Source: Curvularia clavata
Lineage: Eukaryota
Direction of reading: 5' to 3'
Assembly (NCBI GenBank): GCA_023920165.1
Contig: CP089276.1
Location: forward strand, 1,302,001 to 1,366,000
Length of the DNA stretch: 64,000 bases
Below are positions 1-64,000 of the stretch, one piece after another (within the stretch, counting starts at the first letter, position 1; every line of letters begins with the position of its first letter). The notes under the pieces were generated by a model. That model made no database searches. It was not told the origin of the DNA and saw only the letters and a program-made list of their open reading frames with translations. Position numbers and translations under genes: made by a program.

Positions 1-2
1 GC

Positions 3-608
3 GTTGTACACGCCGCACAAATATTCAAGCTGCTTTTCGACCGCAAAGTTAGTGACATTGTCAACCCGCACAGCGTCGTCGCTCTCTTCCACGCTGCCCT
101 TGTCCTCGGTCTGTACATATTCACCGTTCCGCCTCACCCCCAAACCTCCACCAACGGCAACTGTCCACCAAACGAGTCGTGCATCGAATTCCTTGACTTG
201 GTGGATTGGCTTTCTGTCGGCCAGCTCGGTTTCATAGACACCCCGCAGTCTCCCGTCGGCTTCTCAGACTCCAGCGATGTAATAAAATTCATACGTCATG
301 GCGGCCCATTCAGTATGACAGGCATCGTGCTAGAAGGCGGCTACCTCGCTGCCCGACGTACGCTCCTGCACTGTTCAGACCTCATGGAAGGCATGGGCCG
401 CTGGAAGAGCCGTACTTTCAGCCAGATACTGCACATCATGAGCGACGACCTGACCGACTACGAAGGCCACAGCAACGACGAAGAGGAAGTGTCGGGTTAT
501 GAAATGGATTTGCGGGATAACGACGATAGGGAAAGGACGAGAAGCGCGACTAGGCTAGGGCCGAGAGATGAAGGACAGCAGCAGCAGGAAGCGAGTCATC
601 AGCTGTGA
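3..608 (+). CDS. 5'-truncated gene; C-terminus resembling fungal transcription factors (C2H2 / fungal-specific TF type)
   Basis: Frame 3 is open from base 3 to TGA 606-608: VVHAAQIFKLLF...LFHAALVLGLY...DLVDWLSVG...FIRHGGP...ARRTLL...SQILHIMSDD. HAAQI and LFxAALVL segments recall fungal TF C-terminal regions; any DNA-binding domain lies outside the window. Confidence 0.5.
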   Translation, partial: VVHAAQIFKLLFDRKVSDIVNPHSVVALFHAALVLGLYIFTVPPHPQTSTNGNCPPNESCIEFLDLVDWLSVGQLGFIDTPQSPVGFSDSSDVIKFIRHGGPFSMTGIVLEGGYLAARRTLLHCSDLMEGMGRWKSRTFSQILHIMSDDLTDYEGHSNDEEEVSGYEMDLRDNDDRERTRSATRLGPRDEGQQQQEASHQL

Positions 609-1127
609 CGGTTTCGGTCCTCTTCCCAACAGTGTCTTTCAATTACTAGGTTGCAAGACTTGTGGGGGGAGAGGATCAAGACGAGGAGCGGTAACAGTGT
701 CAACGCCGCAAGATAATATTTGCTGGGATTTTGGAGGACAAGGTCGGTTTTATTGACATGGGAAAGGAGGAAAGTTGATACCCAAAGCGTTATATGGCTG
801 GGCAAAAGAGATTTAAGCGACTAGATAGAAGAAAGGTTAGGGACAACAAGTCTTCATCAAGGGAAGATGAACGAAACATCGGATTGGTGGGTTAGTTTGC
901 CAGTGATATCCAAAAGACGATGGAAGATGAAAAGCTTGTTCTTACTCTACTAATACATACACTTTGTCCCACCCCCCTTTTCCTCCTTGAGCAAATTTTT
1001 GGATGAGTGAATGTGATACATTTCACCATCAATGCTGTGTACTCATGCCACGGTGTGTCGTCCTCATAATGAGTCATGGGGCAAACATCGGATCGGTGTG
1101 TCGCTTGTGTCTTCAATGGCAGGAAGA

Positions 1128-2561
1128 CTACGCATCTTCTACACTGAGTCCGGTCAGGCGCTCGACAATTGCATCGAATACGTTCATGCTGTATCTCGTG
1201 ATTGCTGCTACAGTGCACCAGAAGATGGTAGCGGGTAATGCCTCGATGACGTTGATGAAAGGTGGATGATTGGCGTGATAAATCACTCGGTGCTCGTCTG
1301 GAGCCTGCAGAGCTATATCTGAAATCTCGGGACCTGTGTTGTGCTTCTCGTCTTGTTCGGTGAGTGGCATGGAGCAGCGCTGTGGAGTTTGTAGTTGCAA
1401 CCGCGTACCCCGTTTCCGCTTTGGGCTTGGTGATGTCTGGGGAGGTTTGAACTCTGGCTTGCGATAGCTGCGTCCAAAGATTTTCGTGTCCTGGACCTTT
1501 ACTGGCGTACCATGCGTAATTGGATATTTCTTCCCAAAGATCTCCCTGTCTTGAACCTTCACCGGAGTGCCATGCACAAGCAGATCTCCCGCTGTCTTAC
1601 TCTCCATAATAGGTTCCAAAGGTGCGAGATCCACTTCTCTGTATTTCTCCAACTCCCTCAATGCTGCTTCTTCCTCAGCTTCAGCTTCCTCGATCGCAGC
1701 TACGCGGGCTAGCTCGGCAAGCTCGTCTGGTGACGAGGCTTTGCGACGACGCTTGAACGGAGAAGTTGCTTTGGATTGGCTTGATCTAGACGAGCGGGTT
1801 GCTTTCCTGGAAGGAGTCGTGCTGAAGGGCAGATCGTCGGGTGCTCGGAGTGTTGTAACGGGGTCAGAATTCAATTCGATCGAGGAAACACTTCTTGTCC
1901 GAAAGGATTCAGACATTATGTCTGACCCATAGAGATTACTCGGGAAATCAGTCCCATCGAAACTATATGCATCATCCCCGTCACTATCCTGAGTCATATA
2001 CAGCTCAGTCAGTTCAGGCGAAGTGGCGATCTTGGACTCATTCTCCTGCGTTAGCACTTGTTTCCTTAACTTCTCTTGGACCCGTTCACGATAGCTCCTC
2101 ATTGACTCAGTGTCGTCCGACACTGACCCGTTACCAGGATATAACAAGCTGAAATCCTGTACAGGTGCGGGCACAGCCTTGGTGTATGGTACGTTCATCA
2201 TGTCCTTGATGGTGTCGCCTTCGCTCTCGCTGCCCGCTTCTAAAACTGGGGACGAAGGGCCAACACGGTCGAACTCCGTTCGGTCTTTGCTGAAGTAGGA
2301 AGTCCGTGAGATTGGGCTGGAGTTGCGCATGGTTTCCTGCTCGTCTCTGAACGATATGCGATTTTCTGTACCGACCAAGGGTATGGGATTAATCAGTGTG
2401 CCAGCCGTCTGGGGTGGTACATCTTCGCTGCAGTTGCTAAGGTTGTCGCTATGTCCACAGTCCTCGAGCATTGCTCTGAAAATGTCGGGTGCAATGGGTG
2501 AGCCTGGCGGAGACGTCGTTCGTCCGGGTAGGCGTGAGGTGCCGGATAACGGTGAATCCAT
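1128..2561 (-). CDS. Hypothetical, largely low-complexity Ser/Pro/acidic protein (~477 aa)
   Basis: Long ORF; first ATG gives MDSPLSGTS; internal duplication HGTPVKVQD..IFG x2; hydrophobic C-terminal segment. No family recognised. Confidence 0.6.
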   Translation of the reverse strand: MDSPLSGTSRLPGRTTSPPGSPIAPDIFRAMLEDCGHSDNLSNCSEDVPPQTAGTLINPIPLVGTENRISFRDEQETMRNSSPISRTSYFSKDRTEFDRVGPSSPVLEAGSESEGDTIKDMMNVPYTKAVPAPVQDFSLLYPGNGSVSDDTESMRSYRERVQEKLRKQVLTQENESKIATSPELTELYMTQDSDGDDAYSFDGTDFPSNLYGSDIMSESFRTRSVSSIELNSDPVTTLRAPDDLPFSTTPSRKATRSSRSSQSKATSPFKRRRKASSPDELAELARVAAIEEAEAEEEAALRELEKYREVDLAPLEPIMESKTAGDLLVHGTPVKVQDREIFGKKYPITHGTPVKVQDTKIFGRSYRKPEFKPPQTSPSPKRKRGTRLQLQTPQRCSMPLTEQDEKHNTGPEISDIALQAPDEHRVIYHANHPPFINVIEALPATIFWCTVAAITRYSMNVFDAIVERLTGLSVEDA

Positions 2562-2904
2562 GTTTGAGGGTGCTGTGTTTGTCTGAGTGACGTAGGGGCA
2601 ATGGGCAGGAGGAGCTGTTGTCGTCCATATAGGAAGGGGCTGTAGCGCCACCTGTTCCAAAGCACCCGCACGCTTGCCGACGAGTTGTTGTGGTATTGAT
2701 GCGACCGCAAGATTTAATATCGACAAGACTAGTTGTGCCAAGCTATCAGGAAGCGTTCTTGTGTTTGGTAGTGGTGGGGTCAGTGCAAGTGAAGACAACA
2801 AACGCGGTAGCAATACAAACAGTGACGAAATCGCCCACTAAAACGAGCGCGCTCTACTCCAAGTGAGATTAATCCGCACGTGACAGACAAAAGCATGCAA
2901 GTTA

Positions 2905-4579
2905 TCAAACCTCAACTCCCTCTTCACTTACGCGTACGCCTCTAAGCACATACCCGTCTCTCCTCGCTTCAGCTGCTTCCCGCAAGATAGTCTCCTTGAC
3001 TTGGTCGGATCTCACGCTCCACCTCACACGATACGGTTTAGCCATCGTCGTACTCCCAACTGCATCAAAAGCTTCGTCACTAGTATCGACCTCGATTTCC
3101 TTGCCCTTGTCGTCAAGCGGCGGCAGAATATCAAAAGCCCAAAGCAACTTCGCAAGTACAATGAACATGCTGTTCTCTGCCAAATGCATGCCAGAGCAGA
3201 TTCGGCGACCTGCACCAAAGGCCCAGTGGTCGCGGCTTGCTGCTGGACCACCGGCATAGTGTCCTGATCCGTATGGGTAGTTGAGATATCTTTCAGGTTT
3301 GAAGCGCTGAGGGTCTTCGAAGAGGTTTGGGTCGTAATGAATGGGGTACTGTTGCAGGCAAACAACCGAATTCGCAGGAATATATATCCCTTTGTAGGTA
3401 ACGGGCCCGGTAGTGTAATGAGGTGTGCCGATGTTGGTAACGGGTCGTAGCCGCAGTGTTTCCTTGACAATGGCACGGATGTACGGTAACATGGGCTCGT
3501 CTTCAAATGTTGGGGATCGTGTAGATCCCGCCACCTTCTGGATTTCTTCAAATGCCTTCTGCCTGGCGTGGGGATTGGCGGAAAGGTAAAGAATCGCTGT
3601 GTTGAGTGCTGCAGATGTTGTTTCACTCCCCGCTTCAATCATACTACCTGCTAAGAAGGCAGCCTGCAGTTCGCTGATTCCCTGCTTCTCGTAATCACTT
3701 TCAATGAATTGCTTGACAAAGCATTCGGGAGCTTGTTTGGTTTCCATCTGTATCTTCAGCGTAGTCCAAAAGGACATCCAGAGGTTAGCTTGCTTTTCAA
3801 AGTATGGTTTGACTTCTTTGCGCCACCACTGTAGACGCGGCGGGAGTTTACCGAGGAAAGGGAGGGTGTCAGCTAGGTATGTGCCTGGCTTGGCCATGGT
3901 GGAAAAATCGTTCATGATGCCGTAGATGCCATGAACCTCATTGCAGTCCTGTTTTTGTCAGTTTCATTCGTACTGGTTTCGTTTGAAGGCTCCCACTGAC
4001 CCATTGCGGTATACGCCGGCCATAGGTACTTGTCATTATGACACTGACAGTATATCTTCTGATGGCTTTGTAGCTAACCTCGTTGCCGCTCTTTTCGTCT
4101 GCTCCATTCAAAATCTCCTCAAGAAGTATCTTCGCTTCGAACTCCTGACTTGGTTTGAACGTGGCACTGACCGCTGGGGTCAGCAGCCTGTGGCTGATGC
4201 TTCTCAACTTGCGCCATTCCGGCCCATATTCCATGAACAAGAATCTCATTCCCCCGCTCAGCGCATCTCCAGATACAGGGAGTGGCGATCGCGAGCTAGT
4301 GTGTGCAGACTGTTTGTCGAGTATGTCTTTGCATGCATCGGGCGAGCATATCATGTACCAGTCGTTCCAGCCCAGACGAATCTTGTATACTTCGCCATAT
4401 TCTCGAGCCCAAGCTGTAATTTGTTGGTGCGGTTGCTGGCCGAGTTGATGTGCATTTCCCAGAAGTGGAAGCCCAGCGGGACCAGGTGCAGCTTTGGTAC
4501 CCGCGGGTGGTTTGTTTTTATAACGTGTATAGATAACGAAGGACACGAGCAGCAAGGATACGAGGGCAAGGGTGTACAT
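2905..4579 (-). CDS. Cytochrome P450 monooxygenase (~540 aa, 2 exons)
   Basis: Exons 4579-4001 and 3948-2905; 52-nt GT..CTGAC..AG intron keeps frame. N-terminal TM anchor, PGP hinge, I-helix AGSETT, KETLR, PER, heme motif FGAGRRICSG. Confidence 0.95.
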
Positions 4580-5272
4580 GTGGGGCTAAGAGTGGCTTCG
4601 AGTGCGGGTTGAAGAGGCAGGCATAGAGCGCATTAAACAATACAGAGCTCTTGAGTTCAGAATTTTCGATTCGGTAATTATCGACTATATTTAAAGGCTC
4701 GTGTTGTATTGCGAGGCATGCGATGTTTGATATCCATCTTGTAGGCTGTTCCCCACATAATTGGACTACCGAACCCCAAGTACAGTGCAAATAGATGAGT
4801 GAGGGGAATGCGGAGTAAGGCTTGACAAGCTAAGCCGTCTTCTATCCATAGTCCCACGAGTCCCTACCCCAACCTGGACCCTATCCGGACCGTACCGGGG
4901 TGATGGGGTAACTACAATGGCATCCTACTGGGCGTGAGTGGGTGCTTGACATGCAAAGTGTTTTAGCGCAGCCCACTCCCGCACCCTCTCGAGTACAGTA
5001 GATTCGAACATCCAGATGATTAACAGACCGATGAAAGTCATGTTCACGAAGATGTGCGAAGGCGGCAGTCGTGCCGCATCAATGTCAGAATTGTAGCGAG
5101 CTTTTTGTCAGCAGTCCCATCGATCGGCTCCCGAAACCACCGAAGCCCATCTTGATCCTTCAGCAAGTGCGGAAACAGCGTCTGATCTGGATCCAGCGCG
5201 CATCATGCGACGATCTCGGCGCAAACCTTATAAGAAGGAAATGCCTTTGATACTGTAGCTAACAAAGCGGCA

Positions 5273-6187
5273 ATGCTTACCCGCTTCACAGTCTTTACGC
5301 TTCTGCGTTCCATTCCGTCTAGTCCGCACTTCTCCCGCATTCGCTCATCAAATCTCCAACCGCTGTACCAATGTGCCATGTCTACGTCATCTAACTTCCA
5401 TCTCAACCCCTCAATATTCAATCGCACGCTGTACGACCGTGTGACAGAAACATGGTTCCAAGACCTAGGCACCAGCGGCCACGAGTTTCACAACAGTATC
5501 GTAACGCGGTGGTTTATTCCTACACCCAAGGAGCGAGCCGCCTTCGACGAAGTATGCAGAGGATCTTTCTCACACGCCCTGGAAGCCATTGGCCCAGATG
5601 CCTTCCCAGCCGCGACTGCACAGCCATTCGTGGACGAGCTACACCGCATCGCCGAGCAGACCAGCACAGAGAATGGCGAGGAAGCAGCATGGACAGCACT
5701 CAGCATGGCGCTATTGCTCGATCAGATGCCCAGGAATATCTACCGTACCAATGCGGAGCTGCCGCTCGTTTATAAGCACTACGACCGCATGGCGCTACAG
5801 CTTTCCCGCACCTTATTATCACCCTCATCGCCCATCCCCCGGCCAGATCTACATCCAATATTCCGTCGATCTGCAGCGCACAGAATGTGGTTCTATATGC
5901 CTCTGATCCACTCTGAGGACGTGTCCGATCACGATCTTGCGCACGGCATTGTAGCTGAATTTGTGAAGGAAGTAGACGGACTGGATGGATACGAAGGCAC
6001 ACAAAAGTTTCTCGAGGGGTATACTAAGTCGGCCAAGGAACATAGAGAAATACTGGATAGGTTTGGTAGGTACCCGCATCGAAATGGTGCGTTAGGAAGG
6101 CAGAGTACGGAAGAAGAGAAGAGGTTTATTGAAGAGGGAGGCGCCACATTTGGGGTTGCGCAGGAGAAGAAAGAGGCGGTTTTGTAG
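5273..6187 (+). CDS. DUF924 family protein
   Basis: Motifs LLDQMPRNIYR, FYMPLIHSE, RFGRYPHRN typical of DUF924; start may be a downstream ATG (MSTSS). Confidence 0.85.
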   Translation: MLTRFTVFTLLRSIPSSPHFSRIRSSNLQPLYQCAMSTSSNFHLNPSIFNRTLYDRVTETWFQDLGTSGHEFHNSIVTRWFIPTPKERAAFDEVCRGSFSHALEAIGPDAFPAATAQPFVDELHRIAEQTSTENGEEAAWTALSMALLLDQMPRNIYRTNAELPLVYKHYDRMALQLSRTLLSPSSPIPRPDLHPIFRRSAAHRMWFYMPLIHSEDVSDHDLAHGIVAEFVKEVDGLDGYEGTQKFLEGYTKSAKEHREILDRFGRYPHRNGALGRQSTEEEKRFIEEGGATFGVAQEKKEAVL

Positions 6188-6354
6188 GCTATAGACTTGT
6201 AAATATATATCCTATCTCGATGAGACTTTTCTAGGCTAGCGAAGTATTTATCTCACATACTTGCTCTGAGGCAGTGTGCATGTTGGTCAACATGTCAACG
6301 ACAATATCGTCACCAAAAATCCAGATATTCCAGTATCATTCATTGGGTTAGGTT

Positions 6355-7864
6355 CTATTTGGTAACCTGCTCGTCGGCCTTGCGGATTTCTGTCTCAAAC
6401 CACCGAAGCAGCCGCTCGGTAGCCTCGATATTCCTCCTCAAATCCTCCGCGTTCTGCTTCACTTGCTTGATCTGCTCAGAGGCGCCCATGCCCTCTGTCG
6501 GCAATGCCTCATACTGCGAAATTGTGTGTTCTAAGTGATATAATACCTCCTTTTGTCTTGACCAATTGAGCCGCACCAGCTCCGCGACAATCTGTGGCCC
6601 GCGGTACTCGTTTTGCGCGGCTACCTCTGAATGCTGTGTTGCTTCATGCGCTATAACCGGGGCTGGTGGGATAGAATCTGTTTGCCTCATCTGCTGCAGT
6701 TGCTTGTTCGCATCTGCTTCATAGTATTCTAGAATCGCGTACCTAGCCACCAGGTCCGATGTCATGTTGTTAAGTAATTGCAGTTCTCTTCTAAAGACGT
6801 CCTTTTCCCTGGTTTCGTCGTGCTGGAGGTAGAACTCATGTTCCTTAAGCGCCAGTTCTTTCCACAAGACATGAAGTTCTGTACCAGTTTGCTTCTTGAG
6901 ACTCTGGATTCGCTCCAACCAATCTCGTATGCTGCTCTCGTCCCGGGACTGGAAGTCGTCTCTGTAGGCTCGATAGCCTGCTTCCATGTCCGGTCCTGCG
7001 AGGTCCTTTGATTTAAATTCTACTTGTATGAGAGCGAATTTGTTCGCATCTGCTTGTAGCGATGATTCCAACGCTGGGCTGTGAGGTGATGACCTCGAGG
7101 GATGGGCGCGCTGTCGTCCACTAGCCATACCTCCTGCTTCCCCTGTCCTACCGAGGTGCAGAGGATCCCGCAAAATTCGCAAATATGGCGATGTGTAGTA
7201 TTTTAAAGCGAACTTGCCAGCGACAGAGAGGGAAGACTTAGCTTCGTCGTTGTTTCGCAACCTCTCATACAAGCTCACTCTAATCGCCTTGTCTGAAGAA
7301 TCCAGAAGATCGAGCAACCGCGGATTGATGCGCACCAGAAACGAGTGCCCAACTTGGTATCCAAGCGCACAGCCTACAGTCGCTGCCCCGAAAAATCGCG
7401 AGAACCCATGTGCCCCTGGTAACGCGCGCGGATTGAGAGCCATCAGGACACCCAATCCTCCTCCGGCCAGAGTCGCATCCTCTGTAGTCCAGTGTTTCGA
7501 TCTCTCCCACAGCTTGCCGGGTTCTGGCGTGATCTTGTCCATCTTGAACACCCCTCTATTCACTTCACGTCGCCCATATAATTCCGCAGCGGTATATGTG
7601 AGATCGACAGTGCTGAAGAAGGCCGCGCACCTAAGAAACGTGCCTGGACGTGAGCGGCCGACGAGCGCAAGCAAGCCAGTACAGCCAACCGCAGCGATTG
7701 AACCCCTCCATGGCGATGCAATAAGATCAGGCTGCGCAGGGAGAGCGCCAGGACGTTTGCGTGTGAGCGGATGTTGACCCTCACCTAGACTTGAGTCAGA
7801 TGGCTATGACGCGCTTGTACCCATCCTGTGTGCACCTACCTTCAGAGATGCAGAGTCTCACCAT
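6355..7864 (-). CDS. Hypothetical protein with hydrophobic N-terminal segments and coiled-coil C-terminus (~484 aa, 2 exons)
   Basis: Exon 7864-7840, 55-nt intron GTAGGT..CTGAC..TAG (7839-7785), exon 7784-6355 in frame with the 439-aa ORF. Confidence 0.65.
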
Positions 7865-8334
7865 GGTGCCTTACCGTGGGCTGCGTATGATTTAGCGTAG
7901 GTAGTGACAGTGCAGCGATAGCCATTGGACGCTTCAACCCATTGAGTGGAAGCTTGCAGAATGGGACAGAAGTCGTATGAAATTACGAGGCGCGTTTGCG
8001 TTCATGACGGGGGAAGGTGCCGGCACGACCCTTGCAGTAGTGCATCTGACGTATCAATCGAAACATCCGATGAAGGTGGCGACAACTAGGAAGTAGAACT
8101 ATGCAATGTGGCTATGCGCATGGCTCAAATGTGCAATGCAGGCTATGGATCTGGACGGGATCTAGCTTTGAGATGATGCTGTGACAATGATTCAGGCTGC
8201 CCCACCGCCGTACCACCCCACCCCACTACGGCATGGAGTTGGGTCCATGCACTAATGTAACCACAAAGATCAATATTGTATTACATTATAAGTGACAGTT
8301 TTTGTCCTTCTTCCATCAATAGCTACTACAGCAT

Positions 8335-8423
8335 GGTCTTATGGTCTAGTGGTATGATTCTCGCTTAGGGATTTCCCGAGCACAGCTTGCGAGAGGCCCC
8401 GCGTTCGAGTCGCGGTAAGACCC
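8335..8423 (+). tRNA. tRNA-Pro (anticodon AGG) with 17-nt intron
   Basis: Acceptor GGTCTTA/TAAGACC; A-box TGGTCTAGTGG; anticodon arm CTCGC-TT-AGG-G-[intron 8371-8387]-T-GCGAG; B-box GTTCGAGTC; T-run Pol III terminator at 8425-8430. Confidence 0.95.
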
Positions 8424-8549
8424 ATTTTTTGCACTTTCCATGGACCTGACTATCAGTCATGGGTGGTGTGGAAGGAAACACTTTTTGTTTTTGCACAGTT
8501 CAATTACTATGAGCGCAACAGCCTTTCATTTAACAGACTACTAACAAGC

Positions 8550-9122
8550 TCAAGGATGCCGTCTGAACGTACGGGCTGTCCGCAATTGGTGGGCCCACAT
8601 CTTGTCCCTGGTCTCAGCATCTGCGGCGTGACCCATCATCTCGACATTTACTATAATATTACCATCATCGTCTCTTCGTGGAAAGGCACGCCGGAAGAAC
8701 AGAAGATTCTCTGACCAAGGCTCGGCGGCCCTGACCCACTGAGCTTTCTTGACTTCCTCCAAATGCTCGTTCAAATATGCATGTACTTCTGTGACAAACT
8801 GCCTCAACGTAATAGATCGTCCATCTTCATTCTTAATTATAAGAGGAGGAGGGGGTCGGTAGCCACCCATCTCAAGGTCGCCATCACTATCATACGAAAG
8901 ATAAAACTTTTCCAAGCATTCCCTACTGTTCACCTCGATATGGCTCAGGCTTGGTACACCAAGGTCCGCATCTGCTAAGGCATGGTCGAACAGCGGAACG
9001 ATTGTCTCTTCGTTTTCAATCCCCAGCACGATTTCGGTGTTGTGTACGTCAGTCAACAAATTCCAACGCAGTCGGTATAAGAGATCCATGCGGATGGGAT
9101 TTGGCATCATTGTGGAAGCCAT
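8550..9122 (-). CDS. Hypothetical protein (190 aa)
   Basis: ATG-initiated ORF with globular-looking composition (PPPLIIKNEDGRSITLRQFVTEVHAYL); no function recognised. Confidence 0.6.
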   Translation of the reverse strand: MASTMMPNPIRMDLLYRLRWNLLTDVHNTEIVLGIENEETIVPLFDHALADADLGVPSLSHIEVNSRECLEKFYLSYDSDGDLEMGGYRPPPPLIIKNEDGRSITLRQFVTEVHAYLNEHLEEVKKAQWVRAAEPWSENLLFFRRAFPRRDDDGNIIVNVEMMGHAADAETRDKMWAHQLRTARTFRRHP

Positions 9123-9461
9123 GATGGTGTGAGTTCGCGTGTAGAAAGTCGAGTTTTCCAGGAAGACTTGTAATTTTGGGTTGAGAGGTAGCTTTTATAA
9201 GACTCCTAATAATTCTCTCAACATTATCATGATAAGTTTTTGAAAAGATTCTCACCTTGGATATTTTATCCCTAGTGGAGTATCATGTACTTATGTACTG
9301 CTCCTTTCAGTGGAGGGATGAAGATGGATGACGTAAATGACCGAAACTCCGGCGCGGAAATGTTTCATTCCTACATTTCTACCTAACACAACATTTATTA
9401 CCCGGCCACCTCTCCATACCTACATTGCGGCTACACCTGTAAACACGCGCTATAAACAAAA

Positions 9462-10232
9462 ATGCGCGCCCTAAGACCTTCCACGGCGCGTAAAATCCGC
9501 GCATCACTTACGTCCGAACCGGCTGCCTCGTCGCCATTGCGCAACCGACAGAGCGCTGCACCATGCCTGTTCTGCGCTCATCGCATAGCTCCTCAAGTAG
9601 CTTTTCGACGCTTCCAGTCTACCTCCTCCAGCTCGACTACGGTCGAGAGGCCCTTCGACACGAATCAGTCTGCGACGACTCAATCAACACAAGTACCACA
9701 GACACACTATGACTTCTTCCCCGCATCTCTCCCCAGCGGACCCCCGCCAAAGGGTCCCTTTGCTATCGACCTTGCCGCACTCAAGCGCGAATTCCTACAA
9801 TTACAGGCACGTGCGCATCCTGATTTACATCCTCAAGCAGATAAGAAGCGCGCCGAGGCCACGTCTGCACGGATAAACGAAGCCTACAAAACTCTTCAAA
9901 ACCCTCTACTGCGGGCACAATATCTACTTTCCCAGCGGGGTATTGAAGTAGCGGAAGATGAGACCGCCAAGGTCGACGACCCAGAGTTGCTGATGGAGGT
10001 CTTGGAAGCAAGGGAAAATATCGAGGAGGCGGAGCGAGAGGAGGATCTTGAGGAAATGAGACACAGGAACGAAGAGAGGATAGCGGAGAGCACAGAGATA
10101 CTTGACAGGGCGTTCAAAGAGGATAACTTAGATACTGCGAAGAGTGAGGCAGTGAAATTGCGATACTGGATCAACATCAAAGAGAGCATAGAAAACTGGG
10201 AAAAGGGCGTACCCGTCGTATTGCAGCATTAG
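9462..10232 (+). CDS. JAC1: Mitochondrial Fe-S cluster co-chaperone HscB/Jac1
   Basis: Arg/Ser-rich presequence, J-domain with HPD (QARAHPDLH), INEAYKTLQNPLLRAQYLL, HscB C-terminal domain (AVKLRYWINI). Confidence 0.93.
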   Translation: MRALRPSTARKIRASLTSEPAASSPLRNRQSAAPCLFCAHRIAPQVAFRRFQSTSSSSTTVERPFDTNQSATTQSTQVPQTHYDFFPASLPSGPPPKGPFAIDLAALKREFLQLQARAHPDLHPQADKKRAEATSARINEAYKTLQNPLLRAQYLLSQRGIEVAEDETAKVDDPELLMEVLEARENIEEAEREEDLEEMRHRNEERIAESTEILDRAFKEDNLDTAKSEAVKLRYWINIKESIENWEKGVPVVLQH

Positions 10233-10301
10233 AAGCGCGTAAACGGTTGGAGTATGGTGTGCTAAAGAAAGGATCTCTATTCTCCTCCTCCGCTCCAATT
10301 T

Positions 10302-11496
10302 CTAGACAGGCACAGTAATAGGATTCATGACTCCAGCACCACCATCAACCCTCAACTCAGCCCCAGTAATATAGCTACTAAACCCACTAGCCAGAAATCC
10401 GACTGTCCTGCCGACTTCCTCTGGTCTTCCCGCTCTTTCCAACCCAATCGTCCTCTTCTGAATTTCCCCAGCCTGCAGACTCGCGGGTGGAAACTGACCT
10501 TGTGCCATCTCTTTCACGCCGCAGTCTTTCAAGTCAACCCCAACATCGATCTGGCCCGCCGTAACAGCATTGATGCGCACACCTGTGCCCTTGAGGACAA
10601 GGACACCCGAGCGCACAACACCCAACGCCGCATGCGAAGCCATTGTGAAAGCAGGAGCCCAGCACCCGCCATATGTCCCCGCGACACTGGTGACCACAAC
10701 GATGGACCCGTATGCGACGTCCTTCGGAGCAGCATTCGCGTAGTTTCCCTTTGGCGTTGTTTTCTGCATGGCTGCAGGCGCATACTTGAGCGCAAAGAAA
10801 GCAGGTAGGGCATTCGTGTCGAACGCAGCATATAAATCTTTCGGGCCTGTCTGCGTTATCGAGGGGGGGCCGAGGAGGCCCGTGGATGAGGTCCAGACGT
10901 CCAGTCGGCCCCAGGTGTTTAGCACGTCGTCGATCAAGGCAAGAGTATCTTCTTCAGAAGCCATGTTATACGGGTAGCTAATGATTTTGGTGTTGGGATA
11001 TTGTGCGTTGATATCATCTGCGAGTGAGGTGTCGGGCTCAAAGGGGAGCGTGGAGCATGCGTAGATGCATGCTGCGCCGTGGGCTGGAAGGGGTGTCAAA
11101 GTTGTATGTGCATTTTGACTTGAGATCTTAGGAGAAAGAAATGGTCGAAGGAGGGGATAGGATAGGAGCTTACCAGCTAATTCGGCGACGATGGCTTTCC
11201 CTACCGGTTGCGTTGCACCGGTTACTACGCACACGAAGCCGTACTAAACGAAGACATGAGTTGTCAGATAGATGCCTTCTTCAAAACTTGCTGTATATGT
11301 CTCTTTTCTTCATTCGATTGACCATCACTTTTAAGAGTCCTGTTGCCTCTTTTTTTGCTACTTCAACCCCACGACACGTATTGTCTAAAACGATGACAGA
11401 CAGAAATCGACTCACAAGCTTCCCGTCCGCCCTATACGGCGAGAAATGCTCCGAATCCGTGACACCCTCACCTCTACTTCCGTTGCTCTGTGTCAT
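10302..11496 (-). CDS. Atypical short-chain dehydrogenase/reductase (3 exons)
   Basis: Exons 11496-11416, 11243-11174, 11083-10302 give FSPYRADGKLYGFVCVVTGATQPVG...WGRLDVW...GVRINAV...FLAS..SSYITGAELRVDGG. Confidence 0.85.
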
Positions 11497-12015
11497 CTTG
11501 TCACTATACGCAAAACGCTGTTTTTTTCGAAAAGCGCAAAACACAATCAAAACTCAACAAGCAGAGAAGAAAAGAAAATATTCAGGATAAATTCAAACAT
11601 GTCATGAAGACGACATTCATCGAGTAATCTACTTCCCTGGAAAGCCTAGATTGTGCCATTGTCGCATATCCACGGGGCGCGGAGATGCGATACGGTGCAG
11701 ACAGTGTGGCAGGGGAGCTTCTTATCTGAAGCCCTTATCGGGGCGCATGTGTAAGGTGTTTGGCTTCGAATTCCGCGGGGGTAAAGCTCTCAGTGGGGCA
11801 AGGCACAGAATATTGGCTTGGCGGAAAATGAGAAGAATGAGAGGCGAAATACGATATATACATGTTGGATATTCTGAGCACTTGGGCTCCGCGGTACAAT
11901 ATGTTGTACTCCGTCTAACATAGGACCTCGTCTAATACCTGCATGCTCAACGCCTCTCAGACTCCCGTCAGGCAAAATACACCAACACCTTCAATGCATC
12001 TACAAGATATGCATT

Positions 12016-12668
12016 CTAAGCTTTCTTCGCTTTGTCTTCCTCCTGGCCCTTCCTGAGCTCCTCTCGCGGGGGCAAAACATTGGGCCCAAAGCTCAATGGC
12101 AACAACTCGCCCATTGTGCGAACAATCCACTTGCCCTCCTTGTTGAACATGAATATAGGAGTATCTAGCTCCAAGAACTCTCGCAGAAATTGGCGACACA
12201 TTCCGCATGGCGAGCAGAAATCGACAATGTCTGTGGTTACGCCAACGGCCTTGAAGGATCCCAAGCGATGGCCCGCCAGGACAGCCGTACCCATTGCGAC
12301 GCGCTCGGCGCAGGTACCGACGGGATACGATGCATTTTCTACGTTCGCGCCGATAATAACGTGGGTTGCGGAGGGAGCGGTCGGGCTCGAGGTGTTGAGC
12401 AGGAGGGAGGCGCCAACGCGGAAGAGAGAATATGGGCCTATTGCTTGTATCAGCATACAGCGCCATTATCTATCTCCATTTCCCTCTTTCACACATATAC
12501 ACCATGGCCTTAATTGTATCCAAATCACTTACAATAAGCTCTCTCGCGCGCATCAAAGCACTGCTCGCCCAGGATCTGCAACTCCTGGGCCGAGACGCCG
12601 TGGATCAAGCCATTCTCCTCTTGCACAGCTTCTCCGGGGCTGAATTTGGGTATCTGGGTTGAGGACAT
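12016..12668 (-). CDS. CDD1: Cytidine deaminase (185 aa, 2 exons)
   Basis: Exons 12668-12533 and 12437-12016 restore AYCPYSLFRVGA; zinc motifs GANVENASY, CAER, PCGMCRQ; LLPLSF. Confidence 0.95.
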
Positions 12669-13588
12669 GGCAAAGAAGAAAGGGAAAGGGGGGAAAGGAG
12701 GGGCGACGCGTCGCGCTGAGTGCTTTTGATGAGGGCCTGCATGACGTGGGGCCGAGGCTTGAACGCGGGGCTCCTATCCTAGTACAGCTGCTAGATAGAG
12801 CGGCAAGGCACGGTTCGGAGGACTCCGACGGACTTCTTTACTAGCACTGGTGTCTGGTACCATGTCAGCTGCTGTTTATTGCTCACGCGATCGTGTCAGT
12901 GCGCCAAATGGCCCTGAATGGTAAGTTGTTAACTCTGTGCTCCTATCAATGATTGCTGGGCTTCTCTATTGGAACTAGCATTTTGCCTGGGATATTACTA
13001 GGTACCGACAAAACCCGGTCTTCTTTTTTTGTGTCAAGTTCGGGCGTTGAGAAATGTCTTTGGTCTCATTGAGCTTTCAACTTTGACGTTCTTACAATCA
13101 TTAACTTGTGTGGGGGACCGGGGGGTTTGTTTTCGTACGCTGTTTTCCTGTGGACTCTTGTACATGCTTGATTAATGTGAGAAGTCAACATGTTTCATGT
13201 CCGCTGCAGTATCTACTCCCAACTACTTCTGAGTCATTAAAAGACGACAAATACCTCAAGTGTTGAGGTTCAAGACCTAGGCAATGGGTTCACTGCGTCG
13301 AATTGAAGACATCTACATTATCAAAACTCATCAAGCAAACTGGTTCAACCACGTTTTAGAGACGCATGTTCTCAATCTCAGATTTTGTTTAGAATTACTA
13401 AATCTTTGGCTTTGTGTATTGTATAGACTTGGGACATACCGTGCATGTTTCACATTGTAAGGCTTGGGACAAACCATCGATGTTCGTCCACAATGCACTC
13501 TGTGTATACGCTGCGCACGCTCTTAAACTGATTTCTCGCTAGAAATATTTTCTGAAAAGTAATACCACTATTTTTCGAATAAACTCGG

Positions 13589-14995
13589 ATGCCAGAACCT
13601 CAGCAAGGAAGTAACACAACCCAATCAATAAACAAGGCCATGTCTGGCCATCTTGGCCCAAACAACAAAGTCAATGAATTTATTGACGAATCCACAGAAG
13701 AATTCTACGACGATGACAGTACCAAAGTGGAACATCCACTATCAGTGGGAGCTGGAGGCTGCCACAGCAGTGCCACTCCGTCCATGGACTTTCAACTATC
13801 AACCACCACATTCGAACAGGAGCCGTCCATACTGAAGAAAAACATCGCAGAAGCGATTCTCGACGGCTTCCCTGACTTTGATCCTGAAGACATGGAGATT
13901 GAGCGCATAGAAGGCGGAGCGTACAACCACATCGTCGGTATCACTCTCCGCAAAGTCCCACCCAAGTTCCACTGGTACACTTTCAAAGGCATGCGAAACA
14001 TCATGAAGCCATGCTTTGGAAGCCGAAAAGAGCCTGAGATCAAACCCAAGCACCTGATACTGCGAGTACCGCGCTTCGGCACACAAGACATATACCACCA
14101 AGTCACCACCCTAAACTACCTCAAGCACCGCCTCGCCTACCCAGTACCGGGAGTCGTCGTCATCGACTCTACTCCGCACAACAGTCTAGGCAATGCCTAC
14201 ATGCTGCAAGAGCGTCTTCCAGGGCAGCCCTTGGGTGAGCTTTGGGTGACACTGAACTACCCCCAGCGCCTCAGCAGCATGCGCGCCATCTCGAAGCTCC
14301 TCCTCGAGCTTCGCAAAGTCAGGAACAAATGCCCAGGTATCATCAGCATAAGGAACACCACCTACGACCTAAAACACGATCTCGTCCGTACAGAACCCAT
14401 CCCCATCCCCAGCTCCAGCCGTACTGCAGTAACAGCCAACCTCCCCGGTCCTCAGACCACAAAAGCGTTCCTCCTCGACCTGTGCTCCCGCCAGAGCGCC
14501 TATGCCAGCGCCGCCAACCTCCGCACTGGCGAGGACCTCTGGCCCCGAATCACCAAGATGATACATACTCTGCACAAGCTGGACCTCATACCTGACTCTG
14601 ACCCTTTCCACCTCTATCACAGCGACATGCTTCCTAGAAATCTCCTCATGGAAGTGACGTCCGACACCGAGGTTCGCATTACCGGAATCCTAGACTGGGA
14701 TTCTGCGCTATTTGCGCCCTCATTCATGAGTACGCGTGCTCCTTCCTTTGCATGGAGCGAGGGCGAGGACGAGAAGGATGCATTAGTGGAACCGCAGGAT
14801 GAGGTGTTGAGGAAGCTGAAGAAGGTGTTTGAGGGTGTCGTTGGAGAGACGTTCCTCAAGAGTGCGTATAGTGTGGAGTTGATGCTGGCGAGACGCTTGT
14901 GGGGGGTTTTGATCAAGGGTTTTGCATGTGGGGATGATGCGTGGATGGCAGAGGATGTACTGAATGAATTTGAGAGGATGTATCCGCCTGAGTGA
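13589..14995 (+). CDS. APH/choline-kinase-like phosphotransferase family protein
   Basis: GGAYN loop, ILRVP, AYMLQERLPG, Brenner-type HSDMLPRN and GILDWD. Confidence 0.8.
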   Translation: MPEPQQGSNTTQSINKAMSGHLGPNNKVNEFIDESTEEFYDDDSTKVEHPLSVGAGGCHSSATPSMDFQLSTTTFEQEPSILKKNIAEAILDGFPDFDPEDMEIERIEGGAYNHIVGITLRKVPPKFHWYTFKGMRNIMKPCFGSRKEPEIKPKHLILRVPRFGTQDIYHQVTTLNYLKHRLAYPVPGVVVIDSTPHNSLGNAYMLQERLPGQPLGELWVTLNYPQRLSSMRAISKLLLELRKVRNKCPGIISIRNTTYDLKHDLVRTEPIPIPSSSRTAVTANLPGPQTTKAFLLDLCSRQSAYASAANLRTGEDLWPRITKMIHTLHKLDLIPDSDPFHLYHSDMLPRNLLMEVTSDTEVRITGILDWDSALFAPSFMSTRAPSFAWSEGEDEKDALVEPQDEVLRKLKKVFEGVVGETFLKSAYSVELMLARRLWGVLIKGFACGDDAWMAEDVLNEFERMYPPE

Positions 14996-15353
14996 AGAGA
15001 TGGGTTTGTTGTTTGTTCTTTTTTTTTTTGTGGTCTTTGAGAGACGTCATCTGAACATAGAAAAAAGGGTCCGTCTGCTTTTGATACTCGGATACTTTTT
15101 TGTTTATTTGTTTATTTCCAGCATCGTCATATGTTCTAAATGCTTTGTTAAATAGTTACTCCGACACACAATATAAATGCTCCGTTTTGAATCAAGCATT
15201 GCTTGCATCTTCTGCTTTCCGCCGGCCATTGTGAAAACATCACATCAACTCCAGCATCACTTCCACTTGCGTATGTGACACAAACAAACTAACTACGTGA
15301 AACCATCCCCATATCAAACCAAAATGGCATCTTTCTCATAACAACACCGCCTC

Positions 15354-16879
15354 TTACAATACCGCCCTCACACTCTCCTCCGTAGCTGCCTCGTCTCTCC
15401 TCCACTCCTCCATCTCCATCTCCCTCCACCTCCTCTCAACATCATCTTCACAAACATATGTCAATAGCCAACTTCCCACGCCTCCCCACCTCCACGCAAG
15501 CGGGTCGTCACCAACCCTCAACCCTCTTTCCTCATACTCCTCTCTGGTAATTTTTCCCTTGCCATTAAACTCGCCAAACGCACGCAGCAATTGATCCCGC
15601 TGCTCCTGAACCTGACCGTCATGGACATGGTAAAGATACTGCCGGCGGTTACCGCGCGAAACAACGCGCTCAGTGCGGTCACGCCGACACCGCTCGTATA
15701 CAGCCAGTGCCTTTTTCTTCTCAACTGAAGATTTACTCTTGACTCGCGCAAGGCATAGACCCAGCACGTGTCCGTCTTCCAGGGACATACCCGCGCCCGA
15801 AGCGAGATAAGGTAGCGTGGCGTGAGCGGCATCTCCGAGAATTGTGTACGCACTCGATGGATCTGACCATGTGGGGTCAAGGCCCGGGCGGATCATGAGA
15901 CGCCATTTGGAGACGGACTGGCAGAGGGCGAGTAGCTTGGGTATCCTTGGGTCCCAGTCCTTGTAGAGCGCTCTCATTTCTTGTACATTACCGGCGAGAG
16001 TGTTTGCACCTGCGGGCATGTCGTCGGGTACAAGGAGGACCATGTTGAAGAGTTTTCCACCGCGGAGCACGTAGTTGACTGCGTGGGCGTCCGGTCCTAT
16101 CCAGTAGTTGACTTGAGGATCTTCTACGAAGCCTCTTAGCTCAGGGTCCTTGAGCATGTCCTCCGTGCTGAGCAGAAGCCGGTATGCCAAATCGCCAGTG
16201 AGAAGCGGTGGATCCTTGCGGCCTAGTAATATCTCGCGACATTTTGAATTAATACCGTCTGCACCCACTACCAAGTCAGCTGAATATCTCGTGCCGTCTT
16301 GACACACGGCGATGGCCCTTGTAGTGTGGTTCCTTTCATCATCCTCGTACTCGACATCTACCACTCTCGCACTAGTAGTCACCCTAGCTCCCAACTCAAC
16401 GGCTCTTTCCAATAGGCCCCTGTGTAAATCTGCCCTGTGAAAGTCCCAGAACGGTGTACCGCATTCTTTCTCGTATTCGTAAAAATCCATGTCACTTATC
16501 TTGTTGCCCTTCCAACCCAGCATGTTACATAACCGTGGTATCGTCGCATGCTTCGCAAGGTACTCTTCAAGGCCCCAAGAGATGAGGACACGAGAAGAAT
16601 TAGGCAAACACTGGATTCCAGCACCAATTTCACCAATTTCCGATGCTGACTCGAGGACATGTACGTTATGACCGGCTAAAAGAATTGATATCGCGGCTCC
16701 GAGGCCACCTAGGCCAGCGCCGACAATAACGACCTGGGGATGTAAAATTAATCGCAAGTTCTTGGTGAGAGGAAATAAACAAACCCCGAGATTGGTTAAA
16801 CGAGACATCAACCTACATCCAGCTTACTCGCCTCATCTCGATGTTGCTGTTTGATGACCTGAGGTTTAGTCGGCGCCAT
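15354..16879 (-). CDS. Group A FAD-dependent monooxygenase, probable 6-hydroxynicotinate 3-monooxygenase (HxnX/NicC-like; 480 aa, 2 exons)
   Basis: Exons 16879-16817 and 16733-15354. GAGLGG, GADG and GDAAH..P..A.G flavin motifs; HAVNY (HxxxY as in NicC, not diagnostic alone). HxnX identity is inferred from cluster context. Confidence 0.8.
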
Positions 16880-17263
16880 GATGTCACACCTCACTCGCTG
16901 CTAGGTGATATGCTAACAGCAGCAAACAATCCAAATCGATGTTGAACAAAGATAATACATGTACATGAATGTGTAGAAAAGGGTTGCGAGGCTGATCAAA
17001 CTAACAGAGCATACATAATCCAAGATTCCAACCAAGCGTTGTCAGCTGGCAGCATAGTTGTCGTCATACGCTTGCTCACCTACCTATCGAGGGTCAATGC
17101 GTGTGACGACCACAGTAGCTCAACAGACGCATGAGGTTCAAGCTAGATAAGCTCCGCAAGTTTATTTGCTTTTGTAACGTTGCGCCCAGCGAGGACGAAT
17201 AGCTCGATTGGCGGAGGCCACTGGTGGAGCTGCATGTAGGGAAGGCTAATGTTGCCGCCGATG

Positions 17264-17274
17264 CAAGAGTGGGG
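17264..17274 (+). promoter_or_regulatory. Candidate cluster operator CAAGAGTGGGG (copy 1, upstream of FAD monooxygenase)
   Basis: Exact 11-mer also at 21435-21445 and, reverse-complemented, at 28966-28976. Confidence 0.55.
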
Positions 17275-17665
17275 GAGCCGTGAAGATGAATGTGGGAAGC
17301 TGGCGCATGACGGGCGTGAGGGGTATGCACCTACCCCACCCCGATAGGTTCCGGGTCCCGATGCTGATGCGGAAGTACAAGCAGCATATCATTGGAGAAG
17401 GCCTCGGTATATGAAGATAAGCTACAACGTGCCGATTAGGATGCGATCAAGGAAAGGAACAAAGATACTGTTCCTGTCTGGGATGAGATGGATGATAAGA
17501 AGTCTCGCACTAGCACTGGTCCTGTAAGACAATAGTCACGTGACATGTACTTTCACGTCTCGAAGCTCTCTTCAAGTGCGTTTCTGTCAATCCTTGATAT
17601 CACAATTTGAATAACAGAGACTCTAACTATTAAACTAATATATATCAAGGTAGTCATGCAAATGA

Positions 17666-18855
17666 TCATTCTGGCATGGGGCCGTTGTAATCGATCAAGG
17701 AGTACGCCTTGCCTTCCTTCTGCAGCTTCAGAATCTGCCCGCGTGGTGCAGGCATCATTGCTCCCTCTGGGACTTTATTGTTCTTTTTGAATTCATCCGC
17801 CATCTGTTCCATCGTCACCCACTCTACACCCTCGTGCTTGTTGATATGTTCGATGATCCTATTATTCTGGTTAGCAAACTGCTTGTCATGGTGTTATATG
17901 CACTCGCTATACCTCTCATGCATGAGCAAGACATGCGGTCTGCCGGACACATCAGGATGGATTGTCATTGGGAAAACAAACTCGTCGTACTCCCTGTAGA
18001 AGTAGTCAAAGTGGTCCATCCATATCTGCTCGACATCTCTCGGGTTCACCCAGCCATGACTATTTGGACTCTTCTTCATGAACATCATGGGAGGCAGGTC
18101 ATCTATGTACCAGGAACCTGGGATTTCCACGAGCCCAGTTTCTTTTCCTTTCACAAGCGGTTTCATCCACTCCTCCGCCTTCTTGGAATAGTCGATCTTT
18201 GTCCATTCATCGCCGGTACGCAGCCAGTAGCAGCGATGATCCTCATGTGACATCGAGTGGTCGTATTCAATGCCGTAGGAAAGCAGCAGTTCAACCCCTT
18301 CCTTTGAGGTCTCCCACCAGGGAGCTACCGATCCTCGTGGTGGTTTACCACGACAGAAAGCGGTAAGCTGTTTATACGTCTTGTCTAGGACGTCGCGCTG
18401 CTGCTCGAATGTCATGTCGGTCGGGTTCTCGTGGGAGTAGCCATGGAGTCCAATCTCATGGCCTGCATCCCGAACGGCGGCGCAGTCTTCGGGAAATGTG
18501 TCGAGAGAGTGACCAGGCTTTGCAGGTCAGAAACGACTGTGTTGCCAACATGAAATGTGCTTACAATGAACCATGTGGCTTTGATGTTGTATTTGTCGAA
18601 CAATTTCAGTAGACGTTGGGTTCCTACTGTACCAGCCCAGAGACCTGCAGCAAGTCAGTCGCGAATAAATTCACGGTGCCTAGAGCGTTTCCCACCTCTG
18701 CTGATATCGCTCGTCGAGTCTTCCCCACCGTATGAACCAAGCCAGCCAGCGACAGCCTGCGCCGACCATGATCAACAATGTTCCCCTCGTTTGAGTCGTA
18801 GCAGTCTTACATCGATATCAACACCATAACTAACAAGTACTCGTTTCTTGCCCAT
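17666..18855 (-). CDS. hxnM: Polysaccharide-deacetylase-fold (CE4) C-N hydrolase, HxnM-like cyclic imide hydrolase (327 aa, 5 exons)
   Basis: Exons 18855-18811, 18756-18696, 18644-18565, 18517-17913, 17858-17666 splice in frame: [29 protein letters not shown]...[12 protein letters not shown]...[13 protein letters not shown]...PWWE...IDDLPPMMF...HPDVSGRPH. Confidence 0.85.
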
Positions 18856-19278
18856 CGTGTTCGTCCCTCAGCAGTGACAATGGCCACAACACAGAGAAGG
18901 TGGAGGAAATGGAAGCAAGCATTAGAGGTCGAGGCGGAACCTGATCAAAGGCAAGATAACACGGGTGCATAGCTTGCGATAGCTGGTGCAACTACCCCGC
19001 TCATCGGAACTCGTGGTGCAGCATCACTTTCCGAGCGGAGCTGATTGCTCGATTGGAAGGTGGGGGGCCGCAATCGTTGCGCGTGCCCATTGCCTTATCA
19101 CCATACCGTCGCGTCGTCACGTTTTCACGCTCTCACGTGTTCACGCGCGTCGTCATTTTTAGCATTGCACAACGTCACCGACGACATCTTCAGACTCGGC
19201 ATATCATCGGTGAAACCCAACTTAATATGTGCAAGGCCACCTGTCAGCCAAAGTGTCGGAAAACTATCTCCGTACGTA

Positions 19279-21236
19279 TCACTGTCCGTTGACTATTTTG
19301 TCAATTGCATAAGCAGCACCGAGTACCTTCTCTTCTTGTAATCGGCGTGCTACCACCTGGACACCTATCGGCATACCATCCATTGACGCCAAATCAAACG
19401 TCTTCCAATTCCATTCGTCCAAAGGATTTCTAGGATTGTATTCGCCCATGGCCTGTGCGGCCTCTGCATCGGCCGCTTTTGAGACGTGACCACCAGGCAG
19501 CACAACCGCTGGGTAGTCGACAAAATTGAAAACCTTTGTGTACCCAACCCAGCGGCATTTACCGTGGGGCACTGCAGAGTGCGGCATTATAGGTGTGAGC
19601 AGGATATCGACAGGTTTGCCGCTGGCTTCAGATACGGTCGAGTTCCAAAGGTCCAGATACCGCTTCTGCAGTTTCAATTTCTCCTTGTTGAGCTGCCAGT
19701 AGTTGTATACTGAAATTGGCTGTCCCTTGTTCACGAGAGCTTCCACATGTGGTATGAAGGGCTCTCCGCAGGCTTCCACGTCGCGCCGAATATCTTCACC
19801 GCCATCAGCCGTGTAGTATTGGTCCTGCGTCATGTTACGTTTGAGTCAGGCAAAGAAGCTCGGTAGTTGACTTACCATAACATCTATGCATTCCTGATGC
19901 AGGCTGCCTGGTGACCACGGTATAATTTCATGTCCAGCCTTTTGCAACTTACTAGCTACTTGGTCCAATACTCGCAAAACGGGTGGATGGCATCTTACTA
20001 CACCATCGTCTCGCATAACTGCGATCACCAACGGCCTGGACAGCGCATCTTGGTAAACTGCAGATCGCCAAGGAACTGGGCAGCATTTGGGGTCCTGGTC
20101 CCAGGGATTTGCGTCGATCACTGCCTTGGTGACTGTGACCAGGGACTCCATGTTTCGTGTCATCGGTCCTATGACGGAGGGTACGTGCTCTTGACCGTCG
20201 GTTGACACGGAGACACCTTGGTACGGCAGACGCGTACTGCTGGGCTTCAACCCATACACCCCATTCATATGAGATGGGATCCTTATGCTGCCTCCAATAT
20301 CGGTGCCCCATCCAACTACCGTACCTTGCAGTGACAGAAGCGTGGCTTCTCCACCAGTAGACCCCCCGGGTGTGAACTCCGGATTCTTGGGATGGACGGT
20401 ACGACCCCACAATGGGTTGTCTGTTTCGCACCACTGCGAACCTCAGTTATACATTCTGGCCTGGGTGCAGTGTGTAGAAACAGTCATCTTTCCACATACC
20501 ATGATACTTTGTGGTAAATTAGACTTTGCAACGATGACGGCACCCATGTCCCTCAATAAAGAAACCAGAACGCAGTCTTCTTTCGCAGGCTTGAAGGCTC
20601 GTCCTACATATCCCAAGGTGCTGTCATATCCCTGGACATCGAATTGGTCTTTGAGGGTCATCGGTACTCCATGAAGAGGCCCCACAAGCCGACCATTCTC
20701 TTTGAAGAAGGTATCGAGTTCCTTAGCGCGTTTGAGAGCATCTTCAAAAAGTATCTCAGTCAAGCTGCATCTGTCAGCAAAAAGGCACGTTGGGTTCAGA
20801 TCCAAGCACGTGCCAGTTTACCTACGCCTGTTAGCGGAACTTGGGATCGAAGCCGGACCAAAACGGCGGGCCGTACATGGTTTTGAGCGTTTATAGCGCT
20901 GGGAAAAGGTGGCGTGAGAATGGTTCGATAAGTCATGGCTCACAATCCTTACCGGTTGATATAGGCAAGCAGCAGCTGCGTTGCCGTCACGGTATGAGAG
21001 GAGATGGCTTTCGAAACCCCTTCAACGCTATTAATCATGGTCGTCAAGTGCACGCTGTCCTCCGCACTGGCGATCGACTGTACGTAGTCGTCAGCTTAGG
21101 CTACATTGATGTGGGTTCGCGGATGTACCTCGGATGGGGACGTTTCAGCGGCCGCAAATCTCTGGATGGCCTCATCGCGCAGCTTTTGCTTTTTGGTGGC
21201 TGTCTGCCGCCATAGGGGTGTGCTGGATGGCGTCAT
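19279..21236 (-). CDS. hxnN: Amidase-signature family amidase, HxnN-like (560 aa, 6 exons incl. 8-nt microexon)
   Basis: Exons 21236-20953, 20898-20877, 20821-20814, 20764-20500, 20433-19876, 19824-19279. Catalytic triad motifs PMTLKDQ, GGSTGGE, GTDIGGSIRIP. Gene symbol from context. Confidence 0.8.
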
Positions 21237-21434
21237 GCTAGTGATACGTATGAAGACAGTGGAAGCTGGTGGGGGAAGAGCGTGGCGTTAAACGATGTAC
21301 GGGAGCATCCTCAAGAACCCCAACCACCACGTGGATGCAATATCATGACTTGTTCCCGACAGCTAGTTGCCGTATCTCGGTACTTTGTCGGCCTTCCATG
21401 CCCTTGATGGTGTTGGCATGGGCAGCGAGGGTAT

Positions 21435-21445
21435 CAAGAGTGGGG
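21435..21445 (+). promoter_or_regulatory. Candidate cluster operator CAAGAGTGGGG (copy 2, divergent amidase/monooxygenase promoter)
   Basis: Exact 11-mer; 12-nt identity (CAAGAGTGGGGG) with copy 1. Confidence 0.55.
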
Positions 21446-21757
21446 GCGCGCCGCCGCAGGGATGCCGACAAGGACGGCACGGCACTCTCGGACAGCAAGA
21501 TGACCGCGGCAGCCTGCATACATTTGTTCCGACCCCTTGTGTCACATCACCCCATTGCGGACAGCAATTTTCGCAGCTACCAGCACAATGACGCGCTATG
21601 GACGGGTCAATGAGACTCTTCCGTGGTTTGAAAATGGGCGCATGTTCGACAGACAATCGAACGCTGCCCCTCAATCCTTCTCGACACCCCGTGCCGGAAC
21701 CCCCATCTTTGATTTAGCGGCCGGCCCTCTTAACGGCCGCCTGACTACATACCTAGC

Positions 21758-23815
21758 ATGGCGCCCTCACTATGGACTCGCATGAAGCGCTCAACATCTA
21801 ATAGCCCACCGACGTCAGTCCGCGAGAAGATGACGCCTGGCATTACCACTATTTCCGACACCGACTCGCGTTCTACTGGTAGCAGTTTGGAAACTACACC
21901 GTCTGTGCCCTACACCAGAGAGGAAGATTACTCTAGCTTCATGAGTGATGTCATGGTCGTTGGCGCAGGGCCTGCGGGTCTCATGCTTGCGTGAGTGTTG
22001 GCATATGAATCTACAGGCGCCATCTGACAAGAAAACAGAGACAACTTGGTGCGATACGGAATCAAGACGAGAATCATCGATGACCGTCCCAACCGCACAG
22101 CAGCGGGCCGCGCCGACGGGCTTCAACCGAAGACAATTGAGACGCTACGGCAGATGCGACTCGCTGAGCCTTTACTACGGAAAGGTGTGAAAATTTACGA
22201 CATTGCCTTTTGGAAGTCGACGCCCGAAAAGTCCCTATACCGGACTGGCCGCGAGATTCACTACCCGCCAGTTGTTGATCTCCTCGACCCGCACCTGTTG
22301 TTAGTCCATCAGGGTATGGTTGAAGGTGTACTGGAGGACGATTTGAGAGAAAGAGGTGTCTTTGTTGCCAGGAATACTGCGTTCATCGATTTCAAGTACA
22401 CGCCAATGTCCATCCGTCCTTTGACCGTGAACTGCCAGCAGGATGTCAACCGCGCGAAGAAAACCTTCAACACAAGATATATCGTGGGATGTGATGGTGC
22501 GCATTCCAAGGTTCGCAAGTGCATACAGGGCGCCAATCTTGTAGGATCATCAACCGATGCTGTTTGGGGTGTCATAGATGGTGTCCTTGACACTGACTTT
22601 CCGGATATCTGGAGCAAGGTAGTCATCCAGTCAGATGCACTTGGTTCTGTGCTCATGATTCCCCGTGAAAGGGGCCTGACTCGACTGTATATCGAGCTGC
22701 GTCCAGACGCGACTGATGCAATCGGTACTCAACAGGCCACACAAGAATTTGTGCAAAAGCGCGCTCAAGCTATATTGCGTCCATACAGACTAGAGTGGAA
22801 AAGCGTCGAGTGGGTTGGGCGTTACAAGGTCGGACAGCGTGTAGCAGCGCGTTTCACTGATGATGACCAACAGGTCTTTATTGCAGGTGATGCTAGCCAC
22901 ACCCATTCTCCCAAAGCAGCCCAAGGAATGAACACATCAATGCACGATGCATGGAATCTTGCCTGGAAGCTCAACTTCGCTATACGCGGTCTGGCGAAGC
23001 CTTCACTACTCCAGTCCTATGAGCAGGAACGGCAGAAAATTGCGAAGGACTTGATTGATTTCGATTACGAGCATGCGCAGGCTTTCCACCAAGGCGATCC
23101 CGCAGCACTTGCAGCAAATTTCGCCAAGAATGTCGCCTTCATCTCCGGTTACGGCGTTAACTACGACCTGAACGCCCTCAACGTAAGATCGAAAGACTCC
23201 TCTCGCGGCAATCTGAAGCCTGGCTATTTGCTACCACCAGCAAAGGTAACTCGGTACATCGACGCCAACCCAGTGGACATCCAAACCGATATTCCCGCTC
23301 TTGGTCAATTCCGCATTTATTTCTTCACACACAACATCCGCAACTCGATGCCCTTTTTAGAAGCAGTCTGTCACGCACACCTGGGACAAAGCTCCTTCGT
23401 AGGCCGCGTGACCGCCGCCGGAAACGCTTCATACACTGTGCAACCACCTCTTGCAGCACCGCACGATGAATTCGTCATTCCTGAGCGATACACTCCTGTC
23501 AGCGGCGTCTTCACGTATGCTCTTGTGACAGATGAAAATAGAAACAACTTCGAACTCAGAGACCTACCTACAGCATTGCGCGAGTCAGCTTTCACACTGT
23601 ACCTCGACGACATTCCAGAAAAAGACACGCGCAAGCAGAGCTGCATGGACAAGTGGCTAGACGGCCTTGACAAAAACGAGGTCGTGGTTGTCAATGTGCG
23701 ACCAGATGGCTACGTTGGCACGTACCGCCGTTTTGTGGATGGAACGAGGGAGAGTGGTACTGCGGCTGTGCAGTGGATGGACGATTATTATGATCGGTTT
23801 ATGCAGGATACTTAG
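21758..23815 (+). CDS. hxnV: Phenol 2-monooxygenase-like flavoprotein, HxnV-like (2 exons)
   Basis: Exons 21758-21990 and 22039-23815 (GTGAGT..CTGAC..AG). DVMVVGAGPAGL, GRADGLQPKT, GCDGAHS, FIAGDASHTHSPKAAQGMN, thioredoxin-like tail VRPDGYVG. Exact start uncertain; symbol from context. Confidence 0.8.
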
Positions 23816-24160
23816 AGCTCAGCTGTGAACATGTGCGTTTTTAGATTCATGACTTCTTGGCTTCCTTTCTATTCTCTAGACACGGCTTTCATAGGCCGTT
23901 TACGCAAAAGCGAGACTGGACATCTTTCCCTTATCTTTCTATTAGACACATACAACTTTGAAATACATATATTCTTATCTTTTTGAACACATCGCACCTA
24001 CCATTGTACACTAGAAATTCATGTGGTAGACGTAAGAGCGAGCAATCAACACATTTCATTCTGTTTCCTTACCCAGGACCTAGCACTACACCTGATTCAA
24101 CAAAAAGTTTCAGATCCCCCCATTATTCAATTTCTCACAAATCAACCCTCAACGCCCTTC

Positions 24161-27100
24161 TCAAGCAACAGCAACCAAAAACCCTGTTTCCCCCTCCTTC
24201 TTCACCGTCTTCGCCCTATCCACAAGCTCGTCCCCAACCGCCAATCTCAGTCTCTCGCAAGTTGCCGGACTATCCATATTCCACACGCCGGCTTCACCAC
24301 CGACTTCCTTTCCATTCATTCTTCTCGCTGCGACAACGGCTTCCCTCAGCGCGAAGAACACCGTGCTGCCTAAGAAAAGGGGCGGCTCGCCGATACCCTT
24401 GCTACTCTGCACGGTCCTCAGATGGTGCCAGCTCAGCGGCTTGCCATCGTTGTCGTAACGCAGCATGCTGGAGTTGAAAATTTGGGGGATGTCGCTGAAG
24501 CCCGGGATCTTGTAGGTACCTGGGCCGCGAGTGAAGAGCTGGCCGTTACGTGTCCAGAGGGACTCTTCGATGGTGAAGAGACCTTGGCCTTGGATGAAGG
24601 CGCCTTCGATCTGGCCGTAGTCGATAGCGGGGTTGATGGAGTTACCGACGTCCTGATGAATGTATTAGTAGCGGTATACCAAGCAGGAATGATAGGGCTT
24701 ACCATCATGATATCTGAGCGCAGTACTGTATGATCGCCTGTAAGAAGATCCAGCTCCACTTCTGAGCAGCACGCTCCTTGTGTCCAGTAGTAGTACATGG
24801 GCTTGACAGTCTCAAGGTTAGTATCTCCCCAGGTGTATCCGACCTTGGGCATCTTGTAAAATCCGTTAGCAGCAAGGTTGACACGATCAACATAGGCAGC
24901 ATGAGCCACTTCCTTCAATGGTGCATCTTGGCCTAGTTTCTCTCGGTATGGCTTCAAACGTTCGTTGAGCTGATCGCACGCATCCTTCACAGCCATGCCA
25001 TTGAGATCAGATCCAGATGATGCAGCTGTAGGCGATGCGTTGGGGATCTGATAGGTTTGGCTGTCTTGCGTGTAGATGGCGTCGAGAGGAGTGCCGAGCT
25101 CCTGTGCAGCGATCTGGCACATCTTGGTATAGAGACCTTGGCCCATCTCTGTTCCTCCATGGTGCAGTAAAACACTTCCATCCCGATAGATCTTCACATA
25201 TGCAGCAGCCTGGTTGAGATGCAAAGCGGTTGCAAAGCTAAGGCCGAACTTCGATGGCACGAGACATATGCCTCGCTTACGCCACTTGTTTTTCGCGTTG
25301 AACTCTTTGACGGCAGCCTTTCGGTTTTCATAGTCAGAAGACTTACTTAACTGGTGGAGCAGCATCGGAATATGCCAATCCTCGTCAATCTTCTGGAAGA
25401 ATGGAGTGTGCTCCCCAGACTTATACAAATTCTTCCATCGTAGCTCATCGACGTCCATGCCGAGACCTTCTGCAATGTTGTACATGATGGTCTCTGCAAA
25501 GTACATGCCTTGTGGCGCGCCGAAGCCTCGGAATGCGGTGTTACTATGAATGTTGGTTCTGCAAACGTGACCGCGAAGGAACACGTTTGGACATTCGTAT
25601 GCGTTGTCAATGTGTGTGAGGCATCGGTCCATGACTGCTCCACTCATGTCTTGAGAAAAGCCACCATTGTTGTAGAGATCAACCTCCATGGCAAGGAGTT
25701 TGCCTTCTTTTGAAACACCAACTTTCCATTGCGCTTTGAAAGGGTGTCTCTGGCCACTCAGCAGCATGTCTTCGTCGCGGTTCAACATAATCCTGACTGG
25801 TCTTTTCTCTTTCCGAGCAGCGATCGCTGTGTAAATGGCGAAGGGTACACTGCGAGATTCTTTGCCACCGAATCCGCCTCCCATACGCTTAACACGAGCG
25901 TTGACTCGATTGCTCGGTATTCCCAGCACTGCGCTAACAAATTCCTGCACCTCCATCGTGTTCTGAGTAGAAGACCAGACTTCAATAGCTCCATCTTCTC
26001 CAGAGGGGATAGCAAGTGCCGCATTTGTCTCCAGATAGAAATGCTCTTGACCTCCTAGGCGACACGTGCCTTCGAAGATCCTGTCGCATTTGGCGAAAGC
26101 TTCAGCCATTTTGTCGTCTATGGCAAGGCCTTTTCTCAGAAACTTCCCATGAGGGAAGTAGCTTTCGGCTGCAATGGCTTCGTCAATAGTAAGGATATGG
26201 GGCAGCTCTTCGTATTCAACTTTAACAGCTCGAGCGGCTGCTTGAGCCTCCAACGCTGTTTCGGCGTAGACCATTCCAATGACTTGACCATGCGACAAAA
26301 CCTTGTCTTCAGCAAAGAACGGCTCATCTTTCTTGATGGATCCCCATATATTAGCATCAACAGGGATACTGTTTCTATCGATGTAACCAACAACACCAGG
26401 CATCTCGAGCGCGATGTTCCAGTCGATGCTGAGAATCTTGGCATGTGCCTTTGTAGACATGACAAGACCGCCAAACAGCTCGGAAGTTTGCTTCGGCATA
26501 TCGTCGATATACTCTGCTTCGCCCGTGCATTGTTTGAGAGCAGAAAGATGAGGTACTTGCCTCCCCACTACACGTTGCTCGTAGGGGTTGTAGTCATCAC
26601 GTGTTCCACTGGAAATCTCGCGATGTATCTCCTCTACGATCTGCTGGTCAACATCACCGAGTCCAAACTCTGCAGCCGCCTCGTGCCAAAAGCGGAAGAA
26701 GAGCGAGAGTGTAAGGGTCTTGCGGTAATCAGCCATACCGCCTGGTACACTGTATGGAAGGTCATAATCCTGCGTCAATGCAGTAAGCGCAGCATCGAGC
26801 GTCTCCGAGTGAAACCAGGGCTTGCCAAGAAGCGCGCTCTGTGTCTTTGGTGAGTCTTTAGTCATTGGCGCCATCCCACCAAATACAATGGAGGCATCTT
26901 CAACCCGTCCATCAGAATCGAGCCGCACTCTGAAAGCTGCTGTGACAATTGCAATATCATCGTCTTTGCGCTTCGCCTGTTTGTAGGCCTTGAGTACCTC
27001 ACGCGAACCTTCTGGTGGTAAAGGTATTCGGATACGGTGTAGAATTGCATCAGCAGGCAGATTCGTAGTCCTGTATGCCACGAAGAAGTTGGACATGGGA

Positions 27101-28743
27101 AGATCAAAGGTGCCATCATTCTTGTTGATGGCCTCTAGCGTAGCACCTGCAGCCATCAAAACAGGATTCGCGTCTGAGATTGGTGAGGCAGTTGCGATAT
27201 TGCCAGCTAGTGAGGCAACATTGCGAATCTGGCGACCTGCAAAGTATCGTAGTTGTTTTCTGAGTGCTTCAAGTACCATTGCACGCTTGCCAACTTTTGC
27301 ATAGACTGTTTTGCAAATGTTTTCGAGTTCGGTAAGTGAGGAGTTGGCTGCAACAACGAGCTCCTTTGCGGTATCGAGCTCGGCATCCATGGGAAGTTTG
27401 GTGTGCTTCAGCTCCGGAATGTCGGAAATGTACACTGAGACTGCAAAATCCGAGTTCTTGAAACGAACCTCTACCTGGACCTCACTTGCACCACCTACCA
27501 ACTTGGCTGATGGGAAGGCGTCTTTCAAGTCTACTAGTTGCTCGAGCTTGGTAGGTCGAAACCAGATCTTTTTGTCGTTGCCGTAGCATATCGGATGCGG
27601 TTCATGCCTCCATAAAGCTGGTGGAAAGATGAGCTCCGTATCTGGCGCGTATTCAAGAAATTCTACTCGGGGTACACCCTTTTCGGAATTCGTCGCTGGA
27701 GCAAGGATGGCAGAAGTCGAAGTCTTTGTTTCATCGGCCGCCTTATTCTCCTTGCTTTTCAGGGGCTTTGCGTACTCGGTGCCGCTCAAGGCAGGATCCG
27801 CTTGTGGCACTTTCTTCGCATCAAGGATGGCAGGTATAGGCTCATCTTCTGATGCTGAGGAAGGCTCTGTGGGCGGTGAAGAGGCACTAGATTTACTATC
27901 CGCAGAGCTGCTCTCTGATGGTGCATCCCTGCAGCACCCCCCTGGACGACCGCAAGAAACTTTGGAGGGCCCTGCACAACCGTTGCGGGTGAGATCAATG
28001 ACATCCTTTTCGAACCGCTCGGCGTCTGTAGTGACTGGGTCATCCTCCTCGGCTAATTGGCCCTTCAAGTCTTCGGTCACGAATGTCTTTGCGGCCTGCA
28101 GGATTGGCTTGTAACCCGTGCATCGGCACAGATTGCCGTCCAAGTGACCTTCCATTTCAATTTCACGAGCACTGAGATGGAACTTTTTCGTATCAGGGTT
28201 GTACGCGTTTCGCACAACGGCATAGAGGCTCATGACGATACCAGGTGTACCTGAACCGTTTGTCAGTCAACGAACCATGTACTCCGAATTTAGGCACTGA
28301 CAAAATCCACACTGGCTGCCGTGTAGCTTTGCAATCCGCTCTTGCAGGGGGTGTGGTCTGCCAACACTGCCGATACCCTCAACAGTAATGACATGCTTGC
28401 CATCGATACCAACAAGTGGAAATAAGCATGCGTTTACAGATAAATGCTTAATCCTTCTCTTCTCAGATTGCCCGTCTGGGACTTGGAGGACGACTGTGCA
28501 CGCGCCACATCCGCCTTCGCCACATCCCAGCTTCGTGCCTTTGAGGTTAGGCTGCGCGCGGATGTAGTCCAGCAGTGTCCAATACGGATTAGGGTTACTA
28601 ATGACGGTCTTGATGCCGTTGATGTAGGTTGTGATATCCGGTGTTCTGTATGTCGACTCAATCAAGGGTGTGAGGGCGTCAACAGCGGAATACGCCCGCG
28701 GTGGGTCAGCAGCACTGCTTTTTGGTGGAACTGGGAGAGCCAT
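24161..28743 (-). CDS. hxnS: Xanthine dehydrogenase paralogue, nicotinate hydroxylase / purine hydroxylase II (~1493 aa, 3 exons)
   Basis: Exons 28743-28302, 28250-24703, 24652-24161. 2Fe-2S motifs GCGEGGCGAC, QCGFCTPG, GNLCRCTGY; FAD domain; Moco motifs GGGFGGKESR, AFRGFG, SSKGIGEPP. FATALH (HxA type has FTAL) and an insertion in the second Fe-S cluster mark the HxnS type. Confidence 0.9.
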
Positions 28744-28965
28744 GGCTAATCCACGGAGGGTCAACTCAAGACGAGAATAGCACCGAGGAAGGACGCGGTG
28801 CTCTCCTCATAACAAAGTAGACACGGTGCTGATTACCGTTCAGCTTCTGCGCCGTCCACAATAAGGTCACGTGATGATATCTGTAGTTCAGCTGATTGGT
28901 GTGTGCAAGGGTTAACCTTCCAATGGTGGACGACTTTTCTTCGTCGGAAAGCGTGATCCGCAACA

Positions 28966-28976
28966 CCCCACTCTTG
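28966..28976 (-). promoter_or_regulatory. Candidate cluster operator CAAGAGTGGGG (copy 3, ~220 bp upstream of hxnS ATG)
   Basis: CCCCACTCTTG on the + strand. Confidence 0.55.
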
Positions 28977-31316
28977 TACCACCACTCGGAAGGCTGAACG
29001 AATGGCCTTTGTTCCATTTCTGTCTCCGTCATATTTGTATCTACAAGTACATAGCACATGTAGACATCACTCTATCAAACAGGCCCCGTGATCACGAGTA
29101 TAGTCGGGTTCTTACTTACGCCAGTGGCACGTACGTGCTCAGCAAAAGTATGCAACACCATTGTTGTACCAGGGAGGTTGATTTAAGTACTGCAGCCAAT
29201 GTGCGAGCAAAGGCGGTCTACAATTGACCGAAGCCGCCGACAGTATCTAGTGCATGAGCAGTTCCCGTGACCTGGAAATACGAGGAAGATGTGTCTTAGG
29301 CCAGCGGTTATCTGGGTGTGCCAAGCACATTCGCCTTCTTTCCAGTAAGGGCACCAGCCATCAGCTCATGCAACGTGCGGTCCCAGATGGCGCAACAGTA
29401 TCGCTTGCGCCGACCACCTGCCTAAGCTATTGATTATCAAACGGATCGCGTCGTCTGACTACCGCTTGAATAACTGTCAAATCGGGTCGGTCTCTAAACG
29501 ATAACCTGAGTCTCAAGGCGCCTTTTACGATAGATCGCTCAGAGGGCACATTCAATTGCTCCTGGGAGCCATACATTCATAAACCAAGCAGTACTAACCG
29601 TACGGGTATTAGCCTTGGGCCTTACAAATACTCTAGAAGCACTGGGGAGAGCGATCCTAGCAATCACTCGGCACTTGTATAGAGATATTGTGGCGTTTTC
29701 AGCAGATGGGCAACACTAACTTGCGCCCATTGTTGAGGTTGTCCAGGAGTATTTGGATAATTCTCGAAACCAGAGTGAGATAAAACTGAATCTTGTATAT
29801 CGAGGCATCGGCACAGTGTACCACAAATGACATCCAACCCATATTGCTGTCCACTAGCACAACAAGCAATAGCTGCAAACGAACGAAAGCCCTCCGGTTG
29901 TATTTGACACAATTCCCAATTGTCACGAAAAGGGAACAACACTAACCTATTATAGAAGAATCGTTTTGCGTTGTCCAAAAATCACGCTTCCGATGCACAC
30001 CCAGGAAGTTGGGCTAGCACCACTTACTTTTCAGCAGCTACCGGACGCTAGCCACTGTACGAATCCTTCACGCTACTTCGAGTGCCATCTTCGCTGCTTT
30101 CTAAGTCTAGCCGTTTTTTGGGTTTCCTCTCTCAATCCTACCAATCCGGTTTCAGTAGAAACAGCGGAATTCCCGGCGTCGTAGAGGTAAGCCCAAAGTG
30201 CCACTGTTGTATCGATGTAAGTACGCATGCACACACCCAGTGCCTCCTGCATCATTGAAATCAGCTGGTGCACACTCAAGCTTGGGATTCTCTACCAAGG
30301 CCGCTGTCTGGGCTTCGATCGCATCCTCGTCTTGGCAAAGGAAGCAGCACGTCTACGCTACCATTGCAGATGGTGCTTTCCCTACACGGGTAGTCTTCGC
30401 CGACGATGGCTCTGGGCTTCTTGGCAGAATCGCTGAAAAAGTCATCAAACAGACTTGCCAAGCCCCTGAAACTTCTCGTTGTGTTCTGGATGTAAGAGAA
30501 GCTAAGGCGGCCATGGATTGGTAGGAGGAAAGATAGTGTAATCGAACCATGCCGGTACAGGGGCAACTTTCATTTATTCCATCGCGATCAAGCGGGTCGA
30601 TGCAATATATACCGGGCGCGTACTTTGGAAATAGTACGTCATTTGGTGAGCTCCAATATGCACAGTTTCCGCGGATGGACTACTTCTGAACTTAGTTTTG
30701 TTGGATTCGCACAGGATCCCTCAAAACAAACTCTAAGTAATCTCGTTTAAGATTCTAGCCATACGCGGAGCCAAACCCTGCCACATGGGTATCCATCAAA
30801 AAGTTTTGATGTCCGTACCTGTATGGAGAAACGGGTGGCCTTGGTGCAAGGATTCATCGAGTATGAATTCGCACGCCACAATACGGACATTCTGCGGAAC
30901 GGACTTTAAATAAATATCGATCCTGGCTTTCGTCATGAAGATACATGTCAAATTTGCGGATTTCAAGAGGAATGATTTGATGGAAGAATTCTCGCAATCT
31001 AGGCCTTCGGTTACCGTAGCTATTTTAGCCGTAGTGGGTCGCCATCAGTCCGGATAGAGTGCATCAATGTGACACAAGGAATGTTTGTGGTACTAATGTA
31101 TGTACATGTAGGTTTTATATTACATATCCTCTAAAAAAGCGTGGCAGCTCGGGCGGCTAGGGCCAGTACCCGCTGTCAGGTACAACATGAACTGGATCCG
31201 CCCACCGCGCCGCAGACATATCCAGGTTTCCGGATCTCTCCACCGCAACAGTCGTCAGAGACATTTTCTTCGAGTTAAAGATCGTCTGCGGTATTAGAAC
31301 TTAGAGGGCAGTTGAC

Positions 31317-32167
31317 ATGATGTCGATTCTGCTCCCTCTCTACGTATATCCCAGCCCGGGCGCTTGGGACCCACTATATGCAGCGTATGTATGCACATAT
31401 ATATCAGTCCTCCACTATTAACAAACTACAGAGCAAAAGCTCACCGCGATGTCTCCTTCACTGTTGTACTCAATCCCTGCTCGGGGCCCTGCATGGGATC
31501 GCTCCCTGACTCAGTGTACATGACCGAAGTCCCCAAACTATCGCAGTACCCCAACATTCGCACCCTAGGCTACGTCGCAACACACTACGCAACCAAGCCC
31601 GTTGAAAGCCTCTTGGCCGAAATTGATACCTACTCCAGCTGGCCGCGCCTCACAAACTCTACTCGTATGCGAGTAGATGGCATCTTCCTCGACGAAACCC
31701 CTAGCACCTTCAACCCAGCCTCGTACACATACCTCGAGCGTGCCAACCATGCAATCAAGAACCGCAGCACGACCTTCAAGAATGGCTTCGTAGCGCACAA
31801 CCCAGGTCTCATCCCACCCGTCGACCTAACTGCGCCTGGCTACCTCTCAGACTCTTACTTCAACCTCACCGACCTCACCGTTGTCTTTGAGGAAACGTTC
31901 GAAAAGTACCTCGACAAGGATACCATGACACCGCTTGCGCAAGCGAAGGTGCCAAATTCCAAGATGGGTGTCATTTTGCATTCGGTGCCAAGGCTCAATC
32001 AGGATGTGCTGAGTTATGTGGTGGCGAAGGTCGAAGAGGCGGCTGATTGGGTGTTTCTAACGAGCGGGATTGAGGGAAATGGGTATCATGATTTCAGCGA
32101 TGTATGGCAGGGCTTAGTGGCGGCTGTGGGGAAGGGGAGGGGGGTTGGAACAGGATGGAAGGCGTAA
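31317..32167 (+). CDS. Spherulin-4 / GH135 family protein (2 exons)
   Basis: Exons 31317-31384 and 31432-32167: ILLPLYVYP..GAWDPL, VVLNP.SGP, TLGYVAT, VDGIFLDE, HNPG, VVFE. Confidence 0.88.
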
Positions 32168-32578
32168 ATTGAGTGCTGTATCTCAAAGGTAAAGGGGGAG
32201 GGGACATTGTTTGGACTGTTCTTGTATTATCAATCGCATGATGTTGTAACGTATGTGTCTTCTTTTTGTACTGTTTAGAAGGAGACAAACAGTTCATTTC
32301 GGTATCTAGAAGGTTAGGCGTGCTAGGCGCAGCTAAGTTCACAAATTTCTTCATCTTCTATTCTCATATTTAGTATTATATGGCTGTTGCCACAAACGCA
32401 TCATCTCCAACTTTGGTAGCGAGATCTAACAATCGCCGTAAGGTTGGTCACGCTTGTTATTTGCTGTCAGTCGGGGCTGAGGTACCCAAATTTGGGCAGT
32501 TAGAAATATCTCCTTTTGGCGAGATGCAATGAACACAACGCTTTTCAATTAGCAAGTCAACTATTAGCAAGAAGCACC

Positions 32579-34306
32579 TCATGCCCCATCGGTCCTATCC
32601 GACTGCGCCTCATCCTTCTCCACCTGAGCTTTCCTCCTCTTCTCCGCCAACTCCTGCCTCCACTTCATCCCATCCCTCATAACCCACAGTGCCAACGGTA
32701 ACAAAGCCACATACACCAAACCAATAAAGGTGAACGCCCATCCAGTGTTCATAGCGTGGCACATTGGCAGAATGGCCGCAGACCCACCCGCACTCATTAA
32801 GCACCTCGCAAAATTGACTGCCGCAGTGGCAGCGGCAGGCTGATCGCGATGCAGATCTATCAATAGCCCATTCGTGACATTGAATGCGGTCGTGATGAAG
32901 AATCCCATGACGAAAAGTGCCGCCTCGGGACCCGCGAGATGCGTCTTGAAATGCACTGTCCAGCCAAAAGCGATGAGACCAAAAATACCAAGGATATGTG
33001 CGGGGACCAGAACCTGTAGTCGTGCACGCTCGATGTTGAAATTACTCAAGTCCTGTTGTTTACCGGGGGTAATTACTAAGCCAACGGCTTTTGCGTGACG
33101 CCGGAAATTCCAGTCTACGACGCGTCCCATGCCGATCGAGGCGATGAGCGCAGCGACGCCGTTGGAGATGTAGCATAAGCCGATGCTGAGTTCGTCGAGT
33201 CCGTATGCTTCTTGGTATAAGTCGGGGACGGCGGCTATAGTGACCATCATTCCCGTGAAAAATAGACCATTGTAAACAAGGAGGATGCCAGATTCTTTCT
33301 CCATTAGGATACGCAAAGTAACTAAGGGGTTTGGCCAAGCGGTCTTTCTCTTTGGTAGTCTAGGAGTGGTTTGGCCAGGCGATTTCTTCGCGAGTTTTCG
33401 CTGCTGAATGCAGCTAATGACGGTGCGGTTAACACCTTGTGGCGGTATGGACCCGTTTCCTACTACTTTACGGCACGTTTCTGGGAAGAAGAAAACGAAG
33501 ATAATGAGGAGGGTGCCGGAGAATATCGCTAGAAACCAGAAGATGGCACGCCAACCAAGAAAGTGTGCTAAAAGGCCCCCAATTGTAGGGCCAAAAGCGG
33601 GCCCCATGAGGATGCCGGCCTGAGCGTAGCCCATGTAGGTGCCGCGTTCGGCTGATGTGGATATGTCTGCTACAACAGCCATTGATAGTGCGATGGCGGC
33701 TGAGCCACCGATGGCTTGGACCATGCGCAGCAGGAGCAGCGCGATGTAGTTTGTCTGGAGTGCGAGACCAATGTTACCGATGCAGTAGATGACAAAGCAT
33801 ATTATGAATGTCAATCTTCGCCCATTGTTATCAGATAGGGTACCGAGAAAAGCCGGAGCTATACCTTGCGCAATCTATCAGAGTTAGTTGTTGATTTTAT
33901 GATTGGTTCGTGGAGAAAGAGAGTAAAGGCAAGGGCTACATAACCAAACGGCGCTCGGAAAATACAGCTCCATCTACCCTGAGTGAATAAAATCATTCAC
34001 ACATACCATAAATGTTGTAAGTGAGACGTTCACCTGCACAGGAGTGATGTGCAAAACGTCAGATATGGCGTTGAGTGCAGGCAAGAACATGGCGGCTCCA
34101 AAGGGCGATATCAAAGCAGAGAAGCAGACCAGAACTATGATCCATATTTTTGTTCCTTTGCTGAAGACCGAATAAGGTTCTTCGGAAGTTTGTTGCTCTG
34201 CAACTCCCTGACCAGCCGTCTTTTCGACATCCAACTCTTGGCATGGTTCCTTATCGTTCGCACTGTTGACCTCAGCGTCGCCTGCTGAACTGCTGGAGGT
34301 CACCAT
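32579..34306 (-). CDS. MFS drug:H+ antiporter (DHA1, Qdr/Aqr1-like; 2 exons)
   Basis: Exons 34306-34007 and 33874-32579; PYSVFS..K, SD.NGRR, ERG.YMG, GP.IGG, WRAIFWFL, PET; multiple hydrophobic segments. Confidence 0.9.
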
Positions 34307-35240
34307 ATCAATGTCGTCACGGTTAAATTTAAATGATGAGAAAGGTCTCTGAGCTTATGGGTAGGCGCTGAACAGATTGGAGTGTTTGTAGCTTATCGGA
34401 AAAGCGAACGGTGTCTCGAGATGGAAGAATACCGGATTCGAGACGCCCGTTGAGCACATCATGTGCATGTCTCCACACTGAACGCATGCATGCAGTCGCC
34501 TCCGGATGATGGTGCTAGTACGGAATGGGTGGACGCCATGGTTCGCTGGTCAACCTCGATAACTCTTTCAGCGCGCATGGGTGTACCAAAAAAAACTTGC
34601 TATAGGCTGGCAAAGGGATCATTTTTGCCGACTTTGGCCGTTTACTACACCAACAGTTACCTATTTCTTGATCTGTGTGTACAGACTTGCTGTGATAATG
34701 TGAATGTGGGGTACAAAATGATCCTCTGTTGGGAGAACCGAGTCATGTGGCCCGAGGGTGCACAGCAGAAAGCATCTTCCGGAGATAACGACTACAATAG
34801 CTATTACCGCAACATCGGGCTGAACCATGCCGAAAGGCGGTACTCCCGGTGTTTGTTCCTGCGGAGCGACGAATTGAAGGCTGGGACAAGTCTTCTGAAA
34901 TAGGGGGTGATCTGTGCCGATTCATGTATGTTGCGGTGTGTTGCAACCTCGGCTTATTCCAATGCTGCATTCCCTATAATACATGTCGGCTTCGGTATAG
35001 CGTAATCTGGACATGCACTTGAGCAAGGAAAGAAAGCAACGTCTCGATAAATCCAAAACTAAATAGAGAAATTCAGCGTAAAGTCTGGATGACTAGTTTG
35101 GAGAGTCCAGGTGTTTTCACAGGCACGCACGTAATACACACCTAAGTTCCCGTCCTTTGCAATTCCCGATGCCTGAACGCCACCATCATGTCTTCGTCGA
35201 TTCGTAATCTGTTTCAAAACACCAATGCCAGAACCTCTTG

Positions 35241-36163
35241 CTAATTGTACCGGTCGTCATCGCCATGGAAAAATCTGAGCACGGCCTTTGCCACCACTAA
35301 TCCATCATGCATCCAATCGGCCCTTTCGGCAGCCTCGTCGGCCTCCTCCTTGCTCACGCTGCCACTCTTAACCCTCATATCAAGTTGTCTCCTGACCATC
35401 TTCTCGTCAAATTCCATATGGCCTTGTGTGGTAAATAGCCTCTTCTGGATGTACACGCCCTGGACACCGGTATGATCGCTTGTACCCCACACATGGACTT
35501 TTGTGCCCTTTGGTAACAAGTCTGTTGTTTCTGGTGAAGGGGGATTGACAACATGGTCCAGATGCATTTGGTGTAGATGAATCTTGTCTTCTGTTTCAGG
35601 TAGGTTGAAAAGTTCACGACCAATGTGGGAAAGTTGAATTGCGTGGTGTGATAGCTCCCACTCGCCGTTTTCCTGTGGTTTTACAGTAGATCCAAGGGTA
35701 CGGCAGAGAATCTGATGGCCAAAGCAGATTCCTGTGAAGCGGATATCGGGACGGTTTTGCCAGACATCTAAAATCTAAGTTAATTATCACTTGGGAGTAA
35801 TTTCAAAAGTAAGGTGCACAAACCTCGAATAAATTGCATGAGTTTGAGAATCCACGGATCGTTGCCATGTGCATCCCAACAGCTTCCTGTAATCAGAATA
35901 GCATGGATGTCGTCTGAGATTTCTTCTGCCTTCGGAACTTGTCCACCTTCTGGTTCAACAATGTATTGCATAGTCGTTTCGATGCCTAGTTGTGGGTCAT
36001 GCTCGTCGCCAGCCTTTTTCAAGAGTTCACCAAGTACAACTCCAAAAGAACCAATCTCTTTTTGAGTATCGGGGTGCGTCTCATCTGTCTCAAGGACAAG
36101 CATGCGAACCTTGCCAGGGTGGCTCGAGATGATTGTTCGGCTCTGTGCAATTGGTGGCACCAT
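35241..36163 (-). CDS. Class I glutamine amidotransferase-like protein (288 aa, 2 exons)
   Basis: Exons 36163-35824 and 35767-35241; ILITGS, nucleophile elbow GICFGHQ, QGHMEF. Confidence 0.9.
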
Positions 36164-36729
36164 TTTTGCGCTGTATGTAGAAAATGGGTGTGATGAACGA
36201 GGGGAGAAGAGCGTCAAAGAAGTTGAGCTCGAAGAAATAGTAGCTCGGTGTGTCCCAGTTCCAGCGGATCTTCTGGAAAGAAATGACGTCTGCCTACAGC
36301 TTTTTGGCACGACGGCGACGGCGCGGATCGGCTTTTGCATCATCGGTCAGAGATGAAAGCACGGCGTCTTTCTTACTTTTGGTTAGCAAGAAACACCGAG
36401 CCGTTTGGAGGTGGCTGATATATTGGTACCGTTTTTCACCCTCCATCTTGGCCATGTCATGCTCAGCAACTCTATGACGAGCTCGCCTTTGACGTCATTC
36501 TGTTGTGGAGACTACTTTCACAACCTACATGTAGGAGCCAAAGTTGAACGTAATAGCGTAGTCTTGGAAGCGTTGGCAGTCCCCAACTTCTGGGCGATTT
36601 CGGTATAACGCGGCACTAGTCATGCAGGTACTCACGATCGATGTGGCGACGTGGCTGAGCGCAGGCATCTAATTGGTCTATCGGTTGCATGACTAATATC
36701 TCACTGTGGCTGGAAAGTCTCCGCCCGCT

Positions 36730-38114
36730 CTATTCTACACCCTTACCCTTCAGCTTCAAATCCTCCGGGTCGTGCGGCGCCTCGGCCTTCTTGCCAGCCG
36801 ACTCCTTTCCTGTCAGCAGTTCTGTAAAGGTCTTCCGCAGTGCTTCAATCGCTTCTTCTCCAATCTGGTAGTGAACAACAAGTCTGTTGCCCCCTGTTCT
36901 GACTCCATACTTCTCCGCTAGCTCGATGAACTGGTTGCGTTCAATCTGGTGGGCAGCCAGATCCAGCCAGATCATGTTGGTGTCTACCGGGTATTGCAGT
37001 TTCCCTCCCAGGTCAGTCCACAGCTTTGCAATCCGCTTCGCGTTCTGGTGCGACTGAGCGAGCTTGCCACCAAGGAATGTCTCTTCGATGGCAACACGCA
37101 TCGGTGCAGCAATCACACCGGCCTGGCGCAGCCCTCCGCCAATCGACTTACGAATCCAGCGGCTGCGTTTGATAAAGGCCTTTGTGCCGACGAGGAGACT
37201 GCCAATAGGCGCGCCGAGGCCTTTACTGATGCATAGACTGATGCTGTCGAATTCGGCACAGAATTCTTTCAGGGTACCCGCACCGGCAGCCACAGCTTCC
37301 CACAAGCGTGCACCATCCAGATGCATGATGATGCCATGCTGGCGCGCCCAGGCCGATATCCGTTTGATTTCAGAGAGCGGCATGATGGCGCCGTTCAGCG
37401 TGTTCTCGAGGGAAATCATGCGCGTTGGGCAGGCGTGGACGTCGTCTGAGAGTACTGCGTACTTCTGGATGTCCTCCAGGGTGAGATATGTGCCGTTCGT
37501 CGCATCAAGAGATTGAACCATGGCCTGGGACAAGGTGGCTACACCTCCTGCCTCGTAGTTGACAATGTGACCTCGTCGGTCCACAATCACAGCGTGTGGA
37601 GGACAGGTAAGGTGTGCTCGGAATGCAACCTGATTACCCATGGTGCCTGAAAGGACCAGAAGGCCGTCTTCTTTTCCGCTCAGATCCGCAATAAAGCGCT
37701 CAAGAGACAGTGTGGTAGGATCCTCCATGAAAACATCGTCGAGCAGGGTGCACTGTTGAATGGCCTTGAGCATGGACATGGTCGGTGTTGTGTGAACATC
37801 TGAACGCAAGTCGAAGGCAGCAGGATTCTTCTCGCCGCCCCAGGCCATACCGTCCGACAGTGTGCCATTCTGTAGGTTTTTGCTGCTCATAGCAGCGTAC
37901 TGGTCGAATTCGCCCATGCTGAAACGTGCTGTTGAAGTTTGCAGGTGGCGTAGGGAAAGACTCGCGGGACGGACGACGGGTGTGGCAACAGCTCGAATGC
38001 TCGCAGTCAAAGAGGTTCCTTGGAGATGTGTGAGGTCAATTGGACCGTGCGTGGATAGGTCCACGTACTACAGATGCGCCGGGGGAGATATATGAGTGGC
38101 CGCGGCATTGCCAT
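36730..38114 (-). CDS. GLY1: Low-specificity L-threonine aldolase (PLP), with putative mitochondrial presequence (2 exons)
   Basis: FDLRSDVHT, SGTMGNQ, ENT, HLDGARLW, PLP-Lys in SKGLGAPIGS. Exon 38114-38069, 50-nt intron, exon 38018-36730 in frame. Confidence 0.9.
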
Positions 38115-39915
38115 ATCGAAAGTTTCGGAGGGCGTGCGACATCTCGACAAGCGCGCGCAGCCGAAGATATGCGAGGGGTGACTTTTCGACGCGGAAGACG
38201 CTCCACTCCGATTCGCTAGAGATTCGTCTATTCCCGGTTCCTTTAGGAAGGCGACCATGTAACGTACTTCGCCTCGTCACCGGTCCAGATCCTTTGCAAA
38301 CCATTACCTATGCGAAACTATCGGTGTGCAACTCGTGCCAAATCCTCTCGCCATCACTAGCTAGCGGGGTTGTCCCATGTCTGCAAAGCCCCTCCTCCAG
38401 CTTACAACACACGAGAAGAGGCACATTGCAGATGCTGGCGGCGGGGTGATGCTGACAGTTCGCCTGTATATGCTTTCAGCTTGCATTTCTAAACGTAATG
38501 GCCCTGTGGTTACAATACGCCAAATCAACTTATCGGAATCCACGTGTGGGCTGTTGGGAAGGGCCACGGTATCATCACGATCTTTGTTTCTCCAGCTGAC
38601 GAATAGGTTCAACAGTAGACGCCATTCATTGGAATTACGTACAAAGTCACCGTTTAGCCCATCATGTGGTTTCCTTTTCCTGGGTCATAATCCCTAGTAT
38701 TTAACTCCTGCTTCACACCCTCTCGGTACATATGAAGGCTAGTCTAGCGTCATCTAGGATAAAGCGACAAAACAGTATGAAAAAGGCAGATGACATAGCC
38801 AATTAGCTCCTGTCTTATGTTATTTTCTGAATTTTTAACGTACTAGACAATATTGTCAAACAGTGTCTCAGTCACTCAAAGGAAATCTGAGCTTCATCTG
38901 GAATTATGCAGTGTATCAAGCCAAGTCGAGTACCCGTATATGTGAATAGCTTACAGCCTTCACGTTGATACATACCACAGCCGGGCGCTACACGGACATG
39001 AGTTGGGTCATATTGAGAAACTCTACAAGAGCCTTTCTACAGTACCACTTCAATTCTAGGATTCATAGGAGAGCGACTTATGAGTTGACTGGGTTTCACG
39101 CCCATATAATCTATCAGTTCATCCTAAACTGGGCAACACATAAATCCAGTAACATATAGTGACATCCTCTACTGAAAATGAGCATTTTCCTTAGAACGGG
39201 CATAGCAGCCTCCAATCTCAAGTCGCTTCGAGCCTTTCTAACGTACAACAACCACTACACCACAATCTACATTTTCAAAGACCAAGCAAACCATCAACCA
39301 TCGCGCTTACACCACCAATCAAACCCCCTTGACTTATCTGCCTCAAACTCTTGTCTATATCCTTTTGTCCGGTAGAAAAACTAGCGCAAGAGAATTCATC
39401 AAAGGTACCGGCACGGTCAAGCCTTATCGATTTCAAACCGGTCCGGCCCGGTCGTTACCCGGTTGCTTTTTCCAATACGCTCTCTCCTAGAGCTTCCCAT
39501 ACAACTCAGAATTAGATGCTTATCGGGACCGGGACAACGGTACAGATAGATGGGGGGTGTGGAGTGTGCGTCGACTTAGGACGTGGGGTAGGTAAGAGCT
39601 GGAGGGAATTGTACTACCATGGTTTGAAGAATGTCATGGAATAAGTCTAGTTTGTAATTTACTGTAGAATATTGCCAGGTTTGATTGCATACAACACTGC
39701 TGAATATGCTGTATTCATTCGAGAAGAAAACAACAAGGCTATACAAGTCGAGTTTGCAGCGAAAGCGCCAAGGTGATGAACTAACAAGTCTATGATACGT
39801 CCCAGAAGCATTCCAAAAGCCCTCTCCAAGCCCTAAAAATATCGAAAAAGTAAGAAAGAAGATTCGTAACAATGGAATCTCATGACTTTAATCCCGCCTT
39901 CCCGATCCAACCCTC

Positions 39916-40776
39916 TCACACCGTCCTCAACACCTTCACCCCCGTCTCCTCAGCCAGATTGTAAATCGCACCCACTACACGATCGACATCCTTACTCTTT
40001 AGCGGAATCCGATGCGCACCCTCCCACTCTACCAGCGTTGCCGTTCCCTCCTCACAATACTCATCCAATAACTTCCTATGCAAATGCAGCCCGGGATCCG
40101 CCAAACCATGCACATGCAATGTTGGCACCCTGAGTGTCGCCTCTTCATCCACCTCAGCACAGAACTCAAATCCCTCTGAAATCTTCCCCGCACTCACGAG
40201 TGCCTTGCTGCTCAGAAGGCGCGGGTTGAGATTACTCAAGGGCGCTCTTCCCGCCAGCAGAATGCCAAATCGCCAGTTGATGTCGGGGATGCCAGTCGGG
40301 CCGGCTGTTACGGGTGCTGCTGGGCCTCGTTTCCTGGCTTCGTTCTCTCGTGCCTGTTGCTCAAGAAGTAGACTGGCGGACAGTTTTGCGCCTTGGCTGA
40401 ATCCCATTAGGCCTACCCATTCGCCTGTTCCGCCCGCTTGGTCATCGTCTTGCATGGCGGTGCGCATCGCGTACCCGATCTCTTCGATGCAGGTATCCTC
40501 GTCTACTTCCGGGTGCGAAGACTGCCACCGAAGCCACCGCCGGAAGGGCGCATGGGCGCTATAGACGCCGATGATGTCTGGATGTGGGTCGCAGAAGAAG
40601 GGTGCATCGGCCCAGACGAGGCGGAAAGAGTGTTGTAGATGGCGGATCAAGGAGCGCGATTGCGCTTCGAAAATAGTGGCATTGACGCCGCCGCCATGGA
40701 GGCAAAGAATACGCGGGAATGACTTGGTGTCTGGTTTCACCGGGGGTATTTTGGAAGGGGGCGGTGAAGAGGGCAT
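39916..40776 (-). CDS. FSH1/DUF341 serine hydrolase (CtnB/LovG-like)
   Basis: ILCLHGGG, nucleophile motif GFSQG, PTLHVHGLAD, GAH. Confidence 0.88.
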   Translation of the reverse strand: MPSSPPPSKIPPVKPDTKSFPRILCLHGGGVNATIFEAQSRSLIRHLQHSFRLVWADAPFFCDPHPDIIGVYSAHAPFRRWLRWQSSHPEVDEDTCIEEIGYAMRTAMQDDDQAGGTGEWVGLMGFSQGAKLSASLLLEQQARENEARKRGPAAPVTAGPTGIPDINWRFGILLAGRAPLSNLNPRLLSSKALVSAGKISEGFEFCAEVDEEATLRVPTLHVHGLADPGLHLHRKLLDEYCEEGTATLVEWEGAHRIPLKSKDVDRVVGAIYNLAEETGVKVLRTV

Positions 40777-41780
40777 ATTCAGAAATCGGAAAGTATCGAT
40801 TTTGGGGATGGGGGACGATTAGGACTGGGAGTAGGTACGGAGTCCTGCTGTAAAGGATGACTTTTTGTGAACGTAAAGATGAAAGACAGATCTCACAGCG
40901 ACAAAGAGAAGGCACTTCGGGGCATATGCGGGTCAGATGGTTCTTAGTTCTTGTTTTCAGTGTTCCTGCATCAGACCGAAGGCTGCAGCAACTTGCCGCT
41001 GTTCGGAGTCCGAAGCTTGGATGAAGGGTATACTTAATACCATCCCTGCAACCCACGATGCATTGAAAAGGAAAAAAGCACTCTGTATGCGCGCTAGATG
41101 GTACCACATAAACTTCTGACTATATTTTCCGGGTTTGCTGGTCAGTGGTGGGGAATGTTCTTGCAATGTAGGTAGGTGTGTCGAGGGAATGAAGATGGGC
41201 GGGGAACCGCTTCGGCTCAGCTCAGGATTGCGCTAGTCTCTATGTCCCGATGTGGGTATCGCCATGGTCAGGACCGTTGAAGTAGTTTCAGTATGACTAA
41301 AAAGTAAACACGCTGTATTTGCCACATAGTATCTTGGATACGTTTGGAGTGCTGGTCGTATCAAGAATAATTGGCACCATGATGACTAGGTATGTACGGT
41401 ATCTGCCACATGACATTCTGTAATGGATATATTTGCAACATGTTAACAAGCACAAGATATTGGTAATACTGACGACGCATTTATAACGAAGAAGAAGCTT
41501 TTCACAGCAACGCTGTTGTTCCATGTTCGACATCCACGATCGTGAAAGTAACTACGTTGCATCACCTACGTTTGACAACGAAGCTCTTCCATGAAGCCGT
41601 TCAAGAGTGTGTATTCTCGAGACACCCGTTACCTTTATTACTTTACAGAGCACCTGTTGCACAGCCAAGGTTCAACTAAACCCGCGAGCATTCAGAAGAA
41701 AACCCCGTAGCAACTACCACGCCTTTAACACGGAGCCAGAGCTATACCATATCCGCCACATCGTATAGTTTTGTTGCTGT

Positions 41781-42679
41781 CTAAGCAGCTGTCTTGGACG
41801 CATTAGCAGCATACTGTGAGAGGAACTGGGGATCGTTCTCGAATTCCTCCTTGACCTGCATATTGTTAGTGAGAATACTTTACCAATGCGTCTGGACTGA
41901 ACACGCAAGCCAGAAGCTCTGGCAACGCTCATGAAGCTGTTCAACCTCGGGTTCACACTTACAATATCAAGACCGCCTACTAGCTCACCGTCAGCCCACA
42001 ACTGCGGAAATGTCGGCCAGTCGGCAAACTCCTTCAAACCCTGTCGAACCTCGTCGTCGGCCAATATGTTGAAGAAACCGTATCGAATTCCCTTTTCGCG
42101 AAGAATGCTCACGGTTTGTCGGCTGAAGCCACATTGTGGTGCGCTAGGTGTGCCCTTCATGAACAGCATGACTGGAGCTGCCTTGACAAGCTCAGATAAC
42201 CTTTGATGTAGCTCTTCCTTGCTTGTCTGTGTCTCGCTTGGGGACTGTTCAGGTGCAGTCGCGGGAGCTTGTGCGCTATTGCCGTTCTCTTGAGGTCGTG
42301 TGACGGTTTGCGCGGGGGGTAGACTCGACTGTCCGCTGCCAGCGCCAGCGTGCTTCTCGACTGCTGCTCGTACCTTGGAGGCATCTGAGCCAGAGACCGT
42401 CTCTAGGGTCTTGCCACCCTTCTGCAGAACGATATATGGGACCGCTGTAACATCGTAGGCCTCGGAAACCTCTGGCAGTTCTTCAGCGTTGATGGAGAAG
42501 AAGGAGATGGGCGCGTCGGCCGAATATGTGCTAGCAAGCGTCTTGAGTACAACGGACATTTGCTCGCATGGCTTCGCCCATGGTGCGTGGAAGTAAATGA
42601 CGGCGAGTGTTGAGGCGGGGAGCGCGGAAACGGTGGATTGGAACGCCGTCTCGTCGGGGATCTCTTGCACAGTGGCCAT
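41781..42679 (-). CDS. GRX4: Monothiol glutaredoxin with N-terminal thioredoxin domain (263 aa, 2 exons)
   Basis: WAKPC Trx-like domain, KGTP..PQCGFS, WPTFPQL, GGLDI; exons 42679-41963 and 41855-41781. Confidence 0.95.
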
Positions 42680-43167
42680 GGTGTTTTGATGTGGAGAGTG
42701 GATGGGAGTGAGAGATTTACACGCGACAAGTGAGAGACGTTTGTATCGCGTCTATGGGAAGATAATCTGATTAATACTTAGTCGCCGCCCTGCAGAGGAA
42801 ATCACGTCAGAGGGGCGCCGAACTACGGAACAGTCCCCCACCCCGCCTCTCTGGGTACCCAAATAGTCGGAACGACACCATGAATCTGATAAAACTCACT
42901 TATTGACTCTGAGAAACACGAAGCGAATACAAATCTGCCTAGAGGTCGAAAATCTTAATTACAACTATCACGAAGTGTTGATACTTTTCTGCTGATTTTA
43001 ACTGCAAGTTGGCGATTTCCTATTTGAGTACAACAGCCGCCAGTGCGTTATCAGATCGGCAGAATCGTTTCTCCGGCGCCGGCTATCGTTGGAACTTTTT
43101 GTTTCCGCCAAGATTTCGAGAGCAGCATCTCGACCGAAGCAAGCAACACAGCAACAACACCGCCAAA

Positions 43168-44203
43168 ATGCTGAAGCAAGCGTATGTCAACAGCGTCGCA
43201 GAGGTTTTGGGACCAATACGTGCTAACAAACTTTCTCAGCAAACCCAAGAATGCCCGCGCCAAGCGTGAAATGAAAAAGCGCGAGCCGCAACAGCACGAG
43301 AATCCCAAGACGACGCTGTTCGTCTCCGGTCAAAAAACTTCGCAAATCCTCAAGCTTGCCGTCGCCGATCTCGTCACTATCAAGCGTCCCTTTGTCGAGC
43401 GTTTCACCAAGAAGAACGACATCCACCCCTTCGATGATGCCTCGTCGCTCGAGTTCTTCTCCCAGAAGAACGACACCTCACTTCTTATGCTGTCGCTGCA
43501 CTCGAAGAAGCGACCGCACTGCCTGACGCTCGCCCGCACCTTCTCTTACAAGATGCTCGACATGCTTGAGCTCTACATCAACCCAGAGACGTTCCGAACG
43601 CTACAACAATTCAAAAACAAGAAGCCTTCCCTCGGTCTCAAGCCCATGATCAGCTTCCACGGCACCGTCTTCGAAGACCCCAACCAGACAAAGTATACGC
43701 TCGCCAAGAGTCTGTTCCTTGATTTCTTCAAAGGACAAGATACAAACGAAGTCGATGTCGAGGGTTTGCAGTACCTTGTCTCCATCTCCGCCGAAGAACC
43801 CTCGGACGAGCACCCCAACCCACCAATTCACCTTCGCTTCTACCTCCTGCGCACAAAGCGCTCCGGCCAGAAGCTTCCACGCATCGAAGTTGAGGAGATG
43901 GGTCCTCGTATGGACTTTACCCTCGGTCGCGAAATGTTCCCTGACCCAGACATGCTCAAGCAGGCTATGAAGACACCCAAGGGCGCCGAGGCTCGCACGA
44001 AGAAGAACATCGACATGAACGCCATGGGCGACAAGACAGCCAAGGTTCACGTCGGTAAGCAGGACTTTGCCAACCTGCAGACAAGGAAGATGAAGGGTCT
44101 CAAGCGTGGCCGAAACGAGGATGAGGATGACGAGGAGGTTGGTGTTGAGGATACTGCAAGCGAAGATGAGGAGGAGAACACTCCCAAGAAGATGAGGGTA
44201 TAA
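43168..44203 (+). CDS. RPF2: Ribosome biogenesis Brix-domain protein Rpf2 (2 exons)
   Basis: Exons 43168-43181 and 43240-44203; KPKNAR.KR, KKNDIHPF, HSKKRPH, EEMGPRMDF, LQTRKMKGLKR. Confidence 0.95.
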
Positions 44204-44384
44204 AGGGCGGTGCTTGGTCGAAAATGCATCCTGAAAAAAACCGTGTTGAAGAGCGTACGAATGTGTACTTACTGCATTGGCTGGCGTTAAACGGTCCTGG
44301 CGTTCAAATGTTGAGCGAGACTATACCATTTGGGTCTGATATGGAAAAGTAGAAGAAGAAAAGGTCTAATCAAAAAGTCACGCA

Positions 44385-44404
44385 CTCTCTCTCTCTCTCT
44401 CTCT
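44385..44404. repeat. (CT)10 microsatellite
   Basis: Direct reading of the sequence in the RPF2/MMS19 convergent intergenic region. Confidence 0.85.
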
Positions 44405-44691
44405 CCCGCAACTGGTTCAATTGGTAAATGATGGCATACAAAAACCAAACTACATCCTGAAATAGCTGCAGTTGCCAAAGTAAATCATTGTTTACTGTGT
44501 TCTTAGCACCTACTTTTAAAAGGAGCTACAATCATCAAAGCCTTTTATGATCCACTGTTGACGGCGTAAGGGAAAGCTCGATTTAATTTTTCGGTTTCAC
44601 TGAGTGTAGGACAGGCACTCCAACCCCCATATTTCAATCGTGAAAAAAAAGTCGTGATTCTTAAGCAGAGCATGAAATATACAGCACACGT

Positions 44692-47600
44692 CTAATCGTC
44701 ATCCGGCTCATCAGCCAACAGCCACTTAGCCCTACACTTGACCGCCGCTGTCCTAACCTCTCTCTTTCCGTCGTCTAGCGCCGCAATAAGTCGTTTGACC
44801 ACCTCCCTCCTATACCTTATCAGCGTCTCCTCCTTGAACTTCTCCGCAACTAGAAGCAAGCACTTGAGCGCCGCGACCCTGACACTCGGCGGTGGAGGTG
44901 GACCAGATTTTGCATCCTTGCCAACGATCGCGTTACCAAGAAGACGGGAGATGAGTGCACCTGCGTGTTCCTCGAGGACTGCAGGCTTCTCAGCAAGCGT
45001 GTTGGTAAGGGTTCCAATTGCCGCTTCCTTGACAGTATCGACGCCTTTGAGATCAAGTGACTGGAGAAGCAGAGTAACGAGTTGCCCGACTTCTTCGACG
45101 ACAATGTCAAACGGCATCCACCTCAGTGCTCCACTGAGCGCAATCAGATAGTTTGGCTTTGTCTGCGCGTCAGCGTCACGGAAAGCTGATGTAATGTTTG
45201 GAACTAGTAGGGCAAAGCTCTTATGCTTGTGGAGACCAACGATCTGGCAATGGTTCTCTTTGCTCAAGAGGTCGTCAGGTTGGAGTAGTGCTGTGAAGCC
45301 TTGGGCTACTGTGCTGCCGTATTTGGGGTGCGATAGCAAGGATAGCAGTGTTGGGTATAGCGTATTCAGCGCTGGACTGCTGCGCAGCACAATCCCCTTC
45401 AGACAAGCAAAGATGATGCGTATCCGTGGCGGGTCCAACTTTTCAGGGTTCAGGAGATCGAAATCAGCGATGATAGGATCCATGCATGTCTTCAAGGCAG
45501 TAGAAGAGTAGTACTTGTTAATGATGAGCGACATTTGTCGAAGCGATGCTGACCGAACAGGGTGAGATAGTGTAGGCTTTTGAGTATAGTTTGCAAGGGA
45601 CGAGATTAGCAACTGCAACTCGCAGGGGAGGCTTGTGTCTTTTCGGAAGGAAGCGAGCAGATGTGTCGAAACAATCATAGTCTTGTCGGTTTCCGCAGCT
45701 GCGGTGGTACTGAAAGGTGGAAGTTCAGTCTGTGGTGTGCCGCGGAACAGCGTGTACAACTCGGCGGCAATAGCATTTTGCTGTTCAGTAGGCAGATATC
45801 TGATGATCAGGTTGCAGATACGGCCGACCAGGTCTATGGTCGTTTCGTCGTTAAACGCTGCTGGATGCGACTCATCAGAGCTTGAAACGCGCTGGATCAA
45901 CGGCAAGGCAATGTCTTTGTAGTACGTTGAGCTACCGGAGCCGTCCGAGAGCTTTTGTTCACCCTTCTTGAGCGCATACAAGATTGCCGAGAGCAGCGCG
46001 ACGATATACGTGGAAGACGCTTGTTGCTGAACCGCTACGCTGAATTTGTTTTTGAGACGTAGTATAACAGTGTCAAAGACCTGCTCTTCGCCAGCGAGTT
46101 TCGCAAAAGCCTCGAGCACAGTCGTATAGCTTCTGGATCCGTTGGCGTCCGTGTCAGGTAGCTGGGCCAGGAAAGCTGGGAAGGCCTTGTCGACAACAAC
46201 TTGCGGTTTCTGGTGGGCAACTTCGACGATTCCATTGATTGCCGTCTCCTTGACCTCATCCTTTCCATATGACTCTTCGTGAATAACGATGGTATGCAGC
46301 AATTGGACGATCCTGCCAACATCTTCGTCGCTCAAAAGCCCCCGAACTTTGGACAGCTGAATTAGTCCGTCAAGACATACCAATCGGAAAGACACCTCTT
46401 TGACAGGAGCTGTTTCAAGTCCATTCAGCATCACTTCCAGAGCTTGGTCTCGGAATCCAGCCATCGCATTCTTGCCTGCTTGTTCACCGCCAGGTCCCAT
46501 AGTCGTCCAGTCGCCGTAGACATCGATGTTGGCTTTTATCAGTTGAACAAGGACCTCTAATAATCCCCGGCGCTTGGCCATTGTATCTGCTGTTTGGAAC
46601 AGTAGGAATAGGTTAGGCAGCACTCCCTCCAGGAGAGTGGTTGTGACTTCCGGGGATACGTTGGCAAGACTTTGTAGGAATCGCGCCGAGGCTTGTGACT
46701 GCTTTGTTGGGGCGTCTTCTAGATGCTCGTTGCATTCTTTGATGACGGGCTTAAGATATGCGTTCAGCGATCCTGGTGTACCCTGTGACAGGGTTTTTGC
46801 GATTGCGGCCAGGGCTTTGAGTGCCTCTTGGGCAAGGTCCTCCTCTTGCATGTTGAGCACCTCAAACTTCAGAGCATCCCACAGCGTTATCGCATACAAT
46901 GACACCGTCCTCGATCCGTATTCCCTTACACAGGCAGTAATTGTTGTTAGTACGTCTCGCTTTGTGTTCATGGATGTAGAGTCGAGCTTGTCCAGAAGCG
47001 CAGGGAAAGCGTATGGAGCGAAATCAGCTGTAGACGAGATACAGACTCGTAACCGGTCCTTGAGATCCTGGGCGGTAATGCCGTATGGGTCGTCCGGGGG
47101 AGGCCTAAATGTGATGGGAAAATAATTGAAGACGGCATCGAATAAATCCTGCGCATCTCCCCCAATATTCCACTCAGTCATTGGTACCCTCAGTATCGAA
47201 AAGACAACCATCAAGTTCCTGGGATCCTTCTCCCCGTCAAAGTATGATATAAAGCGCGCCATGAAATCTGGAGTCGAATCGTGGTGGGCTCGAAGAACTT
47301 CACGATATTTGGCCATGAGGGTGTCTACAAGCTGCAGGACCGGATATCGCTCGCTCTGCTGCTTGTACTGGCGCAGCGGATGTGTGTTCGAAAGGAGCGC
47401 TTCGACTATGCGAACAACGCGCTCCTCGTCCCATTTTCCCAGCTCCTCGAGTGCCAGCAACGCCTTTGCGCATGATCCTAGTCCTTCGCTGTCTTCGGTC
47501 CGGGAGAGGATAAAGTCACATAACAAATTCCCTGGTGATTAACATTAGCCCAGCCTTCTAACCAATTCGCCAAGCCACCAATTCCTGAATCCCATGCTAA

Positions 47601-48053
47601 CATGCCATTGACATCTCGGCTTCGCTCGAATCGAGTATAGAGTCGCGGCGGTTGTACCCGCACAGGCACTGCTTGTATCGGAAAGGATCTGTTGGCTTAC
47701 GTACGCTGCTGTAGAGACAGGACCTTTTGTGGAGTGCAAGAGAGCACTTCTGCAAGATACGACATGGCTGCAAGACATATTAGCACGGCGTTTTAGAGTA
47801 ACTGACAAATACTGCAACCTACTCTTTGACCGCACCGCCCCATCTTCACTGTTCAGGTACTCTCCCAGGTCAGTGACCAGGCTGATGAGCTTCAATTCTC
47901 CATTCTTGAGCCCTGTTACCCTATCAGCACCCACCGTCCATTGCCCCTCCAGAACCTTCACAGGTACATACGCGTGGCGCTCGCTTGAGCAGTCGTAGTT
48001 GCCTCAATCTTATTTCGGTCAAAATCCAGCAAGTACTTCTGAATATCTGACAT
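44692..48053 (-). CDS. MMS19: CIA targeting factor MMS19/Met18, HEAT-repeat protein (4 exons)
   Basis: GEKDPRNL, FNYFPITFRPPPDDPYGIT, C-terminal LDDGKREVR..AV.CR..W; three introns in 47532-47971 splice in frame (TMSYLAEVL..KVLSLQQRNLLCDF). Confidence 0.93.
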
Positions 48054-49031
48054 CCTAACGAGGTATTTGTCTGGGTGTATCAAGCGTGGTGTCGTAGGAG
48101 CACGCGATACACAAAAGTGTTTGCCAATGACGTTACGGAGTTGCGGAGTTGCTGATTGGCCGGTATCGGAAGGTGGGGCTCGAAATAGTAGTAATCAATT
48201 TGCACCCTCTGTGAAACCAGAAAGTGGCGGCCGACTTTAAATATGACTGTAATTGCCACAGTTACTGATTGTTCACTAAGTGAATCGCTTGTTATTGCAG
48301 GTGAGCTCGCTTTGAATTTCCAATCTATTGGTTCTGTGAGAGACTGTCCTATGGAAGAAATAACCGCGACTCAGCATGGACCAGGCCTCACCAAAATCGC
48401 TACCAAGGTCACCAAAGTGCTCTAAACATCCTCAGTTTGCAGGCCTTGAATTCCACCAAAATAACGTAATTCCTATGTCAAGAACTAGAAATCTCTTAGA
48501 ATATCTTAAAGAAACACTTGGTGTCTGAAAATGCAAAAGTAAATATCGAAAAGTGTGATCTAATCGATGCCAAGTAGGTAGGGGATCTCTGGGTCCCGGT
48601 TTTTTCTTCCTCATGGTATCGGCATTGAACTGCACCTACCAACTCCCATATTTCGGGTCTTGGAGGCACGAGGCATATGTGAATATCTTGAATTCCTTTT
48701 AAAAGTTAACTACATAATGCCAATACCACAATAGGAACATGACTGTGAGTTATGTAGGTGGTTTCAATACAGTGGTTTTACCCAATTATTTTACTATACG
48801 TACCCAGAGTGGGGCCCGTCCGCCTGCGCGCGAAAAAAAGTTGTAGCAAGAGAGCGCAGTTCGGCAGGTGAAACAAGGTACGAGTTTTTTTAGTTTGCGT
48901 CCAAAAAAAAAAGATTGATAACTAGAGAACTCGTATTTGCCCAGCATCCCTTTCCTTGAGTGTTTTCCTCCATCACTTTTGTTTTTCCCCAGAAAACTTT
49001 CCCCTCCATCCCCCCAAAACTTTACCCCACC

Positions 49032-50204
49032 ATGGCCGACGACAAACCCCATTGCAAAGTCATCCTCGCCAACAACATTGCCAAGGGCCTTCTAGACGAA
49101 GTACGCGATGGCCTGACAAAAATCGGTCGCAAGCCGCTGCTCGTAGGCTTCCTGTCGAGTGCCGACCCCGCCGCCAGAGTCTACGCAGAATGGACCGGCA
49201 AGACCTGTGTTGAAAAGTGAGCAACAACGACTTCGTTTTGCAAACCCAGTACCCTCAACAGAATACATACCCCTCTACGCACGCGAGAGAATGAGGGATG
49301 TTCCAAATGACTAACAGGTTTGCGTCTCTCACAGTGGCTTCGCCTTCGAACTACGCGAAGTCGACCGCGAACTCCTCGAAGACGCGCTCATCGAAGCCAA
49401 CAACGACGCCTCTGTCGACGGCATAATCGTCTACTACCCTATCTTCGGCAACCGCCAAGACCAATACCTACAACAAATTGTGTCGATTGACAAAGATGTC
49501 GAGGGTCTCTCCCACCGCTACATCTTCAACATGTACCAGAACATCCGCTTCCTCGATGCTGCCGAGACGAAGAAGAGCATTTTGCCCTGCACCCCGCTAG
49601 CTGTGATCAAGATACTCGAGTATCTCAGGATATACAATACCATTCTGCCATATGGAAACCGTCTCCACGGCCGCACCATCACAGTTATCAACAGGAGCGA
49701 AGTCGTGGGCCGACCGCTCGCTGCGCTGCTGGCAAACGATGGCGCGCACGTGTACAGCGTGGATATCAACGACGTGCAGGAGTTTACGCGTGGGGCTGGG
49801 CTCCGGAAGCGCCGCCACGAGGTCGTTGAGAAGCCTGGCTGGACGCTCAAAGACTGCCTCCCGCTCAGCGACGTTGTGATCAGCGGTGTGCCAGGCGACA
49901 AGTACAAGGTGCCGCTCGAGCTGATGCGTGAGGGTGCCGCGTGCATTAATTTCTCGAGTGAGAGAAACTTCACGCCAGAGGTTAAGGAGAAGGCGTCAAT
50001 CTATGTGCCGGCGATTGGAAAGGTGACGATTGCGGTGTTGTTGAGGAACCTGCTCGTACGTATATATACTGCGGAATACCACATGATGAGGTTTTGTTGG
50101 CTAACAGATTACCACAGCGTCTCGCTCAGAACAAGATCGATGCTGCTGCCCAGGGCGTCGAGCAAACTTCCTCGGCAGAGCCAGTCATTGAGTCCAAGCC
50201 GTAG
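49032..50204 (+). CDS. MTD1: NAD-dependent methylenetetrahydrofolate dehydrogenase (3 exons)
   Basis: Exons 49032-49216, 49335-50055, 50118-50204; YAEWT, KDVEGL, KSILPCTPLAVIKILEYL, INRSEVVGRPLAALLANDGA. Confidence 0.95.
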
Positions 50205-50705
50205 CCGGACATTTTGACCAACCTCCTGCTTTGTTGAAAATGTCCCTTTTGATACCCTTAGAAGGCCGACGCGCCACCCAAAAAAGTCATCATGTTCTGC
50301 TGTCTTTCTATGCACTGCTCCAGGTATTGATACTGTTGCTATATCAGAAGCCGTGCCTCACTTTACTACGTCACGCTGTCCGGAGGACGGCAAACAAAAT
50401 GCTTTTTCTTGTCCTGGGCTCTGAGCGCATAGCAGACTCACTCAACACTGAGAGACTCTGGACACCATATCATGGGTTAACTCGAGCTTCCCAAAACCAA
50501 TTAGATCGCATTTCATCGTAGAGCTAAACTGCAATAAAACCTGAAAACCTAGACGAGGCCTCCCAGGCAAAAAAAAGGACGTCATTACCCAAATAAGCCA
50601 AAGACACCATGGCTATGCAAAACTCCGCAATTAGCAAAAGTCGCAAATAAGTTCAAACATTATCGCGTTCTCCAGTCCCGTGCCAATGGTACTCTGGAAG
50701 ACCCC

Positions 50706-53700
50706 CTATGGTGCTTCCGGTGGCATAGGGACAGGTACGCTTTCAACCTTGATCTCTGTTGCTTGGGGCTCGTAAACATCGCTCTCGGCTTCCTGTGCCG
50801 GCCTCCTGGGCAAGGGTCTCTCCCTCTCTTCGTAGTACAAATACTCTTCAGAACGGCTGTTGTATCTCTGTGGCGGCGGCCTTTCGTACTGGACTGGCAC
50901 GTAGCCATAAGGATCTGGTTCGTAGCGATGGGGTTGGTGCGGCATGTATGGGCCACGTTGTCTGGGGTCACCTCGCACGCGAATGACTTCATACTCGTGG
51001 ATGGGATGGCCGTATTCGTCTACATAGACTGAAGGCGCTCCGCGAGGTTCATCATATCGATATCTTGGTGGCGAGTATGCAGGCACATGTGGATGCATGC
51101 GATCCTGCACTGACACATACCCTCGTGGATGACGGCGCGCGTGTGAGTAATAACCATCGTCTTGCCCATGTTGATCAACACTGTGCTCTCTGGAGTAGTC
51201 CGGTTCATAGTCATGCTCAGCGCTGGGTTGTGGCGTCTCTTGCTCATCCAGACGACGACGCTGCTCCTCGTATCTCCTGCTCTGTGACCTACTCATACTG
51301 GATCCACGACCATATGGGTCGTCGCGTGCGACGCTCATGTACCGCGAATAGCGAGAGTGTCCACGGTGTTCGTAGGGCCGGTCTCTGCGACGCTGGGGCC
51401 CAGGTCTTCGTGACGGGGGGCCGCTCGGGCCAGACATGGGCATACGGTGTCCATTGGGCTGATAATCATCGTACCTGGAGCTGTTGGAAACGGTAGATGG
51501 AGCTCTGGGGTGTGGCGGGCCCAGCGGGCGAATCGGGGCGTTTGGTTCCGGCGGTACAGGGGCTTCTGAAGGTGGAGGCGTGTAACGAGCTCCTGCTTCG
51601 TTCTCTTGCGGTGGTACAGAAGGGTCGGCTTCTGGCTGCGGCGGTGGCGGAGGCTGGGGAGGTTCATTTTCAGCTAAGAACTTGTCTGCTGCAGCCTGTC
51701 CTTGTGATGGGCTGGCATCGCGTGGTGGACGCTCATTCACATAGCGGTACTCAGATCGACGGTCATCCTCTTCGTAGTATCTGACCGACCGTGGGTAGGC
51801 ACTATACTCCCGGCTGCCATGACTTCCTTCACGGGGGTGCGCGTAGACAATTTCTTCTGGTGGTCCGTAGTATCGCTCCTGCTCCCGGAATGCTGTCCGG
51901 CGACCCGTGTAATCGTCATACGCAGGGCCTGCGTGAAAGATCCTTGGACTAGGGGCATACTCGACGTATTCACGTGAGTGATGGTACCCGTCGTCTAGAT
52001 GATCCCTGGGCATCTGAAGAATTAATAGTTAGCGCTCTGAAGGATTTAGCGAGGTGCTTTGTGTAACTTACATAGTACCGAGATTCACCATAGTGGTGTG
52101 GTCTACGATCTGCAGGCGAGCTCTCTCTGTAAAATCGTTTCGCATTCATGGAGCTTGACGCATCATTGGTTTCGCTTGCGAGAGCTGGACGATGAGGTGC
52201 ATACGTGGTGTCAGGCGGTTTCGCAGGCAACGACGGATTAGCTTCAGCCCCAGCCATGATCGAAGTAGCAGCAGCGCCTCCTCCTGGTTCGCCTGGAGCA
52301 TTGGTTGCGCTGGGCGCTTTTTCTGCGTCTTTGGGGCCAGAGGAAGCGGGCGAGGCCAAGCCATGGCCGTCAGTTACGTCCATCTTGGGCAGTGGCATAG
52401 GAAATAGGCTGGGAAATACTGTTGCAATCATGAGTAGCTTCTCATCGTCCATACCTACGGCGTGGATTAGGCCGGAGATGAAGCGCTCACTCGGAAGCTC
52501 GATCATGTTTTCCTTCCAATCAAGCCTTGCAGCCGGAACTCCATGACCTGGAATAGGTTGCGGATAGGGTAGGTGCTGATTCCGGAAATGTATCATGAGG
52601 TTCAACACGGTATATGTTGTTCTCTCTTCAGATTTCGAGTAGAAAGAGCCTGCAGGATGATGTGCAGACCCAACCTGACATGCCTTGCATGAGAGGCCAG
52701 GCGCGTTCTTCAATGCTTTGGGAATCTCATGATTGGAAAGAGCCTCGATGAAGTGATTCAAGTTAGGTTCGTGGTTGAACTCTACATGAAACTTGGAGAT
52801 GACTCGATGTAACAGCACGTAAACCCGGAGACTATTTGGCATGTCCTTGATACCCGAGGTCCGTTTCCACATGTCCTGAGTCATTTCGATGACGGTACTT
52901 ACTTGCTTGTCAAACGAGCTAGTACTTTGGCCAGTATCTTCTGTACCGTTGGGGACGGTCTCAGGCATTCCGTGGCTGGGTGGTGGCATGTTGGGGGGAG
53001 GAGGTGGTGCTATGGCATTGTTGATCATCGCTGGGGATGTCAAGTAGGGGTTCTGAGCAGCATGGGGAGCATATCCTGGAGGGCCCATTGCCTGGTGTGT
53101 ATACACATCCACAGGAGTGGCATATGGCTGCGGATAATCCAATCCATTCATCGAGCCGGGCGGCATCTGTGGCGGAGCAAAAGGTCCTGCATACTGGTTC
53201 CCATAGTTGTAAGGCCCGGGACTCGCTTGTGGAAGGTGCGTTGGCATGTGTGGAGTAGCTGTCCCTGCACGTGAATACCCACCGAAATAGCCACCATACC
53301 CACCTGTGGTTGCCGCGGCGTAGTGAGTAAGAGGAGGATTCTTGACGGACAAAGGCTCCGGATGGAAAGGTGGCTCCTCTGGCCATTCGGCTTCTCTCCA
53401 AGCAACCACGACATTTCCAGAACTGAAGGCAGCCGTATGCTTTGCTCCATAGTGCTGAACAACGCCTTCGAAACCATAGTACTTGTTGTTGTGTTCGCAG
53501 CCATTGCCATAGCAAAGGAAGATCTCCTTTCGGAACGGTTCCGTTAGTGGCTTGATCTTGTTGTCGTATACCCACTTCATGTTTTCCAGGACCAGTTTCG
53601 GTCGGGAATCTGCATGGTCAGTAGAAGTCGATGCGCCCTGAGCACCATCGCTTTCTGTCTTCTCGGCATAGAAGGTGCGCCGAACGTGGGCAAGCAGGTC

Positions 53701-55425
53701 GGCTGCAAATTTGGGGCTGTTCTCGTGAGTGACGGCTTGGCCATGATCCCATACTCGATTGATGAATTCCTCGGCAATCGCATCAAGTCTGTCACGGATA
53801 GGGCGTTGCGTCTCTTCCCAGTCCCGATCCATGGCTTCTTTGGCCTCTTTGGAATTCGCATCAAGATGACGACGGTCCTGGGATTTGTTGGAAAGAGAAG
53901 CTGTGCGCGACACGTGGTCAGCCTCTGCCTGTTGGGCCGCAGGGAGTTGGGCTATCAAGCGGGGTTGGAGCACACTCCATGCATAATCGTTCATTGGCTG
54001 AGATATCTGAATAGCTGCCTTGAAAGAATCCATGTGGCGCAAGATGTTGGGCGCGATTGGAGGGACCATGAGCTGACAGCGACGTTCTATGTCGCTTTTT
54101 CGGGACGCCTTGGCCTCGTTTGCATCGTGTAGATTCCTCTGGCCAGACGGCGTAAAAGCCTGAGGTGGAGCTGTGGGGGGCCGCGCTTGCGCGTGCTGTG
54201 ATGATGGGGCTACCGCTGTTAGGTTGCGAACTGGAGGGGTGCTGTCAAGATGTCGAGAGGTATTGCCATGTTTGGCAGCAAATGAGACAGCAGAACCATA
54301 CTTACTCGCTGGAACCGGGGCGTGAATTATAGGCGACGGTGTTCGATGCGGGGGTGATTTGGATGAATGCTTGTGTGACGTGGCGGCGTGGGAGGGAGCT
54401 GCAGAGACAGCACGCTTCGCCCCCATCCTGTGCTCGTCTACAGACTGGCTCCTGGCCTCCCAGCGCTCCCAGTTTTCCGCAAGCTTCATGCGCTCCTTTC
54501 CTCTGGCGTCGAGGCCTTTGGACCACTCTTCGGCCGCCGCAGAGCCATGACTGAGAGCGTCGTTGAGTTCGTGGGTAATTTCCTCGACATGCTTCTTGTA
54601 ATAGTACTTTGCAATTTCGACGTGGGCGGGAGTTGTCGCAGACTGCAGCAAGTAAGCTGGGACGTAGTGCTGGTCGTTTGTGAGAAGGGCGAAGGGGAGA
54701 GCTGGTCGCAGGGCCGAGGCGGCGGAGAAGAGAAGGCTCGCGTCCTAGGAGGTCAGTCGCGACTCGCTGCGTAGCCGGAGTTTGCGAATACTCACTGTCT
54801 GACACTGTTGGAGCAGACACGGCCCGCAAGCCCTGATGGCGAAGGGCCAGATGACGCGCACGCCGGTTTGACCGGGGCCCTTTTGCCATATGCGCTCACC
54901 TGGAGAGTGAGAATCAAGCTTGTTACAAAACTGGCACCTCTTTGACCAGGCGAGCTGCCACATTTGCAGCTCAGTAAAGCCCGGAAGAGGCTTTGGGGGC
55001 TTTGTAGATAGTGCATTGCGGGCAGAGGCCCACAACGATTCAGACTTTAGGAGATGCAGACGGCCAGCGCCCGACTTTGAAGTCGAGGCGGAGGGCACGT
55101 CTGTGAGATAGGAACGAAAAGATCGATTGACCTGGATCAATCGACCGAGATCAGCGAGGGAACAAAAGGAGAAGATGTGCTGCCACAGCTCTGGTGGTAG
55201 CCCCGCACAGCACGGCAGGGTGCTGGCGAGCGAAGGAGACGACGCGCGACGGTTGCGCTTCCTGTCATGGTGGTGGATGGGAGCATCCTCATCATCAGCC
55301 TTGCGCTTCGCGAACGGCGGCGCATCACTCTGGGCAGCAGCAGCAGTAGCCGTCGAGTGCGAAGGGTTTGCGTCGGAGGCGTAGAAGTCGACCGACGACA
55401 CGACGCTCGACTCACGATCCTCCAT
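50706..55425 (-). CDS. Large F-box domain protein with Cys/His clusters and low-complexity Pro/Tyr/Arg tail (~1500 aa)
   Basis: F-box LPPELWQHIFSFCSLADLGRLIQVNRSF; CQFC..CGPC; FLC...C...H...H; exons 55425-54796, 54744-52072, 52013-50706 in frame (a further in-frame intron near 54300 is possible). Confidence 0.78.
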
Positions 55426-55976
55426 GGTGAATGACAGCGGTGCTCACGCATGCCAGCCTAGACGAGCGCCATGATGGGGGTTGCTGTTGTTGGGGGGAGC
55501 TGGGGCAGGGCTAGGGACATAAAGACCGGGCGGCGGGTCGTATCCTCAGCGCGTTCAGCAGCGTGCGGCAGCGTGGAGCAGCGTGGTTGGGAAAAAGCGG
55601 TGCGTTGGGTGTGTTGTCGATGGCTAGGTGGATGGTTGTCGTGGCAGAGTGGAGGTGTAGAGGCAGGCTAGAACGCAGCTAGACTAAAGGCCATGGAAGG
55701 CCATGCCAGCGTTCCCCCGGGCGCGGCACAGACTCCCCCGCCAAGCAAATGACATAGCAGCCCAATTGCATGCTTGCGTACTCTGGACGCATCCGACTGA
55801 GCTGGTCGACATCTCCACCTGCCGCTCCTTCCTCTTCCTCTCCACTGCTCTTACCCTGCTACTACTAACACCACTCCTCGCCCCTCTTGTCCCTTCCCTC
55901 CGCCCCTCCCCTCCCCTCCCCCTCCTCCCCCAAGCTTCGTCACCCACGACGGCTTGCTCTCTACACTCCGCCCACC

Positions 55977-58783
55977 ATGGCCACGCTCAACACCTCCACC
56001 AACGGCCCAAACATCACAAGGAGCTACCAGAACGTCGTCAACGCTCCCGCTCCCTCCGGCGCCCAGGCGAGCTCTCCCACATACGGCCAGTGGGCCGTCT
56101 TCACAGTCACTGCCCCGCTCGTCAGTGCCTTCCAACATGACAGCGGAAAAGAGAGCGTTCTCAAGGTCCAGAGCACCGGAGGTATGTGATACACTTTCCC
56201 TGTGTCCCAATTGCTTGCAGCACTGGCTCGCGGCCGCGTACTCGCTATGGGGAGCTGCCTAAGTGGCGCTGGCCTGTCAGCCCAAGCGCAGGTCCCGGCA
56301 CCTTACCAAGCACCACGCATCATTGATGTCCGAGGTTACAAAAGTGCAATTGCTGACTTCCTGCGCAGAGGGTGAGCTAGCCGACCTGGTCGACGAGTTC
56401 TCAGAGGGCCGCATCCAGTTTGCCTTTGTCAAAGTCAAGGACCCAAATTCGTCGCTGCCTAAGAACGTCCTGATAGCTTGGGTAAGTTGGGCACTGACGT
56501 CGCGGCGAGCATAGCACTAACGCGCACCCAGTGTGGCCAGGGCGTCCCAGAGCGGACAAAGGGCTACTTTGGCAGCCATCTTACCGTCGTCTCAAAACTT
56601 CTGCATGTAGGCGTGGTCCCCTGAACCCCAGGCTCTATCGCGCAACCTCTAATTATCCCAGGGATACCATGTTCAAGTCACCGCTCGTTCGGAAGACGAC
56701 ATCACCCCCGAAAAGATTGTCCAGAAGGTCGCCGATTCTTCGGGCGCGAAGTACTCAGGCGGCGCAGACATTCCTTCGTCAGGCGGCCCACCTCCCGTTG
56801 CGAAGAAGCCTGTCTTCACACCCACATCGGTAGGAGGCGCAGGTTCGGGCTTCAACCCACTGGGACGCTCGCGCGCTCCTGCGCCAAAGGCTGACGAAGA
56901 TGGAGATGGCTGGGGTGCTGATGCCCCGCCTGTCACTAGGTCGCAGCTGGAGAAGGTTGGAACCGCCTATCAGCCCACCAAGGTCAACATGGCCGAGCTC
57001 ACCGCAAGGAAAGACGATTCGACATCAAATGACCGCCCAGAGGTAGTCAAGGGTGCATATCAGCCAGTTGGAAAGGTCGACATCGCGGCTATCCGAGCTC
57101 AAGCAAAGGATGCCAAGGATGACCGACCAACCGTGGTCAAGGGCGCATACGAGCCTGTCGGCAAGGTCGACATTGCAGCTATCCGTGCAAAGGCCCAAGC
57201 CGCTCCTCCGTCTGCTGCATCAGCTCCCAACGACGACGAAGAGGAGAGGCCAAAGTCCCTTGCCGAAAGATCAGCAGCCTTCAAGGCGCAGCCTGAACGC
57301 CTTACCAGCATGCCGAAACCAAAGGTTGCCAACAAGTTTGCCGGTGCCAGCACATTCACAGGCACCAAGGCCCCTACCCCAGGAGGATTCGGTGCCAAGC
57401 CTCCAGTTCCTGCGCCGATTGTTGGCGCCGCAAGCAAGACCTTTGCAGACGAGGGAGGCAAAACACCTGCGCAGATCTGGGCTGAGAAGAAGGCAGCGCG
57501 CGGCGAAGCTGTCCCAGCGCCTGCTGTTGACGCTGGAAGCCGTCCGGCTCCTCTTCAAAGCCAGCAAAGCGGAGGTGGTGGTTGGCAAAGCGGCTACTCT
57601 GGCAAATCCTGGGCGCCCGTACAGACTACTCGAACGGGCCAGTCCGCTGGAAACCTCAACGAGCAGCGGACAGGCGGTTCGCCGCCCCCGACAGAAGAGC
57701 CAACCTCCCCTTCTGGTGGTGTGAGCTCCCTCAAGGACCGTTTTGCAGGTGCTGCCCCAATGGGAGCACCAAGCTCACGTCCTGTGCCTGAACCAGCGGC
57801 TTCTAGCCCGCCGCCTCTCGACAACGCGAGCAAGCCCAACGCAGGCATTAGGGGTGGTGTTGCCATGCCTGGCCTTCCTAGCCGACCCAAGGAGCCAGAG
57901 CCAGAACCAGAACAAGAAGAGGTTCCCGCAACTCAGCACCAGCGTATGCCTTCTCCACCTCCACAGCCCCGCAGCCCCTCTCCTGAGCCTTCTGGTTCAC
58001 CTGTGCGCATCGCCATGCCCGTCGCTCGTGGAAAAGAGCCAGAAGAGATTGCTCCTGCTGAGGAGAAGGCACCACCCATGCCTACTCGTTCCCTGGATCA
58101 AGCCGCTCAGCAAGCTCGTGACATCTCTCCAGAGCCCAAGGTTGAGGCCAAGGATCCCGCTCGTGGCGCCGGTGCTGCCGTTGCTGCTGCCACATTTGGT
58201 GCCGCTGCTGTGGGTGGTGCTGCTGTTGGCGCTGCTGTCGCCGCTGGCCACGATGATGAGCCCGCGGCCGCAGGAGGCTCCGGAAAGCGTGCAGTCATTC
58301 TTTACGACTACGAAAAGGCCGAAGATAACGAAGTCGAACTCCGTGATGGCGAGTATGTCACTGATATCGACATGGTAGATGAGGATTGGTGGATGGGTAC
58401 CAACTCGCAAGGCGAGCGTGGTCTATTCCCTGCCAACTATGTCGAGTTGGTTGAGGACGAGGATGCCGGTGCCGGTGCCGCACCACCACTGCCCACGCAT
58501 CCCTCTGCGCCACAAGAGCCAGAGCCCGCTGCGGCACCACCACAGGCTGCTGGTGGTTCAGGTCCTACTGCGACTGCTCTCTACGACTATGAGGCTGCAG
58601 AAGACAATGAACTGAGCTTCCCTGAGGGTGCCACTATCACTGGGCTGGTAAGTAATCTTGACCCTACTAGCAGACTATGCGCTGACATAACCCCAGGAAT
58701 TCCCCGACGAGGATTGGTGGCTGGGTAGCTTCAACGGCCAGTCAGGTCTCTTCCCTGCCAACTATGTCGAGCTCAATGAGTAA
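55977..58783 (+). CDS. ABP1: Actin-binding protein Abp1 (ADF-H domain, Pro-rich linker, two SH3 domains; 5 exons)
   Basis: Exons 55977-56181, 56369-56481, 56532-56606, 56662-58647, 58697-58783; SH3 motifs LYDYE.AEDNE, DEDWW, GLFPANYV twice. Confidence 0.92.
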
Positions 58784-59397
58784 AAACACGTGGAAAAGGG
58801 AAACAAGCCTCCGTGGACCATTTCTGTTAGCCCACGTGGGCACGCAGGTCGCTCCATGTCGATGAGCTTGATCACAAAAAGTATAGGTATTTTAGCCAGA
58901 AATAACACTATCAATTCTGATTGCATCTCTGCGTCTCGATGATGATTCGTAAAACTGTGAGTCCATAGTGGTTTCTGCGCATGGAACCAGGTTCCAGAAG
59001 CTCTAATCATGGTCCCGGAATACCAATTAACATGGTCATGATTGGTGCATAGCCACATTGCCGACTCCCAACGCCCCTATATATCCAACCCAACATACCC
59101 TGAGGTGGAGCCTTGCCTCTCTCTTGTATGGCATTTGTTATAGCAGCAGATAAAACCATAGTTGGTCGGAGCGAGCATCAAGTCAACCATGGATGGCCAG
59201 GTGCTTGCTTCATTTTGGTCTGCCCATGCTCCAATATGAATTTCGACACAGCCGTACAGACCAAGTTAAAAGCAGCATCAGTCTCCCATAGTATCTCACT
59301 AACATCCCAGGCCTGAACGTCAACCCAATCCCAAGCACAAGATACACACAGTACGCCTCCAACTCATACATCCACACCAACACACTCCTACTAGCGC

Positions 59398-60801
59398 ATG
59401 ACATCTAGTTATCCCATTAATTTTGCACATAAAAAGATGTTCGCGCAAGCCTGCCATAGGTCTTCAATAGGCGAGTTTTTCGCCCTCATCGGCGCTCTTT
59501 TACTCGCCTTCGGCATCACAGTCGCTTTCGTGTCCTACGGATTACTATGCTCGGAAGAGTCTGTCAAGATCAAGGGCATCAAGTCCCTCCTTGAAGCAGC
59601 AGAGGCAGAAATCTCCAAGGCCCAAAACGCCCTTGACAAAGCCAAGATCGACGCAACCAACACGCAAAAGCAACTCAAAGAAGGCCGTCTCCTTCTCCAC
59701 GCCTCAAGGGAAGAAACCAAAATCTTGCGTGGCCGCCTCGAACGCCTACAGGCTCAGTGCAAGGCCAACGTGGACAACTGGGAGAAAGTCCGTGCCGACG
59801 AGCATGCCAGACACACAGCCATCACTTCGAGTCTAAACGAAGAGCTCAACAGCAACACAGCCTTCAACGACAAACTCTCCTCGGACCTCGACAAAGCCAA
59901 CGCCACAATCTCCTCTCTAACCTCACAGCTCGCCGCCGCCAAAACCACCATCAAATGCCAAGCCGAAGAAATCAAAGTCTCGATAGCATCGCTCAAATCC
60001 CAAGCTTCACAGCTCTCGGCCAACAATTGTACCATTGCCGCGCACGCCCGCGATCTGACCATTGCCAAGGCGACCATCGAGTACCAGGCACGTAATGTAG
60101 CCAGTTTGTACAAGGAAATTGATTTTCAGCGCAAGCTGTGTGAGGCGTGGAGGGAGACGAATGGGGCGACGGTGAGGACGCTGCAGGCGAGGATTGTGGA
60201 GGGCGACAAGGAGAGGGTGGGGTTGAAGAATAGGATTTGGGAATTGGAGGGCGTGGTTTGGATGATGGGGAAGGGGGAGGCTAAGGGAGTAGAAGTAAAG
60301 GAGGAGAAGGAGGAGGCTGAGGGAAAGAGTGAGGATGTGGAGGTGAACGAGAAGGAAGAGGAGAAGGTGGAAGAGGAGATGGAGGAGAGGATTGAGGAAC
60401 AGGAAGAGAGGGGTGAGAAGGATGCACAGGAGGAGTGTGAGGAGGAGTGTGAGGAGGAGTGTGAGGAGGAGTGTGAGGAGGAGTGTGAGGAGGAGTGTGA
60501 GGAGGAGTGTGAGGAGGAGTGTGAGGAGGAGTGTGAGGAGGAGTGTGAGGAGGAGTGTGAGGAGGAGTGTGAGGAGGAGTGTGAGGAGGAGTGTGAGGAA
60601 GAGAGTAGTTCCGAGGCCAACACGCCGGATTCTGATAGCGGAATGGACGATTGGGACCAAGGCTACGATTGCGATGAGGAGTCTGAGGGAGACGGCGAGT
60701 GGGTCTCTGAGAGCTACGACGAGCAGAATGAGTGGGACGATCAGGATGAGATCGTCGAGAGCACTGACGAAGATGGAGATGAGGATGTGGTTCTTGTTTG
60801 A
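59398..60801 (+). CDS. Hypothetical membrane-anchored coiled-coil protein with highly acidic, (EEEC)n C-terminus
   Basis: 467-aa ORF; hydrophobic segment FFALIGALLLAFGITVAFVSYGLL, heptad-like region, then Glu/Asp-rich tail. Confidence 0.65.
   Translation: MTSSYPINFAHKKMFAQACHRSSIGEFFALIGALLLAFGITVAFVSYGLLCSEESVKIKGIKSLLEAAEAEISKAQNALDKAKIDATNTQKQLKEGRLLLHASREETKILRGRLERLQAQCKANVDNWEKVRADEHARHTAITSSLNEELNSNTAFNDKLSSDLDKANATISSLTSQLAAAKTTIKCQAEEIKVSIASLKSQASQLSANNCTIAAHARDLTIAKATIEYQARNVASLYKEIDFQRKLCEAWRETNGATVRTLQARIVEGDKERVGLKNRIWELEGVVWMMGKGEAKGVEVKEEKEEAEGKSEDVEVNEKEEEKVEEEMEERIEEQEERGEKDAQEECEEECEEECEEECEEECEEECEEECEEECEEECEEECEEECEEECEEECEEECEEESSSEANTPDSDSGMDDWDQGYDCDEESEGDGEWVSESYDEQNEWDDQDEIVESTDEDGDEDVVLV
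60430..60597 (+). repeat. Perfect 12-bp tandem repeat (GAGGAGTGTGAG)x14
   Basis: 168 bp of identical units, encoding 14 Cys at 4-residue spacing in poly-Glu. Confidence 0.95.
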
Positions 60802-61232
60802 TTGCCTACGGTTCTGGTGCTTTTTTTGCCTCTAGCTACTCTTCTCTACAGTTTTTCTCACTTTCAAGATAGATGTATACGCCACAGGTGTTTAGATATC
60901 CTATGTTACTCTTTTTCGCATCTCTTTAAATTTTGAGATGAACATATACGCTACGGGTTGTTTGCTTGTCCCCATGAGGTGGCGTTTGATTTGACGTCAG
61001 TGATTTCTCCTCCTTCACCTTTCCTTGGGGGGTCTGTGCGCGCTAGTGGTGAGTATGAGGTTGTTTGCTTGCTACTAATCCCTTCCACCTTTTAGACTCG
61101 TGTCAAATCACTTCTAACCCTCAAATTCAGTCTCTCAAAGCTGTATTTGCCACAGTCCTCAAAGATATGTCAGGTGTACCCTTCAACACTATACCAACGC
61201 AAACGTGCAGTCAATCGTGCGAGGTGGCAGCG

Positions 61233-62113
61233 ATGGCGACACAGAGCACCTCGAAAGCGGCAGAGCCCGACGTAGCGAAGGAGCCAGTGTTATGGGGGTC
61301 AATACACTCAGTGTCACTGCTAAACCATTCGAAAATTGCTCACTAATAGATCTCCAGAGATATGATGCTGTCGGATCCTGTCATCGTCAAGGTCGGACTA
61401 GAGCAGCAGCAGTATTATGTTCATAAGGACCTCATTACTCGTCACTCGTATTGTTTCTACAATGCTCTCAAGGGCCCTTGGAAAGAAGCACACGATAAAT
61501 TAATCTCCCTTGACGATGTTGAGATAACAACCTTCGATGTTTTCTTTCATTGGCTTTACTTCCAGAGTCTTGCACCAGCTAGAGAAGTGTGTCGAATAGT
61601 ACTCGGCTGTTCTCTCAAATTTCTGAAAGACCAAAAGCACACAAGAGTTGGCAAAGAAGGCCAGAAGTTGCTGTTCCTCGCATTAACAAAAGCTATTGTC
61701 TTTGGAGATGGGATTTTTTGCCCCAAATTTTCACAAGCAGCCCATAACGCTCTTGTAGATTTAATTATCGAGATCAAACCGGATTCGAGCGTAGTCATGT
61801 TGGCAGTGGCTCAATACGCTGAAGAGAATCTACCGGCAGACAACAAAATCCATCACTTCTTCCTTCTGGTGCTGTACGAATTGTTGTTGGAAGAAAAAAA
61901 AAGATTGATGTGGAGACGAGGAACGGCCCAAATTTGATTCTGATGAGAATTACTGAAACGTTCTTAGCAGCCGAGTTCTGTGACCTTGAGGATTTCTGGT
62001 GCCATCACTGCAAGCACCATGAGCACACCAATGATCAGGAGCGGAAGGACTGCATAAAATGTCGGAAGTGCAAGGCATGCACTCAGCGGCCGCGGCGGCG
62101 ACAGGTGCTTTAG
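61233..62113 (+). pseudogene. BTB/POZ domain gene interrupted by a frameshift at an A9 run (pseudogene, slippage site or sequencing error)
   Basis: BTB: VIVKVG..QQYYVHKDLI..S..FYNALKGPWKEA..ISLDDV..TFDVFFHWLY. Frame stops at 61937; a CKHHEH..ERKDC tail continues in the -1 frame to 62113. First exon 61233-61297 is tentative. Confidence 0.6.
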
Positions 62114-62787
62114 ACCTATACTGAGGGACCTGTGTTCAAATTCAAGGAAACTTCGTGGCCCAACAATATTACATGGTGAGATATGAGAACTACACTTCAG
62201 CCAATCTCAGTTCCGTCTCTCATCTTCTCCAGCCACGCGCGAACCCCTGAAATAGCAAACATTGCATTCAGCGCATATGCATTATTGCGCGTCCAATAAA
62301 TTCTCCGCTCAAAATGCCGACATCAGCGGAGGTGCGGTGGTCTGCTGTGTCCGCTGTCTCGCAGCTGCGCAATGCGGAGACCCGAGATTCGCTTCTGCTC
62401 ACCAATCACACGCCACCACGGCAGTACATCTATCCACCACTGCCACAAAACTAGGCTGCTTCAATACTCGGAAGCGCCACTGATTGCTGTTTACGGTGTA
62501 AGATGGACCTCAGGCGTAAGCCTGACACGAGGATCTCGGGGAATGAGCTGAGTAAGGAGTCCGACGAGCGCCTTGCGAAGGACGTGTAAAAGGCGCAGAG
62601 CCTCGTTGTTATTGTTTGTCTTGGAAAATTCTGAACGATCAGAAGACGGAAGAATTGGTTCTCTTTGTCGAACAGCGAGAGACTCACCAATTATACTATC
62701 GCGGCTGCGACTCAGACTTTCACAATCGAAACTTCAAAGACGGATCTACTTCAATATCACATCAACAAAACCACCTCAAACGCCAAG

Positions 62788-63348
62788 ATGAAGCAGTCAC
62801 TGCTCCAAAAAGCCATTCTCATCTCTCTCCTCGGATTTACCTCCGCTCAAACCAGTTCCTGGGGCGAACCCTTCACAGTCGACGTCTCGGAAACCGCAGT
62901 TGCACCCACCGACGCTACCCCATCCGTCGCCGTGCCTTCACCAATTGAGACATCGACACTAGGTCAGTCTATTACACCCGACGTCAGCTCCAGGCCTACT
63001 TCTTTCCCGACTTCGTTCCCGATCTCCGGCAGCGAGATCATAAGCTCAGCGGTTGATACAAGCAGCCTGGCAGTTGATACATCCAGTTTAGCAGTAGACA
63101 CGACGACACTAGTAGTGAGCAGCGCGGCTGTCAGCTCAGGAAACGCTACAATGACGTCCAGTACTTCGAGCTCGGGTAGCTCGAGTAGTCTACGCAGTAC
63201 GACGAGGAGCTCGGCGACGGAATCGAGCACTACAAGCGCGCCAACTTCGACGGCCAGTGTCCCGGGTGCTGCCGCGTCGCTGGGAGGGTATCAGAAGATG
63301 GCTTTTGCTGGGGCGATTGCGGGTATTGGGGGTGCCATGTTCTTGTAA
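62788..63348 (+). CDS. Secreted Ser/Thr-rich, probably GPI-anchored cell-wall protein (186 aa)
   Basis: Signal peptide MKQSLLQKAILISLLGFTSA, Ser/Thr-rich body with AVDTSSL repeats, PGAA followed by a hydrophobic C-terminus. Confidence 0.82.
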   Translation: MKQSLLQKAILISLLGFTSAQTSSWGEPFTVDVSETAVAPTDATPSVAVPSPIETSTLGQSITPDVSSRPTSFPTSFPISGSEIISSAVDTSSLAVDTSSLAVDTTTLVVSSAAVSSGNATMTSSTSSSGSSSSLRSTTRSSATESSTTSAPTSTASVPGAAASLGGYQKMAFAGAIAGIGGAMFL

Positions 63349-64000
63349 GATGGGGAAGTGTGATGTTTTGGTCTTTTGTGCATTGCGGGCGAGTGTTTGA
63401 GAGCATGAAAGGTGCATGGCTGGTAATTAGCATAATGGAGATTGAAAGCATTACATAGTATCCCTTCAGTTTGTGCTTTTACAAAGAGTACGGTAATAGC
63501 TAGAGTGAAAGCAGTGACAGCGAGCAAGAAAAGGAAATCAAGGGTTGCCAAGTTAGAATGGATATCAACACGCTTTGTTCTTCCATCACCAAGTATCACT
63601 CCGAGGAACTCGAGCTAAACAGCAACAACAACATCAGAACCAGAACCCAGTCAAACCCCCTATCATCCAACTTCTTCTCTATGACCGCCAAAAGGCCCCA
63701 CCTCCATCACATGGTCATCAACCTACCTTTGCACACGTCCCCTTACGCTCTTTCTTTCCGCGATCAGCATCATGCATGAAAAAGCACAACAGCGTTCACC
63801 CTTATGCACAGCACAGTCGCTCCCAGCATACCACTAGTCCTTTCCGAACCTAAAACACAACATTCGTTTTTACGGTACCGGCCCTGCAGCAGATGCTCGT
63901 GACGTTCTTCTTTTTTGTCTTGCCGCGCCGGAGATACAACGCTCGCTCGCCCACGCATGCAAACTTTTCCCTGCATGGTGCTTGAAACGTAAAACAACGT

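What the first reader, a model, noticed from the sequence alone, without database searches (positions are those of the whole stretch)
15354..28743. Compact five-gene nicotinate (vitamin B3) catabolic cluster: hxnX-like, hxnM, hxnN, hxnV, hxnS
Seen: five contiguous genes (FAD monooxygenase, CE4-fold hydrolase, amidase, phenol-monooxygenase-like, XDH paralogue) with 350-800 bp spacers. Known: in A. nidulans HxnS hydroxylates nicotinate, HxnX makes 2,5-dihydroxypyridine, HxnV hydroxylates it, HxnM opens the cyclic imide and HxnN releases ammonium; there these genes are split over three clusters. Inference: members of all three are joined here. The pathway itself is described, but automated annotation would likely mislabel it as purine or chitin metabolism, and this arrangement may be uncharacterised.
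Basis: partly seen in the sequence, partly recalled or inferred. Interest (0 to 1): 0.75.

Follow-up and report, generated by a model that had tools for sequence, protein, structure and literature searches.

The report
Fungal nicotinate (vitamin B3) breakdown gene cluster
Five neighbouring genes in a Curvularia-like plant-associated fungus encode five of the known enzymes that fungi use to break down nicotinate (vitamin B3) for nitrogen; the pathway and this kind of clustering are already described, so the finding is real but ordinary.

Summary
Window 15354-28743 holds five intact, intron-containing genes with 345-786 bp spacers: hxnX-like, hxnM, hxnN, hxnV and hxnS. The window is from Curvularia clavata or a close relative (Pleosporaceae); the X-like protein is 100% identical to a C. 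clavata protein.

HxnS meets every diagnostic substitution published for nicotinate hydroxylase as against xanthine dehydrogenase. HxnM, HxnN and HxnV match the same solved structures that the A. nidulans papers name for these enzymes. hxnN and hxnV form the divergent pair described as conserved in Pezizomycotina. The X, N and S homologues share contigs in more than 20 other Dothideomycetes.

The novelty claim does not hold. Two 2021 papers already showed that outside Aspergillus hxnM and hxnN lie inside the hxn cluster.

Differences from the published picture:
- No hxnT, hxnW, hxnR, hxnY, hxnP or hxnZ lies in the 64 kb window.
- The M-W and S-T gene couples are broken.
- HxnX ends in -RAVL, not a canonical peroxisomal signal.
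- hxnN needs a 22-nt exon, an 8-nt exon and a GC-AG intron.

Direct comparison with A. nidulans proteins could not be run. Interest is low: a new member of a known kind.

The parts
15354..16879 (-). hxnX-like gene: a group-A FAD monooxygenase and the putative 6-hydroxynicotinate decarboxylating 3-monooxygenase. Exons 16879-16817 and 16733-15354; intron 16816-16734 (83 nt); 480 aa; C-terminus -RAVL.
   Evidence: Pfam FAD_binding_3. The model is letter-for-letter identical to P0121, an NCBI protein named from Curvularia clavata. Solved relatives are 8gsm (5e-99), 8x38, and NicC 5eow/8uiq (about 1e-42). It carries the H238-x-V-x-Y242 motif plus Q62, V229 and V253-L254-L255.
17666..18855 (-). hxnM: CE4-fold cyclic-imide hydrolase. 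Exons 18855-18811, 18756-18696, 18644-18565, 18517-17913 and 17858-17666; 327 aa.
   Evidence: Pfam Polysacc_deac_1. Solved relative 3qbu (HpPgdA), E 2.4e-85. It is 60-66% identical to the 80 best bacterial or archaeal loci. The model aligns at 93% identity with 0 gaps over 317 aa to the HxnM part of P0275.
19279..21236 (-). hxnN: amidase-signature amide hydrolase. Exons 21236-21129, 21077-20953, 20898-20877 (22 nt), 20821-20814 (8 nt), 20764-20500, 20433-19876 and 19824-19279. Intron 20813-20765 has a GC donor. 543 aa.
   Evidence: Pfam Amidase on three ORFs. The FAAH family (6kvr, 1mt5, 2vya) is the best solved match. The model aligns end to end with P0267, P0248 and P0272 and without a gap across the micro-exon junction. 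It is 51% identical to a Lipomyces amidase.
21237..21757 (.). Shared 521-bp region between the divergently transcribed hxnN and hxnV; a putative bidirectional promoter.
   Evidence: Gene models. The hxnN-hxnV divergent couple is described as conserved across Pezizomycotina (PMC8478523 section 2.3). It holds three GHGGGG sites and no HGATAR site.
21758..23815 (+). hxnV: phenol-hydroxylase-type FAD monooxygenase and the putative 2,5-dihydroxypyridine hydroxylase. Exons 21758-21990 and 22039-23815. The start codon is uncertain: in-frame ATGs at 21758, 21782, 21830 and 21941 give 608-669 aa.
   Evidence: Pfam FAD_binding_3 + Phe_hydrox_dim. NCBIfam PRK08294. Solved relatives 8r2u, 1pn0 and 2dkh. 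D104, K271, L283, I285 and Y295 have the same spacing as the A. nidulans residues. It is 56% identical to the V part of P0330.
24161..28743 (-). hxnS: xanthine-dehydrogenase paralogue and nicotinate hydroxylase. Exons 28743-28302, 28250-24703 and 24652-24161. Introns 28301-28251 and 24702-24653. 1493 aa.
   Evidence: Pfam domain set. Model. The alignment to human XOR 2ckj shows all HxnS-specific substitutions (criteria). All 120 of the 120 best database hits carry F-A-T-A-x-H.
28744..31315 (.). A 2.57-kb stretch upstream of hxnS with no recognisable gene. In many fungi the divergent partner hxnT lies in this position.
   Evidence: None of the 44 ORFs of 40 aa or more reaches a Pfam gathering score, and none hits Oxidored_FMN, even at E up to 1.

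Best explanation
This is the enzyme core of the fungal hxn nicotinate-catabolic cluster in a Curvularia-like member of the Pleosporaceae.

The following steps are transferred by analogy from the genetics and metabolite analysis done in Aspergillus nidulans:
1. HxnS (MoCo/FAD/2Fe-2S) hydroxylates nicotinate to 6-hydroxynicotinate.
2. The HxnX-like flavoprotein replaces the carboxyl group by a hydroxyl group, giving 2,5-dihydroxypyridine.
3. HxnV hydroxylates that to 2,3,6-trihydroxypyridine.
4. After ring reduction and oxidation to 3-hydroxypiperidine-2,6-dione, HxnM opens the cyclic imide to alpha-hydroxyglutaramate. In A. nidulans those two intermediate steps are done by HxnT and HxnW, which are not in this window.
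5. HxnN releases ammonium.

What is shown here: the genes are present, intact and linked; each belongs to the named family; the linkage is conserved across Dothideomycetes.

What is inferred: the substrates, co-regulation by an HxnR-type factor, and that the two reductive steps, the regulator and the transporters are supplied by unlinked genes.
For: - HxnS carries the FATAL Ala insertion followed by His. It has Pro at bovine His954, Ser-Gly at bovine Val1081/Ser1082 and Leu at bovine Phe417. The catalytic Glu and Arg are conserved. There is a 9-aa insertion in the second 2Fe-2S motif and a linker of about 138 aa (criteria from PMC5746545 section 2.2). All 120 of 120 best hits carry F-A-T-A-x-H.
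- HxnM's best solved relative is 3qbu at 2.4e-85. It is 60-66% identical to bacterial homologues. Both match what PMC9304392 reports for HxnM.
- HxnN is FAAH-like and keeps the GGS and GGSIRIP serines and the MTLKDQF lysine. It is 51% identical to a Lipomyces amidase; Lipomyces is reported to carry an hxnN-hxnM pair.
- HxnV's best solved relatives are 8r2u, 1pn0 and 2dkh, and it has the same Asp/Lys/Leu/Ile/Tyr spacing as A. nidulans HxnV.
- The HxnX-like protein has the His/Tyr pair and the same residues as A. nidulans HxnX at the six other published active-site positions.
- The divergent hxnN-hxnV couple and the N-then-M tandem are present. The fused database annotations P0275 (N+M) and P0330 (V+N) show the same adjacencies in other fungi.
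- S and X share a contig in 25 named species, and S and N in 22.
Against: - No A. nidulans Hxn sequence could be obtained, so no reciprocal best-hit test or tree against the reference proteins was run.
- The X-like protein is closer to a solved '4-hydroxybenzoate decarboxylase' (8gsm, 5e-99) than to bacterial NicC (about 1e-42). It lacks the canonical PTS1 reported for HxnX.
- In my tree the only named Aspergillus representative (P0370) falls in the sister clade, not in the window's clade.
- hxnT, hxnW, hxnR, hxnY, hxnP and hxnZ are absent from the 64 kb.
- The predicted canonical HxnR site GHGGGG is not enriched in the four promoter regions: 9 seen against 6.7 expected, P = 0.23.
- The intact hxnN reading frame depends on an 8-nt exon and a GC-AG intron that are not confirmed by cDNA.
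Confidence: 0.85

Rival explanations
1. The cluster degrades a related substrate by a partly different route. The X-like enzyme is an MNX1-type 4-hydroxybenzoate or other hydroxy-acid decarboxylating hydroxylase. Without HxnT and HxnW the steps between HxnV and HxnM differ from those of A. nidulans.
For: - The best solved relatives of the X-like protein are 8gsm '4-hydroxybenzoate decarboxylase' and 8x38 'decarboxylative vanillate 1-hydroxylase'.
- No hxnT or hxnW lies in the window, and both published gene couples (M-W and S-T) are broken.
- The protein has no canonical PTS1.
- A. terreus induces its nicotinate cluster on salicylate (PMC7842363).
Against: - HxnS carries the full nicotinate-hydroxylase signature.
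- 6-hydroxynicotinate is the aza-analogue of 4-hydroxybenzoate, so likeness to MNX1-type enzymes is expected for HxnX (my inference).
- The window protein shares all eight published HxnX active-site residues.
- hxnT is dispensable or absent in some Aspergillus species, and a second enzyme does its step in A. nidulans.
Confidence: 0.08
2. The cluster is a decaying remnant. At least hxnN is no longer functional, and the loss of hxnT, hxnW and hxnR marks a pathway on its way out, as described for early-diverging Aspergillus section Flavi.
For: - Without the unusual 8-nt exon and GC-AG intron, hxnN either loses a conserved 10-aa segment or runs into a stop.
- No 100% identical annotated HxnN or HxnS protein appeared in the searches, whereas HxnX did.
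- Six hxn genes are missing from the window.
Against: - All five reading frames are open with canonical or GC-AG introns.
- The proteins are 70-93% identical to those of other Pleosporales, with no frame disruptions.
- The sequence AACTGGCACGTG implied by P0264 ('ETNWHV') suggests the GC donor is conserved in Didymella too (inference).
Confidence: 0.05
3. Unrelated paralogues lie side by side by chance: a purine xanthine dehydrogenase, a chitin or polysaccharide deacetylase, a general amidase and two aromatic hydroxylases.
For: Automated names in public databases suggest exactly these functions.
Against: - The HxnS-specific substitutions rule out a canonical HxA-type XDH.
- The deacetylase-fold protein matches the cyclic-imidase-like 3qbu at 2.4e-85, whereas the next solved hit, a polysaccharide deacetylase, scores 2.5e-13.
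- The linkage is conserved in more than 20 species.
Confidence: 0.02

Closest known systems
Aspergillus nidulans hxn regulon: clusters 1/VI (hxnS,T,R,P,Y,Z), 2/VI (hxnX,W,V) and 3/I (hxnM,N). Sources: Amon 2017 PMC5746545; Bokor 2021 PMC8478523; Bokor 2022 PMC9304392.
   Same: The five enzyme families are the same, and the published diagnostic residues are present in HxnS, HxnX, HxnV and HxnN. HxnM and HxnN follow each other on one strand, as in A. nidulans cluster 3/I.
   Different: Here the five genes form one 13.4-kb block. hxnT, hxnW, hxnR, hxnY, hxnP and hxnZ are not within 64 kb. HxnX ends in -AVL instead of -SRL. HxnS is 1493 aa against 1396 aa. Function and regulation are untested here.
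Single integrated hxn clusters of other Pezizomycotina, such as the 11-gene clusters of Cyphellophora europaea and Hymenoscyphus repandus (PMC8478523 sections 2.1 and 2.3; also Fig. 6 of PMC7842363).
   Same: hxnM and hxnN are integrated with the oxidoreductase genes, and the divergent hxnN-hxnV couple is kept.
   Different: Only 5 of the 11 genes are present. The hxnM-hxnW and hxnS-hxnT divergent couples, described as mostly conserved, are absent. I could not see whether this order is drawn in figure S5B.
Bacterial aerobic nicotinate pathway: Pseudomonas putida nic cluster (NicAB, NicC, NicX, NicD, NicF).
   Same: The first two steps have the same chemistry. A MoCo hydroxylase makes 6-hydroxynicotinate, and a group-A flavoprotein (NicC, 5eow) decarboxylates and hydroxylates it to 2,5-dihydroxypyridine. 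NicC is a detectable homologue of the X-like protein at about 1e-42.
   Different: After 2,5-dihydroxypyridine, the bacterium opens the aromatic ring oxidatively. The fungal route hydroxylates, saturates the ring and then opens a cyclic imide hydrolytically (PMC9304392). The nicotinate hydroxylases evolved convergently.
Fungal MNX1-type decarboxylating 4-hydroxybenzoate/vanillate 1-hydroxylases (solved structures 8gsm, 8x38, 8r2t).
   Same: These are the closest solved relatives of the X-like protein (5e-99 to 7e-72). They share the G-P-x-x-H-x-x-x-Y motif and the same type of reaction on a para-hydroxy acid.
   Different: The window protein sits inside an hxn cluster. At two of the eight published HxnX positions it has Val (-9) and Leu (+17), where 8gsm has Ile and Ala. 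The substrate is not tested.

Membership tests
HxnS (nicotinate hydroxylase, paralogue of xanthine dehydrogenase HxA) | Ala inserted between the conserved Phe and Thr (FATAL instead of FTAL), and His in place of the universally conserved Phe three residues later | tested here: met
   The window reads KFGLSFATALHLNQ. The alignment to human XOR 2ckj shows a one-residue gap opposite the Ala, and His opposite Phe. Criterion from PMC5746545 section 2.2.
HxnS (nicotinate hydroxylase, paralogue of xanthine dehydrogenase HxA) | Pro at bovine His954; Ser-Gly at bovine Val1081/Ser1082; an aliphatic residue at bovine Phe417 | tested here: met
   Pro lies opposite human His955 and Leu opposite human Phe418. 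The window reads PTAASSGSD where the alignment marks non-identity; the human letters at that spot were cut from the printout.
HxnS (nicotinate hydroxylase, paralogue of xanthine dehydrogenase HxA) | XDH-type catalytic Glu and Arg are kept (they are lost in aldehyde oxidases); an insertion lies between Cys 2 and Cys 3 of the second 2Fe-2S motif; the linker to the FAD domain is longer | tested here: met
   Glu in GGKESRS and Arg in VMDRCL align with human Glu803 and Arg881. There is a 9-aa insertion. The linker spans query residues 58-196 against 165-200 in the human chain.
HxnS (nicotinate hydroxylase, paralogue of xanthine dehydrogenase HxA) | Groups with HxnS and not with HxA in a phylogeny; hydroxylates nicotinate | not tested
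   No HxA sequence was in hand. All 120 of 120 best hits carry the HxnS motif. Enzyme activity cannot be tested here.
HxnX (6-hydroxynicotinate 3-monooxygenase, decarboxylating) | Group-A FAD monooxygenase with the substrate-binding His and Tyr four residues apart (A. nidulans His232/Tyr236; NicC His211/Tyr215) | tested here: met
   H238 and Y242 lie in GPDAHAVNY. The pair is shared with MNX1-type enzymes, so it does not discriminate between them.
HxnX (6-hydroxynicotinate 3-monooxygenase, decarboxylating) | The same residues as A. nidulans HxnX at the six further active-site positions (Gln59, Val223, Val234, Val247, Leu248, Leu249) | tested here: met
   The window has Q62, V229, V240, V253, L254 and L255. 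The positions were placed by spacing from the motifs, not by alignment to the A. nidulans protein. The Q-to-H spacing is 176 against 173. All 18 rows of the window's clade have Q, V(-9) and V(+2), and 17 of the 18 have VLL.
HxnX (6-hydroxynicotinate 3-monooxygenase, decarboxylating) | Canonical C-terminal PTS1 (SRL in A. nidulans; said to be conserved in Pezizomycotina HxnX) | tested here: not met
   The C-terminus is -RAVL. Of the 120 best homologues, 40 end in AVL, 10 in ANL, 8 in AQL, 1 in SRL and 1 in SKL. The conserved R-A-x-L may be a weak non-canonical signal; that is my inference.
HxnX (6-hydroxynicotinate 3-monooxygenase, decarboxylating) | Orthology to AN9161 by reciprocal best hit or tree | tested here: inconclusive
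   No A. nidulans sequence was obtained. The tree of 66 rows puts the window in a 100/99 clade of Dothideomycetes and Sordariomycetes. The one named Aspergillus representative (P0370, 43% identical) falls in the sister clade, but its architecture (GxG at residue 10, Q-to-H spacing 184) does not fit the published HxnX numbering.
HxnV (2,5-dihydroxypyridine monooxygenase) | Phenol-hydroxylase fold with the C-terminal dimerisation domain; closest structures PHOX 1pn0 and MHBH 2dkh | tested here: met
   Pfam FAD_binding_3 + Phe_hydrox_dim. NCBIfam PRK08294. 8r2u 3e-78, 1pn0 1e-70, 2dkh 1e-69.
HxnV (2,5-dihydroxypyridine monooxygenase) | Ring-binding Asp, Leu, Ile and Tyr plus Lys, as in A. nidulans Asp65, Lys231, Leu243, Ile245 and Tyr255 | tested here: met
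   The window has D104, K271, L283, I285 and Y295. The K+12, K+14 and K+24 spacing is identical, and D-to-K is 167 against 166 (residues).
HxnV (2,5-dihydroxypyridine monooxygenase) | Divergently transcribed with hxnN; 40-45% identity to the A. nidulans protein; conserved intron positions | tested here: inconclusive
   The divergent couple is present with a 521-bp spacer. Identity to A. nidulans and intron positions could not be compared.
HxnM (3-hydroxypiperidine-2,6-dione cyclic-imide hydrolase) | CE4 HpPgdA-like fold; more than 60% identity to bacterial cyclic-imide hydrolase homologues | tested here: met
   3qbu at 2.4e-85. It is 60-66% identical over 201 aa to the 80 best of the 303 confirmed bacterial or archaeal loci. 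The P. putida AAY98498 protein itself was not compared.
HxnM (3-hydroxypiperidine-2,6-dione cyclic-imide hydrolase) | Divergent couple with hxnW; placement in the clustered-hxnM clade rather than among unclustered paralogues | tested here: not met
   Upstream of hxnM lies the 3' end of hxnN, 423 bp away, and no SDR gene is adjacent. The clade placement was not tested.
HxnN (alpha-hydroxyglutaramate amidase) | Amidase-signature enzyme, FAAH-like, with the Ser-cisSer-Lys triad | tested here: met
   6kvr 1e-35 and 2vya 3e-34. GGSTGGE and GTDIGGSIRIP align with the FAAH serine motifs. The Lys lies in MTLKDQF.
hxn regulon as a whole | HxnR-dependent co-induction by a nicotinate derivative and AreA-dependent nitrogen control | tested here: inconclusive
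   Counts in the four promoter regions against 12.7 kb of control non-ORF sequence: GHGGGG 9 against 6.7 expected (P = 0.23); GNGGDG 27 against 18.3 (P = 0.03); HGATAR 15 against 7.7 (P = 0.013). Expression cannot be tested here.
hxn regulon as a whole | Presence of hxnR, hxnT, hxnW, hxnY, hxnP and hxnZ | tested here: not met
   No C2H2/fungal TF, Oxidored_FMN or 2OG-dioxygenase domain was found in the window. The only SDR (10305-11243) is generic and is not like the 3awd/3uve structures named for HxnW. The only MFS (32582-33874) is Qdr2-like. The rest of the genome is not visible.

The most novel reading that the evidence does not exclude
In Pleosporaceae the nicotinate pathway may have been reorganised into an enzyme-only core of five genes. 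That core has shed both ring-reduction genes (hxnT, hxnW), the regulator and the transporters, and its HxnX has only a degenerate peroxisomal signal (-RAVL). This could mean a variant route: cytosolic rather than peroxisomal, with the step between 2,3,6-trihydroxypyridine and the cyclic imide done by unrelated enzymes or by different chemistry, and under different regulation than HxnR.
Probability: 0.12. Interest if true: 0.5.

Novelty: new member of a known kind. Interest (0 to 1): 0.2.

Why it matters
The fungal nicotinate pathway was worked out only in A. nidulans. A correctly annotated copy in a plant-associated Dothideomycete helps in three ways:
- It stops these genes being read as purine, chitin or salicylate metabolism.
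- It gives corrected gene models, above all for hxnN.
- It shows which parts of the published cluster grammar do not hold in this lineage: the M-W and S-T couples, and the PTS1 on HxnX.

It does not open a new question by itself.

Tried and rejected
**Obtaining A. nidulans Hxn proteins for a reciprocal test**
- None of the three word-index searches listed an A. nidulans protein among its 120 best hits.
- The supplements of PMC8478523 are not held. In PMC9304392 the alignments are pictures.
- The search of 50% representatives plus a cluster look-up named only A. lucknowensis, Septoria, Geoglossum and others.

**SDR at 10305-11243 as hxnW: rejected.** It gives only generic SDR hits at about 1e-15 and no match to 3awd or 3uve. 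It lies 4 kb away, with an APH-domain gene in between.

**MFS at 32582-33874 as hxnP or hxnZ: rejected.** Its best match is Qdr2, 1e-58.

**A decayed hxnT upstream of hxnS: not found**.

**Predicted HxnR and AreA site enrichment: weak or inconclusive**.

**Alternative hxnN splice models.** Reading through, a GTAAAC donor, or a GACAG acceptor all give stops. Skipping from CG|GTAAGG to TGCAG|C gives an open frame but deletes the conserved 10-aa segment.

**One search was wasted.** I set the E-value cut-off just below NicC's score, so the NicC alignment was never printed.

**RNA scans.** Rfam found nothing at gathering threshold.

**Literature.**
- '8GSM' gave 0 papers.
- 'nicotinate' + 'gene cluster' + 'Pleosporales' gave 0 papers.
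- The words Pleosporales, Bipolaris, Alternaria, Pyrenophora and Cochliobolus occur 0 times in the main text of PMC8478523.

Full report
**What is there**

The window is fungal: about 50% G+C, with short GT-AG introns. Between 15354 and 28743 there are five genes.

Pfam on stop-to-stop ORFs gave the following:
- 15357-16823(-): FAD_binding_3.
- 17897-18526(-): Polysacc_deac_1.
- Three co-linear ORFs in 19282-20817(-): Amidase.
- 22028-23812(+): FAD_binding_3 + Phe_hydrox_dim.
- 24164-28806(-): the full xanthine-dehydrogenase domain set.

I built spliced models:

| Gene | Coordinates | Exons | Length |
|---|---|---|---|
| hxnX-like | 16879-15354(-) | 2 | 480 aa |
| hxnM | 18855-17666(-) | 5 | 327 aa |
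| hxnN | 21236-19279(-) | 7 | 543 aa |
| hxnV | 21758-23815(+) | 2 | up to 669 aa (start uncertain) |
| hxnS | 28743-24161(-) | 3 | 1493 aa |

The spacers are 786, 423, 521 and 345 bp.

**Organism**

The X-like model is letter-for-letter identical to P0121, an NCBI protein named from Curvularia clavata. That species belongs to the Pleosporaceae, Dothideomycetes. HxnS is 89.6% identical over its full length to a Bipolaris zeicola protein. The window therefore comes from C. clavata or a very close relative.

**HxnS**

Amon et al. 2017 (PMC5746545; I read section 2.2) list the features that separate HxnS from the canonical xanthine dehydrogenase HxA. In the alignment of the large exon to human XOR 2ckj, every one of them is present:
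- The Ala insertion (SFATALH against SFT-VPF).
- His for the universally conserved Phe.
- Pro at the bovine His954 position.
- Ser-Gly after PTAAS.
- Leu at the bovine Phe417 position.
- The XDH-type Glu and Arg conserved.
- A 9-residue insertion inside the second 2Fe-2S motif.
- A linker to the FAD domain of about 138 residues.

All 120 of the 120 best database hits carry F-A-T-A-[LVIN]-H. I did not build a tree with HxA.

**HxnM, HxnN and HxnV**

Bokor et al. 2022 (PMC9304392; I read the sections on each enzyme) name the closest structures and key residues of each A. nidulans enzyme. The window proteins behave the same way.
- HxnM matches H. pylori HpPgdA (3qbu) at 2.4e-85; the next solved hit, a polysaccharide deacetylase, scores only 2.5e-13. 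It is 60-66% identical to the 80 best of the 303 confirmed bacterial or archaeal homologues.
- HxnN matches the FAAH family with the serine motifs kept. It is 51% identical to a Lipomyces amidase. Lipomyces is a genus reported to keep an hxnN-hxnM pair.
- HxnV matches 8r2u, 1pn0 and 2dkh. Its Asp, Lys, Leu, Ile and Tyr have the spacing of A. nidulans Asp65, Lys231, Leu243, Ile245 and Tyr255.

**The X-like protein is the weakest link**

Evidence that sits awkwardly with the HxnX assignment:
- Its closest solved relatives are fungal decarboxylating hydroxylases of para-hydroxy acids (8gsm at 5e-99, 8x38, 8r2t). Bacterial NicC scores only about 1e-42.
- Its C-terminus is -RAVL, not the canonical PTS1 (SRL) reported for HxnX and said to be conserved in Pezizomycotina.
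- A tree of 66 homologues places it in a strongly supported clade of Dothideomycetes and Sordariomycetes. The only named Aspergillus representative (P0370, A. lucknowensis, 43% identical) lies in the sister clade, together with Pleosporales paralogues that are on other contigs than the hxn genes of those species.

Evidence for the HxnX assignment:
- The window protein has the His/Tyr pair and the same residue as A. nidulans HxnX at all six further published active-site positions.
- The published numbering of HxnX (Gln59, His232, 461 aa) fits the architecture of the window's clade: GxG at residues 25-30 in the full-length members, Q-to-H spacing of 170-176. It does not fit P0370: GxG at 10, spacing 184.
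- 6-hydroxynicotinate is the aza-analogue of 4-hydroxybenzoate, so the family likeness is what one would expect of HxnX (my inference).

Orthology to AN9161 stays untested, because no A. nidulans sequence could be obtained.

**Linkage elsewhere**

I matched organism names and contig lengths by eye in the hit tables. Homologues of S and X share a contig in 25 named species, and S and N in 22. These are mostly Pleosporales, but also Mytilinidiales, Patellariales, Botryosphaeriales, Xylona and two Leotiomycetes. A shared contig does not prove adjacency, but locus tags lie close in seven species:
- Coniothyrium glycines: 010261 / 010263 / 010265.
- Plenodomus lindquistii: 004191 / 004193.
- Neocucurbitaria sp.: 053410 / 053430.
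- Epicoccum nigrum: 002677 / 002680.
- Plenodomus biglobosus: 002300 / 002303.
- Alternaria metachromatica: 007511 / 007517.
- Pleosporales sp. CAS-2024a: 007371 / 007373.

Two fused database annotations show the same adjacencies: P0275 (Periconia, N+M) and P0330 (Scytalidium, V+N).

**What is already in print**

Bokor et al. 2021 (PMC8478523; I read sections 2.2-2.5 and 2.8-2.10 plus passages) state four relevant things:
- Outside Aspergillus, hxnN and hxnM lie within the hxn cluster.
- 11-gene single clusters exist.
- The divergent couples hxnN-hxnV, hxnM-hxnW, hxnS-hxnT and hxnP-hxnY are widely conserved.
- Dothideomycetes acquired the clustered hxnM from Xylonomycetes.

The preprint's figure legends show Dothideomycetes in the HxnR, T, V, M and S trees. 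Martins et al. 2021 (PMC7842363, passages only) drew the cluster with the deacetylase and amidase across Ascomycota. Joining members of the three A. nidulans clusters is therefore known.

I found no text on Pleosporales or Curvularia specifically. Figure S5B was not readable.

**How this locus differs from the published picture**
- No domain typical of hxnR, hxnT or hxnY occurs anywhere in the 64 kb.
- The only SDR (10305-11243) and the only MFS gene (32582-33874) look unrelated to hxnW and hxnP/hxnZ.
- The hxnM-hxnW and hxnS-hxnT couples are therefore broken here.
- Upstream of hxnS lies 2.57 kb without a recognisable gene.
- hxnT is known to be dispensable or absent in some Aspergillus species, and a second enzyme covers its step. 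The missing genes may simply lie elsewhere in the genome.

**Regulation**

The predicted sites from the 2021 paper gave weak results in the four promoter regions, compared with 12.7 kb of non-ORF control sequence from the same window:

| Motif | Observed | Expected | P |
|---|---|---|---|
| GHGGGG | 9 | 6.7 | 0.23 |
| GNGGDG | 27 | 18.3 | 0.03 |
| HGATAR | 15 | 7.7 | 0.013 |

This neither supports nor refutes co-regulation.

**Verdict**

This is a real, intact and conserved hxn enzyme cluster. The pathway assignment rests on family membership and synteny, with function transferred from A. nidulans. It is a new member of a known kind, and interest is low. The most novel reading still open is a pared-down or re-routed pathway in Pleosporaceae.

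Noticed in passing
window 20765-20898 (hxnN exons 3-4 and flanking introns): To encode the conserved segment AINAQNHVNC, hxnN needs a 22-nt exon, a 55-nt intron, an 8-nt exon and a 49-nt GC-AG intron. Of the 120 database homologues, 47 carry the segment by my pattern, 44 lack it (2 of those have a TNA variant), and 29 did not match the pattern. All listed Pleosporaceae models lack it. This looks like a systematic annotation error in public gene models.
   Followed up: partly
window 15354-15368 (C-terminus of the X-like protein): The C-terminal R-A-x-L is conserved across the 120 best homologues: AVL 40, ANL 10, AQL 8, PLL 7, SVL 6, ANI 6, and only 1 SRL and 1 SKL. It may be a weak non-canonical peroxisomal signal. 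The canonical SRL of A. nidulans HxnX is not the rule in this clade.
   Followed up: partly
window 28744-31315: A 2.57-kb stretch upstream of hxnS has no ORF with a domain hit. It is several times longer than the other spacers of the cluster, and it is where hxnT sits in many fungi.
   Followed up: yes
window 21758-21941 (5' end of hxnV): Four in-frame ATGs precede the GxGxxG motif. The alignment to a Leotiomycete homologue starts only at residue 62 of the longest model, so up to 61 Ser/Thr-rich N-terminal residues may not be translated.
   Followed up: partly
proteins P0372 (Sporormia fimetaria) and P0511 (Dendryphion nanum): Two Pleosporales that have HxnN homologues (Dendryphion also HxnS) showed no member of the window's X clade among the 120 best hits. 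Each has a sister-clade paralogue, on a different contig from its hxn genes.
   Followed up: no
proteins P0275 and P0330: Public models fuse neighbouring hxn genes into single proteins: amidase + deacetylase in Periconia digitata (901 aa) and phenol hydroxylase + amidase in Scytalidium lignicola (1155 aa).
   Followed up: yes
window 8335-8423 (+): ARAGORN calls an 89-nt tRNA-Lys(CUU), a length that suggests an intron. Rfam reported nothing at gathering threshold anywhere in the window.
   Followed up: no
window 54000-58000: This is the most G+C-rich part of the window (0.60 against about 0.50). It also has the highest density of GHGGGG motifs (up to 7 per 500 bp near 55.7 kb). It lies around an F-box gene and an SH3-domain gene.
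   Followed up: no
window 1-15000 and 31000-64000: The flanking genes have no evident link to nicotinate. They include a P450 (2908-3957), DUF924, HscB/DnaJ, an SDR, an APH-domain protein (13583-14992), Spherulin4, a Qdr2-like MFS, GATase, a beta-eliminating lyase, FSH1, a Trx-Grx protein, Brix, MMS19 and a THF dehydrogenase. Several long ORFs have no Pfam hit: 1131-2837, 6358-7803, 50709-52028 and 59395-60798.
   Followed up: partly
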